A stretch of 64,000 nucleotides of DNA, counting the filler, from Asterionella formosa (lineage: Eukaryota): the NCBI GenBank assembly GCA_002256025.1. It is 14 parts of 14 records of this genome, joined end to end, with 100 filler letters (N's around TTAATTAATTAA, not from the genome) between each part and the next. Parts side by side here need not be neighbours in the genome. Positions count along the whole stretch, not along the records: positions 60,667 to 61,724 come from NKIB01004626.1; 13 more parts are not named here. The stretch is one strand, 5' to 3'. The translations under genes were made by a program, and so were the position numbers. Positions 1 to 64,000 of the stretch are shown here, piece after piece. The notes beneath the pieces are model-generated. The model made no database searches. It was not told the DNA's origin and was given only the letters and a program-made list of their open reading frames with translations. Position 1 is the stretch's first letter. Each line of letters opens with the position of its first letter.

Positions 1-142
1 GATACACTGTGATCACAAATTAGTGATACAGTGACACTTTTGGAATGAATGAAATTCAGTTCAAATCGAGTTACCGTTGCTGATACATTTTCAAAAAAAT
101 TCAAATTCCGTGATACACGAAAAAAAATGATAAGAACGGCCC
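1..142. mobile_element. End of a PIF/Harbinger-type non-autonomous element (family A)
   Basis: Ends AAAATGATAAGAACGGCCC followed by TTA. The same TIR and subterminal sequence recur at 14391-14526, 5316-5425 (inverted) and 33291 onward (inverted). Confidence 0.8.
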
Positions 143-401
143 TTATCTAAAATCGACCTTGTATCACGTGTTCCAAAAGGAACATAGACTAACAGGGACT
201 GGTAGAGTACCTGGTAGTCTACTGCAGGCATGTATTGGACTAAATACACTGAATTCATTGTAAATACCAATAAACGTTGTTACAAGGAAGTGCCTGCATC
301 GCAAATGATTGTTGAAGCCATAAAATGATGAGACCATGGGGAAAAAGGTTAAGAGATTAGAAATTGAATTTTGTAGAACAAGTTGTACCATAACCTCCAC
401 T

Positions 402-2405
402 CTACATTTCGCCTTCCAAATCATCAATGTCCAGAATTTGCATACTAAACCCAGTATGCGATGGCGTATATGGATTCTCATCGCTTGCTTGTGTGTGGTC
501 CATTAGATGTGGTGAGTCATCGTCAGATTGCTCCTCAGGTGGCGCGTGCTCTGGAGTTCCCGCCGGAATTGACGAGTTCCGGCTGGTTGGAGCAGAAGCT
601 GACCAATCGCTGGTGCGAGAATTGGAGCGATCAAATTCACCAAAGCTATGGGAAGTATTTACAGGTTGTCGCGGCGAGGGGTCTGTGTCAGTAATGTTGG
701 AGACTTGTGATTGAAGTGGCCCGTTTTCGCTATTGACTTCGTCAGCAACTAATTCATCTAGAATTTGATCATCTTGTAAAATATCACTGCTTTGAGCTCG
801 TTGTAGAGCACTTGCTGCTCGAGCATCTTGGATAGCATCAGTACTCTGAGATCGTAGCCGAGTAATTGGCCGTCGAGCATCTGTCATGGGTTCATTTCTT
901 TTAGCTCGTAGTCGAATATCTGGCGGTCGAGTATCTATCATAGAATCACTGCTTTGAGCTCGTTCTCGAACACTTGCAGATCTAGCATCGGTCATAGTAT
1001 CACTGCTTTGAGCTCGTTCTCGAATACTTGTCGGCTGTGCAACACTACTGTCTGACTCTTCTGAAACGCCTTGCAGATAACTGTTGACAGCAACTGAATT
1101 GTATGGTGTACTACGGGGTTCGAAATATTGGTCATCGTTGCCCTCAGATGATTTTTGTATTCGATAGGAAGCATGACGCTGGCTTGGATGTTCGTACATT
1201 TGGTAAACGACAGGAGGCTCCCTGTGTATTTGGTTAGATGCAGAAACGTCAGACTCATCTGGCGATGGATAAGCGACCAGAGGCTTGTTTTGTACTGGAT
1301 ACGATGCCGAAATATCAGGCTCATGCTCCACAGGATAGCCATGGTTGGGAAAATAACCTTCATCATCCTTGGGGCGATACTTAGCTTCTCCCCGAGGCCT
1401 TCGTTCAAAATGAAAATAGCAGCCAGCCAGCCCTAGACCGGTGAGAATGGCGACGATGACGATAGCCGCAATGATAACTGGGTTTGGTCCAACGGCAGGT
1501 GGCGCCGGTGAGAACGATGGTGCAACGGTAGGCGCACCTACTAGTTGAATGGATCGAACGAAAATGATGTAATCTGGATTGTATGCCTGAAGAATTTCGA
1601 GACTATTGGCGTACCGTTGGGAGTCGGTAAGAAAGGGAGCGAGAACGAGTGTAGTCTCTGGAATGGTTCCAGATATAATCCCATAATGAATGATCTGGTT
1701 GTAAATAAATTCAGTACTTGGCCCGGAGGAAGGATTTGGCAACACTTGCGTGCCTGGTTCTGAGGAATTTTGCGACGTGAAAAAAGTCTTGACAAGAGTG
1801 ATGAGGATTTGCTCTCCAAAATATTCGTTCCAGTAATCCATGACCTCCGCACTTGTTAGATTTTCCCACGTGTCAATGTCTGTTGCATTCAGCAAAGGCA
1901 GACCATCTATAATAAGGCTCACATTGTAGATTTTAGCAGAAATCATGGTGATTGACGGTGCTTGCGACGGCAAATTCGACGGATGCTGCGAAGGATACTG
2001 TGACGGATATGTAGTGGGAAACGAGGAAGGCGACTCCGACGGGCTGACTGTCGGAAGCAAACTCACTGATGGCACTGCGGTGGGCTGCAATGAAGCACTT
2101 GGTATCGCACTGGGTAGCATGGACGGCGAGGGGCTCGGTTTGGTGGTTTCCGTTGGTGATACCGACGTGCTTGGTGATTCTGTAATCGTCGGGTGGGGCG
2201 ATCTAGTCGGAGCAAGCGACGGTGCTGTGGTGAGGGATGGAGATATTGAAGGCGCTTGCGACGAGTTTGGAAATAAGGTGGTGACATTGGGCTGGGTGGT
2301 TTGCTGTGCATGAGAGTTGAGTAGAAACGAGAGCAATAGAAGTAGGCAAGGAAGGTACTGGTAGCGCCTCTGTGATCCTCCAGCATTTCGACGGCAATGC
2401 TTCAT
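402..2405 (-). CDS. Type I membrane protein with mucin-like Pro/Ser/Thr ectodomain and long disordered cytosolic tail
   Basis: Long ORF, first ATG at 2405 (MKHCRR). Signal peptide LLLLLSFLLNSHA, PSxxPS repeats, TM helix VIIAAIVIVAILTGLGLAGCYF. Confidence 0.85.
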   Translation of the reverse strand: MKHCRRNAGGSQRRYQYLPCLLLLLSFLLNSHAQQTTQPNVTTLFPNSSQAPSISPSLTTAPSLAPTRSPHPTITESPSTSVSPTETTKPSPSPSMLPSAIPSASLQPTAVPSVSLLPTVSPSESPSSFPTTYPSQYPSQHPSNLPSQAPSITMISAKIYNVSLIIDGLPLLNATDIDTWENLTSAEVMDYWNEYFGEQILITLVKTFFTSQNSSEPGTQVLPNPSSGPSTEFIYNQIIHYGIISGTIPETTLVLAPFLTDSQRYANSLEILQAYNPDYIIFVRSIQLVGAPTVAPSFSPAPPAVGPNPVIIAAIVIVAILTGLGLAGCYFHFERRPRGEAKYRPKDDEGYFPNHGYPVEHEPDISASYPVQNKPLVAYPSPDESDVSASNQIHREPPVVYQMYEHPSQRHASYRIQKSSEGNDDQYFEPRSTPYNSVAVNSYLQGVSEESDSSVAQPTSIRERAQSSDTMTDARSASVRERAQSSDSMIDTRPPDIRLRAKRNEPMTDARRPITRLRSQSTDAIQDARAASALQRAQSSDILQDDQILDELVADEVNSENGPLQSQVSNITDTDPSPRQPVNTSHSFGEFDRSNSRTSDWSASAPTSRNSSIPAGTPEHAPPEEQSDDDSPHLMDHTQASDENPYTPSHTGFSMQILDIDDLEGEM
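783..1026 (-). repeat. 54-bp (18-aa) coding tandem repeat, about 5 units
   Basis: ATCACTGCTTTGAGCTCGTT recurs at 783, 945 and 999 (spacings 162 and 54). Peptide units RERAQSSD / RERAQSSD / RLRAKRNE / RLRSQSTD / LQRAQSSD. Confidence 0.85.
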
Positions 2406-2847
2406 TGTGCTTGTAATAAGGATAAGCTGTGCGACCAAAAGCGGAAAAGCAGCGACCCTTAACGAGCAATTGTCCGAACACAGTTCAAGTATTAAGAGTT
2501 CCTGTTGATACTGCGTTGTGGATTACAGATGGTGTGTTCCTTTTTGCACCATCACTGTTATTCTTCAGGGCTAGCATATCATGTTGTAGCATCAACCATC
2601 AGGCGGGACAAGAATTGGTGCTTGCACCAAGAAGCAACAAATACTTGAAAAAAATAGCCATATTTGTCATATGTCGTATATATATAAAAACCGTAGGGCT
2701 ATTATATTTAGTTAGTGAGTATGTAACGAGATGGCAGGGGGCTATTTTGCATCGGACGGTTATTGTCATAACGGAGGGCGACGGGCGGCGATGTTGGCTG
2801 CTACTTGCCTTTCAGGCACTGCCAGTAGTTGCAGGGTGAGATTACAT

Positions 2848-2873
2848 GGTACCGGTACCAGGTACCTGGTACC
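2848..2873. repeat. Stack of TA-delimited CCGG/CCAGG/CCTGG units
   Basis: TA-CCGG-TA-CCAGG-TA-CCTGG-TA. Includes the perfect palindrome GGTACCAGGTACCTGGTACC (2854-2873). Confidence 0.9.
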
Positions 2874-3252
2874 CTTCCTGGTCCAAATGGATACAACTCT
2901 GACCATTCAGCAGAATATAAATGTACCACAGGATCTCTATAAATACATGGAGTTGCACACCGGTAGGTCGTACCAGGTACACTCAATGATGGCATTTTAT
3001 CCACCTCGCCAGCGCGGAGTCAGCCGTATACGAAGAACAAATCCGTACGTACATTTGCTGACCAACAAACGGAGTAATTAAAGCCATACATGTAGAAAAC
3101 GCTCGACATTTAAAATATGATGACATAGACCAGCATGAAGCAATATGGTGTATTGAGAAAGATATCGGAATCCTGATATAAGTGCAAAAAATCTAAGTCA
3201 CTCCATGAAGAAAAAAATTCCAGGTGGAAACATGCAAAGGAACAGAATCTTA

Positions 3253-4928
3253 GAGCATCGCCACCGCATTGACCAAATACCAAGCCAATTGCAGTTGCAG
3301 GTCATTACACATCATGATGCGTTGTGTTGGTCGAAAAAGCAAAAATATTTTAGCCACCGCATCAACCAAGACCAAATATGCTTTGGTCTTGTTGAGGATG
3401 ACCCCTTATCAACCAAATATCAGGTATTTGGTCAATTAGACTCCGACCGTAGCCAAAAAAGGAGCATTTCTATTGGTTTAGATTGTGGCCATGCCAGCAA
3501 CATAACGTCAACTGTTTAATTGATCCACAAACGCTAACAATACACATTTACCTTACTCTCTTGATGTAGACAAATGATAAACTTCAGTACAAAAACCTTT
3601 GAATAATACTGGCAGCTATCAATAAAATGTTTTATTTCGAGTCTTTGACAATCCCAATAAGATATCGTCATCCATTGTCGTCAAAGCAGGATGCCACATG
3701 AGAAGGAGCAGCAGGAGCAGCAGAAGGAGCAGGAGCAGCAGCCAATGAGGATGATTCATCATTGGTTTCAGACAAAACCAAAGTTGGATTGTTTTGGCGC
3801 TGTCAAGAGCAACAATTGATAGCGATGTGCGAGTTTCGTCAAGGCAGCATTGTTCCTTGTGTACCGTGATGTGTCATCGTTGGCAGACTGCTGCATGTCC
3901 CTGGCTAGTATCAATATCTTCTTCCCTTGCCTGCAGATCAACATTATGCTCAAGTTTGCTCAGCATTCAGTGAAGTTATGCCATGGGTATATTGTGTAAC
4001 ATTTTACAGTGTCGATGGTTGATTAATCAGCTGAAGAATTTTAAAAATGTATCCAAGAGAGTTGCGCCATTTAACGAAGTGTTTCACACCAATAAAAGAA
4101 CTGTCGTTTAATGGAATAAAATGAAGGAGGGATTAGGTGTGATCCAATTGCATCTCAATAATTCAAGTGCTTCCAGTACTCCACTGTCACACCTGTCATC
4201 CACCACTGATGATTTTGATGTAGTAGATGATACCAAATGAAGGAAAAATAATATAGATTACATGTCAATGCTAGTATGATTGATTAGAAAGCTATTATCA
4301 CTCTAGCTAATTGGAAAAACGGAAGGTTTTTTAATTCTAGAATACCAATATTCAAATGCATAGTCATATTAGTTTTTGATGGGTAGTTTAGATAGGCGTA
4401 GTACTAGCTGCGTAAGAATAAGGAATTTACAGGAAACATGGTGCTACTATTATTCAAAAAACTACAGGTACAGACTACTGGTGGTAGCTAAGCGACTTCC
4501 TTTGATCCTCCCCCGCCTCCTCCCTCAGTTGCCTTTCTCGTTTTCTTCCTGTACTATATGTTTAACCGGTATGTACAGAAGTTTAGGATCGGTCGTCATC
4601 TGATGAGTCTCTATCGTTGCTCATTTCATCAGGCAGATATGTATGAGTACCCTGGTATGCTACCACAAACCACACAGGCCCCCATCATTTTCTTATTGGT
4701 AGTCATCGGGTTTATTAATATAACGATACACATGTAACAACATTCTAGTTCTATTTCTATTCACTAAAAGTTTCGGCGCGAGATTTGACTATTCTAGGAT
4801 TTGGTCGATGCGGTGGGAAAAAATATGAAAAATTCGACTATTGATAAAAAATTTCTCAACCAAGTGACATGTATTGATATTTCAACTGCAATTGGCTTTG
4901 GTATTTGGACGATGCGGTGGCGATACTC
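3253..4928. mobile_element. Non-autonomous PIF/Harbinger element (family B), 1676 bp
   Basis: About 45-bp imperfect TIRs (GAGCATCGCCACCGCATTGACCAAATACC... and ...GGTATTTGGACGATGCGGTGGCGATACTC), TTA on both sides (3250-3252, 4929-4931). Subterminal copies of the CCACCGCATC motif near 3353 and 4799. Confidence 0.85.
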
Positions 4929-4985
4929 TTAGTCAGACAATGCGAAGAAAAGTTTTCAGACCTGCACCTGCCCAATTCTGTATAA

Positions 4986-5903
4986 AGGCTGTTCTAATCA
5001 TTTTCATCATTTCCCCCTAGGAATCATAACTGTCCCCAAAAAAGGGGCTACAAAGCTTTTTAAAAAAATCTACGGGGGATAACTGCCACTTCTCTCCAGA
5101 TATGAGGTAATTACCATATCTGAATATAGATAGTAACCCTAAGTCAAGCAATCATGACTGTATATAAACATATGCAAAGTGGTCGTATTGGTGAAAGCTA
5201 AAAATATTTCCTTTAACTATTTTATTTAGTTGTATATACTGTGTAGATTGAAGTACATCATAAAATTATTTTGGGAAAAAACAGACCTTGAAATGTGTAA
5301 CTGTGGGGCCACGACCTTAATTTGAATTTTTTTGAAAATGTACTGTTAATGGCAACTTGATTTGAACTGAGTTTCATTCATTCCAAACTTGGCATTGTAT
5401 CACTAATTTGTGATCACAGTATATCATGGAGTAACACGGATCGTTAGCAGCAACAGCAGGCCAGCAACAAAAACTTAAATATATCTGAGCAGTAATATGT
5501 AAATGTGTAGTCTACATGAAAATAACCGGAATATAAAAATAAATATATCATGTGATGGAGCCTGTGTGTACATGCTACTGGTACCAGTACTGGGAGACTC
5601 GTCAACATGTTGTCATCAATGCATTGACCATGTTGATGCATTATTGGCATGAATCCATCAAAATGGCAAATGAGTCGCTGTGCCTTTGAGGTCAAATAGT
5701 ATATAACTGTATGAACAATACTACAATAGAGAAATAAATATAGATATATATTTAAAATTGCGTAAGAAATAAGGAATCTACAATTTAAAAGAATATTTGT
5801 CAATTTATAGTAGGAAGGCAAATAGAACTATTGATTTGTTTCAGCAATTAACTAGCTAAAGCTATGACATACTACAACTAGCCACAACGATACTATCATA
5901 TGC
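4986..5903 (-). mobile_element. Inverted, truncated copy of Harbinger MITE family A
   Basis: TAA|AGGCTGTTCTAATCATTTT TIR at 4986. 5316-5903 aligns by eye as the reverse complement of about 13845-14490. Confidence 0.75.
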
Positions 5904-5904
5904 C

Positions 5905-6725
5905 ATTAGGATTTGCAATAGTGGTGTGTGGCTAGAATTTGAATTATAGACGCCATTAGGTCAATCGATTGCACCAGTGGTGTTTTCGTGTTGCACTGTG
6001 ATGCTGATGTTGATTTTCCCTTCAACAAAATAAATTATTAAATTGGTGCTGGCATGTTAACAATTATTTTATCAGTGACAATAGTCATGATACACAGTAA
6101 TCAATGGCCATATCACTGAAACAGCATTGTCAGGCCTAACATGGCTGTAGCTAGTATTAGCTAGCTAGCGCCAGATATCTGTAACATCAAGCAAGTTGTG
6201 TTCATTTCTCTGCGACAATATGAATGTTGACATGGATACCATGGAAGATCCGGTAAAATTCTAAATGATCACTACAGACAGCATTGAGTTATACAGAGGA
6301 ACTAGGAGAAGATAAATAACTTCTTAAAATGAAGAAGACGGAGTGATTCAAGATGGACATCATGATGCCATCATGCCAGTAAAACAGGAAGGAAAAGATG
6401 TTTCTGAAGTGGTCTGCTCTACATTGGCTGGCTCATGAGGAAATTGTGGTAGTGCAATTGCTGGGATGATTGATCTCCTTACTAACAAAGTAATTGCCAC
6501 TGGGCGAATTCACGAACACGAAGTTGCCATTAGAGTTAGTAACAGTAGTCTGTAGGATGATGGGGCCGGTAGCACTTGGACCCTGTAGAGTAACATTCAC
6601 ACCCACCAAGTTGGCATCTCCAAAATCATTATTGTCGGTATTTTCCTTGATGCTTCTGGAGATTGGTCCAAGCAAAAAGTTACTTGGGGGATGCACTCAC
6701 ACTTAGAGCACTGCTGGGGCGCTCG
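5905..6725 (-). pseudogene. Decayed SdrD-B/Cna-B-like repeat protein fragment
   Basis: 6433-6696 encodes ENTDNNDFGDANLVGVNVTL...TTVTNSNGNFVFVNSPSGNYFV after an SAPSSA linker. A more degenerate second unit (ENTTGAID..., TTIANPNG) lies near 5905-6030. Stops and frameshifts are present. Confidence 0.6.
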
Positions 6726-7039
6726 TCAATGAAAAGAATTCAAAAACCGCCAGAAAGCTTGACATCAATCTCGCTATCAAACGCATCACTCAAATGATCA
6801 GAGAAATCACATACCCAACTGGATTGAGGGGTATAGGCGCTGTTGCTGAGCATCCTCATTATGAGAATCACTGGTGTCCTCATGATCATGATGGTGAACA
6901 AGAATGAAATGTCACAGTGGTCCAGCGTCAAGCATTAATATGCATTTAAGATAATTATGATGCTGTAAATCGAGCAAGGAATGTCAGCAAGATGATATAT
7001 GAATTTGCTTAAATGTGTAATGCCGGCAAGGTAATATGT

Positions 7040-7266
7040 GAATGTTTGATTGTCACTTTCATCATACAGCGCAAATTTTGTTTTCTCCAAATCAGCAATG
7101 TACTTGCCCAAAAACCCGACTGTACACAGCTCTGTTCCATCTTGGACAACCACAGCCTTCATCACCATCTGCAGCTCTTTCTCCTCACCAATCTCCACTA
7201 TTGTCAGCTTTGCCTGTTTGTGACACCACATAGGCTGAGTATTTCTCCATCTTGATGGGATGTCAT
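7040..7266 (-). pseudogene. Remnant of a stramenopile DGE..G....GRSC / DG.E.C.VGFL family protein (HIRAN-like, probably transposon-associated)
   Basis: MTSHQDGEILSLCGVTNRQS* then, in another frame, KAVVVQDGTELCTVGFLGK...LYDESDN. Family recalled from memory. Confidence 0.4.
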
Positions 7267-7699
7267 TTTCATGATGGTGTCCAACAAAATTATATGATGC
7301 TTTCTGGGACCTTCTTAGAATATAAAAATAATATGTTGTATTTTCTGCACATGTAAAATATTTGGGTTTGTAGCACCAGAGATATACTGAGGAGACAGGA
7401 ATGTGTGGAGGACAGAAGTATGGGATTTACGGCATGTGTTTTGGCATAGAGCAAAATTATGTCTACATTCAGCAACATAGATATAGCATAAATGTTTAAA
7501 TATCATTTTTGTTTGTTTAAAATGGAACTCTATCAATCTTGCACCAATTCCTATTTAATTCAAATATTCAAATGGACAATGAAATCTTGGGAATTCATAG
7601 AAGCAAACTCCTTGTTCCATGCCATTTTTACAACCCTAGCAACATTTTCTCCAAAATAGAGTTAAGCCAAGGGCTGCAACCTTAAACAAAGGGAAAAGA

Positions 7700-10600
7700 T
7701 TAAATGGCAAGAATAGACTTTGTCATGACACAATTTGTGCTTGTACAACAAAAACAAAGCCTTTGATAATAAATGAACCCCAAGTAATACCGCAATGTTG
7801 TCTTTAAGGCTGTCAAAGTTAGACTATCAGTATCATTGTGCATGCCTCTAAATGGTGCATAATGCGATTCTAGGCTCGTTCGATCCTCTAATGACAGAGA
7901 TGGTCTTGTTGCATGGAACGCATTACGAATGTGCTCTGTTTTGATATTTACATCACCACTACCGCCACTTCCCAAATAATCATGTACTGCTGCCAATTGT
8001 GCAGTGTCCACAACTGCCTTGAGATCTGCCGGGGACAAGTATCGGGAAGAGGTACTTGCTATTTCTTTGCACAGGGCTCCAGATTTCACAAAGCCCCTCA
8101 CTTTCTCGTCAACCTTTCGATTTCGAATAAGTTTAGAAAATACGTCAGTCCATTCGTACTCTGTCTCCGGAAGACCAATGTAAATATGCTTCTCAAGGCG
8201 TCCTGGACGAAGCAAGGCTGGATCAATCATACCAGGTCTTGATGTGGCAGCAACAACATAAACACGATCAAGGGTGCTTTCTACGCCATCAAGAAAGGTC
8301 AACAGTTGATTCACGACTCGATCTGTTACACCGGTAAGATCAGTCCCACGACGCGGGGCCAGAGCCTCAAATTCATCCAGAAATAAAAGTGATGGCGCAG
8401 CAGCTTGAGCACGTGCAAATAACTGGCGAACTTTATGCTCAGACGCACCAATGTACTTGTCCAAAAGCTCAGGACCGTGACAAGTAATGAGCGCCAAGTC
8501 ACATTCGCTCGCTAGGGCCGGCGCAATGAGGGATTTACCACAACCGGGTGGACCAAAGAGGAGAAGACCTCGAGGCAATTGTGTAGGTGCTTTTTCGTAG
8601 ATTCGGCGGTATTTTACGGGATGTAATATCGCAGATGCAAGTTGCTTCTTTGCTTCGAAGAGTCCACCAATATTATCCCATTTAAAAGCTAGGGACGTGG
8701 CTTCGCCTCGAATACCTTGCCTTGAAAATGGAATAAACCTTTCGACTGCAATGTTAAGTGAAGAATGGAAGGCGCACTCCTCGAATGCAGCTAGATTCGA
8801 ACATCTAGAAATCAGCATTTTTGAACGCAACTCATGGCAGACGATCGTTGCTAGTCGACCAACATCACCTGGTCGATATCCCTCGAGTCTTTTGATGATA
8901 TCAGGTGGTATGCGTGTGAATGGCACTTCCAAAAAGTGACGGATCACTACCGACAGCATTTGACCGATCTCGATTTTTCCTAAAGGAGGAAGAGGTATGA
9001 ACTCGAAGAGTCGATCATGGGGTAATGCGGTTGAGGCTAAAGACTTCGCCTCATTACATGTGATCAAAATCTTGACATGATTATCCAAGGCTTGTGCCAA
9101 CAAACAAAAGTGGTCGGCAATCAGTTTTGTTTGATCCAACTCAATTGGGTTTATTTGCAGGCTACTGATGCTACTCTCCCCGCTAGTCGCGGTAACGTGA
9201 TTCGGTATCAGACGATCAAGATTGTCGAGTACCAAAAGAGACGAACGCGAAGTTGAGGCAAGTTCGAAGACTGCACTCAGCTCTTCCAGAGTGTCTTGCA
9301 TCCGAATCTCCCCAGCTGACTGAAGTCTCTCGCAATCTAAGTAGACTGTTTGTCGAGATGATCGCAAACGAGATACAGCAGCGAGTACAAGTGAGAAGTG
9401 GGACTTCCCAGCGCCTTTTTCACCGTAGAGTATTATTCCGTCGCAGGAAAGTAAGTGCAATTGAGCATTCGACATCAAGTCTCGCAGTGGTTCAGTGACC
9501 ACGTCAGGAATGTCTGGCAAACAATTTAGTAAATCGCAGTTCGTTGGGGAAGTCAGCACTGCAAGATTATTTCGGCTGATAGACTCTTGAGTAGATGGAT
9601 TGGATTGAAGTGGAAGAGTTATGATGTCTTGAAAGCGGACTAAGTTATCATGTCCAAAAGATGAATTTGCCTGAGCGTGGATAGAGACCCGGTACAGACT
9701 ATTTATCGACATGGATACGCCTTCACTCCAAGGCAAAGGAATTATAGTGCCATCCGTAATGGGAAAACTCCCGAGACTTTCCGAAAGTACATTCATGGAA
9801 GACAGGTCGGATCGTATATTCTCATCGGCACCAGGAGTCAATGAGCTGGAGGAGTAAGGAGTCGAGACACAAGCAGGATATCGCCAAGCTGCCATTCTAC
9901 CATTTTTCAAATCGTGTTCAACTTTGATGGGATCGATAGAGATAATGGTTTTCCCTTGCTCCACGAGTTTCCTTGTATGGTTGAATGTTTGAGATTCTCG
10001 CTTTCTGCTCATAAGGTGAATAATCACCATTTCGTCAAGCGGTGCGATTCCGAGCTGAAGGCGTGTCAAATAATTCAAAGCTAAAATAAAGAGAAACGAG
10101 TTAATGACACGAACGCTGCAAAATGTAAGGCTGTTGTTTTCTCAGAATCAATTGGAGGTTTAATCGTCAATGAATATATAAATATATTTCAGAATTAGCA
10201 TGGTTTGTTCCTCATCGAAAACACAGCCCGCAAAGGATAACAACATCAAAATACTCACCAACATGACCCGTTAAGACCTCGTCCGAGGCCACGATCTGGA
10301 CAACGGCTTGTCTAGGTGTGTCAGACGCGCCGACTTGTGATCTCACAATGAATGCAATAGGGGGCGTGCCATCGTCGGCGATGACTTTCCAATCTGGTAA
10401 GGAGCGCTCCAATGTTTCTGTATGTGCCATGAGCGTAAATGGGGGTACCATTGGTCCATGAATAAGCTCGCGGGTGGCTAGGGCTTGCATTTGCGGAGAC
10501 CAATCGTCCCAAGAAGGAACGACGCGAAGCGGACAACTTGGTTGTGGCTCCATAATCTTGGGCCGTGGTTTGGGAATAACAATCACTTCTGTGGTCGCAA

Positions 10601-11366
10601 CCAGGCGGCAGCAGCCATAGTCGTTGAGAAAAGTTGAAGGTACGACGCGGACCTGGACAGAGTCCCTGTGTCCTACTGCCAGCGTTAGAGTTTGATTCGG
10701 GTAGACAACGGTGACTTGAGCCAGTAAGCCGCCACGTTCAAGGGATTCGGCATGAATCTCCAAGAGTTCCCAATCTTCTGTGGTTAAAGGCTCCATTTCA
10801 ACAGAAATAGCATCAAAAACTTCTGGAAGTGCCTTGACGAATGCAAATTGTCCTTCTACATTGTCAAGCTGGGAAGGTATTTCAATAACCCCTATAAAGG
10901 AAGCACATCGGGTGTAAGCCAGCAGGAATTCACAAAGATAGCCACGGATATCGCGCTATTGGACCTCAGAAGGAAGGCAGCAGTGTGGATATCAACATGT
11001 ATGCGTTCTGTGGTAGTGACAATTTTGAAACTGACTCATCTCTGGCCGGAAAAAAATAGCGAGCACAAATAACTTGAGTAACGTACCGTCACCTTCTAAG
11101 GATCCTCCATTGTATGATGAGTAGATGAAATCTCCGGAATCAAATACAATTTTGAGAGGAAGAAACTCAATGTTCCAAGATGAGGACGAAAGTATCGACC
11201 ATCCATTGGATGGATAAAGATGGTCCGTGGCTGTCAGTGCTGCATCCTCAAAAAGGTCTCGCGCTGTCCGAAGCGACAGGCGCGCGAACAAACACCACTT
11301 CTTCGATTCTCTGCTATCTCCTCTTAATTGTGATCTTGTTCGGACACGGAGTCGTCGTTCCGTCAT
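7700..11366 (-). CDS. PEX1: Peroxisome biogenesis AAA+ ATPase PEX1; exons 11366-11087, 10891-10259, 10080-7700
   Basis: PEX-1N motif EPLTTEDWELLE; D1 GEKGAGKS/VLDNLD; D2 GPPGCGKS/FLDEFE, GPELLDKYIGASE, DPALLRPGRL. Both GT-AG introns restore the frame. A possible third intron (7790-7681) would end the CDS at 7662. Confidence 0.92.
10136..10222 (-). ncRNA. Intronic box C/D snoRNA (snR53-like D' guide plus a second 18S guide)
   Basis: In PEX1 intron 2. Stem GTTTTC/GAAAAC, C box tcGATGA, guide CCATGCTAAT-t-CTGA (D'), C' TTGACGA, guide CCTCCAATTGAT-t-CTGA (D). Guides are complementary to the conserved 18S segments ATTAGCATGG and CAATTGGAGG. Confidence 0.85.
10962..11047 (-). ncRNA. Intronic box C/D snoRNA with two 18S rRNA guides
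   Basis: In PEX1 intron 1. Stem GGCC/GGTC, C box gaGATGA, guide ATTGTCACTACC-a-CAGA (D'), C' ATGTTGA, guide TGCTGCCTTCCTT-CTGA (D). Complementary to 18S GGTAGTGACAAT and AAGGAAGGCAGCA. Confidence 0.88.
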
Positions 11367-11917
11367 GCTAAGCCGATGGCATCTCGATCATGATTGAACA
11401 CGTCGAATAAGGAGAAAAGCGGAACAACCATTGGTCACACAAAAATGAGGATTTGCGTTCATTTCTTGGTCCCATGCAAACCTACTGCAGACGACTTCGT
11501 ATTGTATTAGGGTACCGGTAGTACCTGGTACTGTACGAAATTTATGTGGAAATGGAATTGTGATGGTGTATGTTATAGAATTGTCAGAGTGTGTCTGTTA
11601 GGCTGTTGATGTCGACAGGTGTCCGGAGACCAGGTAGTCTGAGGAATGTCCAAACGGAAATAGACAGGATTTATAAAGCAGAATGATACGCAAACGAGCG
11701 GCGCGAGAAAGATCTTGACCGATCATTCCAGGGCAGTACTGGAGAGCGCTAGAGTAGGGGCCATATATTTCAACATAGAATATGGTCGACAGTGGTAGGG
11801 TCTACCCGAGTTTTCAAATCGTCCAGTACATAGACACAAATACCGGTATACCTGGTACCCGATCATATCATGTTATAAAAATACCGGTGTCCGGAGTACG
11901 TACTTGGTACCCAGATA

Positions 11918-11997
11918 CCACCAAGTTGCGGTAGTTAAGCAATTTACCTACATTTTCCTTATAGTAAAAACCATCATTTATTACCGCAACTCCTATG
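11918..11997. mobile_element. Degenerate 80-bp TA-flanked mini-element (family C)
   Basis: TA|CCACCAAGTTGCGGTAGTT ... ATTACCGCAACTCCTATG|TA. Same TIR core as 13197-13563 and 14139-14234. Confidence 0.55.
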
Positions 11998-12157
11998 TAA
12001 AGGTAACCATCTGGTAGAGTACCAGGTATCCTTCTTACTCACTTACTATTTCGTATTCTTACCTGTACAAATACGTATGCTAGACAATACATACGCACTT
12101 TCTACATATATACCTGGTACCCCTGCTACCATGTACTAGGTACCAGGGTACCTGGTA

Positions 12158-12962
12158 CCGTAAACCCTGGTGTATGATATCCCCCCACGTACCTGTATCC
12201 CCCTTGGTTCACCTGGCGCAACACTCCCAAATATTTTATGTTTACAGAAAAAATTACAGCATATTATTGTATTCTATTTGTTAATACATTTATAGCATAA
12301 TTGCATTCTTACTGGTCAACATCATGAAACAACAATACAAGTGATGCCAATGACATTTGTGATGGCAATTTCCTTGGCCTGAGATATATTTCAACAGTCA
12401 AAGCTGCAAGTTGCAAGCTTGTTGTGGTGCGATTGACAAGCTGAATGCTACAAGCTCAGGCAGTGGTCATGCTGGCCTAGATATTTTCGGCTTGCCAGAA
12501 GTGTTCAAAGAATCATTTCGTCTGCTACCTCATGATGCAGAAATATTTCGCGCAGGTCATAATTCTGGTCCAATAGCTAATTATAGTATAAGTGATGTGG
12601 TTGCTGGCTTATATTAATATCCATCACAATCCAAGTCGTAGAACCTACACAAATTAATACCGCTGTAGGTTGGGTACAAAAGTGTACACACTCTAGGAAT
12701 TACTATAGATGCTATCACGAAACTTGGGCGCACCAGAGCACCAAAAAAAAAATTCTATTGATCATAGAAACTGTTTGAACCTAAAACAATAAATCTTTTA
12801 AAGTTGCGATTTATGTTTAGGACCATGGAGAAAACAGTGGTGAATTTGGTTTGCTCAGAATATTTGGCGATCAAAAAAGGGCCAATGTCTTGTACTCCCC
12901 TCTGAGTAATTCAATCATGACTGGTGTGAACATTGATGGGTGCAAGACATCATGTTTTACAG
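12158..12962. mobile_element. Possible TA-flanked Tc1/mariner/pogo-type non-autonomous element (family D)
   Basis: TA|CCGTAAACCCTGGTGTAT at left; right end reverse-complements to TA|CTGTAAAACATGATGTCT. Imperfect TIR pair. Confidence 0.45.
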
Positions 12963-13196
12963 TATACTATGCCTGTAATTATGTGTACATTTCATTTACA
13001 TTTGCTTATTCTTTATTATCCCTTTTTGCCTGGCTGTGCATAACATAAATAACTGCATTGTTGTTACCTCCTGTGTTATTTCTTCATAGAAAATATTCTT
13101 TAGAACGTCCAAGAAACCATGCATCCTTTACCAGAGGTTCATGTATACATACCGAGTTCGCAAAAAATTGATGTCACCATCAAGCAAACCAATCTA

Positions 13197-13563
13197 CTGC
13201 AAGTTGCGGTAATTTTTCTGAAATGGACAAAGTGATGCAGGATAGCAGGCGCTCAAAAAAATAGAGAATATCATCAATTTTCTCTTTGAATCGACAGTTT
13301 CATGACTTGTCAGTGAGGCAGGTTTATGATAATTAATTCGTCTAAACGCGGAAACATCAAAATGAGGAGGGCAGATAGCTGAAAAAGAGAAATGACAAAG
13401 TTACCCTGTTTGGAAGAATAAAATTAGCTTAAAAGCTATGTCACCAAGGGGTGATCATAAAAACGATTTTAAAGAATGAATTGATGACGTTTTCATGCTA
13501 ATTAAATGCCTGTCCTACATCATAATATCAATTTCAGCAAAATGCATGACCGCAATTTGCTGG
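13197..13563. mobile_element. TA-targeting MITE (family C), 367 bp
   Basis: TA|CTGCAAGTTGCGGTAATT ... ATGACCGCAATTTGCTGG|TG. The right TA is mutated. Confidence 0.7.
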
Positions 13564-13648
13564 TGAGTGCCTTAGACGGCATAGTACTAGTGACATCATG
13601 TCTATGAATTAATTTATCATCAGAACACTCTGGCGGCCTCAAACCTTA

Positions 13649-14526
13649 GGGCTGTTCTTATCATTTTGTCATTGGTCGTCATTGGTGCATCATTTCCGGG
13701 TTTTGTTTCGAAAATGGTGGTTTGTATCATATTTTTGTATCACCAATGAGTTTTTAGGTCTGATCATTGGTGTATCAGCCACTGATACAGTTTTTGGACC
13801 CCTGACCAATGCTGTATCAGTGATACAGCCATTGATTACTGTGTCATATGATAGTTATTGTTGTAGCAGTAGTTGTAGTTATGGCTCCAGTTGTTGCTGA
13901 AACACAAATCAATAATTCTGTTTGTATTCCTATAAATGACGAATATTTTTTCCATTCTAGATTCATAATTTCTAATGCAATTTAAAAGGCATATCTATTA
14001 TTTTTCTATTGCATTGTCCATGATATTATATTCAAGACCTCAAAGGCACAATGACTCGTTTGCCACTTTGATGGATAAATTTGAGATCAACACCATGGTC
14101 AACACATTGATGACAAGCTGTTTTCAAGTCTACCAGTACCTGCAAGTTGCAGTAATTGTGCTGAAACTAAAAGTTTAGCTCTCTTTATCCGATATTGAAT
14201 TTTTTATTTAAGCTAAATGACCGCAACTTGCTGGTACTAGCATACCGGTACGTGTAGTCTCTGTTAAAGAAATTGGATAATATATACCGGTTTGACTATG
14301 TCTATGTAAAAACTATATATATATATGTACTCTAATATATTGATATGTTCGTCGCTGGCCTGTCTCAGTTGATGGCCCTTGTTCCACCATGATACACTGT
14401 GATACAAATTAGTGATACATTTTTAACTCGAGAATGAGGGGAATTCAGTTCAAATCGATTTTTTTTACCGTTGCTGATACATTTTCATATGATGTGATAC
14501 TCTATCCAAAATGATGAGAACGCCCC
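13649..14526. mobile_element. Complete PIF/Harbinger MITE (family A), 878 bp, with a nested family C element
   Basis: TTA|GGGCTGTTCTTATCATTTT ... AAAATGATGAGAACGCCCC|TAA. 19-bp TIR with 3 mismatches, TWA flanks. Confidence 0.85.
14139..14234. mobile_element. 96-bp TA-flanked mini-element (family C)
   Basis: TA|CCTGCAAGTTGCAGTAATT ... AATGACCGCAACTTGCTGG|TA. 16 of 19 TIR positions match; TA duplication. Confidence 0.8.
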
Positions 14527-14740
14527 TAACGCCACGTTGCAAATTTTCCTCTCAGGATGGGATGACGGAGGTTGACACCAATCAGCTGATCCTAAGTCTT
14601 ATCCAAATATTCTCGTAGCATTCCTATTGGTAGTTCTCATACTCGCTGGACGTCATGACTTCTTCTTGAAACCCGGACTTGAAGGGAAGTGATCGAGATG
14701 GGATCCACTCATTCCTCAACCCCCTTGTCCACTTTTGCGT

Positions 14741-14760
14741 GGTACCAGGTACCTGGTACC
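14741..14760. repeat. Perfect 20-bp palindrome GGTACCAGGTACCTGGTACC upstream of a gene
   Basis: Identical to 2854-2873; about 120 bp upstream of ATG 14879. Confidence 0.9.
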
Positions 14761-14878
14761 CTGGCACAGTATACCGGTAGATAGAAGCACTTTTTCAGCG
14801 GCGTTGTCATCAAGTTCGCTTGAAATCCCTCATATATTTTTCTTCTCTCAATTGCCTCAAACGAACGCAATTTGGAAA

Positions 14879-15465
14879 ATGGATCAAGTTGCTGCCATAC
14901 TGGGAGTCTATCTTCCGAATCTCAAGGCTAGAACTGCAGTAATGCAATTCCCATGCAAGGTTTCTCATCGGAGCTGTAGCCAAATGTGGGGAAATCATCG
15001 AGACTCAATGCAGCTCATCAAACAAGAAAACCACAGCGCCGCCGACGACGACACCGCGTCGACTTTATCTGCCAGCGACAGTGATCTATCTTTTTCTGGA
15101 AGCATTGTCACATTCGCTGACGTAGTGGTGACGGAAGTACACCTCCGTCCCTACACGACAATGGAAGAAAAATACTCTCTCTATTACAACGACTACGACT
15201 ACTCGGAGTTTCGAAGGGAATGTTTTTCCGGAAAGAGGCGCAACCGTCGTGTGCGCTTTGCTGACTCTGTTGTCTCTGATGTTCATATTATTTCTGTAAC
15301 GGAGAATACAGCGCAAATGTTCTACACTGAATCCGAACTACAAAAGTAAGTTTTGATTTTGCCGGAATATTGTATGCTTTGTTTGGCACATTTCTGACAT
15401 TTTTGATTTTCAGTTTCTTGGATGAATTCGTTGCCTCACTTGACAAGGGATTTGGATTTGATTGA
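14879..15465 (+). CDS. Hypothetical protein with two V.F...V..V / (Y/F)Y...e modules and an RVxF motif; exons 14879-15345, 15414-15465
   Basis: GTAAG...TTTCAG intron (68 nt) restores ELQNFLDEFVASLDKGFGFD*. Motifs IVTFADVVV and RRVRFADSVV. Confidence 0.75.
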
Positions 15466-17042
15466 ATCAAACGAAAGAACAGTGATTGAGTCTCACTGCA
15501 GATGCATGCATTGAATGGCTCGTAAAAGTTCAAGAACGCCGTGTCTCGAGGATCGAACTGTCGACCACTTGCGATGACAATCGACCACATAATATTTCTT
15601 CCTGAGAAATTCTAAATGTGTGGTGGATATTTCGACCGACGAAATCTTATTTCGGTTCTAGAGCGGAAGCGTCCCCTCCTTTCAATAGAGAAAGCCTGAG
15701 TGTCGTGTTGCAGCTAAGGCCAAAGGAACCGAACAGGAGCGGAACATTTTGAACCAGATTATTAGCAACTGTGTCAATCTACCGCTTACATGATCTACTG
15801 GAGGGTCAATCAAGAAAAGCTATCCAAATGTAGCCCTAAAATTACATCTATTTACTCCTTTCAGTGAAGAATTTTTTGCGCCCTGAAGTTTTCTAGCTCT
15901 CTCGTACATCGACGATATGAATCAGTATTTTCAGCTATAACTGACATGCTAGCTAAAACATGTGCTACCTGGTCGACAAGTCGCTTGTTTAAAATTATAA
16001 CCAGACTCTACATTACTTACCGGTATCCTGATGGATATGTAGATAGAAACGGGTTGGCATGGAGCAAGAGGAATACAAGAAGCAAGCACCGTTATATTGC
16101 TTGTAATTCTACCTGGTACGCACTCCGAGTACGCACATCATGAAAAGAGAACAAATTCTGCGATGACGTGACAGACTGACGACTGGCCGGCTACGCACCT
16201 GCATTCTACAGATATTATACCTGGTACCTGGTAACAGGAACGTCCGCTGAAGAATGCCTAAGTGAGGATGAGATCAGCTGAAATGCTCATTGCTCCTCGC
16301 TCCTCGCTCCTTGCTTTTGTTTACACCGGAGATTGACTCCGTTCCTCGAGGGGAGGGATACTGCCACATCATACGTTTCTACTAACCATGCAAAAAAGGG
16401 ACATGTTCGATAAGGAAGAAGCCATCTGAAGCTTGCCGGCTCGCTGTCGGTACGCAATTAATTACTCACTTTGTACACATGCGACATTAGGAAGTCTACA
16501 CCGTAGCATATACCAAAAATTTCTGAACGAGAAGAAAGACCCCCAGTCATCCCAGCCAGATCAGAAGTAATTACTGTACCGGTACCTGAATTGGTAAAAT
16601 TAAAGCGAAGTTGTATTTTCCTGTACGCCTCTGGTAAGTGTCTACTTGGTCATTTTAAGGTTCCTGCATTTGAACCCCTAGGCAGAAATTAAAATATTGC
16701 ATAGGGTTGCCGAAATTCCCTGGAACTAAGAACTTTTATGTGCTAATTTGAATATCAATGATTCCGTTTGAAAAATTAAAATGAGTGGAAATTTGCGCGT
16801 ACGTATATAGATTCCATTTCAAATGCATAAAATATGTAAAGATAGATTCTTCATCGATGAATGTTTTACATTGCTACTCTACCGATAGTACACCTACTCG
16901 TATCATAAATATGTTTCACATGCACGACCCGGCGGCTGCAAAATATATTTGAATGTGCAAACTATCGGTACTAAGGTACTGGTTAGCGTGCACTACCATT
17001 TACTATGACGAATGATGATCAGTTACCTGGAACCGGTAGGTC

Positions 17043-17142
17043 NNNNNNNNNNNNNNNNNNNNNNNNNNNNNNNNNNNNNNNNNNNNTTAATTAATTAANN
17101 NNNNNNNNNNNNNNNNNNNNNNNNNNNNNNNNNNNNNNNNNN
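17043..17142. other. Artificial contig linker (one of 13)
   Basis: 100-nt N-TTAATTAATTAA-N spacer with stops in six frames. Also at 34169, 35329, 36489, 37649, 54771, 55931, 57090, 58249, 59408, 60567, 61725 and 62883. Confidence 0.98.
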
Positions 17143-17696
17143 AAACTTCCCCAGGTAAGCACACCATTGTTTCCAGTTTCATATGCCAAAGTGCCCATCA
17201 TTGTAAACTGACTATCATAATGCTCACTCACACCTTCATTGTTGTCATCTTCTTCCTCCTCGACAATTTTATATGAATTATGAATGAGATTACTGGGAAA
17301 TAACAAGGCAAAGCTGCCATCAGCATTCAAGAGTTGGGGTTTAGTAGGGCCACAATGGTCAGGTGTCAATGTAGACACCATGGTTGCAGTTGATGGCTGA
17401 AAGAGGGACGAACCAGAAGTAGTATACATACTAGTAGTACTAGACTTAACTTCTAGTTTAGCACTTTGTTTTAGTTCATTCTTCACTTGGTTAACAGATA
17501 TCCAAGGGAAAATGCATTGCTTAGCTGATACTGTCCTAGAAATAGCACCATAAGGCATTTTTCCACCATTCTTAGCCTTCTTAGCTTATAGCTCCCTAAT
17601 CACATTGTTAAGACAAAACTGAACACTGACCAACTCTTCAGGAGACAATTTCTTTCGAGGCAAGGCATTGCCTTGTCGAGGCGCTTTCGAGGTCAT
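17143..17696 (-). pseudogene. N-terminal part of a probable DNA-transposon ORF with one in-frame stop
   Basis: MTSKAPRQ...VIREL*AKKAKNGGKMPYGAI...FPWISVNQVKNELK in a single frame, cut by the contig end. The transposon assignment is from vague recall only. Confidence 0.35.
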
Positions 17697-18158
17697 GGTG
17701 TTGGTGTTGTGATGGGTGATGGGTGATGGGTGATTGTTGTATGTTTGCATTTAATTTTTGTACTCATAATTCGGGCGCACCAGGAATTCCTATTTGACGT
17801 TTTCCATTAATGAAATTATCTCTTTATTATGGCGCACGAGCGAAAGCACAATGCCGTCGTAGTCATATTAAATAAATTTTAGAGGATACTAAATTAGTTT
17901 TCTAGAGGAGGAATATTCACATACCTGCATACGTATATAAAAGGTGATGCTTGCTCAATCGAGTAAACGTGAAAATATCCAATTTTCGCAATTTCACGTC
18001 GACAGCAACCTTTGGGCGATAATACCTAATTAACAATGTACACAATGCAACAATACAAGTACGGAAGTATTTACTCGCTATATAAATCTGAACAACTCGT
18101 TCGTGACAATAAATAGCGTATCTTGTAAACTAAGTTCAAACCGTGCGTTTACTCCGTT

Positions 18159-18206
18159 TAGCGGTGGCTTACAGTTCAAAAGTCGCCGTAGCGGTGGCTT
18201 ACAGTT
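18159..18206. repeat. Direct repeat TAGCGGTGGCTTACAGTT x2, 30-bp period
   Basis: Exact 18-mers at 18159 and 18189. Confidence 0.85.
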
Positions 18207-18339
18207 TTTAAGTGGTACCGTTGGTACCTGGTACATTCTATGATGAGTTGCATTTCAGTTTTACCGGACACTTCGACATTTACGTGGGTCAGATATGAAC
18301 AGGCTACATACAATAAATTCTACACACGAGTGTACCACA

Positions 18340-19520
18340 GGACGGAATCCAGAATCCATTCGTATGCCATACTTGATGTTGAGATCGGCAGAACAATGTC
18401 ATAAATATTATTTTTTATTTCTATATAAATATAGATGGAACCTGATGAAGGTCCCCTTGGGCAGGAACTATTAGAAGTAGCAGCCCCCTTCCTTTTACTG
18501 TGCATACTGATGTTGTTTGATTCAATACCTTATTCAAATAGCTGTCCTTCCTTGGCTTCTGCTTTAAAATATTTGAAAATCTCTTAAATTGATTGTGACC
18601 AGGGAATAAGCAACTATTTCCTTTACCAACATGATTTAATCTTCCCAAGTATGCACCAAGAGAAAATATAGGGCACACTACCCAGTCAATTGGATTTGCA
18701 CAAATATGTCTGGGATATTTTGATTGGCTGAATCCCTTTCTGATCTGTCTTTGTGTTTGCAAAGTATATACACAGAGCATCGGCAGGCCACTCCATATGG
18801 GACAAGCAGATTTGGCTTGTGTTATTGACCCTTCACATCAAATTCCAATTGAAGAATGGGATTAGGTGACCCCAAATGCCATCATCCTCAGTCAATGAAC
18901 CAAGTACAAAGGAGGTGATATTGTTGATTGTTCATGGGATCCTTACCCTCACAAATCTCTCCAAACCCATCATGATTCTCTAGCTACTCCAATAATCCGA
19001 TAAAAACCATGCAAAAGGTTGCTAAGTTCCTGCTCAAAATCAACTGCAAAGCCTGTGCCAATATGTAGCCTGAATAAGTTGAATAGAGCTGATTGCTTGT
19101 TCCCGTAGCAGCTCTTGGACAGCCTCTTTTGTGTCCAATAATGGTAAGTCTTGGGAGATATACCATATACCCTGCTGGAGTGATCGTAGAGAGCATCATG
19201 ATGGCTTACTCTGCAGCATTCTGAATCAATTCAACAAATCTGTTTCTAGCATTATTTTTTCCTTCCTTTGTACCTAGTCCTAGTATGCCTCCTGCCTCCA
19301 CCTCGAAAAGAAGCACCTTGCTCTGGGCGTATGCTGTAAGCCATCCTGCTTTGTGCTGAACACACCAGAAAAACAAGTCCAAAACCTGTTAGAAATTTAT
19401 ACCCACATTGTCCCCCCCCGAGACTATATTGTCCATCATCATCTGATTTTTGAATTTCTGCATGAGGATGAAGAGGAACATCTGGCATCGTGATGGTGAG
19501 CACAAAGGGAAGAGGATGCA
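18340..19520 (-). mobile_element. Decayed Crypton-like tyrosine-recombinase element
   Basis: Across frameshifts: WNLM*RVNN, DQKG, PRHICANPIDWVVCPIFSLGAYL, LFPGHNQFKRF, HSKRKGAAT, GPS. This is the motif order of stramenopile CryptonS recombinases. Boundaries are approximate. Confidence 0.7.
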
Positions 19521-21333
19521 ACCAAGAATATGCAAATGAGCAATGAATGTGATATGCAAAAATTATAGTGGGCGCACTCTGATATTAAAAAATTATTATT
19601 ATATCATGTGTATTATAACACAAATCGTTGTACCCATAGCCCCAAAATTTGTGTTTTTGTCGACCAAATTTGGTAAACATGGTAGGCACCTCTACTTACT
19701 GATACCCGAAATGGCTTGCTCTTACCAAAAAAGTTGGCAGTATTCCTATACATGATATACACATCAATCATGATCCTAAAGGTATCATCAATCCTCGTAT
19801 GCTTCCAGTTTTGCTTTGATCATGTGTTCTTGCTCACAATCCACCTGCAATACAATCTAATTCATGTGGAATGTCCGCACTGATTGATGACTAGTATAAG
19901 GCAAAATGAAGAAACAGAGCACATTATATCATTCTATACAATTGTTTGTTATCTTTAATGTCACTACATTGTCAACACTGCCATAAACTAAAATACATTT
20001 GCTGTGCTTGTAAATGAAGATATTGACCTTTGTTACTGTAGCATCCTTTGGACAATGGAATCTGCAGCATGGAACTTATTTTCCAGACAAAACACAGTCC
20101 ACTGAATTTCTCCACTGGTACCTGATTGTCTCCATCTACAAGCAGCTGCAATACATTTGGATTTTCTGCCAATTTCTTGCAATTGTTGAAATTGATTTTC
20201 AATGTCATCAAGACTGGATTGATTCCACCTCCATCCCCATGAGAATTGATACAATCTTGTCATTGAAAGTCAGGAATAAGTTGGGCTTCCTGCCAATTGC
20301 TCTTGCCTTCGATGAAATTGATTTTTAATTTCATCAAAAACTTGATTGATTTCACCTCCGTTCCTACTGACAAAAAAGGCAGCCATATGTTCGCTCAATC
20401 AGGATTCCGTTTAAAATATTAGCCCTCAGTAGAGAGCTACTATGAGCTAGTGCAAAATATTTACAGGACAATCGTCCGGTTTAACGCTGTTAAGGTGATC
20501 GTCACAATGACTGAAAACGAAAATAACTAGCTTCACCGTGTTCGTCTTGATGAATGACAGTTTGATCATTTTCTCAAATGCATACTGGACGATTGTCCGG
20601 TGTACACAGAATACTGTTACTTTATCCGGTAGCACTGAACTGATGAGGGAATGGCACCAGGTAACAGATCGTGGTATTATTTACGGCTTTATTTATATGT
20701 ATATGATCCTTCAAAAAAATTCTGGTTATGGTGGAGACAAGCAAACTTCATTTGCCGGAAGATAAATTTAGGAATAAAAAAGATGATCGTTGAGACAAAA
20801 TCGGGGGGTCATCCTCAATATCAAAGGGCGTACAAAGATAAATAATGTACATGTTGGCCAATTTTGGAGTTATTTAGCCGGGCAAGGAAACAAAATGCGA
20901 AGATTCTTTTCCGAACATGTATACCGGTATCCGTTTGCTTCGATCTTCGCATGTTGGGCACCTTATGACACGGTCATCATGATGACGGTAATCTGTCAAA
21001 TATTTTTTATCCATTATTACCGGTATTATGAAAGAGACTTTCAATCGTGTTTCTTGAACGGACATTCCGTTACGCACCGTCCGAATTGTTTTCTTTTTTC
21101 CCTACCGGTACCGTTGCTTCTGTCCTACGAACTGAATGAATACAGAATGCAGGAGGCACTCGAGTACCTGGTACCGGCCTACCGGTACATCGTACTCACC
21201 AGGTACCGGTAATGTTCCGGTGTACTTGTGCTGGTGATATTATACATCATACATAGGAGACACCATTCTATTTGCGAAGGTCGTCAATGGTGCAGAAACG
21301 CCCCCTTCCTTTATTGAAGTCATTAATGAAACC

Positions 21334-22233
21334 ATGTCGATGATACTACCTCTTAACACACTGATCAAAATGAGGAACTGGTCTAGTGCTACCAAAAAGC
21401 TTGCATCAAACCCCAAAAGTGCAGCAAAGGCCAGGCCCGATGGATATCTACCAATCCATTTCGCATGTGAATGTGGCGCTCCACCAGAATTCATTCAAGC
21501 CCTGATTGACGCCTTTCCTCTGTCAATTCATGCAACAACGTGGATCGGTCGTACGCCGTTCGATCTAGCACAAGAATCATACCCCAGGGGGGATCCTCAT
21601 TTTGATTCTGTCATTGATCTGCTCGAGGGGCACACCCCAAAGACAAAAAATACAGAGGCCGGTGCTGCACGTGATAATGACGAGAACGATGATTTGTTCT
21701 GCGGAAGCAAAGTACCTCTCAACATCAGTTCCTCCAAAACATGGGACGACGAAGATACCTTTGAGAGTTCGCTCTACTCAACAAGATGCATAAGGCCGGA
21801 AAGTGATTATAACGATGAAAGGGATGGTGCCATGAGCAAGAAGAATCAACCCATCAACTGTGTGCCCAAAGACACATGGGATGATGCAGACGATGCCCTT
21901 GAAAGCACGTACTACTCTTTCGTGGTGCCAAGTGGTATCGGTCCTGGTGATCGCTTCCCAATCACCATCTACCATCTTGACGATGGGTATGAGACCTTCC
22001 ATGTTGTTTGTCCGACTGACAAGATGGCAGGTGACAGTGTTGAATTTGTATGCGAATCGTTTATTGTGCCGAAGAACGTTGGACCAAACGAATCCTTTAT
22101 CATGGATATTAACAATGATACGTGGATGATGTACTGCCCCTCCAACAAAATGGCTGGCGATGTAGTACGATTCGTACTTTCGTTTCCACCTTCCGGTTTC
22201 CCACCCTCGATAGCAAATCAACCACCACTGTAG
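21334..22233 (+). CDS. Ankyrin-like N-terminus plus two C-terminal F.VP...GP...CP..K.AGD.V.F repeats
   Basis: GYLPIHFACECGAP...GRTPFDLA; acidic linker; duplicated C-terminal module. Confidence 0.8.
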   Translation: MSMILPLNTLIKMRNWSSATKKLASNPKSAAKARPDGYLPIHFACECGAPPEFIQALIDAFPLSIHATTWIGRTPFDLAQESYPRGDPHFDSVIDLLEGHTPKTKNTEAGAARDNDENDDLFCGSKVPLNISSSKTWDDEDTFESSLYSTRCIRPESDYNDERDGAMSKKNQPINCVPKDTWDDADDALESTYYSFVVPSGIGPGDRFPITIYHLDDGYETFHVVCPTDKMAGDSVEFVCESFIVPKNVGPNESFIMDINNDTWMMYCPSNKMAGDVVRFVLSFPPSGFPPSIANQPPL

Positions 22234-23167
22234 CCGGGCTGCTACTGGTGGACTATTTTTGTTCAAAAATATTGATGTAACGGTAGCCACTACTGAAGGA
22301 CTGGCTGGTAGCTAGCTACCTAATTGTCAACTGTAATTTCCAGTGTTTCATTTAGTACAAACCAATATAGCAACTCCTAGTACAATGTGTAATAGCGAGG
22401 GTAAAAAGGTTTGTGGATACACAGAGAAGCATCTGCATGCATTTTATAGTATGTTTCTCTCCTTTTCCTAACAACAGCTACTTGAAAGCGCTAACTATGG
22501 AAAAGTTCTGTATTGTCATTAATCTTTCAGGGAGGCTGGACAATGCATTGCAATCGGTCAACAAAATCAGAGTTATTTCTGAGACTTGAGAGCATGTTTT
22601 GGTCCCCAAGTGCCCCATTCTTCGTGTTTGCTTCTTAGACAATCATCGCTTTTGAAAGAGGTGCTCTTCAAACAGGGTGAGTGGCTTGAGGCTAGTGTAT
22701 GAATGGCACAAGGCTAATGAATGGCCTACAAAGATAATAATTCTACGTTCATATTGATGGAACAAATCAAAGTTATAGCAGGGGAAATGACAAAATCTAC
22801 AATATGTAGTTGATACTTGGCAATTTTATTGAAGCGTTCTACATAATGAGTCAACGCGTTGCTTGTGTGTGGTACTTGGTTCGCCTTGACAATCTAGTTC
22901 CTTTCTTGTGAGCACAACCATACAAGTATGGTTGATAACTGCATGAGAAATAAATTCTTGGAATTAATTCACCTTGTTCAGTGGCAAAGCTGACTTTGAT
23001 CGTCATACTGGTTCATACATTTGTCTCTGCACTTTCGAAATTGGCAAGTCTTGGGGAATCACACATCGTTGTGCCTTGAGACAATGTCACCTCCTCTAGA
23101 ATTTTTAACAACCTATCCACCAAAAGATCCAAACTAATAATAACTCTCTACATACATGGATATATAG

Positions 23168-23595
23168 TTACCACAAAATTTCCAATTTTGGATTCACGTC
23201 AAATTCAATCCCATCCAAGACTTGTCGGTCTACATAATACAATAGCTCCGACTCCTCTCCATGTGGGTTCCCTGGCCCCTTACCTCCTCCTACTTGTCGT
23301 GAACCATATCCAATAACATGTTCCGGCAACACTTGAATGATTTTGATGGTTGAAACAGAAAGACCAGGGAATCGATGTTCTTCATCGACAACAAATTCCA
23401 ATGAATTTCCATACGCCGCCTCCATTGTCCATACCGAGAGGGGTGCAATGGTCCCATCTTCTTGCATGGCACCTATTTTTCGTGCCTTGGTCTTGTCGTC
23501 TTCATAAATAACAACATCCATGTCTAATAAGGAATCAAAGTTACTATGGGAGTAGAGAAGAATATTTGAGAACGATTGTCGATTGTGGTAGTTCG

Positions 23596-23635
<40 letters not shown>

Positions 23636-23809
23636 CAACGGAGGAATGATCCAAGCGTTTGCTTGGGCGAGAAGTACTAGTATAAGGAGCCAACAGATTG
23701 TAGATCGCGATGCGGCGACTCGCTCGCTTCTTGTTGTAGCTGAGTGTTTGAAAAGAAGAGTGTGGAGGAACATCTTCTTGTCTTTCGTTGTCAAAGAAAA
23801 ATCATTCAT
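23168..23809 (-). CDS. Conserved-looking hypothetical protein, probably plastid-targeted
   Basis: Signal LLILVLLAQANA-W, poly-Thr linker, compact domain containing RQVGGGKGPGNPHGEESE. Start codon uncertain (23809 or 23773). Confidence 0.8.
23595..23633. repeat. (GTT)13 coding microsatellite (poly-Thr)
   Basis: Read directly from the sequence. Confidence 0.95.
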
Positions 23810-24489
23810 TTTCCACACTGGCAGGCTGGGTTATTAATCAGAGGAGCTAATGCATACCTCAGAGCTAATGTATACCTACCTCCCTGAGGAGAGAGACGCG
23901 CATCTATTTGCAAATAACAAGAACCGTCGGTAAGCAATTTTCAAGACCTCGCTTTGTCGTTTTCTGTTACATGATGTAGTAGGGGTAGGGATAAGCACAG
24001 TAGGGTGAATTGCATCCAGTAGACTAGACTACTGGTATTAAACGCACCAGTTGGTACCTGGTACCAGGGTAGAGGGTAGACTACCGTTACCTACTCTAAT
24101 GTATGACACTAGCTAACAAATTCATTTACATTTCTCTAAGAAAGCAATGTATTTCGTAGAAATATAGCTCAATCAGCAAAAGAAATAGCTACAGCCTCCA
24201 CCATGCTGGACCCAGGGGTATCATGCAGCTTTTTCTAGCAATGTCTCCGTGTCAGGAGGATGAGCGGAAACTATATGAGCCATATATAAAAACTATATAT
24301 ATATGAATATGCATTGTTCCTACGTGGGTACTAATACTCGTACCGGTATTGCCAGTACCGGTAACTATTTAGTTTGTTAGGGCACAGAGATTTGCCAACA
24401 ATGACGAAATAGTATTCTCATTCCGTTGTTTCATTTATTACTAGGTCCCCCCCCCCAGCATTAGAATCAACAAAACACAAGCACTTGCC

Positions 24490-27400
24490 ATGGCCTCAAA
24501 CATTGGAGCATCTATTCGGGCGGACGGTGTCTGTCGTGGCTTTCTATGGAAGGCTGTTGACAACGTCAAGGTGTACGAGTACTGCATCTTACTGGGCATT
24601 ACGCTGACGACCTACACAGACCCTCTAGCCTACTTTAGAGGCGACTACCCAACAGCCATTTACAGAATTGTGGGAGCGTCGTCAATGAATGCAGCGCATG
24701 ATTCCCAGCATCTGCAGTTCCGCATGGTTACCTTCCAGGGCACACACATTTACTGCACAGCCCCGGCACGCAGCGATTGCCTCGTGTGGCTGGAAGCGCT
24801 ACAAGCGGGTCTAGAAGCAAACATGAACGACTCAAGACCTAACAATGACACTATTAAGACATGGAGGCCCCCACTGCCAGATCAATCGGCTATGAACAAG
24901 AATCACCATAACACCTGGCGAGGAGCCAAGCTAGACAACAAACCTCCCATCTGTGTCAGTTGTGGAAGGGGAACTGAGCACTTGGAGAAGACCACGCCAC
25001 TTGTTCAGTATGGGATGGAATGCAGAGTATTGACTTGTGTGAACTGTGGCGTGGCGCAGGGCGTGCTCATGGAATTGATCACCCTTACCATGTTGTACAC
25101 TTGCTCGATCTACGAACAGCAAGCACTAAAGCAAGCCAGAGAATGTATCGCGAAAGACCCCGCAGGGGTAGTGTCTCTTTTGCGGAATGATCCCACAATT
25201 TCGTCACTGCGCCGGACCTGTCCATTGCTGGAACGGAAGTGTCACTTGTTGGAAACGGGAAGGATGGATGTAGTAGAATTTTTAGAAGAAACGGCGGATA
25301 CCAACCCGATTGGTGAACTCAAAAAGCAAGCGTTTAGAGTCGCAGGAGATATGGGGTCCGCCATGAAGTTGCTATATGAAGTCAAGTGTAAGCGTGGAAG
25401 TGGAGACATGATGGGGTATATCCTGGACTTCTTTTTGGATTTGTGCGAGGAAGGAGAATTGAGTGCCGTGGCCTTTTTTTGGCCGCAACTGCAATCCATA
25501 CACTTGGGATTACTCCCAGCCACTACATTTGATGAACTTTGCAAAGTAGAGCTTATGGAGGACTTTTTGTTGACGATTTCCACTAAATATTCGGTGCAGC
25601 TGGCAATGGAACTAGTATGGGGATGTGTGGCAGATTTGGAAGACGCCATTTCGAAAGAAGCGGCTTCAGAATGCCGGAGACGACGGTTTTCGGTCTTGCG
25701 TTTTGTATGTGAGCTGGAGTCTCTACTCTTTGACTTTTCGGAAGGATGGGGTGGCGGTAGTGTCAGCTTGCGAGGCATGCTAACTCCCAGTTCGCAACAA
25801 GTACTGATTCTGAGGGAGCACATGGCACTACTCCAAGAGGCTCGCAAGAATGGTCGCTTCCACCTTTCCAGATCTAGTAGGATTGACAAGATAAATCATT
25901 CCAAGTTTCAAAAACCACCTGAGATTGCTGCCCAGGAAGCTTTGAGAGCTGCTAAACATGCGGATTATTTTAGCTCCCACCTGAGTTTTACAAGGAGGCT
26001 CTGTGACATTGCTGAACGTTTAAGGTTTCTTGAAGTTCAGGACAGAAATCCTACATTGGTGAGGGAACTCGTTCTGCTCAATAGCAGTGGGGGTATGGGG
26101 GGAGATCCATTGAATCGATCGTCGGATCAATTGGTACGGGTAGTGAGAATTCCAACCACCGAGGGTCATGTCTTTCGATCCAAAGAGCGAACACCTGTCT
26201 TGCTGCTTATGGAAGTGGTTGAAGAAGGGCACGATAATTTATTGAATTTATTAACTGACGAGGAAAAATCATCGTTTAATGAAGCCAGGGGCAGGGAAAA
26301 TGCCAGCACTCGAAAGGCCAACAATTATACGGTGGACCCAGAAATGCCGCCAGAAGATTGGTTGTCGGACTTGAACGAATCTTTTCAAGTAGGTGATTTA
26401 GGAGTTGATGAAACGAAAACTTCGGAGGAAAATGGAGTTCGAAATCATAGGTCGTTAAGTGACCAGGAGAAGTTGGGCGCGGATACGTCAGTCCGCAAAT
26501 TTTCTTCGTCGTCTGCGGATTTTGACAGTTCCGGTAATCATCATTCACCTAGTGGTGCTTTGGGAAAATTCAAGCGATATGAAAACCAAAATGGCTTCCC
26601 AGAAACTCCCAGCAAGAGCGCCATGGAGAAGTTGGTAAATAGTGTCATGATTGATCAATTACTCCTGCCAAGTCTTGAGGATGATGAATCAAAGCTAGAC
26701 GATGAGACACAAGAAGGTGACGCATGCAAAACCTCAAGTCTGGAGTCGTCACTACGACATCCGTCAACATCGAAATTAAATCGATCGCTGGCTAATCGGA
26801 TGTCGGCCTTGGGCGAAAATCCTTTGGGAAACGATGATATTCGTCGCGAAGTGTTGACTACCATTATGACCACTGGTATGAAGGGATCCCACGCTATCGC
26901 AGCTGGTGCTGCCATGTCGGCTCAAAAATCCTTGCAAGAGCTCGACAGAAAACGTGCTGTGAATTTGATTCTGCATGGCGATGATCCGCTGCCTGCGCCA
27001 GCTGTAGGGTACACACCTCCGTCAGTCGGCATGAAGAAGGATATGGATCTTGAGCGAAAGCGGCAATTGCAACTGTGTCTTGGCGACACAGCCAACGACG
27101 ATTTGGATGTAGATTTTCCCCCACCACCCAGCGAAGATGATGAGGCTATGGAGGCTTTACGGCTGCTGCTGATTCAGAACCGTGTAACTCATGGCGATTT
27201 AAGCCAAGAAGAAGCATCAAGGGTGTATTCTATGCGTATTTCATCTCTGCGCAACATCAATTCATCATCCACCGAAGATCCTGATGTTACTTTCGACAGG
27301 AGCGAGTATATTGAAATTGATGCAGGTGATGTGGATTCTCGATTGAAGGGTTGCGGCGCTTTGCCCCCTGCTGTGTTATCAGCTCTCACACTATGGAAAG

Positions 27401-28410
27401 GTGGCGTCATTACGAATGGCGAATTGTTGGAGCTGGTCAAGAAAGACATTCAGTTCATCCAACAAGTTGAGTTGTCAGAAGCAAAATTACGGGAAGATTC
27501 AGCATTTTGGGGCCGTTTTGCTTTTGGTGAACGATGGGCGGAAAAGAAGGCCCGTATCAACGCGACATCACCAGTTGGAGCAACAAACGGTTGGGACTTG
27601 CAAGGTGTAATTGTCAAATCAAATGACGACCTTCGCCAAGAAGCGTTTGTCATGCAGCTCATTGAGCTTAGCCATGAAGCCTTTGTGGTATCGGGGCTTG
27701 AACTTTGGGTGTCACCCTATCGCATTCTGGCAACTGGCCGCAAAACGGGAATCATTGAAATGGTTCGCAATGCAATGTCATTTGATGCCCTCAAGAAGCG
27801 GCCTGGTTATGGGAAAGGAGGCTTGCGCGAGCATTTGATGCGTATGACAGAATTCAGTCCAAATCCAGGCGAAGCATTTCAAGCTGCACAACACAATTTT
27901 GTAAGATCCTTAGCGGCTTATTCTGTAATGAGTTATTTTTTCATGTTCAAGGATCGGCACAACGGCAACCTCTTGATGGATACTGCTGGTCATGTGATTC
28001 ACATAGATTTCGGTTTCGTGTTCGGTATTGCGCCAGGTGGTTCCTTTTCCCTGGAAAATAATACACCTTTCAAGCTCACGGAGGAAATGATGGAAGTTAT
28101 GGGGGGTATGCAATCTCCATTCTTCAGCGAGTTTGTTACCCTGTTTTGCTGTGGTTTCTTGGCATTGCAAGCTCATATGGACACCTTTTTGACAATTGTT
28201 GAAATTACATGTGAGGGATCATCATTCAAGTGCTTTGAAGGCCGCGCCAAGGAAGAAGTCCTTTCCAAGTTGCGAAATCGGTTCTGCCCTCAACTAAGCA
28301 AGGAGGCGAGCGTTGCGTTCGCTCTGGATCTTATCAAGCAGGCAACAACGAGTTATGGAACAAAGCAATACGACTATTACCAATACCTGTCCCAGGGTAT
28401 TGCTGCATAG
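24490..28410 (+). CDS. Phosphatidylinositol 4-kinase (type III beta-like) with N-terminal PH-like domain
   Basis: VKSNDDLRQE, KDRHNGN, HIDFGF, PFKLT, FRSKERTP, KQYDYYQY. PH-like end WLEALQ. Intronless 1306 aa. Confidence 0.92.
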   Translation: MASNIGASIRADGVCRGFLWKAVDNVKVYEYCILLGITLTTYTDPLAYFRGDYPTAIYRIVGASSMNAAHDSQHLQFRMVTFQGTHIYCTAPARSDCLVWLEALQAGLEANMNDSRPNNDTIKTWRPPLPDQSAMNKNHHNTWRGAKLDNKPPICVSCGRGTEHLEKTTPLVQYGMECRVLTCVNCGVAQGVLMELITLTMLYTCSIYEQQALKQARECIAKDPAGVVSLLRNDPTISSLRRTCPLLERKCHLLETGRMDVVEFLEETADTNPIGELKKQAFRVAGDMGSAMKLLYEVKCKRGSGDMMGYILDFFLDLCEEGELSAVAFFWPQLQSIHLGLLPATTFDELCKVELMEDFLLTISTKYSVQLAMELVWGCVADLEDAISKEAASECRRRRFSVLRFVCELESLLFDFSEGWGGGSVSLRGMLTPSSQQVLILREHMALLQEARKNGRFHLSRSSRIDKINHSKFQKPPEIAAQEALRAAKHADYFSSHLSFTRRLCDIAERLRFLEVQDRNPTLVRELVLLNSSGGMGGDPLNRSSDQLVRVVRIPTTEGHVFRSKERTPVLLLMEVVEEGHDNLLNLLTDEEKSSFNEARGRENASTRKANNYTVDPEMPPEDWLSDLNESFQVGDLGVDETKTSEENGVRNHRSLSDQEKLGADTSVRKFSSSSADFDSSGNHHSPSGALGKFKRYENQNGFPETPSKSAMEKLVNSVMIDQLLLPSLEDDESKLDDETQEGDACKTSSLESSLRHPSTSKLNRSLANRMSALGENPLGNDDIRREVLTTIMTTGMKGSHAIAAGAAMSAQKSLQELDRKRAVNLILHGDDPLPAPAVGYTPPSVGMKKDMDLERKRQLQLCLGDTANDDLDVDFPPPPSEDDEAMEALRLLLIQNRVTHGDLSQEEASRVYSMRISSLRNINSSSTEDPDVTFDRSEYIEIDAGDVDSRLKGCGALPPAVLSALTLWKGGVITNGELLELVKKDIQFIQQVELSEAKLREDSAFWGRFAFGERWAEKKARINATSPVGATNGWDLQGVIVKSNDDLRQEAFVMQLIELSHEAFVVSGLELWVSPYRILATGRKTGIIEMVRNAMSFDALKKRPGYGKGGLREHLMRMTEFSPNPGEAFQAAQHNFVRSLAAYSVMSYFFMFKDRHNGNLLMDTAGHVIHIDFGFVFGIAPGGSFSLENNTPFKLTEEMMEVMGGMQSPFFSEFVTLFCCGFLALQAHMDTFLTIVEITCEGSSFKCFEGRAKEEVLSKLRNRFCPQLSKEASVAFALDLIKQATTSYGTKQYDYYQYLSQGIAA

Positions 28411-28751
28411 CACGAATGAATACCGGTAGTGGTGTTTGACATTGCCATGTCAAATCCTTCACGATTATACCGGAATCCTGGCATGTCTGATATCTAGCGA
28501 ATAGGTGTATGTCAGGGTGGTCCAGTTCACTGAATAATGCATTCTAAATCTTTTAAAGTGTAGTATGAATGGATATGAACGATCACTTCCACTTCCCCGT
28601 GATTCAGAACGAAAGGTCAGGGCTTTGAATATATGACGAAATGTAATGCAGAAAGATAAAAGCAAGGTTGAAAAAGATTCCTTTCGTCAGTGAGATTTCT
28701 TGGGAAAATAGCTGACGACGGCCTTTGAAAATGCATTTTACAATTACTTGC

Positions 28752-29573
28752 TCACACAACTTCTGGAGTCTCCTCTGTGAGTTTGAGTTTTTCTAGTTCC
28801 ATAACAGAGTATGAGTTGTTGCTGCGACTGTGGCGAGCGACGATATACGCACTTCCGACACATCCACCCACTAGACAGAGCATACAGATACTCAACCCAA
28901 TAACGAGGAAAAGTTCCATTCGATGCGTTTCCTTGCGTGCCTGTTCTTCCTTTTCTTCAATCTGCTTCATGTAGGTGTCGTCGGTAATATGAGTAATGTA
29001 TTCTGTCGTGGGGTTCTTCAGGGCAGCCAATTGCGCCGCTTTATCAGCAGTGCAATTCACGCTCAAATGAGTAGCACCCAAGGGAAATGTCCATCCTTTC
29101 CCACAAGCAAAGGACAGGTAGATGGCCTCATCATTCTTCACTGAGTAGCACCGAGTATAGTCGCCCACACATTCATCGCCCCAGCCTTGGACATAATCCA
29201 TAATCTGATAGTTTCCACCACCTATGTTGACATGATTATCATCGGAACAAACAGTGGAGGTTGAAAAGGGAACTGCGTCATCGCTAACAGTACTCTTATG
29301 GAAGGTAAAGGCGCAAGGGAGGATTAATGAGGAATATTTACCACGAACGTTGGCACTAGCTGACTCGCAAGAATGGGTCAATTTCCCACTGGTTTGAGGA
29401 CTGCCACCCCAACCCCCACCACCGAAATCGTTGTATTGATTGTAACCACCAGAAAAGGCGCCATTACTCTGGATCTCATTGTTATTCGTTGTCCTCAAGG
29501 TAGAGCAATTAGGGACAGAACTGCTTGCCGCAACTGCCAAGAAACTTAGCACAATAAGATGGGAAGTAACCAT
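28752..29573 (-). CDS. Type I membrane protein with small Cys-rich ectodomain
   Basis: Signal peptide, several Cys, TM helix LFLVIGLSICMLCLVGGCVGSAYIVA. Confidence 0.8.
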   Translation of the reverse strand: MVTSHLIVLSFLAVAASSSVPNCSTLRTTNNNEIQSNGAFSGGYNQYNDFGGGGWGGSPQTSGKLTHSCESASANVRGKYSSLILPCAFTFHKSTVSDDAVPFSTSTVCSDDNHVNIGGGNYQIMDYVQGWGDECVGDYTRCYSVKNDEAIYLSFACGKGWTFPLGATHLSVNCTADKAAQLAALKNPTTEYITHITDDTYMKQIEEKEEQARKETHRMELFLVIGLSICMLCLVGGCVGSAYIVARHSRSNNSYSVMELEKLKLTEETPEVV

Positions 29574-31892
29574 GGTTCTACTGACCTGAAAAATGTATCA
29601 TTGATAATATTTGTGAATAAATCATCCAAAGCCTCACTACGGTACTTTTCTTTGATAGAAACACTATCTATACCGGTATATGCACGCTGAAGTCGAAAAG
29701 GAATCATATGCAAGAAGGCGTGCTATTTCAAAAGTAGACCTCGTCAACGACATTTTACATCGAGCGATACTAACTCCAATTTTCGCAGCATCATCAGTCT
29801 TTTTACTATGAAATATCATAAACCGTAGTCGTCCTTGGAGGTAGATACGTCAAACTCCGTTCTCCCCCGCAACTTCTTAGGAAATAGCTCTTGTTTTTTG
29901 TCCAAATATCTATGTAGCTACATTGCGAAATTCTAGTCGCGCGTAATCCTGTAAAGTTCTTACGCAGTAAGAACCGGTAGACGCGTTCCTTCGAGAAGTT
30001 CGCATGTTTCTTGTGAATAGAATTTTCCTTCAAGAATTTGAGCTCTTAAATTATTACCGGTACCGGGTAGGCTATTTCTTAGCGTGACACAAATACAGAC
30101 ATGATATACATACGTGCTTTTTGTGTGTCTGTGCACATTAAATTTCATTGTGTTTATCATATAGCCGATGAAGAATCGAAACCAAAGACATGAATGTTGG
30201 TCTGATTCTATCCATCTTACCACATGCACTGTTGGCTTATTGTTGTTCTGGCATTCTTATCATGCCATGCCAGAGTATATTGAGTTTACGGAGTGCTGGT
30301 ATACATTCTGTGATGATTCCCTCTAGAATTTACCTCACAACCCAAGATTGCCATGTTGATCAATTTTTGTTGGTTCTTATTTAGCCGACAATGTACACAA
30401 CATTGAATAATGATACAACACGTAATAATTTTCATTATCATGCCAAAATGTATTGATTGTAATGAGTTTTTGCAAACCTTCCGTGCTGATTGGCTCAAGA
30501 ATTCACCTGACAACAGCAGAGCTGGTTGTTATCCAGTCACAACAGACGCAACATTGAAAAACCATTTAACATCAATCAATTCATAACTACTTTTATTGAA
30601 TGTCATTGTATTGCTTATAACCTAAAAGTAAAGCATATTCTTTTTGAGTATTTGTTTGAATCTGCTGCAATCATCACTGTTTTAACGTTGTACAGTTGTT
30701 GCCATCAGCAGGTGTTATATTAGAGTCCATATTGATGTTGTTTATATGATGGAGGGATTTGTTATTGCCGTGTTGACTTGTTGTTCTCTTGGAGTAACAA
30801 CTACGAATAAGACCTGCTCGTGAGTAGAATTACTGGCGGTACTATGCAAGAAATGGATATTGTCATTCATGAACAAGTCATATTATCCAAATACAATCAA
30901 CTGAATATAAACAATTAGTGATCTGTTTATGTTCGAAAGAGTTTCTATACATAAATATTTTATAGTCTTTATTTTAGTTCTATCACTCAAAAACAGATTG
31001 TAACATTAATATCGTAGTATCTTATGATTACAGCAGTAAACTTATAGTTCATTATCATGTTGTCACAATTACTGGCTGATAATCATGATACTTTAATCTT
31101 CTTATTTATATGATCAAATCAATGCAAATATTTTGAAGTTTTCTAGCTAATATTTTAAACGTATGTTTTAAAAAAACTTTGACAAGAATATGATCCTATT
31201 ATCATCATCATTACATCACAATAGATAACAGATGAGTGTAATAATACATGGTAGTAGTATATACCAACATACAATAGACATACATGATATACCAGTATAC
31301 TACAAGCAAATAGTATCATACTGCTGCTGAGTCTGCTGTTACATTCTGATCATTGATAGTAATGTAAATCCGTTTTGTTGCATGGTTTCTAATTTTGTCG
31401 CAGCATACCACATTCTCATATCAATACAGATTAAGGTCGACATTGAACATAACAACAACAATTGTTATGACAAATAATCTGTTTTTGACCACGTTCTAAA
31501 ATCGAGGAAGAATTCGAAACAACTCATTGAACCGGTTGATAGCACATTTGTGTTTACTTCCAAATCTGATGATTACAACAGGATTTTCAATTCTCCAGAA
31601 AAAGTTGTTCATATGTTAATTCACTGCTTGGAAGAACACCGCATTTCTGGAATTTTAATGAAACCAGGTTTTGTGGCGGTAAACTATCAAGTAAATCAAA
31701 TGAAACAGGAAAATCAGGTGCCTCGTCCTCATTTCCAAACGTTCGTATTTCGGATACTTTGCATATGGAAGAACCTGCTGCACAATTAGATGACCAGGAT
31801 TTGATATTTCCATTCAATGATGAAAGTAACTCAGTGAATTCAAAAAATCAGGGCAAGGTAATGAAGAAAAAGAACTGACAGAAACTTGTGGG

Positions 31893-32321
31893 TTAGATAA
31901 TGTTACAATACATTATCCTGATTACCAAGATCGAAGTGGGTTCATTCCCAACTTGGACTTTTCCTACCAACTTTGAAAGTCCAGTCTTTTCCAATTCTGG
32001 GACCTTTGCGTCAGTATTCATTTCGTTATTAGTCTCCTGCAGCAAGGATATGACTGGACTGCCAATGGGATATGCCTTCAATGCAAATTCAAGAGGCGTG
32101 GAGCCACCAATGGAACTGCTGATACGGATTGATTCAGGAAAAGCGATAATCAACATCTCTATTAGCTCCAATGGAGCACCGCCTTCGCAGGCACGGTGAA
32201 TAGGGAGGAGCCCAAAAGTATCCATCCTTCTAGCCCTTTCTGGCTTTTCCCGAACGCTCTCGACAGCAGAAGTCCAATTTTTGAAGACAAGAAGTACAGG
32301 CAGGGAATAAGATTTTGTCAT
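31893..32321 (-). CDS. Short ankyrin-like protein, paralogous to the N-terminus of 21334-22233
   Basis: GLLPIHRACEGGAPLELIEMLIIAFPESI...GSTPLEFA. 3' end may be spliced or truncated. Confidence 0.65.
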   Translation of the reverse strand: MTKSYSLPVLLVFKNWTSAVESVREKPERARRMDTFGLLPIHRACEGGAPLELIEMLIIAFPESIRISSSIGGSTPLEFALKAYPIGSPVISLLQETNNEMNTDAKVPELEKTGLSKLVGKVQVGNEPTSILVIRIMYCNII

Positions 32322-33088
32322 ATGTTATATAGTGATGATGAAGCAATGAACAAAGAATTCAGTTTGTTGACAAAGTGTTTGTGGAACTGAGCGATTCAAA
32401 CGAATTTGATTTATGAGCGCACCTAAATTTTGTTTGATATACCGGTATAAACTGGTACACAGCACATATATTCCTTGAATCATGCATTGATGATTGGCAA
32501 TAATAGGCCTTCTCAATTGATATTTCCATGATTCAAAAGGAAACAAGGAAACAAGGACCACAGGAATCATATCAGCACCTGATGAGGAACCCTAACCACA
32601 ATGATGTAAGGGTACTGGTACCAGGGAAACAGGTACAAAAGAGATGCACATGATTGGATGGCAGTATACCGGTATTATGTTTTCCTTGTTTGTCGTCTAT
32701 AATTACCGGTAGATATCACCCGTTCTAGGTACCAGGTACCTGGAACTGGGAGGTACGGGAAATTCCGTACTTCCTCGCTACGTGGAAAATTCCTTATGTG
32801 TATCGTGCACGGAGTCGCGTGTTCTTCTATGAAGTTCGCGTACTTCTTGAAAAGCACGCGCGACTATCATATCATCGAATCGAGTTTGAGCGCTGATCAT
32901 GCATTAAACATTCACGGGCAATACCGTATGAACATTGCTTCCAGTACACGGCTAGATATCACATACCGTTAGTATACTGGTGTCCAGTACCGGTACCTGG
33001 TACCTGATACGGAGTACGAGGTAGGTGGAGTACTGTACCTGGTACACTCCGTATCTAATCATTCGAACCCCCTGTCCGTACCGGTGGT

Positions 33089-33124
33089 TACCCTGGTACC
33101 AGGTACCAGGTACCAGGTTCCTGG
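33089..33124. repeat. Stack TA-CCCTGG-TA-CCAGG-TA-CCAGG-TA-CCAGG
   Basis: Read directly; further units at 32727-32743 and 32987-33005. Confidence 0.9.
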
Positions 33125-33290
33125 TGCCATCAGGGTACATATCGGCACCTTTATGTCACTTCACGTATGGTATGCGGATGATAATATACCGGTAGTTTCA
33201 AAAAGCCCACGTACCGGTATCCCTATTACCCGGTATGTTCTGATTCCTGAGTATGCTCGATTTTGAGTAGATTGAGAACCTTGAATCTTA

Positions 33291-34168
33291 GGGTCGTTCT
33301 TATCATTTTCGATTTGGTATCATTTTTTTTGAAAAAGTATCATGTAACGGCTACTCGATTTAAACCGAAAAAATCCATTCTCCACAAAAATAAAAATGAA
33401 ATTGTATCACCCAAAAAGTATCACGAAAATTCAACGGTTACGGGCTGGCTACAATCATGTGCATATCCCTCCAGGCTTCCCTCCAGACTATTTCGATAAT
33501 TTTCCATTACTAAAACCATGTAGGAAAACTACGCGTATTATGTAGCAGTATGGAATATATAGCTGACATACCTGCTTAATTCTTGATTTGCCATGAGTCA
33601 ACACAGACATGCAAGATCCTCTATACACTTCTTCTTACACTTCCGCTTGCCATCATCCCCTTTCAAGTTTACAAGCAATCAGCACCATGTCATCATTGTC
33701 AGTGCACAATGACGAACAAGTGGATCAACATTGGACTGAAGAAGGTGCCGTGAATATCAACGATGGCAATGATGATGATGGTAATGATGTCATCAGTAAT
33801 CAATTTTTTGATAATGAAAACAACCATCAATTCTTTGATTACGATGACCATGATCAATTCTTTATCCTTTGTCATCTGGCTCTGGAAACTGAAACGAAAG
33901 TTAAAAAGAGGAAGGCGAAATGGGAGCATGAGAGAATGTCATGGCATTCTCATGTCAAGAAGCTGTGTCATGAGGACGCATTTGAAAAGACTTGTAGAAT
34001 GTCCCTTCGAGCGTTGAGAAATTGGATGTAATGCCTGGTACTTCTGTCATTCGAGATGTTATTCTTGAAAGAATTGCTAACATGGGTTTGCAAAGACCTC
34101 CAGGTAATATTGAAAGAAAAAGGTTGGAATTACATGAATTAAATTTAATGTAGATTATAATTGATTGT
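33291..34168 (+). mobile_element. Internally deleted PIF/Harbinger element with family A TIR
   Basis: TTA|GGGTCGTTCTTATCATTTT. 33539-34012 is near-identical to the reverse complement of about 60106-60566. After 34012 comes a transposase-C-terminus-like frame (SVIRDVILERIANMGLQRPPGN...*) ending at 34153. Confidence 0.85.
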
Positions 34169-34395
34169 NNNNNNNNNNNNNNNNNNNNNNNNNNNNNNNN
34201 NNNNNNNNNNNNTTAATTAATTAANNNNNNNNNNNNNNNNNNNNNNNNNNNNNNNNNNNNNNNNNNNNCTACTGCTAATAGCTGTACCGGTAGTACTAGG
34301 GGTTCCGAGGACTCAGTCAATTATGAACATCAACTGAGAACAACAACAATCAACAATATACCTATGGAAGCGACCCACTGCCACATCAAAACATC

Positions 34396-35328
34396 ATGTC
34401 AGACAATGAAGAAATAGTTTGTGCATCTCAAGATAGATGCATGGTGAAGGAGCTTCCAAGGTCAACTGCACATAACTGCCCGGGATGTGGGTATAGCATT
34501 CATGCTCTTTGCGGCCATTTGCATGAAGAAGCAGATATTCAGTTCAAAACAACATGCTTCCATTGCTATGAAAAGTTCGGTCGCGCCCTGATGGATCCAG
34601 ATGATGCAACTGCATTGCAACAACTCCAACAAGATGAAGAGAGGAGACATGATTCCAATCAAGGACAAGAGGAGGGCATGGTAGTACTTGCACATGTCAA
34701 TATATTGGATAGCATTTTACCACCAGAGATTGACAAACAAGGCAGCACTAGTATTAGAGAACGTGATACACGAAAAGCGAAGAAGGAAGCAAATAAAATG
34801 AAGTCCTTACAGCTCATGAATTTAGCAAATATCAGAGGGAACACAAGAGCAAAATCAACAATGAGCCGGCACCAGTCTGAACATGAAGTCTTTCTGTTAT
34901 ATCTTTATAAACATGAGGACCAGCTACTACTAGGACCGGAGATGCTATCGCAAATCAGATATATCACTGATGATATTGACAACATTCCCATTCATATGAA
35001 GAAAACAAGATCAGTGATACGCAGTTTTCTTGAAAGGGAAGTCTGTACAGGATTGCATCCAATTAAATTTGAGGACTTAAAGCCTACAGACTTCGCAAAG
35101 TATCTTGGGACCCTCAGTAATCCAGTGACAGGCTGTCTACTTAGTCAGAAGATGTATAAAAACAAGAAAACATCACTTTACAACCTGTTTAAGAAGTATA
35201 AGATGAAGGTTACAGACGACTTTGATGATGAGCTGAAAGATCTAATTGCTGGCGTCAAACGAATTGCAAGTAAGGCAAAATAAGATGGGATGGATAGCCT
35301 TGAGGAAGGAAAACGTGAATTGACAATC
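34396..35328 (+). mobile_element. N-terminal half of a Crypton-like recombinase ORF with a Cys/His finger; in-frame stop at 35281
   Basis: HNCPGCGYSIHALCG...CFHC; ...AGVKRIASKAK*DGMDSLEEGKREL resembles the G.KR...EGK..L motif preceding the CryptonS catalytic domain. Confidence 0.6.
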
Positions 35329-35428
35329 NNNNNNNNNNNNNNNNNNNNNNNNNNNNNNNNNNNNNNNNNNNNTTAATTAATTAANNNNNNNNNNNNNNNN
35401 NNNNNNNNNNNNNNNNNNNNNNNNNNNN

Positions 35429-36488
35429 GCACTCAGGATGACTCAGACCCAAATGTTAGAACTACAAGGTCTGGAAGAGTCTCAAGACCACCATCAAAAC
35501 TAACTATGGTCCAAAATCATTTGCATACCCAAGCACACTGTCGAGAAGAATACACGACTGATAATGCGAAAGTGATCGCAAAGACAATGTGTTATATGAA
35601 TGAGATATGTATCGATAAAGAAGCATTTCACTTTGTTCAGTCATACAGCTTAAGGAAAGGCCTCAAGAAATTTGGCCAGAAAGGAAGAGACGCTGCTTAT
35701 AAGGAAATGAAACAACTACATGATAGAGTTGTATTTGAACCGATTAGGATTGAAGACCTAACTGATATCGAAAAGCGACGTGCAATGGAAAGTCTAATTT
35801 TTTTGGTTGAAAAGAGAGACAAGAGCATTAAAGGCAGAGCATGTGCCAATGGCAGTTCGCAACGTGAATACATGGAAAGAGATGAAGCAGCTAGTCCAAC
35901 TACCATGACTGAATCTGTTATGATAACAGCAACAATTGATGCGAAGCAAAATCGCGATGTTATGACTGCAGATATACCCAATGCATTTGTGCAAGTGGAT
36001 ATCGATGAGAAAGAAAAAGGGGAACGAATCATTATGAAGATTAGAGGTTTGCTTGTCAATATGTTGACAGAACTCAGCCCCGAGACTTATGAAAATTATG
36101 TTGTTTATGAAGGGAACAACAAGGTCCTATATGTTAGGATGATCAAGGCATTATATGGCATGTTACAGTCATCATTATTATATTATAAGAAATTTCGGAA
36201 GGATATTGAGTCAATTGGATTCAAGGTAAACCCATATGATCCATGTGTTGCAAATCGCATTGTTAATGGCAAACAGCACACAGTTACTTGGCACGTAGAC
36301 GATTTGAAATCAAGTCACGTGGACAGCAAAGTGAATGATCAATTTTTGGAATGGCTCAAAAAGAAATACGCTTCTGACGAAATTGGTGAAGTCAAGGTCA
36401 TGCGTGGAAAGAAGCATGATTATTTGGCTATGACGCTAGATTACTCTATTCCAGGAGTGTTGAGGGTGGACATGACCAAATATGTGAA
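35429..36488 (+). mobile_element. Ty1/Copia (CoDi-type) reverse transcriptase fragment
   Basis: YSLRKGLKKFG, KGRACANG, DIPNAFVQ, KALYG, NPYDPCV, WHVDD, HDYLAM. Confidence 0.93.
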
Positions 36489-36588
36489 NNNNNNNNNNNN
36501 NNNNNNNNNNNNNNNNNNNNNNNNNNNNNNNNTTAATTAATTAANNNNNNNNNNNNNNNNNNNNNNNNNNNNNNNNNNNNNNNNNNNN

Positions 36589-36725
36589 CCGTACATGGCA
36601 GCCTCTACAGAGCTGCGACAGAAAATAATAGGGAAAAACATAGTACCACTATTACCGTACATGGCAGCCTCTACAGAGCTGCGACAGAAAATAATAGGGA
36701 AAAACATAGTACCACCATAACCGTA
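36589..36725. repeat. 66-bp tandem repeat, at least 2 units, cut by the contig edge
   Basis: CCGTACATGGCAGCCTCTACAGAGCTGCG... at 36589 and 36655; a third start CCGTA at 36721. Confidence 0.92.
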
Positions 36726-36926
36726 GGTGCTACTTAAAGGTGATGATAAAAGATGTAGACGTACTACCTGGTACCGGTAGTAACTCGTCAGCCTGGCTAA
36801 TTATCGCGCCAGTTAAATTCATAAAAGCAATATTATGATAACTACCGGGTAGTTATCATAAGAATCAACACATCACGAGCATTTTAACAAACTACGTGTT
36901 AACTTAACTTTTGCCAAACCACCACC

Positions 36927-37648
36927 ATGTGGGCCAATCGACACAATTCTGCATCGTTGTCTGATACAGACTCCATACCAGACAATCCTGCATCGGATGG
37001 ATACGACGATTATCAACTTGAGGAGTATAATGAATCGGAAGAGAGTGTCAAAGGAGATGGGAGGTTGACGGCAGAACAAGAAAGAGATAAACTCCAAATT
37101 CTATTGTCTGAGAGTACACAGGAAATCAAGCGCCTACGTGAATTAGCAGCTGAAAACAACCGTTTAACAATTGGAGTAGTAGGTGGAATTGGCCGGTGCA
37201 AACATTGGACAAACCTTCTGGCTAGCTGGGTCAGAGAGGAATTGTTTCCAAAAGTTAAATTCGTCACAGGTGATTATGATTTGGAAATGAGGGAACCCAA
37301 CAGCATTGCTTGTGCTGTTCGTTATCATTTCCCATCACTCAGAAATGGTACTGACGAAGAGTTTGAATCATTTTGGTTCACATATAAGTGTGACATCAAC
37401 AAAAATATGTCTGAAAAAAGGAATGCTGTTTCAACATCAATCAGAAAGGGTTTCAAAAGTAAGTTCAAAATGAGGTGTCGTGCTTGCTGTTGGCTTCCTG
37501 TTCCAAACAAGAATACTTAACTATAAAAACAGGAATGGTTGAGGATGGAAAGTTACAGTTCCTTTCCCGGAATACGATTGTTCAGTCCAGGACAGAACCA
37601 CCAGATGTTGGTAAAGTTGAAGAGCATCCCTTCATTATTCTAGTGAAT
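36927..37648 (+). CDS. Partial hypothetical protein (VRE.LFP..KF ... FW ... KR family); exons 36927-37458 and 37533-contig end
   Basis: GTAAGT...AACAG intron keeps the frame. Possibly repeat-associated. Confidence 0.55.
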
Positions 37649-39570
37649 NNNNNNNNNNNNNNNNNNNNNNNNNNNNNNNNNNNNNNNNNNNNTTAATTAA
37701 TTAANNNNNNNNNNNNNNNNNNNNNNNNNNNNNNNNNNNNNNNNNNNNTCTTCTGCTCTTAAGTCCTCGTCGGATCAATCCACCGGGGATTTCTGAAGAT
37801 TAATAATCCTTTCCTATCAACTTCTTCAGCTGTAATGCGCTTTCCATTGTATCAGCAGTACCCTTGTAATGTTCCGGTACGTGGATTCAGCTCCAGGATT
37901 GTCCGTTTACTAGCAGAAATAGTTTATGTTCAAATATTTTAGCAAGCAGTGAGGGGTGAGTTTCCCATTTATGCGAGTTTACATCATCATCCTACCACAT
38001 ATTTGTGATTCACTGCTCCATATAGTATACATAAGAAAATGCTGGTCATGAGCAAACCAAGTATTTATACCGTTATGTAGAAGGAACACACCCAACCGCA
38101 AGAGAGGAAGGGCGGTGTGTGCTGTTGCCGTTGGGGATCCCCGGTGTACGTCGCGACATTTATCCCTGTCGTACCATCTAAACTTAGTCTTGGCGAGAGC
38201 ACCACTGGTCGTTGAGGAAGTAACAGTATACGGCTACCTAATTCAAAGTGCAATACTGCCTGACTACCGGTATCATTTATATGGCCAGGTTGGATGTTCA
38301 TATTTTGGTTTGTCCAGTCAAGTCATCTCGCAGATAAATGCATTTAAAATGTTAAAAAGTATCATTTCATTCACACCCCCTTCAGGAAGACGACGATGCA
38401 CAAATCTTATTTCTTTGCGATGGCTTTTTCTGTCATTTTTAACTTTTGCAATCGACGCACCGACAGGTGGTATTATGCATTTTTTATTTGTTATCACGAC
38501 GAGCAATGATTTTTTAAAACTTACATACCTCTCTCTACACTGGTAACTTGTTATATAGATGAACTATTATACCCACCTGGTAACCAGTACTGGTACCCGG
38601 GTACCGGCAGACTATCAGCTGAGCACTGTCAATATGTATGTACGCGGAGTAATAAATAAACTTCCCGGTATGCTGTTACCGCGGTAGTTCGGGACTTATC
38701 AAAGTACCGGTAAGTCATTATGTCCCGGTCTTGATATTTATTTATGATTCGTGCTGGTACGACAACGGTTGGATAAAACTACCTGTATGATTACCGGTAG
38801 TGGGGTATAAATATCAGTACCGTATGGTTAGAGGTGTCGTACCTGGTAACAGCTATATATGAATCGCTGTGCATGGACGGTGTATCTGGAGTCATTTGTC
38901 GACCGAATAGCTATGACCAACAGGGTAGTACATGATACCTTGGTGCAAATCGTTACAAACTGATGGCTGCTCCTCATATTGAAGGGATAATTATGCACGC
39001 AACAAACAATTCGTGGCATTTTGAAGTTGCGGCCTACTACCAATGAGCATGCATGTTTAGTTTATCATTCTTGCAAAAAAAAAGTAAATTAGGCATTCAC
39101 GTACGACTTATTTTCTGTCCCCTACTGCCCTCGCTGTCATTACATTCGCCCATCAACACTTTGCTCCACTGCGGATGGCGACACGATGCTTCGATTTGCA
39201 AATTCCATGGTATGTATTGGTCTAGTCTACTGGAATATCCTGTATACTTACAGTTTCACAGAATTATTGTATCGTGGTTTATGCAGAAGTACCAGTATGT
39301 TTACATACCAGTTCTACGCTGAGTAAGAACGATGAGGACTCGAAAACGAGTTACCAGGGGTGTACACATGTTCTATGGCTCCTCTAGGTCTAGTCTATAG
39401 TCCACTGGTAAAAGATTCGTCGTTTATGTTCACATAATATTTCCTTCTTGCACAATAGATTAATCAAATCCTTCAGGCCAACAACTATTCCCTGGAAGGC
39501 ATAAATCTACAAGTCGAAGAATCATCAGGTGGACTGCCTAAACCAACCATACTTCATCATCATCATCATC

Positions 39571-40071
39571 ATGCAACCAGCATCAAATCTCATGAACAGC
39601 ATTTCTGTAAGCGACAGTGAAGACGACGACGAGGGCGAGGTCGTTGCATCAACAACAAATGCTTCCACCAAGGCGAACTGCCGTGTAGATCAATTGGATG
39701 CCATAATCGATGCATGGGATGATATGAGACACCGTGCAAAATCGCTCGGCTCGTTCTTAATGCAGACTCAGCAATGTGAAATCAAGAAACGAGTTCACGA
39801 ATTGGTTCAGTTTACCTCCTCGAACCATCATGGAGAGCATGTTCCAAAGAAACGGCGCACTAGCAGCTGTGCTTGTCAAGAGCCAAACGAGGACGAGGTT
39901 GTCACTGATGCCATAATTAACGAGGAGAAGGCGTATCTCGGGAAGATGATGAGTCAAATGAAGCGAATGGCTACGATTCTTCGTACTGTTGAAAGCGCAC
40001 AATCTCTTCTTCGGAACGAGCTGGACGAACTTTTCGAAGAGGCTCAACGCGAGAACATTTATGAAATGTAG
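39571..40071 (+). CDS. Small hypothetical coiled-coil protein with NLS-like PKKRR
   Basis: ORF with coding-like composition; first ATG at 39571. Confidence 0.65.
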   Translation: MQPASNLMNSISVSDSEDDDEGEVVASTTNASTKANCRVDQLDAIIDAWDDMRHRAKSLGSFLMQTQQCEIKKRVHELVQFTSSNHHGEHVPKKRRTSSCACQEPNEDEVVTDAIINEEKAYLGKMMSQMKRMATILRTVESAQSLLRNELDELFEEAQRENIYEM

Positions 40072-41042
40072 TCCTCGGCATTCAACAGCCTTGTGGACGG
40101 AAGCGTCGTTAACGTATCTTCTTTATAACAATGCATGTGTGATAATCTACTGCTAGTCTAGCTTTTCGAATCAGCAAGAGTCGGTTAGCTACTAGGGAGT
40201 AAGAGTACCTTTTATTTACTAGGTGCGCAATATTATAAATGATGTGAAAACGCTGATCCTCGTCCAGCCAAGCAAAGCGCTGATGCTGGATGTGTCGTAT
40301 CACGTATTATTCGTGTTGATTTTTTTCCGAAGGCCTCTTTGTTTGTTGGAGGAACTATAGGAACAACAATGATGACCGAGGTATCTCGTAAAACAACAGC
40401 ATCGATACCGTTTGAACCACCAGTTGACTCTTTGTTACAATCATGTTGACATATATATCCATAAATTAATATTTATTGTTTCCCTGTCATAGTCATCAGA
40501 CACATGGCTATCGGATGCCCCATTTTTATATATTGACGGGGCATAGTAATTACCAGCCGCGAGACGAAATATATGGCACAGTTTATAGCGAAGCCATTCT
40601 CAGAAAAATCCCAATTTAATAGTGAATATATAATTATAACCCACGACCCCTTTTACCGGTATCTTATGAACACTATGTATTATTGTCATTTTTAATTTTA
40701 TTACCATTTGTCGGGACATCCACTTTTTGAATAAAGCAAAATAATTGTGGATGAGACGGGACCACATTTGTTCCTTGTGGTTCTTTGCACCGGATCATGT
40801 TGATTGGTCATTTCAACACATCATTACCATTAAGATAATAAAGCCGTGACAGATGGGTTCGACCCCAAGAAAAAAAAGCGATGCCACAGGTTTGTTGATT
40901 CTTGTTTGAAAGGACGTTGGATACTTGATGTTCACTCACAGTTTGTATCGTGGTGTCCAATTTCAAAATGTCGTGGCGGTGGATATGTGTCGTGGATATC
41001 CCTAAAGCTGCAAGAACAAAGTACTGGTAAGCGTCTACCGGT

Positions 41043-42729
41043 ATGAATTGCACTGTCAATGATTCTATAGCTACTATCCAAAGTACAATGTCGAGAGTGA
41101 GGACGAGGTCAAATCACCAGGACGGACAAAGCACACTTTCTCAAAGAATACTGGACAATGACAAGAACATGTCAATGAATTCTCCTTTTCCAGCTGTTGA
41201 TGACTACGCCACCACAATCCAAGTTTCGGCAGCTTGTCTACGAAAGTTGAATGGAGTACTGACTGAAATTACTGATGATGCGTTGATCCAAGCGCTCATT
41301 TTTCCATCTTGTCGTCGATCGAATCGTGCTCGAAAGCAAAATATTACCATGTTGGATCAATCACATCATGACAACTATGATCCTCATTACTTATCACACA
41401 CTCATCATCATGATGGTCGTGCTACCTCGATCACAATGTCCCCTCCATTGAAGAAGCGGAAGACCGCAGCAGCACGTCCGCTCGTTACTCCTCCTTCTCC
41501 CACTTGCAATCCTCCTTACCGCCAGCATGGATCAGGATTTCTAATGGCGTTGACGCCTTCTGGTACAGTATGCCCTGAAAAGTCATTGGGAGCTTTGGCA
41601 TGCCGCTTTCGTCAATACATTCAGGTAAGAAGCAAGGAGAACATGAAAATACCATCATAATGGTTGATTCAATTGTCTGTCAAACCACAAAATATAGTTT
41701 CAGTTTGTTGCGTGATCAATTAATTTTCCTGATTTACTTTCAATGGTTGACAAATCGACACTTTGCTTCACCTTTATCTTCCACAAACTATTACTATTAT
41801 ACTGCTGCTATTATCTAACACAAGTTTCGAACCACCAATATAACTACTTGCAGAATCAACCTGATCAAATCATTGATGTCAAGGAGGCTGCTGAGATACT
41901 TCAAGTGGAACGGCGTCGGTTGTACGATGTCACCAATGCATTGGAAGGTGCTGGTTTGGTGGAAAAGGTAGATCCGGGAGTGTCCTGTGTGCATGGGACG
42001 TACCGGTGGATCGGTCCCATTACCCACAGCACTCTTCCCGAACAACCACGAAACCTTCATAACACCACCATTGTTCTAATAGACCCAAAGCTACATCAAG
42101 AACAGCTACAACTGGACCATTGGATAAAGATGCTACAGTCACAAACTGGTTTTCATCAAGACAAGAATATTACTGGTAGTTCCGTCATGTGCCATCGCCT
42201 TTACATCCATTCCACTCACCTTCAGCAACTGTTATCACCAGAAGAAACTTTCCTTACAATTGTTCCACCACTAGGATCTCAGCTTTTGAATGATTTGACG
42301 CACCCACATGCTGTCTCCATTCAATTACCAACAACATCCTCTTCAACGACAGTAACGAATACTATTCCACTTGTGTATTTGATGGAAGCTTCCAAAAACA
42401 CCAAGATCAAACTTCATTTTGACGAAGGAGTTCCATTGTCTCCATCAGCACCTCGTCCTCCTTGGTTGGATAGATGTACTTCAGATGGATGGAATTTGGA
42501 TTCTACAATGTGGAGTCAGCATTACAGGACCACATTAGATGACAAACACCATCAGTACGGAGAAATGTTGGTGATGACTCCACCAGGGAAACCATATCAT
42601 CATCAGGATATTGACAATTATGATAATGATGATGATGATTGTGACCACCATCAGTATTGGCTACAAGGCATTTCCTCACCGCCCTTGCTCCGAACCACAT
42701 CCTCAAGTGCTGTTGTGAATGTAGTATAA
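41043..42729 (+). CDS. E2F-family transcription factor; exons 41043-41624, 41854-42729
   Basis: Phase-0 intron joins EKSLGALACRF...IQ to NQPDQIIDVKEAAEILQVERRRLYDVTNALEGAGLVEK. Divergent coiled-coil/marked-box region follows. Confidence 0.88.
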
Positions 42730-43019
42730 TACGAAATGAATAATACCGGTAATAGATAATATGTATCATACATGAATTCTATCTCGCTACCCTACCCTAC
42801 ATCATGTCAAGATAGTACACCAAATGAGCCAAAAATAGTCATTGCAATCAACAAAACCAAGTACAAATATATGTTGGCAACAATCAAGAGCAAAATGAAA
42901 GAATGAATGCATTGTGCACTGACAATGAATGAACCGAAAAATCTTTTGGTAACTATACATTTACATATTATGCAGTATACCATGTAATATAAGTACTATA
43001 TTAAGAAGGTACTAGAGTA

Positions 43020-43946
43020 CTACAGAGTCACTTGCGGTTCACCAAATCCCTTGTGTGGCAACTTTTTCTTCTTCTTCTTGGAAGCTGCCTCTCGACGTTG
43101 TTCTCGATTCAATATTTTTTCTTCGTCAGTCAATGCTTCATATTCCGTCGGATATTCTTCTTCAAAGACACCATCATATTCAAAATCATCTTCAGTGTCA
43201 AGTTCTTCAGTAAACAAGACAGCATCATCCACAAATTCCGTTTCTTCAACTGCGTCGTCATATGCCGCTACCATGTCATCATCATTTTCGTCATAGTCAG
43301 TCGCTTCATCCAAACCTGCTTGAATGGCAGCTTCTTCCGCGTCCACCGGTGGTTGTTTCTTTTTATTCTTGGTAATGTATAATGTATTTGGATCTAATTT
43401 CTTTTTCCCCTGATCCAATTTGACCACATTGCCCATGAGTGTCTTTCTTTTTAAAAACGTCATGGCGCATGTTGCAAACATGGGGTCTGTAAAAATTACA
43501 AATCCATATTGTTTGGATAGATTTGTTTTCCAATCTCGAATGACCTTGATCGATTTGACATTCAAGACATGTCCCAAGTGTTCTTGTAAGAATTCTCGTA
43601 CATGTGACTCGGTGGCACTGGCAGGTAAGTTTCCAATAAACACTTTACATGGATCCACAAATGTTTTAGTTCCAACCTTGCCAGAGGTTAAGATACGAGC
43701 ATGGTTGGTAGAACTAAGGATCGAATCGGCTCCACTGTTCCTACCCGATGGTCGTGAGACTTTCATGGTAAAATAATGGTGCTGCGAGCGAGGAGCTACC
43801 TTTTGGTACCGAAGAGCATCGTGTGTCACCATGGGAACAAACGAAAGTGCATTTGTTACATCAATGATCATCATCATCATCATCATAGTTATCATCATGA
43901 TGGAGCGAAGGAGCAATCCGGAACGTTGTTGTTGTTGCTGCAACAT
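43020..43946 (-). CDS. RRM RNA-binding protein, probably plastid-targeted
   Basis: RNP2 VFIGNL, RNP1 KQYGFVIF; signal-like ...VTNA-LSF; acidic then Lys-rich tail. Confidence 0.87.
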   Translation of the reverse strand: MLQQQQQRSGLLLRSIMMITMMMMMMIIDVTNALSFVPMVTHDALRYQKVAPRSQHHYFTMKVSRPSGRNSGADSILSSTNHARILTSGKVGTKTFVDPCKVFIGNLPASATESHVREFLQEHLGHVLNVKSIKVIRDWKTNLSKQYGFVIFTDPMFATCAMTFLKRKTLMGNVVKLDQGKKKLDPNTLYITKNKKKQPPVDAEEAAIQAGLDEATDYDENDDDMVAAYDDAVEETEFVDDAVLFTEELDTEDDFEYDGVFEEEYPTEYEALTDEEKILNREQRREAASKKKKKKLPHKGFGEPQVTL

Positions 43947-45048
43947 GATTGGATGGAACTCGTATGGCACTATTCTACAACGGTATGCTGGCGTGTGATA
44001 CACCGGTCGTCTGCTCCTTGTGGAAGAGTCTACCGGTATGTACTAGTGGGCAGAAGGAGAAAATGGGATGTGGTACGACGGTAGGTAATATAAATGAAAG
44101 AATGGACCGAAAAGAACATGTAGCATCAGAAACCCTCACTTTCATCACCTCGACCTATTTACATGTAGCTACCTGGTACTACTGGTATAACGGCATGCTG
44201 TACGCTGGAATACAAGTGTGTGCGTGCATTTGTACAAGGCAGGTAAACTCTGGTACCTGGTACCAGTACCATACAGTACATAGTTGATGAAAACCACAAC
44301 AAAATAGGAGCAAAGAAAGAAAAACAATCAACAAAGCATCAACGTTTTCACTGGCCGCCAACAATGTGAAGCACCATCATGCAGAGAAACGTATCGTGAC
44401 GGTTGGCAGGCAGGTTATTGTCGTTGTCGATCGTATGTATGTATCGTGAACTTTTTTTAAATTACCAGGTACCAGGTACCACCGCTAAAATTACATAAAT
44501 TACCTACCATACATAGTTTGTACAGCCAGTTGTTGTGAATAAATTGTTTACATTTTCATGTACCAGGTACCGGTAGGGATTACCGTACGTCTGATCTACC
44601 ATGTACCGGTACTCGACATTGCTGATATGTACAGCAACATGGCTCCAATATCTGATGTGGTCTACAAATTATTTATTGCATAGACTCTACCCTGTTGCAT
44701 CTTCACACAGCACTGGGACCAGGTATGGTACCTGGTACCTGCAGGTAACAGTATCTTATATATAGGCTGACTGTCATAAATCCATGATACATTCAAGTTC
44801 TGGCACACCGCACATACATAATATAGGTACAGTACATATTGGTCAAATGTTTCTTCCAACATACCTCCACTTGCTGTCCACGTTCATCATTGAATGACTT
44901 TACCAGAGGTATGCTGCAATATACCTCTCCTAATAATTACCGTTATGTATGAATAATATGACAACAGCAAGCAATAAAATATATAGAAAAATTAATTTTG
45001 TCAGGATCAAGAACAAGAAGGGAAGAAACAACAGCAAGATCAAGAACA

Positions 45049-46365
45049 ATGCCGCTCCTTCCCTCAGCCGCATTGGCCGAGAAACTCTCTGGTCATGCAC
45101 AGCAGTCCCCGTCATCATTAGCGCCTCATACTCGTCCCAAGGCCATCCCCAGTCGCTCCTTCTATCAATCGCATTGCGTTTACTTGCCCGCCATGGTGGG
45201 ATGGTTCTTCTTTAGCGCCGTTCTCTCCAGTTACAACAAGGTTGTCTTTGGTGGCGATCGATTGGCCTTCCCATGCCCACTGCTACTAACCAGCATACAC
45301 TTCCTCGTGCAATGGATCTTCTCGTACGCCATCAGCTCCATCTTCCCAATCACCTACGGGGGGCCACGAATCAGAGCCATGACCTACAAGGACTTTCTGA
45401 TTGTCTCCATCCCCTGTGGCATGGTCACCTCGGGAGATGTGGGCCTGTCCAATCTTGCACTGGTACGCATCAGCATTACATTTTACACCATGATCAAATC
45501 ATCGACACCCATTTTTGTAGTGCTGTGGGCATATTTCTTTGGCATTGAACGCATCACTATTCCATTGGTACTAGTAGTGGCCATTATTGCGACTGGAGAA
45601 TGTTTGACAGTCATGGGGGAAGTCAACTATGACTGGACTGGAACTGCCATGTGTTTGGGGGCATCCATCTTGTCAGGAGCACGATGGACCTTGGTGCAAC
45701 TAAAGTTGCATCAAATGGACCCACCTGTCAAATCGGCCATTGCCATTATGAGAATACTGTCGCCTACCATGTTTCTCAGCATGTTACTTATATCTTGTGC
45801 CATTGAGCGACCATGGATACCATTGTCACATGGATACTTTGAAACACTCGGCGAAGGACTATCCACGCTGGGATTGGGATTGATTGGGGCTATATTTGCC
45901 ATTTCCATGATTTTGTGTGAATTTTACCTTATCCTACATGCAAGTGCCATGGTATTAATGATTGGTGGTGTTGTCAAAGAAATGGTGACTATCTTTGTGG
46001 GAGTAGAATTCTTTGATGATTCCTTGAATAGAATCAATTTGACTGGATGTGCCATTGTTTTTATGGGAGTGTTGTTGTATAAGGTTTACTATCATTTTCA
46101 ACACCAACACGATGACGACAATAAAATGGAAAAGCATTCAAGGCCAACATCGCCCAATGGGACACGTCTTTTCAGCAACAACCAAAACATACTTACGAAA
46201 ACAACTGTGGACTATACAGAAGTCAGCCGTAATGAACTGCAAGATGAGGAGATTTTGGAGGAGAATCCACAAGAAATGGAAATGAGTCGAATGCTTGTGG
46301 CGCAAGATAGTTTGCACCATGATGAAGAGGAATTGCGTTTGAGATTATCCTTGACACATGCATAA
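45049..46365 (+). CDS. SLC35C2-like nucleotide-sugar/TPT-family transporter
   Basis: YNK, FPCPLLLTSIH, DVGLSN, FYTMIKSSTPIF, SGARW, GVVKE; about 10 TM helices. Confidence 0.9.
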   Translation: MPLLPSAALAEKLSGHAQQSPSSLAPHTRPKAIPSRSFYQSHCVYLPAMVGWFFFSAVLSSYNKVVFGGDRLAFPCPLLLTSIHFLVQWIFSYAISSIFPITYGGPRIRAMTYKDFLIVSIPCGMVTSGDVGLSNLALVRISITFYTMIKSSTPIFVVLWAYFFGIERITIPLVLVVAIIATGECLTVMGEVNYDWTGTAMCLGASILSGARWTLVQLKLHQMDPPVKSAIAIMRILSPTMFLSMLLISCAIERPWIPLSHGYFETLGEGLSTLGLGLIGAIFAISMILCEFYLILHASAMVLMIGGVVKEMVTIFVGVEFFDDSLNRINLTGCAIVFMGVLLYKVYYHFQHQHDDDNKMEKHSRPTSPNGTRLFSNNQNILTKTTVDYTEVSRNELQDEEILEENPQEMEMSRMLVAQDSLHHDEEELRLRLSLTHA

Positions 46366-46664
46366 AATGTCGAGTCCCTTTACTATCTCATGTCTCTTTT
46401 TTCCTCCATTATTATATATGCTACCACTATATGTACTCGTTGTCGCACCCAGCATGTATGTATACTAATCAAATGCTAATTCTAATAGACTACCGGTACT
46501 ACCATTACATCACTTACCAAATATATAGAATAGACAAAACCAGGTATATTACTCCAGCAAAGGAAACTACTGCTATACTTCCAGACAACAGCGGTACAAC
46601 TGCCTAGAATTTCATTTATTATTCTTCCCAATATATTTATTATCCATACAACAGCAATAAACTC

Positions 46665-47903
46665 TCATTTTCCCGTTTCTTGTTTATTCTTTGATTCCAG
46701 ATCAATATCAGCATTGGCCATTAAAAAATCGAACACTTCATCGTGATGTTCTGCCGTCATTTCATGCATACCATAAGCCACTGCTATTTCTTCCGCCATA
46801 CTTGCCCACATCCACGAATTTCCAGAATAGCTCACGGGAGACAATTCACCAGGATTGACTTTTTCGTTATTGCTGCCTGTGTTACTGTAGTCATTCAACT
46901 TATATTCTTGCATAGCATCCTTCCATGCAGGCGCACTTTGTAATACCGTGCCATCCGCATCATCCCATAATCCCTTGAACTTTTGCTTCACAAGTTTCAA
47001 AAATGCATGACATCGTCGATCACCTAATTCAGGAAGACGTTGATCACATGATTCAAGTGTGAATGGATGAGGTTGTACTTTAAATTCCTGACAGGGGATG
47101 CCCGCCTCATCCAACGCCGCCATGTGAGTTGCCACCTTGGCTGCTGTCCTTTCATCCCTTGGCATGTGCACATAGGCTGTGGCGGGGATCGTTATTTCTG
47201 AATCATTCAAATCACTTTGCTCATGACCACGTCCCATGACATAGGACACCATGGACTTGAATTCCAATTCCTTAAAGACTTTGAACAAAAAGGCTCCGCC
47301 CGAGCTGGCTCCCATGCCCATGCGGGGCAAGTGCAACGACACCGCCACCTCGGATAAAAAGGCGGGTATGGCATTAGAAATTCTAATAACGTCCTTATCC
47401 GACCAGCAGCCCGAGGAGCGGTCGACACTGGTGGGGGACACAACGACCAGACCTCGATTCAGGGCGGCCATGGCCACAATTCGATCTTCTGGCAGATAAA
47501 AGAACTCTTGACCACCATGATTGCAGCCGTGAAAAAAGATGAGGACCCCAGCCACGCTGGGAGTAGAAGGGAGCATGTAAAAGAGTTCAACTCCACTATC
47601 TGCCATGAGCTTCCCATGAGGGGTCAAAGGAGCCGTCACGCTGGCCCCGCTGGTGGAAATGTGTTGCCCATGATGGACGGCACCGTCGCCTCGAAGTTGC
47701 GGCGTCCAGAGTTCGTCGTAGCCAACATACAGCACCAACAGAACAAACGTAACAATGATGGAAACCACCCTTGACTGTCGGCTTTGGCATTTCATCACTG
47801 CTAATAGGCTGTTGTACATTGTTCGTCCATTCGCGAACGCGACTCGTGTCATGGTGGGCAGTTGAAGAATAAAAATGGGTAAAACGTATAGTACTATTAT
47901 CAT
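46665..47903 (-). CDS. Membrane-anchored alpha/beta-hydrolase-like protein
   Basis: IFFHGC oxyanion motif, GASSGG nucleophile elbow, C-terminal HE, N-terminal TM. Start codon uncertain. Confidence 0.75.
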   Translation of the reverse strand: MIIVLYVLPIFILQLPTMTRVAFANGRTMYNSLLAVMKCQSRQSRVVSIIVTFVLLVLYVGYDELWTPQLRGDGAVHHGQHISTSGASVTAPLTPHGKLMADSGVELFYMLPSTPSVAGVLIFFHGCNHGGQEFFYLPEDRIVAMAALNRGLVVVSPTSVDRSSGCWSDKDVIRISNAIPAFLSEVAVSLHLPRMGMGASSGGAFLFKVFKELEFKSMVSYVMGRGHEQSDLNDSEITIPATAYVHMPRDERTAAKVATHMAALDEAGIPCQEFKVQPHPFTLESCDQRLPELGDRRCHAFLKLVKQKFKGLWDDADGTVLQSAPAWKDAMQEYKLNDYSNTGSNNEKVNPGELSPVSYSGNSWMWASMAEEIAVAYGMHEMTAEHHDEVFDFLMANADIDLESKNKQETGK

Positions 47904-48022
47904 TTCTTTTCATTCACCACAGTATCATGAAACATAGATAGATTTATGATGATTAAATTATATTCAGATGTGTCGATGTGAATAATGTGCACAGTCTATC
48001 GCTCAAGATACCTGGCGTACGA

Positions 48023-48071
48023 GGTACCTGGTACCAGTACCCCGGTTGTGTGGTACCTGGTACCAGGTACC
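48023..48071. repeat. Stacks of TA-CCTGG/CCAG/CCAGG-TA units
   Basis: Read directly; about 120 bp upstream of the ORF starting at 47903. Confidence 0.9.
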
Positions 48072-48361
48072 GTCAACAGTAGACGACCGTACACATTATG
48101 TACTCGAGCAACTTGTTTTACAGACAAGTAGAATTAGTTTGCATAGTATAAGAGATGGTTACAGTTGACTACGCCAAAACCATATATTCTAATCCGAACC
48201 CGCAACAACCAGTATAATGGTTTATCATTATTCGACAACAAAATGTTGTTGTGATGATACAGAAAGCCACACAATCGAAAGTTTAAGAAAAAACCCACAC
48301 CTTTCATATGCTTGAGTGCTTTTACCTACCTATGTGTTATCTTAGTGAGCACGACAGCGTT

Positions 48362-49627
48362 TTATAATTCATTTCCACATGACCAACAAAACAATGCATC
48401 AGACCAATGAAATGTTGCTCCACAAGTAGGACATGGGTTCCTTGTGTCCAACATGCCATCTCGAGGGATTCCATCTCCTGGTTGGGAAATGGAAGAAGTG
48501 GTAGAGCTTTTTTGTGCTATTTTTTGTCTTTGTTGTTGCTTTTGCTTGTCAAAGTCTATCAAGGCTTCCACTAAACTTGCTGCTTGAGCTGGAATGACAG
48601 CCACACCTGCCATAACGCTTGCTGATACGACAAATTTCCCTTGTGCCGTAATTGGTGTCACGTCACCAAAGCCAACGGTTGTAAGTGTCGTAATTCCAAA
48701 ATAGAGTGCCGTAAAATAATCCGGAATTTCTGGATTCACACGATGTTCGGCTGTATAAATCAATCCCGTGGACACCGACAATAATGTAAACAGAGAGAGT
48801 AGTATCCGAGCCAACTGCAATTGATAGACTTGCACTTCTCTAACTCGCAATCCAAGTGCAGTTTGGAAGCTGGCAAAGGTTTCCAAATCCTGCAGGACTC
48901 GTTGTAGACGTAATATTCGAAGCAATCTTAAATTGACCAATGCCGATTGTCCCACCAACCATGATGGGATGAATTGCCCAACCAGATCTGAGGCAGGACC
49001 GTGTTGAAGAAAAATTAAAGTGACAGGAAGAACCACTACGAAAATGTCCACCAAAACCAAGGGCCTTGTGAGGTAGTTGGGTTCCTTATCGAATCTAGAA
49101 TACCAACGCAAGATAAACTCGACGAAAAAGAGGTAGGCAATGGCATCCTCTATTGACGTGAGCTCACGAAGGACATGCACTTCGAGCGATGGGATGGTCG
49201 TTACAGCTACCAAAATAGAAGACAAGACAACCAAACCCCCACTGGCAACTTCCACAATGGGCGCTTTGATATAGGAATCAATGAAATGTGCTCCAGGGAG
49301 AGGAGGAAATGAAGATTTCTTCGTTTGCATTAATATCGAGTCCTGCGAATCCTTCAACTCCATGACGGTGTCATTCGTCTCAAACTTGGATATAGTCAGT
49401 AAGAGCTCCTCGTCACTCATGCTTGGCAGCGAGAAGGCCCCACTGCTGGTCGTGTTTTCCAATGGATCTCGTGCAGCATTTCGTACTAGCGTGAATGATG
49501 ATCGACCACTTACAAGGAATGGCCTAGTAGTACGACTTCGGCTCCGACATGGGAACGATGACGCTGGAGAAAACGCTAGTATTGCGGCTGTCACTGTCAA
49601 CAACAGCCAGGATGGAATCAGAGCCAT
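48362..49627 (-). CDS. Voltage-gated-type K+ channel with bipartite plastid signal and C-terminal zinc ribbon
   Basis: Filter TTVGFGD, S4 LRLLRILRLQRVL, signal ...PASS-FP, CPTC...CWSCG. Confidence 0.9.
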   Translation of the reverse strand: MALIPSWLLLTVTAAILAFSPASSFPCRSRSRTTRPFLVSGRSSFTLVRNAARDPLENTTSSGAFSLPSMSDEELLLTISKFETNDTVMELKDSQDSILMQTKKSSFPPLPGAHFIDSYIKAPIVEVASGGLVVLSSILVAVTTIPSLEVHVLRELTSIEDAIAYLFFVEFILRWYSRFDKEPNYLTRPLVLVDIFVVVLPVTLIFLQHGPASDLVGQFIPSWLVGQSALVNLRLLRILRLQRVLQDLETFASFQTALGLRVREVQVYQLQLARILLSLFTLLSVSTGLIYTAEHRVNPEIPDYFTALYFGITTLTTVGFGDVTPITAQGKFVVSASVMAGVAVIPAQAASLVEALIDFDKQKQQQRQKIAQKSSTTSSISQPGDGIPRDGMLDTRNPCPTCGATFHWSDALFCWSCGNEL

Positions 49628-50617
49628 TTTATTGCCCTCTGTTTTTGAAATCGTTTGATGGATGTGGAAGCTTTGACGATTCTACTCCGAGTCGCCAAGG
49701 ATCAGCATACGTAGTGTTGACTCAAACCCTGACCTGACGTACCGTAGGCGAAACCAGGAACATCCATATGTACTTAGAGCAGACATCTGGTAGATCGAAA
49801 GAATAGTTCTGATGTTGAGAATCTCTGATATCATTATGGCTGCGTCATGGTCATTACCGGCAATTCGGGGCCGGCTGTAACTAGCGGTATATTCATTGGG
49901 ATGGATGACCGAACCTTTTTTACTTCGTCCAATAGCCAACGGACACGTAAACATAGATGTATTCATTTTATTACCACAGGGAGAAGTCATAAGAGGAGAA
50001 TAACGAAGCTCACAACGGACGAAGAGAACATCGCCTGATTCTTTGTTTCCATGATACGCACTACAAACCACTACCGGTATATGGGTAAGCAATTTGACTA
50101 CGACCGGTATATAACTGGTAAAGAACCAGGTCTCCCTATTAGAACCAAGACTGACGACTCCGTAGCGCAGTCATTAGTTGATAACCTACAAAAGTCGATA
50201 CTTCGCTCCTTCCTAATGTCTCCTGAAAGAGTCTACAACCGGGTACGTATGCGAACAGAAGGAAACGCGAGCTCGCTCGTTGCAGTACTAATCGTGGAAC
50301 AAGCACGAGGTTATACCAGATTTGTCATACCAGGTATATAGTGTAGGAGCACAGAAACGCAAAGAACACCAGCAGAGACAAAACAAGCAGACAGATACGG
50401 GACCAGGGTACCAGGTAGTATCAGAACCACCGGTACATTACATTTTTTATTTAGAAAGGTATGGGTCATGGCACTTTTGGGGATTGACACACCGGTATGT
50501 ATATGATACCGGTATATCAATATTCCCGGTTACCATGTCATTCTTTTTAGGGAAAGATGCATCACCATTCTTCCCTTTTTTGTTGTTGGTAACAATATAC
50601 TTTACCTTCGTTCGCAT

Positions 50618-52930
50618 GTGACTTCGCTTTTTACAAACATGGTGTTGGAACGAAATGCTACAAATCGACGAAGACGACCATCAGTAGCACCTGAGCGTCC
50701 ATCCGATGCTCCTCCGATAGACTATGGTGGCCGGCATCCCTTTGATGATGCTACGAGTCGACGACGATGGCTAAAAACACAAACGAGGGGACAACAAGAA
50801 TCGCAAGGCAACTCCAGTGAAGTTCTTACTCACAAGCCTATTCGGATTCATTTCGATACATCATTCATCGAAGACTTTTTGAAGGAAACGTTGAGTAAGA
50901 ACGACTACATAACGGCCACACGGGTCTACTTGTTGCTATATTACATCATTCCCAAAACGGTCCAGCTGTGGGAAAATGTCCTAAAGGTCATTCCAGTCCA
51001 AGGCATTGTATATCCACTTACTCTACAGAAATCAACCACATCGAAACTGCCCCATTGTCCAGCAAACAAAACAGCTGGCATTCCACAAACGGGGGTTGAT
51101 CTATGGATGTACGCCACGCTCAATCAGTATCGCTGCAATTCGTCGGGGACGGAAGCAGGTACATCTAGGGTTACAGTTTTTGGTTCCGTCGCATCCTCGA
51201 CTTCCTGTGAACGGGATCAATTTGATCGGCCCATTACAGGATCTATTGATGTTTGCTTGGAACGCATGGGTCAATTCATACCAATAGGCAACAGTACCGA
51301 CGTTATTGCGAACCTAACATCCATGATGGATACCACCAACACAACCGTCATGCCTCCACCACTGACAAGCGACGATCCGAATTATGATGTGATTAAGAAG
51401 ATGATTCGTGTCATAACGCATGAGATGGGACATGTCTTGGGTGTCACGTCCGATAGTCTGCCATTCTTTCGACATGCAGTTACGGGTAAGCCATTGACAC
51501 CACGGCCCTTAATCCTGGAGTCTGTCGAATGTCGTTCCGGAGAAAAACAAGTCGTATTGGGAGCCCCGTCTGAGAAAGTTTTACAAAAAGTGGTTGCTCG
51601 GAATGGATTGTTTCATTATGAAGTTACGTCTCCATTGGTACAACGAGTAGTGCGGAATCACTTTAATTGTCCATCGACTCTTGGCCTACGATTAGAAAAC
51701 CTACCGGCAGCATCGGATGGGTGTTTTGGTAGTCATTTCGATGAACGATTGTATTATTCTGAATTAATGGGAGCCTATCCCAGTCCTATTGGCAGTGTGC
51801 TTTCTCCATTGACACTTGCCTTTCTTGAGGACACGTCGTGGTATCGTGCCAACTACGAATCTCCATTTGTATCCGTAATACCCTTCGGTTACTTGGCTGG
51901 GTGTGACTTTGTTGATGGAAATTGCATCGTCAATGGTGCTGTCCCTGACTATGGTACAGGCAATTTTTGCACGGAAACAATCACACTAACTGAACAGGGA
52001 TTCGTTCAAGAGCAAGCCTTACCGCAAACATGTGATCCAAGTTACCGATACAAGGCCTTTTGCGATTTACGGGATGCCAAACCTGGGGAAGTCATACCTC
52101 CAGCGGTGAAGGAATACTTTGGTGATGTAGGGGCCAAACTACCCTATACCTTTTCTTCTGCAGATTATTGTCCAATCCCGTCGTTGCAAATAACAGACTG
52201 TACCGACCCCACAGCTCGGTTCATTGTGTCCCAAGATCATCTTGACTCTCGTGAACGATTTGGACCAAATTCCAAATGCATTGACGTTACGACTAGAGAC
52301 TATAGCATTTGTTTGGAGGCCTATTGCAATGAAAAATTGATGAAATTGCAATTGGAGGTATTGTATGGTATCAATGTAACATGCTTGTATGATGGTCAAA
52401 TCATAACATTGATCAAAGCCGATGCACGAAATAGGACGGCAACGCCATTTAAAATCAAATGTCCTCGATTGGCTCAAGCTTGTCCTCATTTGATTTGTCC
52501 AAACAATTGTGCTGGTCGTGGAGAGTGCATGTATGACAAGACTACTGGCCACGGGAAATGGCGTTGTTTGGATTTTGGCGATAAGACAGTTGGATGTTAT
52601 GATACACCATTGGAGCATGTATATAGAAGTGTTGAACAGATGGCAATCAGTTCTAACAACAATCAAGCCAATCTGCTCGTCTTTTTGTTGATAATGGGGA
52701 GTGTTTTGGGTATCTTAGTTGCATCTCGTTCTTACTCACGGTACCGTGCGGATAGATTACGACATTCTCTCGAACCAGATGAGCATCGTGGATGGAGGGA
52801 AACATTGTTTGGGAAACGACATGATGACAATAATATTTCAAGTCAAGCAAAGAAAACGAAGGAGATGATGAGATACGTCCATATCGGCGAAAGTGATATG
52901 GAAATGGTTCGATATCGAAATGCAATATAA
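50618..52930 (+). CDS. Leishmanolysin/GP63-like metallopeptidase (M8) with C-terminal TM; 5' end unresolved
   Basis: HEMGHVLG, GSHFDER, SELM, TLAFLEDTSWY, Cys-rich/EGF-like CPNNCAGRGEC. Confidence 0.9.
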   Translation: MTSLFTNMVLERNATNRRRRPSVAPERPSDAPPIDYGGRHPFDDATSRRRWLKTQTRGQQESQGNSSEVLTHKPIRIHFDTSFIEDFLKETLSKNDYITATRVYLLLYYIIPKTVQLWENVLKVIPVQGIVYPLTLQKSTTSKLPHCPANKTAGIPQTGVDLWMYATLNQYRCNSSGTEAGTSRVTVFGSVASSTSCERDQFDRPITGSIDVCLERMGQFIPIGNSTDVIANLTSMMDTTNTTVMPPPLTSDDPNYDVIKKMIRVITHEMGHVLGVTSDSLPFFRHAVTGKPLTPRPLILESVECRSGEKQVVLGAPSEKVLQKVVARNGLFHYEVTSPLVQRVVRNHFNCPSTLGLRLENLPAASDGCFGSHFDERLYYSELMGAYPSPIGSVLSPLTLAFLEDTSWYRANYESPFVSVIPFGYLAGCDFVDGNCIVNGAVPDYGTGNFCTETITLTEQGFVQEQALPQTCDPSYRYKAFCDLRDAKPGEVIPPAVKEYFGDVGAKLPYTFSSADYCPIPSLQITDCTDPTARFIVSQDHLDSRERFGPNSKCIDVTTRDYSICLEAYCNEKLMKLQLEVLYGINVTCLYDGQIITLIKADARNRTATPFKIKCPRLAQACPHLICPNNCAGRGECMYDKTTGHGKWRCLDFGDKTVGCYDTPLEHVYRSVEQMAISSNNNQANLLVFLLIMGSVLGILVASRSYSRYRADRLRHSLEPDEHRGWRETLFGKRHDDNNISSQAKKTKEMMRYVHIGESDMEMVRYRNAI

Positions 52931-53200
52931 TGATTTGATTCGCGAATGGTAACACGAACATCGTTTTTACGTGTAAAATGACTTTTTTAAACAACAAATA
53001 GGCAAGCAATGGGGAAACATATCGAACCTCTATATTCTCGAATCAATCTATAGGTATAGTCTACTACACTCAACTGGTAGGATCTTTGGTTTAAGCAAAA
53101 TTCCCGGTGTCGTAGTTCGCCTTTTTTGCCCTTTTGCTGCACTGCACTGCATTGCACTGCTATAAGAATATTTTTCGCATTGTGCGTGTGTGTATTGTTG

Positions 53201-54763
53201 TTACTGCTTTGGTCCACCACTTCGTTTGCTCATAATGATTTGATCCACTCTCAATACAGTCAATGCCGCATCAACTGCCAATTGTATGGCACTCAGTTTC
53301 GTTTGATACAAATCCAAAACTTGAGTTGTATGAACGCCTTCTCCTTCTAAATCAACTCCCGACTGTCGATCGTTTGCTTTGGCCAATTCCGCCAAAATAG
53401 CATTCGCGTCCAATCCTGCTGTATCCGCCAACATGCGAGGTACAATCTTGAGTGCCGTCCCAAATGCCCGAATAGCATATTGATCCAATCCTGGACTCAA
53501 ATCCGCATGTGATGAAATGGCCTGCGCCAGGGTAAATTCCGTGGCGCCAGCTCCGTAGACACAACGTCCATCCCGACACGCCACTTGCAGAGCATGCACC
53601 CCATCATCGACAGCCCGTTCAAGATCTTGCAGCATCGATGTAGTGGATGCTTTAAGGACAATGGTTGCGAGTTTTGTGTTGCTTGGATTGGTCAACACAG
53701 TCAGAACCCTCCCTCCCATGGTAGTCTGTTGTATGGTGTGACATTCCCCCATTTCGTCTGGTGTTGGTGCCCCCAATCGTACTAGGGCCGTCGCGCCAGT
53801 GGCTTGGCACAAGCGTCTAAGTTCCCATTTGGATCCAAGTTTCAAGCAAAGTAATTCGTATCTGTCAATGAAATGCAGTGCCATTTCCGACACGGTTCCT
53901 CCCGTGACGAGAAGCTTTACGCCCGATTCCGCAATGCCTTGAATGATCTCTTCCATCTTAGTTTCTTCCGACTTGTTGTACGAGAGCAAGTCCTTCGCGT
54001 TCTTCATTAGGACCGTCCCCTTTGCTTCTGTCGAGGACGCTTCAATGCCGCAGGAAAAGACCACGACCTTAGCGTTGGTGGCTTCCGTGAGCAAACTCTC
54101 CAGTCCCCTCGTGGCCACATATCCCGGAATCATGGTGGACGTCGAGACCGCGCCTCCCAGCAACTTGACAGTCCTTACAGCTTCCGGCGCCACATGTCCC
54201 TGGTTATCCATGACGGCAAGTCCTGCCTGCACCACCAGCGGCGCCAAGTCCAAGTGCGATCCGTAGTGCTTGGCAGCCAAGACAGGCTCCACCACTCGGA
54301 CCAAGTCGTCCCTCGTCACCGTTGCACACACGAGCCCCTCCAAGTACTCTCTCAAGTACTCGTACGCTGCCTGATATCCCACAATGACTTCTGATGTATG
54401 CAGGCCCATCGTCATGAGTGCCAACGACTGCCGCAGCAACTCTCCCGCCAACGTGACGACCAAGTTCGTCCCATCCCCACATTCCTTGTCTTGGCGCTTG
54501 GCTGCCAATTCCAACAGTTTGGCAGCGGGGTGCTCTACTTCCAATTCTCCTAAAATAAAGGCGCAATCGCTGGTGACTGACATTTTCTCCAAATGGTTGA
54601 CCAGCAATTTGTGTCGACCAAAGGGACCCATGGACGTGTGCACGACGGACGCCAATTCCACCGCGGCTTCAATGTTCCGAACGACCGCGTCGTCCCAATG
54701 CTTGTGCCCGTCCTTGAGCATCCCACCCAGTCCAGCGGCGGAGTTGTATGACATGGATGACAT
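53201..54763 (-). CDS. CCT8: T-complex protein 1 subunit theta
   Basis: GMLKDGHKH, AVVRNIEA, GDGTN, TEAKGTVL, SKWELRRLC, RVDQIIMSK. Confidence 0.95.
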   Translation of the reverse strand: MSSMSYNSAAGLGGMLKDGHKHWDDAVVRNIEAAVELASVVHTSMGPFGRHKLLVNHLEKMSVTSDCAFILGELEVEHPAAKLLELAAKRQDKECGDGTNLVVTLAGELLRQSLALMTMGLHTSEVIVGYQAAYEYLREYLEGLVCATVTRDDLVRVVEPVLAAKHYGSHLDLAPLVVQAGLAVMDNQGHVAPEAVRTVKLLGGAVSTSTMIPGYVATRGLESLLTEATNAKVVVFSCGIEASSTEAKGTVLMKNAKDLLSYNKSEETKMEEIIQGIAESGVKLLVTGGTVSEMALHFIDRYELLCLKLGSKWELRRLCQATGATALVRLGAPTPDEMGECHTIQQTTMGGRVLTVLTNPSNTKLATIVLKASTTSMLQDLERAVDDGVHALQVACRDGRCVYGAGATEFTLAQAISSHADLSPGLDQYAIRAFGTALKIVPRMLADTAGLDANAILAELAKANDRQSGVDLEGEGVHTTQVLDLYQTKLSAIQLAVDAALTVLRVDQIIMSKRSGGPKQ

Positions 54764-54870
54764 GGTGTAGNNNNNNNNNNNNNNNNNNNNNNNNNNNNNN
54801 NNNNNNNNNNNNNNTTAATTAATTAANNNNNNNNNNNNNNNNNNNNNNNNNNNNNNNNNNNNNNNNNNNN

Positions 54871-55930
54871 GGCCCTGAAGTGTCCACGAAAATCCGTTCA
54901 CCGGGTAGTACAGCCTGTACAGTCGACACTTTTGAAACTGCCTTTGCTTTCGCCTTTGCCTTAGAGCATCCGTCACATGACCGGAGGGTACCAGTAAGTT
55001 CTATCTTCAGTGCTTTGAACGTAGCACGTAGTGCGGCTTCCCCAATATGCCCGTAGATATCGTGTGCCTCGTTGATATCCTGTGACTTCATTTTGTCCTC
55101 CCCACTCATAACTGTATGGGTGTTTGTGGACAAGTTTTTGGTACTATCGGCACCCTGGGGCAATGGGGCAATAACCATGGATACGACATCGGCATAACTC
55201 GCGCGACTTCCTTTAAAATAATAGAGAACTCCATTGGTCTCTCTGTTAAATGAAATATGTCCTCCACGACCTTTCTTAACGGTCATAGTAGACCCTGTGA
55301 CTGAAAGGTCAAAACCGTCGCGGATTAGGACGCCCAAACTGACGATGTTCTTGTGAAACTTAGGCGTGTACAGGACATCCTTCAATGTCATAGTCTTCTC
55401 TCCGTTGGTGAGCTTGATGTCACCGCGTTTTGTGCATTTAATTTCCGAGCCATCGCCGACGACAACTGTGACACTGACTGGGCGTACATTTGTCATACCG
55501 ACGTCACTCATCGTGATATGGGCGGTAGCTCCAGTATCAGCGAGCCAATTCTCCTGTGGGGCAATAGAGCGAGGAGCAACAGCAGAGGCACAAAACTCTT
55601 TATTATTAAATTTTACATCACAATCATCAATAATTTCCTCGCAAATACCGACAAAAGTCCACTCTTTATCGTCGTTCTCGTTGTACTTGTCATTCATATC
55701 TTGTTTCTTTTCGTTTGCTTCGATGTCTTCGTAGTCAATTGCACACATGCCAACAAACATGCCGGTCTCTTTCGTTGTAGTACGTTCTCGTTTGGGTTCA
55801 GGGCAATCTTTTGCGATATGTCCCGCATGCTTGTTGCAATTGAAACACTTGACGCCTTTCGGAGGAGGCCTGTTTCCGTCGCCGTGTGTCTTGTTCTTGA
55901 CTCGACAATCGGCTGCCTTGTGTCCTTGCT
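54871..55930 (-). mobile_element. Ty1/Copia gag-pol fragment (zinc knuckle, protease, pre-integrase)
   Basis: CFNCNKHAGHIAKDC, WLADTGATAH, HDIYGH...CDGC, ERIFVD. Confidence 0.92.
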
Positions 55931-57325
55931 NNNNNNNNNNNNNNNNNNNNNNNNNNNNNNNNNNNNNNNNNNNNTTAATTAATTAANNNNNNNNNNNNNN
56001 NNNNNNNNNNNNNNNNNNNNNNNNNNNNNNCTGCAAAGGACTTTTTATACATGGGAGGACCCCTTCAATTTCTTCTTTTCCTTTCTACAACTGCGATCGT
56101 TGCTACAGCATTGCCTTGGTGGCTCGCATGGTTTGTGACGTCGGCTATGTTTATTGTAGCCTGTGCTATTCGTCTGTCAAATGGTGCCATCAAATCTTTT
56201 TTCTTCAAGGAAAATATTGAAAAAGATACCCCTTAGTGAGGAGGCAAAGAGGAACCCATTGACAACTTAGGGTCACTTTAGTGATCACTACAACAAGGAG
56301 CATCATTTAGCAATTTGTTTTTATGTGTTTTAACATTAATCATTTGGTTTAAGCCGTTGAGAAGCACATTAGCAGCTATGATCATACTACCACTTAATTA
56401 GTTTTGGTATCCATGATTGTTCAGGGTTTGTCTAAATTGGCTTCACAGAGTAATTCATTACTGTGTTACCAATTGAATCACCTGCTGCTACTAGCAATGC
56501 TCTCCTCAATGCCACTTCCATTGTTTCATAGCCGGTACTACCGCACCATTACGAAATTAGCGTGCGCTTGCCATTCTTCATTCAATCTTTCCCTTAGTTA
56601 TTCCTTTTGTTTCCAAAAATGCCTTTGCCCTTTGGCGATCCATTCATTTCCCCTTGATTGTTCAAAAGTGATTTCAACTACACCTTGCCTCCTTTCATCT
56701 CACTTTCCTAGATTCTTCAGAGCACCATTGCTTCATTGTGGCTGCTGCCATAGGTCCCTTCTTGCTCTTTGCCGTGTTACATTCCAATATTGAAATGTGG
56801 AGTCATTGGTGGATGAGCCTGCCATATGTCAAGTTGATCTAGTTGGGCATTGGCAAGGTCTACATGAACTGGCATGGGCTCCATAGTACAGGTTGAGATA
56901 TTTGTTTCATCCATATTGGACCACATAGAGACGCAGGAGATCCTTGTATGAAAACAATTGACAACATAGTGATTTTTAATCAACAACTATTTCCATGAAA
57001 GTTCCGCTCAAATTGCTCAATGTACTTTCATCAAAAGGAGAACCATAATTGTTACATAATCCATTTGTACAATGTATGGAATAAGTGTANNNNNNNNNNN
57101 NNNNNNNNNNNNNNNNNNNNNNNNNNNNNNNNNTTAATTAATTAANNNNNNNNNNNNNNNNNNNNNNNNNNNNNNNNNNNNNNNNNNNNAGGCGTCTCTT
57201 AGAATCTCCATACTATCTGCAGCAGCATATACATCTTGTTCGCTGAGCCCTCCGAAAGCGCTTTCGTCATCAAAAGGATTACTCCTGAAGTTTCTACCTT
57301 GCCTATTGAGAACAGGCTTCTTCGC

Positions 57326-57406
57326 ATGATTATGTTAAAATAATACAATGATAATAAAATACGATAAAATATGTACGCAAGTGTTACCAAGACATCATAG
57401 AATATA
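57326..57406. repeat. Dispersed AT-rich repeat, inverted copy of 61080-61160
   Basis: TAACACTTGCGTACATATTTT(T)ATCGTATTTTATT shared between two contigs. Confidence 0.75.
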
Positions 57407-57438
57407 CATCCATGCTACTACATTCTGTATCGCTAGAA

Positions 57439-57468
57439 TACCGGTACCTGGTACCAGGTACCAGGGTA
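57439..57468. repeat. Stack TA-CCGG-TA-CCTGG-TA-CCAGG-TA-CCAGGG-TA
   Basis: Read directly. Similar stack at 58707-58729. Confidence 0.9.
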
Positions 57469-59114
57469 GCTTGTAGTGTACCTTTGTACACAGTGCTAGT
57501 TGACTGCTAGTACACTAGCTTTCACTACGGTCTTAAAAGGTTGCACTGGGGGTTGAATTTTTTGCATGTACCACCCTGGTACCTACTTGTGCCAGGGTAC
57601 ATACCTGGGACCTGGGAGTGCCAGGTAGTCTAAATGGTATCAGGTAACAGGTACCAGTACCGAAGTGCGCTGCACACCCTGAACTTACACGCTTACTGAC
57701 AGAAAGAACGTATCATTATAAACAGTGCCTGTATACATGTGAACTTTAAACAATAAATATAGAAACGTTCATGAACATATGTAACGGTACCGGTAGATAG
57801 TTCAATTGGTAGGGGCATACCGGTATGTACTTCCAACCGCTACAGCCACAAATCGTTGACAAGACTAATACCGGTAATTAGATGAATGATAGTACCAGGT
57901 ACATAAAAAATGATTAATTCTTATTACCGGGATTGAACATACCCATTAGGAAGAACGGAGTACCTGGTGAGCAATCCTGCACATCGATACAGATATATAT
58001 AGAGTTGGGGTTATGTCAAATATATCGGAATTCAATAATGAGAGAACTCGACTAACACCCATTCTATACTTTGATGTCAGTTCAGGAAATGAGTTATACA
58101 TAAGGATTAATTAATAAGCTCATATATTCAACAAATACTACTACTTCTAGTTAGATACTTCACTTTGAATTCAAAAAGAGTCGAATTAGAAGACAACAAA
58201 CATGGCAATGTATTCAAGGGTTCCTGTGATTCCTTTGATCAAAGACTANNNNNNNNNNNNNNNNNNNNNNNNNNNNNNNNNNNNNNNNNNNNTTAATTAA
58301 TTAANNNNNNNNNNNNNNNNNNNNNNNNNNNNNNNNNNNNNNNNNNNNTAGCCTCGTCTACAACATACCACCGCCATGGAAACTAATTTCCACATGAAAG
58401 GAATTTGACACTGTGTCTCAGTCTCCCAACGACGACAACTGGCTCCTGCCTGGGTTGAGGAGCAGAGCACCAGCACCGGTTCAATCTCAGCGAACTTGAG
58501 GGCGGCAGCTCGCTCTCTTACATGTGCTAGCCTACACATGTACCGGAAGTACATAAGTAATGGTAGGAAAAATTGAATATCCTACTGGTATGTATTTTAC
58601 AGTTTTTATAAATACCGGTAGCTATCCTGAGAAATAGATCGGCACATACATGGTACCAGGTAACTGCCAGTCTACCAGGTACCACAAACAACATACAGTA
58701 TACCGCTACCAGGTACCAGGTACCTGGTAAATCCAGAAGGAGTATCATCGCTTCCGTTAAGGAGGAATGTAACCCATACAAGTACATACATAGAGGATGA
58801 CAAGGGTGTGCGGGCTAATACAACCGTTGAAACGAAAAGTATTTAGGGAAATACGATGTACCACAAAGGAGTTGGCGAATATCGAAAGCATTTGACGATG
58901 GATAATTTGTAAATGTCAGACTTAAGTAGGTCGAATATATCGAAAGTTCAGCGACAATCGCTTCTACAGCGTTGTATATGAATTCTTTTATTAGATAGCC
59001 CGCCGCGACGACCAGCGATGCTGTCCTCATTGTATGATATAAAATACAATGAAAAATGCAAAAACCACAATTCGATTATCATTTTAATGCGAAAACTAAT
59101 CCTTCGCTGCAACC

Positions 59115-59407
59115 ATGATGAGGTTTGCTGCAACTCCTTTTTTCATCGCGATCTTCTTCCAGTCAGCGATTGCCTTTCAAACAGGTGCTGGTAGCTGCAA
59201 TGAAGGAAATAACGCAGTTCAATCTCCACATACGACTAGAGGAACAGTCTTTAATGCTTCCCTTGCCTTTGGTGGTTTCTCGGTCTCCCTATATAACATA
59301 GAAACTGGAAGCATCCAGCTGGTTCCAGATACTGTTTCCACTTTCCCCGCAACCATCAACACCGCCTTGACCATCACTGCTAATATCAAGACATTTAAGG
59401 GATTCCT
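59115..59407 (+). CDS. Secreted protein N-terminus, possibly Reeler-like; partial
   Basis: Signal peptide, GAGSC...AV..PH ... FKGF; cut by the contig end. Confidence 0.55.
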
Positions 59408-59507
59408 NNNNNNNNNNNNNNNNNNNNNNNNNNNNNNNNNNNNNNNNNNNNTTAATTAATTAANNNNNNNNNNNNNNNNNNNNNNNNNNNNNNNNNNNNN
59501 NNNNNNN

Positions 59508-60566
59508 ACATGACATCTGACAATGTATATGCTGCATCACCAACAAGATAAAAACCAGAATCAAATAATGCAGTTTTGTTGGGTAGAGCAGTTCTCTCAA
59601 ATGCAACTTGATCACTGCATCGTCCAGGAGCAATCACCCCAAAAAATATAAATCTACTCTCAACATCACAGATAGCCTGAACATTGAAACCATAAGTCAT
59701 GTAATGTCCAGAATAAAAAGCTCCTGGATTGTTTCCACAGTCACGTAGCGTGGGGCGACTAATTGTGGCTAAAAACATCAATAGCACCAACACACCCTCT
59801 GATCAACCCTTCTGTGCTCTTTTGTTCAAAGGCTATAGCCAATTTCACCAAATCACTCCTTGTTTTGGGAAATATAATTTTCAGATAATCACAGTTAAGC
59901 ACAGCTTCAAGAAATAAATCTCGGCATCTATAGATTGAAGCTATGCTACATGATCCATAGGCATGACGAATGTCAATGTAGCTGCCTCCAGCCAACCATC
60001 GAATGCCAATGGCCAGCACAATTTCTGGGTAAATGGGAGTAGCTGTACCGCACTTGGAGAAATTTCCAATGACATCACTCTCCAGTAAGTAAACCAACTT
60101 CTTAAAGGCTCGAAGGGACATTCTATAAGTCTTTTCAAAAGCGTCCTCATGACACAGCTTCTTGACATGAGAATGCCATGACATTCTCTCATGCTCCCAT
60201 TTCGCCATCCTCTTTTTAACTTTCGTTTCAGCCTCCAGAGCCAGATGACAAAGGATAAAGAATTGATCATGGTCATCGTAATCAAAGAATTGATGGTTGT
60301 TTTCATTATCAAAAAATTGATTACTGATGATGTCATTACCATCGTTGATATTCACGGCACCTTCTTCAGTCCAATGTTGATCCACTTGTTCGTCATTGTG
60401 CACTGACAATGATGACATGGTGCTGATTGCTTGTAAACCTGAAAGGGGATGATGGCAAGCGGAAGTGTAAGAAGAAGTGTATAGAGGATCTTGCATGTCT
60501 GTGTTGACTCATGGCAAATCAAGAATTAAGCAGGTATGTCAGCTATATATTCCATACTGCTACATA
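59508..60566 (-). mobile_element. PIF/Harbinger transposase (DDE_Tnp_4-like), frameshifted, partial
   Basis: YRMS, IRWLAGGSY, CVGAID, NVQAICD, PGRCSD, LVGDAAY. Frameshift just after GAID at about 59775. Confidence 0.92.
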
Positions 60567-60667
60567 NNNNNNNNNNNNNNNNNNNNNNNNNNNNNNNNNN
60601 NNNNNNNNNNTTAATTAATTAANNNNNNNNNNNNNNNNNNNNNNNNNNNNNNNNNNNNNNNNNNNNC

Positions 60668-60832
60668 ATCGATCCGGAAAGTGGGGAACTCATTCGTCTC
60701 ACAGTAGCCGAAAAGGAGCGTATCTTTCTGGACGCGCTTCAGTCCTACGATGCCACTGGAAGGCAAATGCTCAAGGATGACGAGTTTGACCTACCGGTAT
60801 TGAAGGAAGATTTGCAATGGAACGGATCTGAG
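60668..60832 (+). pseudogene. PGRL1: PGRL1 (PGR5-like 1) fragment with a 6-nt insertion
   Basis: EKERIFLDALQSY...DDEFDL[PV]LKEDLQWNGS matches the PGRL1 motif EFD.LKE.L.W.GS. Homology ends at 60832, followed by a stop. Confidence 0.8.
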
Positions 60833-61841
60833 CATATATATAGCTAAAACAAGGAAAGACGACATTACAATGAACGTGATGGCTGGTTTTTGAGGATACC
60901 GGTATGTGATATGCATCAATCCATATCACAAATCATATTATAGTGATGTACATATCAACGCATCTGTATACTTAGATCCTATCCACTGTATAATACTATC
61001 ATATTAACTGTTGACTTTAACTGTATATATTAAACGACAAACATATATATTAATTAACATACTTTATGATTGCTTGATTTATATTCTGTGATGTATCGAT
61101 AACACTTGCGTACATATTTTATCGTATTTTATTGTCATTGTACTATTTTTACATGATCATATTTTGATCAAAATTATATCATATTTATTTCATAAAATCA
61201 TCATAATTTTAGGATCAATGTATCATAGCTATGTGATGTACTTTATTCAATATTACGTATCATACTTCGGTGATGTATGCATCGATGTAACCTTATCATG
61301 ATATCACAGTATCATCTTATCAATCATGATGAGATGATTGGGAAGCAACTGTATTCTGCATCGTGCTACAGGGTATATTATTATATCACGCAATTTAGTA
61401 GCGAAGTCACTCCGCCTGTAATGTACTAAAGTCGACAGTGCACATACCGGGTACCGGTACTCAAACGCTAATCAGGTTTGAGGCAACGGACAGTGGTTCC
61501 AACGAGCGAATGATGATACCACGGGTACCAATTTTTCCAACGAAAGAACTTGTCTCTCTATTGATGAGGATGACACGGACACGGACACCGACTTTTTCAG
61601 GAGCAAACAACAATGAAGAGACCCACTTGTCGCTCTATTGATGGTAACAAAGATACGGACAAGTTCAACAGTGAATACAAGAACAACATACCATTGAAAA
61701 CAAGTCGACAGTGTGTGCACGCACNNNNNNNNNNNNNNNNNNNNNNNNNNNNNNNNNNNNNNNNNNNNTTAATTAATTAANNNNNNNNNNNNNNNNNNNN
61801 NNNNNNNNNNNNNNNNNNNNNNNNTCACAGATCACTGATAT

Positions 61842-62882
61842 TCATACTTCAATGTTGGAATCTGGCAAGCCAAAGTCAAATGAATTTAACTCGTCCTCAC
61901 AATCTGACCAAGACCCACCCATGCCGCTACTGCATATGGTGAGTATCACCATGTTGTCACGATCAACAACCCAGTCCTCAATCAATTTGAGCGTCTCCAC
62001 TTGCGACATTCCTGTAGTGTCCGTATCTCCAATTTTCAAGATTCGATCGCCAGTAAAGATGCGATCAATCAATGGTGACGTAAAGTTCACCGCCACGACG
62101 TATGGATGACCCCTGACACCAGCGCTACCAAGGTGTAGACCCAATTTTTCATCCTTTCCTGAAGAAGCAAAGGAAACTTCCCGAACCACCTTGGGAGCCA
62201 TCCACATTTCTTCAAATGGAATTCTGGCAATAAAACGTTCTGTATTCATTAATTGATTGGATTTGTTCGATCCCATGCTCTCGGAGTTATGAGATCCGTC
62301 CTTGTCAGAAGGAGTGTACCCAAGTGTAGAGGAGTACGCGCTTGTTGAGATTTGAACGACATCTGCCAAGTGTTCACCGATCAATGCCTCGTCGTCAATG
62401 TTACTAAATGTGCTGTGAAGAGACCCGTGAGGAGAACGCCCTTCATCATACAGCAAAGTGGTCAACGCCGTGTGTTGAGAGACTCTATTTTCATCCGACA
62501 ATTCCGTAATTACTGACGAATTTGAAATGCCAGACATTTTGTCTTGGACGACTCCAAAAGAGTAGTTTATAGACTCAGTCATAGTTGAGATTCGAGAGAT
62601 TGACGAATCGTCGGGATTCTCTTCTACTGCCGTGGTAAAATTACCCGACGACTTGTCTTGGACAACAGCATGTGAGTAGTTAGAGTAAGAAGGGACATCC
62701 AGAATAGACGGGGTCATGGTCGAGATTCGGGAGATCGAAAAAGCATCGGGATCCTCGTAGGGTTCTACTTCTCCCTCGGTCAATAGCAGCGGAGGGAGAA
62801 CATGAGAATGTGGCACTGACTGCTGAGTTTGACCGTAGAAACTACTTCCAGATGATGTTGTTCCAGAAATGGTGTCTCGGTC
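61842..62882 (-). CDS. C-terminal part of a PDZ-domain protein; 5' partial
   Basis: KLGL...PYVVAVNFTSPL..RIFTGDRILKIG. Internal duplicated SISRISTMT...VVQDK segment. Confidence 0.75.
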   Translation of the reverse strand, partial: DRDTISGTTSSGSSFYGQTQQSVPHSHVLPPLLLTEGEVEPYEDPDAFSISRISTMTPSILDVPSYSNYSHAVVQDKSSGNFTTAVEENPDDSSISRISTMTESINYSFGVVQDKMSGISNSSVITELSDENRVSQHTALTTLLYDEGRSPHGSLHSTFSNIDDEALIGEHLADVVQISTSAYSSTLGYTPSDKDGSHNSESMGSNKSNQLMNTERFIARIPFEEMWMAPKVVREVSFASSGKDEKLGLHLGSAGVRGHPYVVAVNFTSPLIDRIFTGDRILKIGDTDTTGMSQVETLKLIEDWVVDRDNMVILTICSSGMGGSWSDCEDELNSFDFGLPDSNIEV

Positions 62883-62982
62883 NNNNNNNNNNNNNNNNNN
62901 NNNNNNNNNNNNNNNNNNNNNNNNNNTTAATTAATTAANNNNNNNNNNNNNNNNNNNNNNNNNNNNNNNNNNNNNNNNNNNN

Positions 62983-64000
62983 CCACCAACGCTCAGAGCT
63001 TGATCTCAAACCATATAGTGCTTTTCGGATGAGAATGATTGATCCCCTCAACTCCTCTCCAAATTCTGGTCCAGCACGGGAGTATACTAGCTCATTAGTG
63101 TATGCATTGACGTAAGCATTTCCAACATCGCCACAAAGCAGCTTCAAGTTCTGCTTGTGTGCAATCACATGTAGCATTCTAACACTTATGCCTTTCACAG
63201 TTGAAGAGTAAATAGATGTCCGCCAGTCACAAGTCTTGCCTTGCGCTGTAGATCTTGTTTGACATCAAAGATCACTGTCAGTGTTGTCCATTGATATCCG
63301 ACTCCAGGGTTAAAATCTGGCTTCTTAAATTCAAAACATTCCATTTCGACAAGTGAGGAGATTTCATGTTTGATTGCCTCTTGCCAGAATGTGTTTCCAC
63401 TTTGCTTGTCCAATTCCATTGCATGGGTGACATTTCGTGGGACCGCAATGCCATACTTGAGAATTTGCTTCCTAATCTTAGGATGCTTCTTCTTTCTTAT
63501 GTCGGCACGCCTCACTGTGTACACCTGATCACATCCATCAAAATGAAGCTCATATAACCTTGCAATTCTTCGGACAGCTCCTTTAATGTCTCGAACTATT
63601 TTCTTTGCCCATGGCATGACTCTATCCAGGCGTTTGGAACGACTGACATTATTGTCTACAATGTATTGTGCTGTCATGTTTGGATGGTCAAGCTTCAAGT
63701 CCTGAAATGATTCCCAGGAGACATTTTCAGTATCCCAGTGCACATCCAACTCAAGTTGCCCGGCCTTCCAGCGATGCGCTCGAATATCAGTTACCCTGGA
63801 ACCACTCATCTTTGTTGCCTCTGTATGCTCTTCAGCTAGCTCATTATTGATCTCATCACACATTTCAATGTCATGTGTTGCGTCAAGTGGATCAAAGTCG
63901 AACTCAACATCATCGGTGTTGGATGGTGGATTTTTTGATATGTTGTTGTCTACTTCTGTTGTAGTGCATTGCTCGTTGTCTACTTCTGTTGTAGTGCATT
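62983..64000 (-). mobile_element. Ty1/Copia (CoDi-type) pol fragment: chromo-like segment then RT, frameshift at about 63198
   Basis: KYGIAVPRNV..A..LD...GNT.W, KARLV.GGH, DVGNAY, KALYGL. 30-bp repeat (QCTTTEVDNE) at 63945-64000. Confidence 0.9.

Follow-up and report, generated by a model that had tools for sequence, protein, structure and literature searches.

An occupied site and a possible excision scar at one TA in two paralogous repeats, and the tie of a MITE family to stacked TA-delimited palindromes in Asterionella formosa DNA

Two inverted paralogous copies of an old repeat of about 600 bp (family A) differ at one TA within the 64,000-nucleotide stretch of DNA that was analysed (the window): one copy carries a 96-bp non-coding hairpin element belonging to a family designated C, and the other carries TA-CCAG-TA. 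The link between family C and stacks of TA-delimited CC(W)GG units is well supported, and the units may be either products or targets of the element. A footprint origin of the site is plausible, and comparison of the two copies suggests, at a probability that we place a shade below even, that TA-CCAG-TA in the 5-kb copy is the remainder of a lost family C-type element.

The window comes from the nuclear genome of a microbial eukaryote with few introns. Its long ORFs match PEX1/AAA, PI3/PI4-kinase, E2F/DP, triose-phosphate transporter, ion channel, leishmanolysin and CCT chaperonin proteins, and the PEX1 ORFs are split by one clear intron of ordinary type (GTGAGT...TTGCAG, about 10258-10116, minus strand). 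Positions 5001-15000 are present in contigs from 20 public runs of 15 studies, labelled as algae, freshwater, lake and river metagenomes; Rfam gave no families within the window. Contigs from four public runs were aligned to the window at 80% likeness, with a single-copy contig depth of 743 in run X1, 32.7 in X5 and 5-7 in X6 and X7. Contigs at single-copy depth skip 94 bp at 5636-5729 (three runs) and 118 bp at 12295-12412 (four runs), which represent either allelic indels or closely related paralogues. Cassettes of 44 N, TTAATTAATTAA and 44 N recur with a period of 1,158-1,160 bases at 17043-17142, 34169-37748 and 54771-62982; these are masks over the data and have no biology, and the stretches beneath them are copia-like retroelement ORFs (RVT_2, Pol_BBD). 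Enrichment of TTAATTAA, considered as a second scar type, was rejected because this word belongs to the masking cassette.

An earlier sequence-only reading described 5316-5903 as an inverted paralogue of about 13845-14490, and both blastn and MAFFT bear this out.

5316-5905, plus strand: 5-kb copy of family A, a repeat of ~600 bp, 73-77% identical to the 14-kb copy (blastn and MAFFT).
13842-14490, minus strand: 14-kb copy of family A, inverted (blastn and MAFFT against the 5-kb copy), inside a TA-flanked 878-bp unit at 13647-14528.

Overall, the copies are about 75% identical. Comparison of the window with itself by blastn aligned 5587-5905 with 14139-13842 (74.8% over 322 columns, E 1e-44) and 5359-5484 with 14456-14335 (73.0% over 126 columns, E 4e-12), and the mean column identity of the two copies in MAFFT was 77%. 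These are the only two copies within the window that cover the site of interest; a third, at 1-107, is cut and ends short of 5576-5595. The self-comparison returned just 11 self-matches, none of them informative on empty versus unit states at other paralogue pairs. Scanning metagenomes with a 15-mer common to both copies, a pattern too short for this use, gave 118 loci, all due to chance, and none of the 118 resembles family A or family C in blastn. Family A may be the interior of a larger TA-inserting element with GGG ends, since the 14-kb copy is enclosed by the TA-flanked 878-bp unit with its inverted ends (GGGCTGTTCTTATCAT / GGGGCGTTCTCATCAT, 13/16 matching). A second insertion difference between the copies is a segment of ~186 bp at 5906-6091, which lies in the 5-kb copy between ...CTATCATATG and ACACAGTAATCAATGG; those two abut in the 14-kb copy, and stack units are absent at the edges of the segment.

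The letters previously claimed for the site in both family A copies were confirmed by direct reading. From 5574 to 5599 the 5-kb copy reads GC TA(5576) CTGG TA(5582) CCAG TA(5588) CTGG GA GACT. The minus strand of the 14-kb copy reads GC TAG TA, followed by the 96 bp of CCAGCAAG...CAGG (14234 to 14139) and then by TA CTGG TA GACT. The right anchor, TACTGG(G/T)AGACT, is identical between the copies at 11 of 12 positions and the left anchor, ATGCTA, at 6 of 6, with weak homology (about 60%) further left. With both anchors aligned, the TA-CCAG-TA unit and the element of the homologous sequence fall on one and the same TA.

5576-5595, plus strand: stack of three TA-delimited 4-nt units, TA CTGG TA CCAG TA CTGG GA (direct reading).
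5582-5589, plus strand: TACCAGTA, scar of a lost element or unoccupied target unit, aligned to the place of the 96-bp element.
14131-14138, plus strand: TACCAGTA unit adjoining the 96-bp element, common to the 5-kb copy, where it is TACTGGGA at 5588-5595.
14243-14250, plus strand: TACCGGTA unit confined to the 14-kb copy; TACA stands at the aligned place in the 5-kb copy (5568-5573).

The difference between TACCGGTA at 14243-14250 and TACA at 5568-5573 is a third unit-sized difference, no more than 40 bp from the site. The word TACCAGTACTGG, with at most one mismatch, was matched 6 times, against 0.19 expected. When the element and one TA are subtracted, the 14-kb copy becomes TAG TA CTGG TA, and the 5-kb copy has six more bases at that TA, CCAGTA, in keeping with the form of a Tc1/mariner-type scar. 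The sequence-only reading took these to be the element's first four bases between duplicated TAs; TA-CCAG-TA does stand at 5582-5589, but the description is valid only if the element starts at CC. An alternative boundary, in which a core CAAG...CTTG lies between direct CTG repeats, would assign CCAG to the target. The further proposal of a 4-nt plus TA excision footprint is upheld as regards homologous sites, a TA-flanked element with terminal inverted repeats (TIRs) and a TA-4nt-TA unit, whereas excision as the origin of the unit is only plausible. Among the contigs listed for the four runs, none spans 5576-5595 or 14100-14250, and no indel at 5576-5595 is among the 12 of 352 listed.

The 96-bp insert is a real element, with two possible sets of boundaries and two relatives nearby.

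14139-14234, minus strand: hairpin MITE of family C, 96 bp, as read with a TA duplication; inverted repeat 11/12, TA at 14137-38 and 14235-36.
14143-14230, minus strand: the same element with alternative boundaries, core CAAGTTGC...GCAACTTG with a direct CTG on both sides.
14140-14142, plus strand: left CTG, the three bases immediately preceding the core; belongs either to the inverted repeat or to a 3-bp target-site duplication.
14231-14233, plus strand: right CTG, a direct repeat of 14140-14142.
13197-13562, plus strand: long family C relative with a 360-bp core, CTG + CAAGTTGCGGTAAT ... ATGACCGCAATTTG + CTG.
11916-11999, plus strand: decayed 80-bp family C relative, TA CCAC CAAGTTGCGG ... 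CCGCAACT CCTATG TA, among stack units.

As in Stowaway-like MITEs, the 96-bp element has TIRs (CCTGCAAGTTGC and CCAGCAAGTTGC, 11/12 matching), and it is small, non-coding and multi-copy in the four public runs. Its arms are 75% complementary over 48 nt, and its DNA fold of -20.2 kcal/mol compares with -10.08 +/- 2.59 for shuffled sequences (z -3.91; 0 of 200 shuffles as good). The ends of family C have the short form CC(W)GCAAGTTGCGGT, and we know of no nameable element family that matches ends in CCWG. Inner parts of the relatives are unrelated, as in MITE groups with just transposase-binding ends in common. The outer flanks are TA/TA at the 96-bp and decayed copies and TA (left)/TG (right) at the long copy, and paralogous contigs have GTA...TAC. 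A two-part inverted-repeat pattern for the family found 1 unrelated phage locus in viral contigs and 0 loci in genome contigs, and an 18-mer search found 2 phage matches, both due to chance. Phage contig L119 contains, at 361-500, several copies of the palindrome ATTACCGCAACTTGCGGTAAT, which look like operator sites and whose likeness to the MITE inverted repeat is one of chance. A candidate mini-relic of family C at 12403-12419 was rejected; it lies across the edge of the 118-bp indel of the four runs, and a match with one mismatch is no better than chance would give.

The ends of 14139-14234 also resemble splice signals (CCA/GCAAGT on the left and ACTTGCAG/G on the right, with slashes at the junctions), and splicing there would leave TACCAGTA in the RNA, the same word as at 5582-5589. 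The idea of an introner was discarded: its ends are splice-like, but none of the window copies lies in an ORF, and the one clear intron is ordinary.

Evidence for the link between family C and the stacks comes from contigs of the four runs. Summed contig depth over 13867-14187 in run X1 reaches 141,761, against 743 for single-copy DNA, depth being no exact measure of copy number. Many contigs stop at the left edge of the element, 14136 (55, 43, 25 and 36 in the four runs), with unmatched parts that end in GTACCTG, or at the right edge, 14237 (29, 31 and 32 in the three runs listed), with unmatched parts that begin with CAGGTAC; beyond these edges the unmatched parts agree just in the letters nearest the element. 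From these loose ends it follows that most other copies lie between stack units, as ...TACCTGG-TA-(element)-TA-CCAGGTAC.... In single contigs the end of the 96-bp element continues directly into the stack at 14736-14760 or the beginning of the long relative. The connection of family C with the motif stacks, put forward in the sequence-only reading, is thus strong, with element ends that run into ...GTACCTG-GTA(element)TAC-CAGGTAC....

The units themselves are far more frequent than chance predicts. Against shuffled windows, TACCWGGTA occurs 43 times (0.23 expected) and TACCGGTA 45 times (0.36 expected), both about 100-fold above expectation, and TACCGGTA is the commonest 8-mer in the window. 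TACCAGTA is no chance word: both strands together contain 17, the expectation is 1.57, and none of 100 shuffles attains 17. For TACCWGGTA and TACCGGTA, too, every shuffle stayed far below the observed count. Among words of the form TA-x-TA in the 64 kb, compared with a first-order Markov model, only CCGG (45 vs 0.34), CCAGG (19 vs 0.16), CCTGG (24 vs 0.18), CCAG (8 vs 0.77) and CTGG (9 vs 0.66) stand out. The 4-nt units CCTG and CAGG are barely raised (3 and 1 vs about 0.7), such that CCAG plus CTGG number 17 and CCTG plus CAGG number 4, and 3-nt units (TA-CCW-TA and TA-WGG-TA) are not enriched (6, 3, 1 and 4 vs 4.4, 2.9, 3.0 and 4.3). No column in the flanks of the 45 TACCGGTA sites has a 50% majority, which indicates that the units are isolated small insertions rather than pieces of a longer repeat.

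Units fall in 56 clusters, often with a 7-bp step, separated by TA and of mixed types, e.g., TA CCGG TA CCAGG TA CCTGG TA at 2848, and stacks of at least three units make up a minority of window units. They are scarce in long ORFs, which contain 2 of 45 TACCGGTA sites and 0 of 43 TACCWGGTA sites despite covering 32% of bases and 22% of TA dinucleotides, and they are also abundant within retroelement-rich DNA at 57-59 kb. Clusters in short intergenic spaces lie upstream of ORFs or between divergent ORFs (24030-24363, 44170-44742, 48023-48074 and 50328-50514) and, from this position, could affect promoters.

Simple slippage does not describe these stacks. As a control, 84 (TACCWGG)n loci unrelated to the window were fetched from bacterial genome contigs. 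The bacterial heptanucleotide arrays have the same word as the window stacks, (TACCWGG)n, but are homogeneous and lie beside other heptamer arrays, with TACCGGTA in only 2 of the 84 loci, whereas the window stacks are mixed. Neighbouring units had the same or a different W in 4 and 5 cases, respectively, in the window and in 194 and 20 cases in the 84 bacterial arrays (Fisher p 0.0011), and units of 4, 5 and 6 nt are combined within window stacks. Mixed W and mixed unit lengths argue against simple slippage arrays, and arrays of one repeated unit, the mark of a slippage microsatellite, are not what the window stacks contain. No match to the stack word was found in viral contigs. The bacterial loci (L120-L203) come from many phyla and often place (TACCWGG)n beside (TACCCGG)n, (TACCAAG)n or (GATACCT)n; several bacterial metagenome-assembled genomes (MAGs) have at least five loci of the (TACCWGG)n type.

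Interpretation of the units as excision scars accounts for both the units and their flanking of the element. The setting would be a small hot spot within the old ~600-bp repeat in which CC(W)GG units are punctuated by TA, and one TA of this hot spot bears the 96-bp non-coding hairpin element, with ends CCWG...CWGG, in the 14-kb copy and TA-CCAG-TA in the 5-kb copy. Following the Tc1/mariner model, insertion at a TA would have duplicated that TA, and a transposase from elsewhere would then have made staggered cuts of presumed geometry, leaving the last 2-4 bases of the element on the flanking DNA. End joining would give TA followed by CCGG, CCWGG or CCAG/CTGG and a second TA: the direct CWG at both ends would supply three pairing bases after a staggered cut and produce exactly CCWGG, blunt loss of W would produce CCGG, and retention of one end would produce CCAG or CTGG. 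Every scar would make new G-TA-C sites for further copies, with scars accumulating at a 7-bp step. The units would thereby be products and not targets, and the lost element may have been inherited or independently inserted; a strong G-TA-C target preference is a requirement of this mechanism.

This scar interpretation is favoured because the TACCAGTA unit coincides exactly with the TA that holds the element in the paralogue and because joining ends of the form CC(W)(G)...(C)(W)GG would be expected to yield the enriched TA-x-TA words. It is also favoured because TACCGGTA units are isolated and arrays are mixed in unit type, and because units flank most element copies in contigs of the four runs and avoid long ORFs. 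Against it, a boundary that fits equally well turns CWG into a 3-bp target-site duplication, leaving the 5-kb copy as the empty site, and in 3 of 3 copies the two ends have an identical W when read on one strand (T/T, T/T and, in the decayed copy, A/A), which a perfect inverted repeat would not give. The canonical one-overhang 3-nt scars, TA-CCW-TA and TA-WGG-TA, lack enrichment, and CCAG/CTGG far outnumber CCTG/CAGG, yet both intact copies have one end of each kind. The family A copies are ~25% diverged, and a young element would require a second independent insertion, and its loss, at the same TA. The rows listed for contigs of the four runs include neither a plain-TA allele or paralogue nor an occupied 5-kb site. 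Finally, no transposase was found among the 46 ORFs scanned of the 67 window ORFs of at least 110 aa, and no PIF-type transposase or second ORF with matching ends was found among those scanned.

The scar model can be extended to the stacks as a whole, as self-seeding arrays in which excision would leave TA-CC(W)GG-TA and recreate the preferred G-TA-C target, with later copies landing in old scars and adding 7 bp per cycle. We regard this extension as tentative and on the unlikely side. If it holds, the scars of one transposon family would head the list of over-represented 8- and 9-mers in a eukaryotic genome (~1.6 per kb here), and the units would mark intergenic DNA and promoters as a countable record of past transposition.

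Footprints of related form are known from other elements. Minos, a member of the Tc1 family, leaves four terminal bases plus TA, to which the 4 nt plus TA at 5582-5589, the form proposed in the sequence-only reading, are similar; unlike the Minos footprint, 4-nt units are a minority here (17, against 88 of the CCGG and CCWGG classes). According to published accounts, Tc1/mariner and Stowaway elements leave overhang bases between duplicated TAs (PMC2874221, PMC3878927, PMC4561436). Family C resembles Stowaway and Tc1/mariner MITEs, as described there, in being short, hairpin-like, non-coding and present in many copies, with TIRs and TA on both sides, and in having a homologous site with what may be a few terminal bases between two TAs. 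It differs from them in the enriched units, which join both ends into palindromes (CCGG, CCWGG) where a single overhang would be usual, and in that family C has no known transposase and an insecure TA duplication, with CWG as an alternative.

A Stowaway element in intron 4 of the Triticeae beta-amylase gene is described as repeatedly inserted and excised at one site, with occupied and empty states and several putative footprints recognized by sequence comparison (PMC1925063). The site in family A is likewise interpreted by comparing sequences. The Triticeae states are ordered on a gene tree of many orthologues, whereas only two paralogues and no outgroup are available here, and, unlike at the Triticeae site as reported, the units here stack into arrays and occur genome-wide (PMC1925063).

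The order of events may instead be reversed, an account that we hold possible but doubtful. The core CAAGTTGC...GCAACTTG (14143-14230) would have inserted, with a 3-bp CWG duplication, into the centre of TA-CCAGG-TA in the 14-kb copy; the 5-kb copy would never have been occupied, TACCAGTA would be the ancestral unit minus one G, and the stacks would be preferred targets of family C. For the two copies alone, insertion into an empty target would be more economical than excision, as the simplest history is one insertion plus small indels (3-nt and 1-nt), and its alignment is slightly better (40.5 to the TA-CCAGG-TA pre-insertion site vs 39.0 for the empty site of the TA model). In 2 of 2 intact copies the core CAAGTTGC...GCAAYTTG is bordered by CTG as a direct repeat (14140-42 and 14231-33; 13197-99 and 13560-62), the appearance expected of a 3-bp target-site duplication, and the pair is perfect in the long copy, 13197-13562, where one side departs from the proper TA/CC context (TA-CTG... 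...CTGG-TG). The decayed third copy has end trinucleotides CAC/TAT, in which the central base agrees and the outer letters mismatch. Because both intact copies are oriented alike internally, CTG/CTG could also stem from inheritance of an imperfect inverted repeat. GTAC lies outside CTG on both sides in nearly all paralogous contigs, as expected for insertion at the centre of a unit, and a CWG duplication inside a TA-CCWGG-TA unit predicts the same flanking letters as a TA duplication. The scar and empty-target histories would leave identical letters at every copy seen, and they differ in what stood first.

Two features of the window fit an empty target poorly. The roughly 100-fold excess of TACCGGTA and TACCWGGTA, like the origin of the units, would be left without explanation, and most copies would have to occupy the middle unit of stacks of at least three units, which are a minority of window units. 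A CWG duplication also differs from TWA, the usual target duplication of PIF/Harbinger elements. Tourist-like PIF/Harbinger MITEs such as mPing are described as making a 3-bp duplication and excising precisely through microhomology (PMC4561436), and precise excision of this kind would restore TACCWGGTA. If CWG is the duplication, family C would share with mPing a 3-bp duplication with a central W, a small inverted-repeat element and exact restoration of the target, but would differ from that description in that the duplication is CWG and not TTA/TAA and the target is a hugely over-represented 9-bp palindrome (PMC4561436).

Loss of the element without a transposase appears improbable. Both copies would have inherited the element, and its body would have gone from the 5-kb copy through replication slippage, or through a microhomology deletion, between CAG direct repeats at the hairpin base, with a 1-nt loss afterwards. 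The element and its flanks do form a long hairpin, with a stem that reaches into the flanking units (the -20.2 kcal/mol fold, z -3.91), and a deletion from one CAG to the other would leave TACCAGGTA, which exceeds the observed word by one G. Nevertheless, an extra 1-nt deletion is then required, the element must predate ~25% divergence even though its duplication and inverted repeat are nearly intact, and TACCGGTA units and isolated units are left without explanation.

A low probability is also given to a motif unrelated to transposition, a functional non-coding palindrome such as the site of a dimeric factor with half-sites TACC/GGTA, for which the copy differences would be ordinary indels and the MITE would have landed by chance: units are restricted to intergenic DNA, often just 5' of genes (24030-24363 before the PI4-kinase ORF, 44170-44742 between divergent ORFs and 50328-50514 before the leishmanolysin ORF), and a half-site spacing of 0 or 1 would be typical of dimer sites, but such a motif does not account for strict TA punctuation with a 7-bp step and 4-nt variants, gives no reason for most copies of one MITE family to abut units on both sides, and does not fit the plentiful units in retroelement-rich DNA at 57-59 kb.

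For a DNA transposon it is nothing unusual that one paralogue is occupied and the other bears a possible scar; the scar-or-target stacks may be new. A keyword search, not a search by meaning, found no published account of TA-punctuated palindromic stacks that are top genome words and flank most copies of one MITE family, although such accounts could exist; the unit strings themselves matched only primers and barcodes in the literature, among the matches listed. In the genome of this freshwater microbial eukaryote, TACCGGTA and TACCWGGTA form stacks at TA that are associated with the termini of a single MITE family. Were the units scars, they would provide a rare direct count of excision events and an example of a transposon building its own landing sites. 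Were they targets, family C would be a MITE that selects a palindrome of unusual length and specificity, and it would be left to explain how these palindromes arose. On either reading, promoter-proximal DNA is loaded with GTAC-core palindromes.

Follow-up and report, generated by a model that had tools for sequence, protein, structure and literature searches.

Two predicted box C/D snoRNAs of known families, one in each intron of PEX1 in the diatom Asterionella formosa

Related guide RNAs and their hosts

The guide RNA type considered here is old and well known, and housekeeping genes often host such RNAs. According to the accessible part of PMC7671301, 33% of the snoRNA hosts of Ostreococcus are related to ribosome biogenesis and 18% to RNA processing, the remaining ones including tubulin, SecY, prohibitin, a thylakoid protein, a transporter and a nucleoporin. 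The latter gene, ostta10g02140, likewise carries two C/D snoRNAs (Ot-CDsno90 and 91) in consecutive introns and is unrelated to ribosome biogenesis; however, it differs from the PEX1 gene of the diatom Asterionella formosa in being another host, with other snoRNA families.

SnoR53Y was assigned to 18S A801 and U6 A48 by RiboMeth-seq in Arabidopsis (PMC8053127), Neurospora CD11 to 18S-Am793 and U6-Am47 (PMC2780460) and Ostreococcus Ot-CDsno96 to 18S A770 and U6 A51 (PMC7671301 supplement), the 18S/U6 dual role itself being already published for these three organisms. The predicted snoRNA of PEX1 intron 2 (snoRNA 2) resembles snoR53Y (RF01279), snR53, CD11 and Ot-CDsno96, with the same D' guide and box, the same 18S site (yeast Am796) and U6 as a predicted second target. 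However, it unites snoR53Y-type and snoR41Y-type guides on one RNA, whereas these are separate RNAs in Arabidopsis, Neurospora and Ostreococcus; in the last of these, snR53 and snoR41Y are neighbours within a single intergenic cluster, in contrast to PEX1 as the host here.

Meanwhile, the predicted snoRNA of intron 1 (snoRNA 1) shares its D guide, box D and 18S site (Neurospora Am417, Ostreococcus A405) with U83 (RF01179, RF00593), snR52 (RF00335), CD42 and Ot-CDsno73, and the RF01179 consensus contains part of a snoR17-like 5' guide, as found on snoRNA 1. It differs from U83 by an A for U at position 2 of box C and by CAGA as box D', and from Ot-CDsno73 in the second target, which is C434 in Ostreococcus and the snoR17 site here. 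U83 relatives are also intronic in Neurospora and Ostreococcus; the host known for U83 in another lineage is an armadillo-fold gene and not PEX1. Regarding the second guides, that of snoRNA 1 has the same site as snoR17 (Arabidopsis A468; human Am512), predicted as A188, and that of snoRNA 2 the same as snoR41Y/snR41/U62 (Arabidopsis A545; yeast Am541; human Am590), predicted as A268, so that the snoR17 and snoR41Y guides stand here on U83-type and snoR53Y-type RNAs, respectively.

In the literature searched, neither a report of PEX1 as a snoRNA host nor a catalogue of diatom snoRNAs was found, and the accessible portions of PMC4247016 and PMC10324135 contain nothing further on this PEX1 locus. 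The snoRNA families are known, whereas the host, conserved within the lineage, is newly noted; what the locus adds is two predicted snoRNAs, five predicted methylation sites and one conserved host.

The PEX1 gene and its two intronic cassettes

The window analysed is a stretch of 64,000 nucleotides, filler included, joined from 14 parts of the A. formosa assembly GCA_002256025.1. PEX1 lies on its minus strand, where joining across both introns gives an ORF of 1097 aa from the ATG at 11366 (Table 1), equal in length to the database protein P0001 and different from it in 10 residues. The order of Pfam domains is the one by which PEX1 is recognised, with PF09262 (PEX-1N, E 5.8e-17) followed by PF00004 (AAA) in two stretches. 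Named PEX1 proteins are among the homologues of the N-terminal half, and with the C-terminal part alone VCP/CDC48 structures outscore yeast PEX1; thus, the identity of the gene relies on its N-terminal half.

Table 1. Features of PEX1 and of the two predicted snoRNAs, in window positions (18S positions refer to L001, the 18S rRNA of this genome)
Feature	Position	Strand	Basis or remark
PEX1 exon 1	11087..11366	-	start is that of database protein P0001; RNA contigs extend to 11433-11522
PEX1 intron 1	10892..11086	-	195 nt, GT..AG, phase 1; splice joint in RNA contigs
PEX1 exon 2	10259..10891	-	PEX-1N domain inside (Pfam, E 5.8e-17)
PEX1 intron 2	10081..10258	-	178 nt, GT..AG, phase 1; splice joint in RNA contigs
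PEX1 exon 3	7700..10080	-	two AAA domains; ends at genomic stop
Box C/D snoRNA 1 (predicted, 86 nt; U83/snR52-type D guide and snoR17-type D' guide)	10962..11047	-	Rfam snoU83 below gathering; guides
snoRNA 1 box C GAGAUGA	11036..11042	-	non-canonical second base (A for U); after 4-bp stem 11047-11044
snoRNA 1 D' guide	11012..11023	-	12 bp to 18S 185-196; predicted target A188
snoRNA 1 box D' CAGA	11007..11010	-	CUGA at the same box in L021
snoRNA 1 candidate box C' AUGUUGA	10992..10998	-	sequence; aligned at C' in Rfam match
snoRNA 1 D guide	10970..10983	-	14 bp to 18S 140-153; predicted target A144
snoRNA 1 box D CUGA	10966..10969	-	74 nt from 3' splice site
Box C/D snoRNA 2 (predicted, 87 nt; snoR53Y/snR53-type D' guide and snoR41Y-type D guide)	10136..10222	-	Rfam snoR53Y below gathering; fold
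snoRNA 2 outer stem arms	10228-10223 and 10134-10129	-	fold
snoRNA 2 box C AUGAGGA	10209..10215	-	identical variant in U24 of this genome
snoRNA 2 D' guide	10194..10204	-	10 bp to 18S 522-531, predicted target A525; also U6
snoRNA 2 box D' CUGA	10189..10192	-	sequence
snoRNA 2 candidate box C' UUGACGA	10164..10170	-	sequence
snoRNA 2 D guide	10147..10158	-	12 bp to 18S 265-276; predicted target A268
snoRNA 2 box D CUGA	10142..10145	-	61 nt from 3' splice site

The splice joints, which come from three studies, were looked for in contigs of ordinary RNA-seq libraries from four of 16 listed runs (X1, X2, X6 and X7). Exactly 178 nt of intron 2 are skipped in three of the four (X1, X2 and X6) and 195 nt of intron 1 in X1 and X6; in X2, the skip amounts to 196 nt and is interrupted by a single letter, representing the same joint with a variant, and X7 consists of short pieces in which no splice joint was seen. 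Alternative splice sites were also considered, as 12 GT-AG combinations yield an ORF of more than 900 aa, but the RNA contigs back only 11086/10892 and 10258/10081.

One C/D'/C'/D cassette with a terminal stem had been proposed for each intron by the first-pass annotation, and both were recovered, with 86-87 nt and inside introns that are spliced. They are on the same strand as PEX1, in agreement with an intron-encoded layout, and both possess the box D, D'/C' pair, terminal stem and guides of at least 10 nt that characterise the box C/D class. The terminal stem of cassette 1 is GGCC/GGUC, of 4 bp including one G-U, plus an outer stem of 7 bp, and that of cassette 2 is GUUUUC/GAAAAC, of 6 bp plus 6 bp outer, extendable to 12 bp. 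Their C boxes, GAGAUGA and AUGAGGA, have one mismatch each to RUGAUGA, the GA dinucleotides being kept, as is the 3-nt bulge after the stem.

In Rfam, cassette 1 matches snoU83 (RF01179) with 36.8 bits (E 2.9e-4), below the gathering score of 50, and cassette 2 matches snoR53Y (RF01279) with 38.7 bits (E 2e-5), below that of 43; both families were found, but there were 0 hits at gathering over the whole window. Judged by guide and target, the cassettes are predicted functional homologues of snoU83 and snoR53Y, respectively, and not members at the curated threshold.

It could be argued that these are real guides whose synthesis does not depend on PEX1 splicing, through promoters of their own or through cleavage of the unspliced pre-mRNA, as unspliced RNA does exist (one 151-nt contig of X2, 10942-11092, runs from exon 1 into intron 1 over cassette 1) and both cassettes have long outer stems that an endonuclease could cleave. 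This is quite improbable, because the distance from the 5' splice site to the cassette is only 36-39 nt in both introns, and the host strand, one cassette per intron and a distance of 61-74 nt between box D and the 3' splice site correspond to the usual intronic layout, as given in the excerpt of PMC2780460.

Guides and predicted targets

All four guides match the 18S rRNA of this genome by Watson-Crick pairing, over 12, 14, 10 and 12 nt, each stopping 0-1 nt before D or D'; the match to 18S had been noted before, although with lengths of 10-13 nt instead of 10-14 nt. When 2000 dinucleotide shuffles per intron were compared with the 18S, ignoring box position, the best real match length was equalled in 2/2000 for intron 1 and 36/2000 for intron 2, and two matches of at least 10 nt were present in 37/2000 and 42/2000, respectively. 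The predicted sites are those of U83/snR52 (A144), snoR17 (A188), snoR41Y (A268) and snoR53Y/snR53 (A525), spaced by 44, 80 and 257 nt. In Arabidopsis, the spacing of A468-A545-A801 is 77 and 256 (PMC8053127), matching 80 and 257 here, and in Neurospora (PMC2780460), that of Am417-Am538-Am793 is 121 and 255, compared to 124 and 257 here. Both cassettes are predicted, from these sequence features, to be box C/D snoRNAs for 18S 2'-O-methylation, one per PEX1 intron.

The Rfam scores below gathering, the deviating C boxes and one deviating D' box, as well as the lack of contigs over cassette 2 in the four runs, could also indicate decayed relics or chance matches with no working RNA in this species. 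This is very improbable, given that all four guides pair perfectly with the rRNA of this genome and stop at a box, given the shuffle results and the conservation in orthologous introns described below, and given that no further copy was recognised for sites that are methylated across eukaryotes; moreover, the U24 of this genome scores above gathering with a C-box variant identical to that of cassette 2 (AUGAGGA). Regarding the contigs, nothing covers intron 2 or cassette 2 in the four runs, which is uninformative because such libraries lose 86-nt RNAs.

In addition to 18S, the D' guide of snoRNA 2 pairs with the U6 of this genome through 11 bp plus one G-U, with A54 of the U6 match (L009) as the predicted target, and the duplex energy is -16.8 kcal/mol for U6 versus -14.4 kcal/mol for 18S. 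The snoR53Y-type guide thus fits U6 slightly better than 18S, with U6 A54 as its probable second target. The first-pass annotation had missed this fit. A U6-specific compensatory change was considered, as in all three DNA loci the core guide is preceded on its 5' side by an A, which pairs with the U6 of this genome, but it was not counted because the Rfam snoR53Y consensus also has an A there. A large-subunit target was likewise rejected: the only match to a partial LSU contig (L006) is a 12-mer that lacks a box and lies beyond the cassette, close to where intron 2 ends on its 3' side.

Following established box C/D biology (PMC7671301, in its accessible part), the excised PEX1 intron would be debranched and trimmed to ~86 nt, Snu13, Nop56, Nop58 and fibrillarin would bind the kink-turn formed by boxes C and D, and 2'-O-methylation would fall on the target base that pairs with the fifth nucleotide upstream of D or D', giving methylations at A144, A188, A268 and A525 of the 18S and probably at A54 of U6.

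Conservation of the pairing and the choice of host

The inspection of PEX1 introns elsewhere, suggested by the first-pass annotation, revealed boxes and guides conserved in orthologous introns. An alignment search with nine sequences returned 21 PEX1-like loci, with two distinct ones close to this gene (L021, and L019, which equals L020), both having two introns matching in position and phase. L021 keeps all four guides, with snoRNAs 1 and 2 conserved and an Rfam snoR53Y match of 30.1 bits, and L019 keeps two of the four, having lost the snoR17-type and snoR41Y-type guides, so that both of its cassettes are partly conserved. Box D (CUGA) is invariant in both cassettes of the two loci, and guides and boxes are conserved while their flanks within the orthologous introns diverged. 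In the remaining 18 PEX1-like loci, no guide with a box is present within the available stretch, and further contig searches gave one weak match, in a bacterial bin, among genome contigs and none among viral contigs.

Short ORF fragments of exon 2 carry traces of the intron as well, which is indirect evidence of conservation. A glycine stands at the end of exon 2 in 121/137 fragments, followed by K, T, E, M or R in 117/121, as expected for G|GT, and a translated footprint of the snoR53 guide continues past exon 2 in 24/137 (16 with the box, 9 ending in Pro-Cys-stop and 1 with both), whereas 38,372 control residues contain 0 motifs of the box type and the expectation for Pro-Cys ends is 0.43. 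Among the 22 fragments with an intron tail of at least 30 aa, 9 lack the strict footprint, 3 of these having a near-footprint. The positive rows come from scattered parts of the tree, among them the clade to which a Chaetoceros protein belongs, and PEX1 genes keeping the snoRNA pairing are only ~35-45% identical in exon 2. As judged from these comparisons, PEX1 orthologues of the lineage keep one predicted snoRNA in each of the two introns. An open scan of the fragment ends for any antisense-plus-box footprint yielded 42 matches against 32-48 in five shuffles, which is noise; from it, only repeated sites were kept, as leads.

Across the genome, the four guide-plus-box patterns have 10 matches, four in PEX1 and six elsewhere. 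In Rfam, the latter match nothing at an E of up to 0.5, and inspection by eye shows no C box where one would be expected; they are consequently taken as chance. No other recognisable copy of either snoRNA was found in the genome, where a diverged copy or one in an assembly gap could be missed, and making both snoRNAs therefore probably needs PEX1 transcription. The earlier proposal that the guides are tied to PEX1 transcription stands in this trivial sense, but a regulatory coupling to peroxisome biology is unsupported.

The two cassettes are thus very probably ordinary intron-encoded box C/D methylation guides carried in the PEX1 pre-mRNA as drift-retained passengers. As a steadily expressed housekeeping gene, PEX1 may have acquired the snoRNAs early in the lineage, where they would have remained as sole copies ('constrained drift', PMC3511168), and peroxisome control of methylation would not be the reason for this host. 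Drift with single-copy lock-in would account for the long stay in a single host, as would selection for co-expression. Selected co-regulation, in which diatoms retain the snoRNAs in PEX1 to make the methylation of 18S and U6 track peroxisome biogenesis, would agree with the pairing being kept in PEX1 genes so divergent in exon 2 and with no other copy being recognised. It is unlikely, however, as the same families are found elsewhere in other lineages (U83 in the armadillo-fold gene, snR53 and snoR41Y in the intergenic cluster), guides were lost in L019, 0/18 of the other PEX1-like loci carry a guide with a box in the available stretch and, in the accessible text of PMC7671301, snoRNA levels of Ostreococcus do not track host mRNA levels. 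Similarly unlikely is a reading in which the two PEX1 introns have served since the ancestor of all diatoms as the single-copy source of guides to four sites in 18S and one in U6, kept by selection to scale small-subunit and spliceosome methylation with peroxisome biogenesis, and in which some lineages re-targeted the intron-2 slot.

The snoRNA-host pairing is fixed within one lineage and different between lineages, and may explain the persistence of both PEX1 intron positions. The deletion or silencing of PEX1 transcription in a diatom could also deprive four 18S sites and one U6 site of the only guides recognisable for them, and peroxisome phenotypes would then be confounded. The importance would be much greater should PEX1 regulation carry over to snoRNA levels or methylation.

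A peroxisomal ATPase had been called an unusual host, which is overstated, because non-ribosomal hosts such as tubulin and SecY are found in Ostreococcus and another one in this genome. From the three snoRNA families searched as a host baseline, too few for a fraction, snoR38 was below the cut-off, SNORD18 gave weak matches only, and U24 was above Rfam gathering, within an intron of a FAD-dependent oxidoreductase gene.

PEX1 and the cassettes in its introns

Each of the two PEX1 introns carries a box C/D cassette, as the first-pass annotation had read, with boxes, stems and four 18S guides present, and both introns are spliced in RNA contigs. The four longest Watson-Crick matches of the introns to the genome's own 18S (L001) are the four guides. 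The best match length was attained in 2 of 2000 shuffles for intron 1 and 36 of 2000 for intron 2, and two matches of at least 10 nt in 37 and 42 of 2000, respectively, in a test that takes no account of every guide ending at a box. The covariance models bore out the same annotation in part, as snoU83 (36.8 bits) and snoR53Y (38.7 bits) of Rfam were matched but neither reached gathering, besides weak matches to snR52, U83B and U6-53. Though both stay below the Rfam cut-off, the cassettes belong with known C/D families by guide and target and are predicted to work like them.

Coordinates of the snoRNA features and of the introns compared
Feature	Position	Strand	Description
snoRNA 1	window 11047-10962	-	PEX1 intron 1; stem, C GAGAUGA, 12-nt guide, D' CAGA, C' AUGUUGA, 14-nt guide, D CUGA, stem
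snoRNA 2	window 10222-10136	-	PEX1 intron 2; stem, C AUGAGGA, 10-11-nt guide, D' CUGA, C' UUGACGA, 12-nt guide, D CUGA, stem
L021 introns (metagenome PEX1)	1637-1860, 2539-2754		places and phase match window PEX1
L019 introns (metagenome PEX1)	2162-2444, 3186-3434		places and phase match window PEX1
U24/SNORD24	L045:1501-1586	+	54.1 bits, above cut-off; C box AUGAGGA
snoR38-like RNA	L044:1501-1594	-	38.3 bits, below cut-off; directly after GTAAGT donor

The gene lies in window 1-17042, a single contig, 17043-64000 being other pieces joined with runs of N. Joining 11366-11087, 10891-10259 and 10080-7700 (minus strand) gives 1097 aa. Exon 2 has a Pfam PEX-1N domain (E 5.8e-17), and exon 3 contains two AAA stretches; the database protein P0001 is of equal length (1097 aa) and differs at 10 residues. 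Homologues of the N-terminal half include PEX1-named proteins and one Chaetoceros protein, and with the C-terminal part alone VCP/CDC48 structures outscore yeast PEX1, so that the PEX1 identity rests on the N-terminal half.

Since 12 GT-AG combinations leave the frame open, RNA was needed to fix the introns. Splicing was read from contigs of four of the 16 listed RNA runs, X1, X2 and X6 representing three studies: the 178-nt intron is skipped exactly in these three, and the 195-nt intron exactly in X1 and X6 and likewise in X2, there with an adjacent variant; X7 holds short pieces only. The runs containing RNA of this organism are mostly from lakes and fresh water. In one X1 contig only, poly(A) stands at 7785, within the genomic ORF (window 7785-7792, minus strand), where the tail and the last two templated bases would create an in-frame UAA and place the protein end near that of the homologue P0002; an X6 contig extends to 7626, retaining the longer C-terminus. 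Upstream of PEX1, a very high-copy repeat (window 11582-11700) starts about 215 nt before the start codon, and its depth far exceeds that of PEX1 in all four runs.

Predicted targets of the guides

Methylation targets of box C/D RNAs follow the fifth-nucleotide rule, by which the four guides are predicted to act on A144, A188, A268 and A525 of L001, spaced by 44, 80 and 257 nt. In an Arabidopsis RiboMeth-seq study, the sites A468 (SnoR17), A545 (SnoR41Y) and A801 (SnoR53Y) are spaced by 77 and 256 (PMC8053127), and in a Neurospora study Am417 (snR52/U83), Am538 and Am793 are spaced by 121 and 255 (PMC2780460), compared with 124 and 257 in A. formosa; yeast and human counterparts are given in PMC3511168. 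Judged by guide identity and spacing, not by rRNA alignment, the four predicted sites are old and widely shared. In snoRNA 1 (11023-10970, minus strand), 28 nt separate the two guides and 31 nt separate their 18S targets (L001:140-196), whose order is antiparallel; a single RNA could therefore hold both sites simultaneously.

The D' guide of snoRNA 2 pairs with 18S over 10 bases (-14.4 kcal/mol) and with U6, of which one gene was found, over 11 bases and one G-U (-16.8 kcal/mol). Such dual 18S/U6 targeting by a snoR53Y-type guide is already known, as published work assigns U6 A48 and 18S A801 to Arabidopsis SnoR53Y (PMC8053127), U6-Am47 and 18S-Am793 to Neurospora CD11 (PMC2780460) and U6 A51 and 18S A770 to Ostreococcus Ot-CDsno96 (PMC7671301 supplement).

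Related PEX1 introns

A metagenome scan gave 21 loci out of 125 candidate stretches, the nearest to window PEX1 being L019 and L020, identical across the stretch compared, and L021, with an exon 2 identity of 38-40% and PEX-1N confirmed. Looking into PEX1 introns of related genes, a check that had been proposed beforehand, recovered both cassettes in L021, with all four guides retained with boxes, and, minus two guides, in L019, where the U83-type and snoR53Y-type guides are kept, i.e., one per cassette; relative to window PEX1, the intron flanks of both loci have diverged while these guides were kept. The replaced guide segments of L019 gave no match of at least 10 nt to 18S, partial LSU or U6. 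No guide with its box was found in the available stretch of each of the other 18 loci, four of which have an unbroken frame through this region, and from their sequences we take these 18 to be more distant eukaryotes. An Rfam scan of 10 of the 21 loci matched the families of snoRNA 1 and 2 in L019 and L021 only, always weakly. The cassettes are a real feature conserved beyond A. formosa, and the host pairing is apparently conserved across related PEX1 genes.

Among the 150 exon 2 homologues listed by a representative search, 137 are short ORFs typical of an intron-blind gene caller, continuing into the intron. Exon 2 ends in Gly in 121 of these fragments, and in 117 of the 121 one of the residues expected from G|GT comes next (K, T, E, M or R). 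The translated snoR53 guide, with its box or ending Pro-Cys-stop, occurs in 24 of the 137, lying 16-29 codons into the intron in 23 and at 82 in one, and in 13 of the 22 fragments with tails of at least 30 aa; the controls gave no box-type motif in 38,372 residues and 0.43 expected Pro-Cys ends. A U83-guide-like motif stands at six N-terminal ends (4,440 residues) versus one in 27,709 control residues, P0095 among the six being doubtful and left unmarked in the tree. In this FastTree tree (149 rows, 195 columns; deep nodes weak), footprint-positive rows are scattered, three within the clade of the Chaetoceros protein. Taxa looked up for 20 proteins included one Chaetoceros cluster, one amoebozoan PEX1 and one ciliate transcriptome cluster, the last probably prey sequence. 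The intron-2 read-through of P0062 and P0150 has FPIDTPE directly after a C-box-like stretch in both, which would fit a D' guide aimed 3 nt upstream of the snoR41Y site; in this clade, intron 2 may hold a re-targeted snoRNA, a protein-level hint from a scan that as a whole is at noise level.

Source of the guides and choice of host

A genome search with the four guide-plus-box patterns gave four matches in PEX1 and six elsewhere. The six were considered as further copies and rejected, being without other snoRNA features, so these guides have no recognised source other than the PEX1 introns, as far as searching by exact patterns in a fragmented assembly can show. Titles and abstract openings of a partly covered literature held nothing relevant on PEX1 with snoRNAs, where an annotation could exist unseen, and the listings, equally partial, contained no diatom or stramenopile snoRNA catalogue. 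PEX1 as host is apparently new, as is its apparent conservation in related PEX1 genes. SnoRNA 2 is also new in that it is predicted to join a snoR53Y guide with a snoR41Y guide; in Arabidopsis, Neurospora and Ostreococcus these sit on separate RNAs.

The view that PEX1 would be an unusual host is overstated, as non-ribosomal snoRNA hosts are common. In Ostreococcus, introns house 72 of 131 snoRNAs, and ribosome biogenesis accounts for 33% of the hosts and RNA processing for 18% (PMC7671301); the hosts in Table S3 include tubulin, SecY, prohibitin, cullin, a thylakoid protein, a transporter and a nucleoporin (PMC7671301 supplement). In the A. formosa genome itself, U24 sits in a predicted intron of a FAD-dependent oxidoreductase gene (Pfam DAO; L045). 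According to PMC3511168, broad expression is the sole need of hosts, and snoRNAs relocate among them. The frames flanking the snoR38-like RNA of L044 have no Pfam match, and its host is possibly non-coding. A long inverted repeat at L045:2926-3023, with weak microRNA-family matches far under cut-offs, is probably a small transposon-like hairpin.

Follow-up and report, generated by a model that had tools for sequence, protein, structure and literature searches.

That transposons leave footprints when they excise is textbook knowledge, and repeats are likewise known to carry processed pseudogenes and fragments of genes. Elements of the Tc1/mariner type are described as being cut a few bases inside their ends, with the first or last 2-4 bases staying between two TAs (PMC6943129; PMC2874221). 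Reported scars include taCATGta for Tc1 (cited in PMC3520976) and TACAGTA/TACTGTA for Sleeping Beauty (PMC6943129), and the pogo element Passer is reported to leave footprints of 0-4 bases (PMC9976928). Natural excisions in rice, as counted in PMC4423477, were mostly ragged, with 8 of 94 perfect. A word of related form, TACATGTA, occurs as motif-1 in Phytophthora promoters, where the authors read it as a factor-binding site and rejected a Tc1 footprint origin on the basis of its abundance and conservation (PMC3520976). A search of the open-access literature returned no diatom report of the word TACCGGTA or of scars at the density described below.

Here, we describe a gain of the form TA-CCGG-TA in the diatom Asterionella formosa. 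The window, by which we mean the whole stretch of DNA analysed (64,000 nucleotides, filler included), consists of 14 short contigs joined by N-linkers, taken from a source assembly of 68.4 Mb in 15,436 contigs. The gain lies at positions 60792-60799, on a contig of 1,058 bases (C4626, window 60667-61724).

A six-base gain at a TA in a PGRL1-derived repeat

The earlier note had read this site as CCGGTA inserted at a TA inside a conserved PGRL1 motif. The features of the host contig are as follows:

60668..60831, + strand: processed PGRL1 fragment of 54 codons; cut off on the left by the contig start and on the right by the junction to another repeat module (break at contig base 165)
60742..60743, + strand: spliced exon junction LQ/S, at the place of an 85-base GT-AG intron in the intact gene (compared with L026)
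60792..60799, strand not applicable: TA-CCGG-TA, six-base gain and probable excision footprint, in frame and giving D-L-P-V-L; in 2 of 93 copies, versus 67 with a plain TA
60832..61724, + strand: downstream module, rich in AT, of the patchwork repeat; where it matches L005, about 34-67 of the 93 copies share it, depending on the position
60897..60904, strand not applicable: second TACCGGTA, common among repeat copies
61445..61459, strand not applicable: stacked TA-CCGGG-TA-CCGG-TA; L005 is empty, L028 has one unit and the window has two

The translated frame from 60668 runs to ...DDEFDLPVLKEDLQWNGS, after which it drifts and stops; across the insertion it reads EFDLPVLKEDLQWNGS. As a Pfam search of the fragment returned no family, its identity as PGRL1 rests on homologues, of which 233 were found at E<=0.001, one of them named 'PGR5-like protein 1A' and the named ones mostly from diatoms. 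Among the 120 of these that were listed, 116 fit the pattern FD-x-LKEDL-x-W without an insertion, four fall outside it, and none carries Pro-Val. The intact gene was located on another contig (C12690), with a full frame, a leader, the 85-base intron after LQ and the motif GAC CTT TTG. It has neither Pro-Val nor a TA at this position, so that the pair is absent both from the intact locus and from the listed homologues.

The window fragment itself is no functional PGRL1, for which a complete frame, plastid leader, membrane helices and C-terminal cysteine motifs would be expected; its 54 codons are followed by a junction and a stop. A genome search yielded at least 150 copies of the sequence at 88-100% identity (150 scored matches among 261 candidates), in which the intron is precisely absent and the ends are truncated at varied points and fused to other modules, with stops in several. 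Because the intron is absent and the copies are truncated and joined to other modules, the window piece is a processed pseudogene piece inside a high-copy patchwork repeat. It resembles known processed pseudogenes and gene fragments in repeats in its lost intron, its truncation and its many decaying copies, and differs in that at least 150 copies derive from one piece of a photosynthesis gene. Longer copies retain part of the 3' flank before joining other modules, and a comparison of the repeat copies did not identify a carrier of the PGRL1 piece, its ends included. One near full-length intronless copy (L027, C14964:800-1711) has a 304-codon open frame that lacks the plastid leader. The placement within a PGRL1 motif therefore holds by homology, though in a dead, truncated copy rather than a working gene, and nothing follows for PGRL1 function from a motif that sits in such a pseudogene.

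To compare states of the site, 93 repeat copies were fetched. Sixty-seven have the plain state GACCTATT and two have the insertion, while 13 show other single-base states (six GACCTTTT, three GACCAATT, three TACCTATT and one GACCCATT) and 11 were unscored. The two carriers, C4626 and an overlapping contig, are identical over 1,058 bases and therefore represent one event; the closest non-carrier is 97.2% identical. The six extra letters, read in frame as Pro-Val, are thus real, and they are almost certainly an insertion with TA duplication rather than the product of point mutation, as the earlier note had proposed. Its further statement that removing CCGGTA restores GAC CTA TTG AAG needs a qualification: GAC CTA TTG is how the sister pseudocopies read, while the intact gene has GAC CTT TTG. 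Since the intact gene has no TA here, the target arose from a prior silent CTT-to-CTA change in the copied lineage.

A whole-genome search with the left junction gave only two matches, both of them this scar and neither followed by a full element, and the exact allele had 0 matches in a metagenome collection. The second word at 60897..60904 is not polarised, as an empty version was not seen among the copies, while other copies at the stacked site carry a single TA or one unit. The event at 60792 lies in a dead copy and has no functional weight of its own; what it offers is a clean case, polarised by an outgroup, of a process at work throughout the genome. The locus contributes a direction of change set by the intact gene, a rough estimate of rate and a site with three states.

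Several other features of the window were observed. A piece of the same downstream repeat module lies in inverted orientation on a different contig (about 57346-57400), and the frames at 35431-36486, 54870-55928 and 63198-63998 resemble retroelement proteins by eye. The minus strand of 59762-60508 contains a 249-codon frame whose motifs may be those of a PIF/Harbinger nuclease.

Abundance and recurrence of CCGG gains

The word TACCGGTA occurs 45 times in the window, where 0.36 are expected and 0 of 100 shuffles reached as high a count. Across the genome assembly there are 28,528 occurrences, compared to 1,718 for the reversed pattern used as a control, and a 200 kb sample of 15 long contigs contains 104 versus 4.8 expected. 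Stop-to-stop frames of at least 150 codons contain six of the 45 window words and 1,411 of the 3,994 window TAs (35%); judged by eye, each of these six either precedes or coincides with the first Met or belongs to a doubtful frame.

Insertions of 2-12 bases present in a minority of repeat copies were collected as 83 entries, which are not independent events and can be doubled by neighbouring changes. TA is duplicated in 28 of them, and the inserted core is CCGG in 10 of these 28, corresponding to nine different TAs (60792 and eight others) and a single unit added on top of an older unit. Three of these gains lie within PGRL1-derived sequence and change ETN to ETTGN, SYY to SYYRY and DLL to DLPVL, and the first two are also seen in database proteins from other samples (P0002 and P0005). 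Further TA-anchored gains were observed, namely TA-GC-TA (four entries; 64 versus 26.3 expected in 200 kb), TA-G-TA, TA-GAC-TA and TA-TCA-TA, and these are possibly scars of other elements.

The PGRL1 repeat can be treated as a mutation-accumulation panel, which provides a first rough rate of gain. Over 1,091 well-covered columns, CCGG was gained at 6 of 102 TAs and 425 minor substitution alleles were counted, giving approximately 0.06 gains per TA versus 0.39 minor substitutions per site, both of which are lower bounds.

Candidate elements and their proposed relation to the scars

A genome-wide search for the DDE_1 transposase domain gave 93 matches among 116 candidates. One family, here called family A, has the ends CCGTAAAACC, with a TA next to 36 of its 41 distinct ends and complete copies of 2,460, 2,461, 1,433 and 760 bases; a search with its ends gave 114 candidates, and one with an internal stretch gave 34 copies. 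Its transposase matches DDE_1 (PF03184; 77.6 bits against a cut-off of 22, E=1.1e-21) with DD35D spacing (35). At the N terminus, a DNA-binding domain of the HTH_Tnp_Tc5/CENP-B type was sought, and weak matches to HTH_Tnp_1 and BrkDBD, both under cut-off, were obtained. Along approximately 1,955 bases, L021 matches nine other copies at 99.2-100% identity, and the family is therefore young. Judged by its sequence, family A is a TA-targeting DD35D pogo element with terminal inverted repeats CCG...CGG. A DDE_3 search of the genome gave 0 of 16 candidates, a count that does not amount to absence, as even the protein of family A scores above the cut-off for DDE_3. In the family A element on the + strand of L041 (224-2683), a second, Cys/His-bearing frame of 145 codons is convergent with the transposase.

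A second CCG-ended family, with ends CCGTATACTT, was present in 5 of 20 further DDE_1 loci, and a worn end of a family of this kind lies in the window:

12158..12205, + strand: worn terminal inverted repeat of a CCG-ended pogo family, 85% identical to the family end over 48 bases, with a TA and a GGTACC-rich array before it

Additionally, the 200 kb sample contains two TA-flanked CCA...TGG elements (L288:124-861 and L304:7168-8717), each with GG before its left TA, such that these and the two CCG...CGG families all have ends of the form CC...GG. The same sample holds a seven-base class, TA-CCWGG-TA, at 82 versus 3.3 expected; 67 of these 82 words abut GG or CC, compared to 21 of 104 CCGG words. 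From their sequence, the CCA-ended elements with GG before the TA fit as candidates for this class and its arrays. A CAG-ended family is also present, including a complete DDE_1 element with TA on both sides (L012:299-2626), and its expected scars show weak enrichment at most.

The relation between element and scar was examined at L041, where a complete family A element lies inside a dispersed repeat. Among 27 paralogues of the TA that it uses, 21 are empty, three have a mutated TA, two carry TA-CCGG-TA and one has another TA-anchored gain, so that the filled, empty and scarred states occur together among paralogues only. Two other element-used TAs gave no scars in 38 and 25 paralogues, respectively, with a few aligned off site. 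Pooled, scars occupy 2 of 90 paralogues at the three element-used TAs versus 3 of 1,555 at other TAs (one-sided Fisher p=0.027), a weak difference carried by one site. Contigs from four public runs aligned to L041 displayed filled, empty (X2) and scar-like (X1) joints; for X1, which joins 224 to 2681, a reading as excision at L041 itself was set aside, since the scarred paralogues L176 and L192 explain the joint equally well. A dispersed repeat has one paralogue (L190, C6306) into which a short CCCTAA tract, similar to telomere sequence, has been inserted.

No locus with both a full element and a scar was seen at the 60792 site, at L041 or at the two other element-used TAs, the flanks of two young insertions showed empty or mutated sites only, and no TA-CC break point indicating a full element was seen among those listed for the 93 repeat copies. 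The flank preferences of scars and element ends showed no clear agreement overall: G precedes the TA at 0.35 of scars and 0.36 of element ends (36 ends), compared to 0.26 of all TAs, and the other positions did not correspond clearly. The three-base scar TACCGTA is weakly enriched (28 versus 14.4 expected) and absent among repeat polymorphisms. The link between element and scar is accordingly circumstantial.

Mechanism, alternatives and known systems

We consider it probable that the gain at 60792 is the excision footprint of a CC-ended element of the pogo type (pogo/Tc1-mariner); the earlier note had proposed no agent. Of the elements observed, the two pogo families with CCG ends are the likeliest source, and CCA-ended elements could give TACCGGTA by the two-base route. 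The proposed series of events starts from what the copies record, namely that a copy of PGRL1 from which the intron had been spliced became part of a patchwork repeat now present in at least 150 places, with the silent CTT-to-CTA change making the TA. A TA-targeting element with CC...GG ends would then have entered this TA in one copy, duplicating it, and its transposase, by the known chemistry, would have excised it to leave short 3' overhangs of its ends. Joining may have proceeded by filling of two 2-base overhangs, or two CCG overhangs may have paired through their self-complementary CG; either way the product would be TA-CCGG-TA, which would explain the uniform core. Other TAs of the repeat show the same gain, which is scarce in coding DNA, and the six-base scar persists at 60792 because the copy is dead. 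With some 27,000 scars compared to 93 DDE_1 matches and 114 family A end candidates, this course requires very high turnover. Long clonal growth, in which each excision is inherited, could reconcile the excess and uniformity of scars with excision.

That same excess is one argument for a different origin, in which a host or transposase-linked activity writes CCGG at a cut TA without a complete cycle of insertion and excision, either because integration aborts or because a repair polymerase fills the cut from a template. The scars exceed the elements by orders of magnitude, the core is uniform, element and scar were never seen at one locus, and the rate of gain is high, all of which would suit direct writing. 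We nevertheless regard it as improbable: the core corresponds exactly to the ends of resident TA-targeting elements, the abundant TA-CCWGG-TA class has its counterpart in the CCA-ended elements of that 200 kb sample, and we know of no host activity that writes CCGG at a cut TA. Replication slippage or local templated duplication is a much less probable source of the six bases. Tandem duplications account for 23 of the 83 minority entries, and in one case a CCGG unit was added to a unit already present, whereas 9 of the 10 CCGG entries, that at 60792 among them, do not copy the sequence beside them, with flanks that vary around a constant core. Slippage is thus largely refuted for isolated insertions, although it could still explain the growth of GGTACC arrays, given how many CCWGG words abut GG or CC.

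Slightly less credible still is the idea that TACCGGTA is a selected protein-binding motif that owes its abundance to selection, as proposed for TACATGTA in Phytophthora. The word is palindromic and scarce in long frames, yet selection does not explain ready-made six-base gains in dead pseudocopies, and coding scarcity is expected from purifying selection against insertions; later co-option of the word as a motif is possible. An assembly or library artefact, which the single event shared by two identical contigs and the missing metagenome match might suggest, is hardly conceivable. Sister insertions occur in proteins from other public samples, CCGG scars are common to up to 10 diverged copies, and TACCAGTA/TACTGGTA number 61 versus 12 expected in the 200 kb sample (L286-L305), an excess that is probably CpG decay of the scar.

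Beyond the excision reading of this one site, we tentatively raise a broader view, which is rather unlikely as it stands. Hit-and-run transposition, or a transposase-linked reaction leaving no element, might be a main mutation class in this diatom, with a TA gaining CCGG at roughly 15% of the per-base substitution rate, and with a product of six bases, uniform and in frame, that CG-end pairing determines, perhaps aided by the element's second gene. If so, coding DNA would acquire new Pro-Val, Arg-Tyr or Thr-Gly pairs, and the abundant TA-NNNN-TA 'promoter motifs' described in other stramenopiles, TACATGTA among them, could be scars of a similar nature. Confirmation of the excision footprints themselves would make them a record of past transposition far beyond the element count, and would counsel caution before abundant palindromes are named regulatory motifs.

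Among the footprints described for Tc1/mariner elements, taCATGta of Tc1 is an exact 2+2 analogue of TA-CCGG-TA, and the likeness lies in terminal element bases held between two TAs after end-joining. The differences here, with respect to the footprints so described, are the core CCGG and its excess over control by approximately 27,000 copies in a genome found in nature; the self-complementary CG may additionally make the scar uniform. By analogy with Sleeping Beauty, the three-base scar TACCGTA would be expected, and here it is only weakly enriched. Compared to the rice excisions, which were mostly ragged, the scars are nearly uniform, which counts against the excision reading. As far as the pogo DD35D elements Passer (PMC9976928) and Bogo of Blepharisma (PMC9942856) are described, family A shares with them the DDE_1 domain, the DD35D spacing, short terminal inverted repeats and non-autonomous derivatives, and is distinguished by its CCGTA ends, its TA target (Bogo uses TAA; PMC9942856) and its convergent 145-codon second frame. 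Finally, like TACATGTA of Phytophthora as presented in PMC3520976, TACCGGTA is a very abundant TA-NNNN-TA palindrome in the non-coding DNA of a stramenopile, and differs from that account in that its insertion polymorphism is shown directly.
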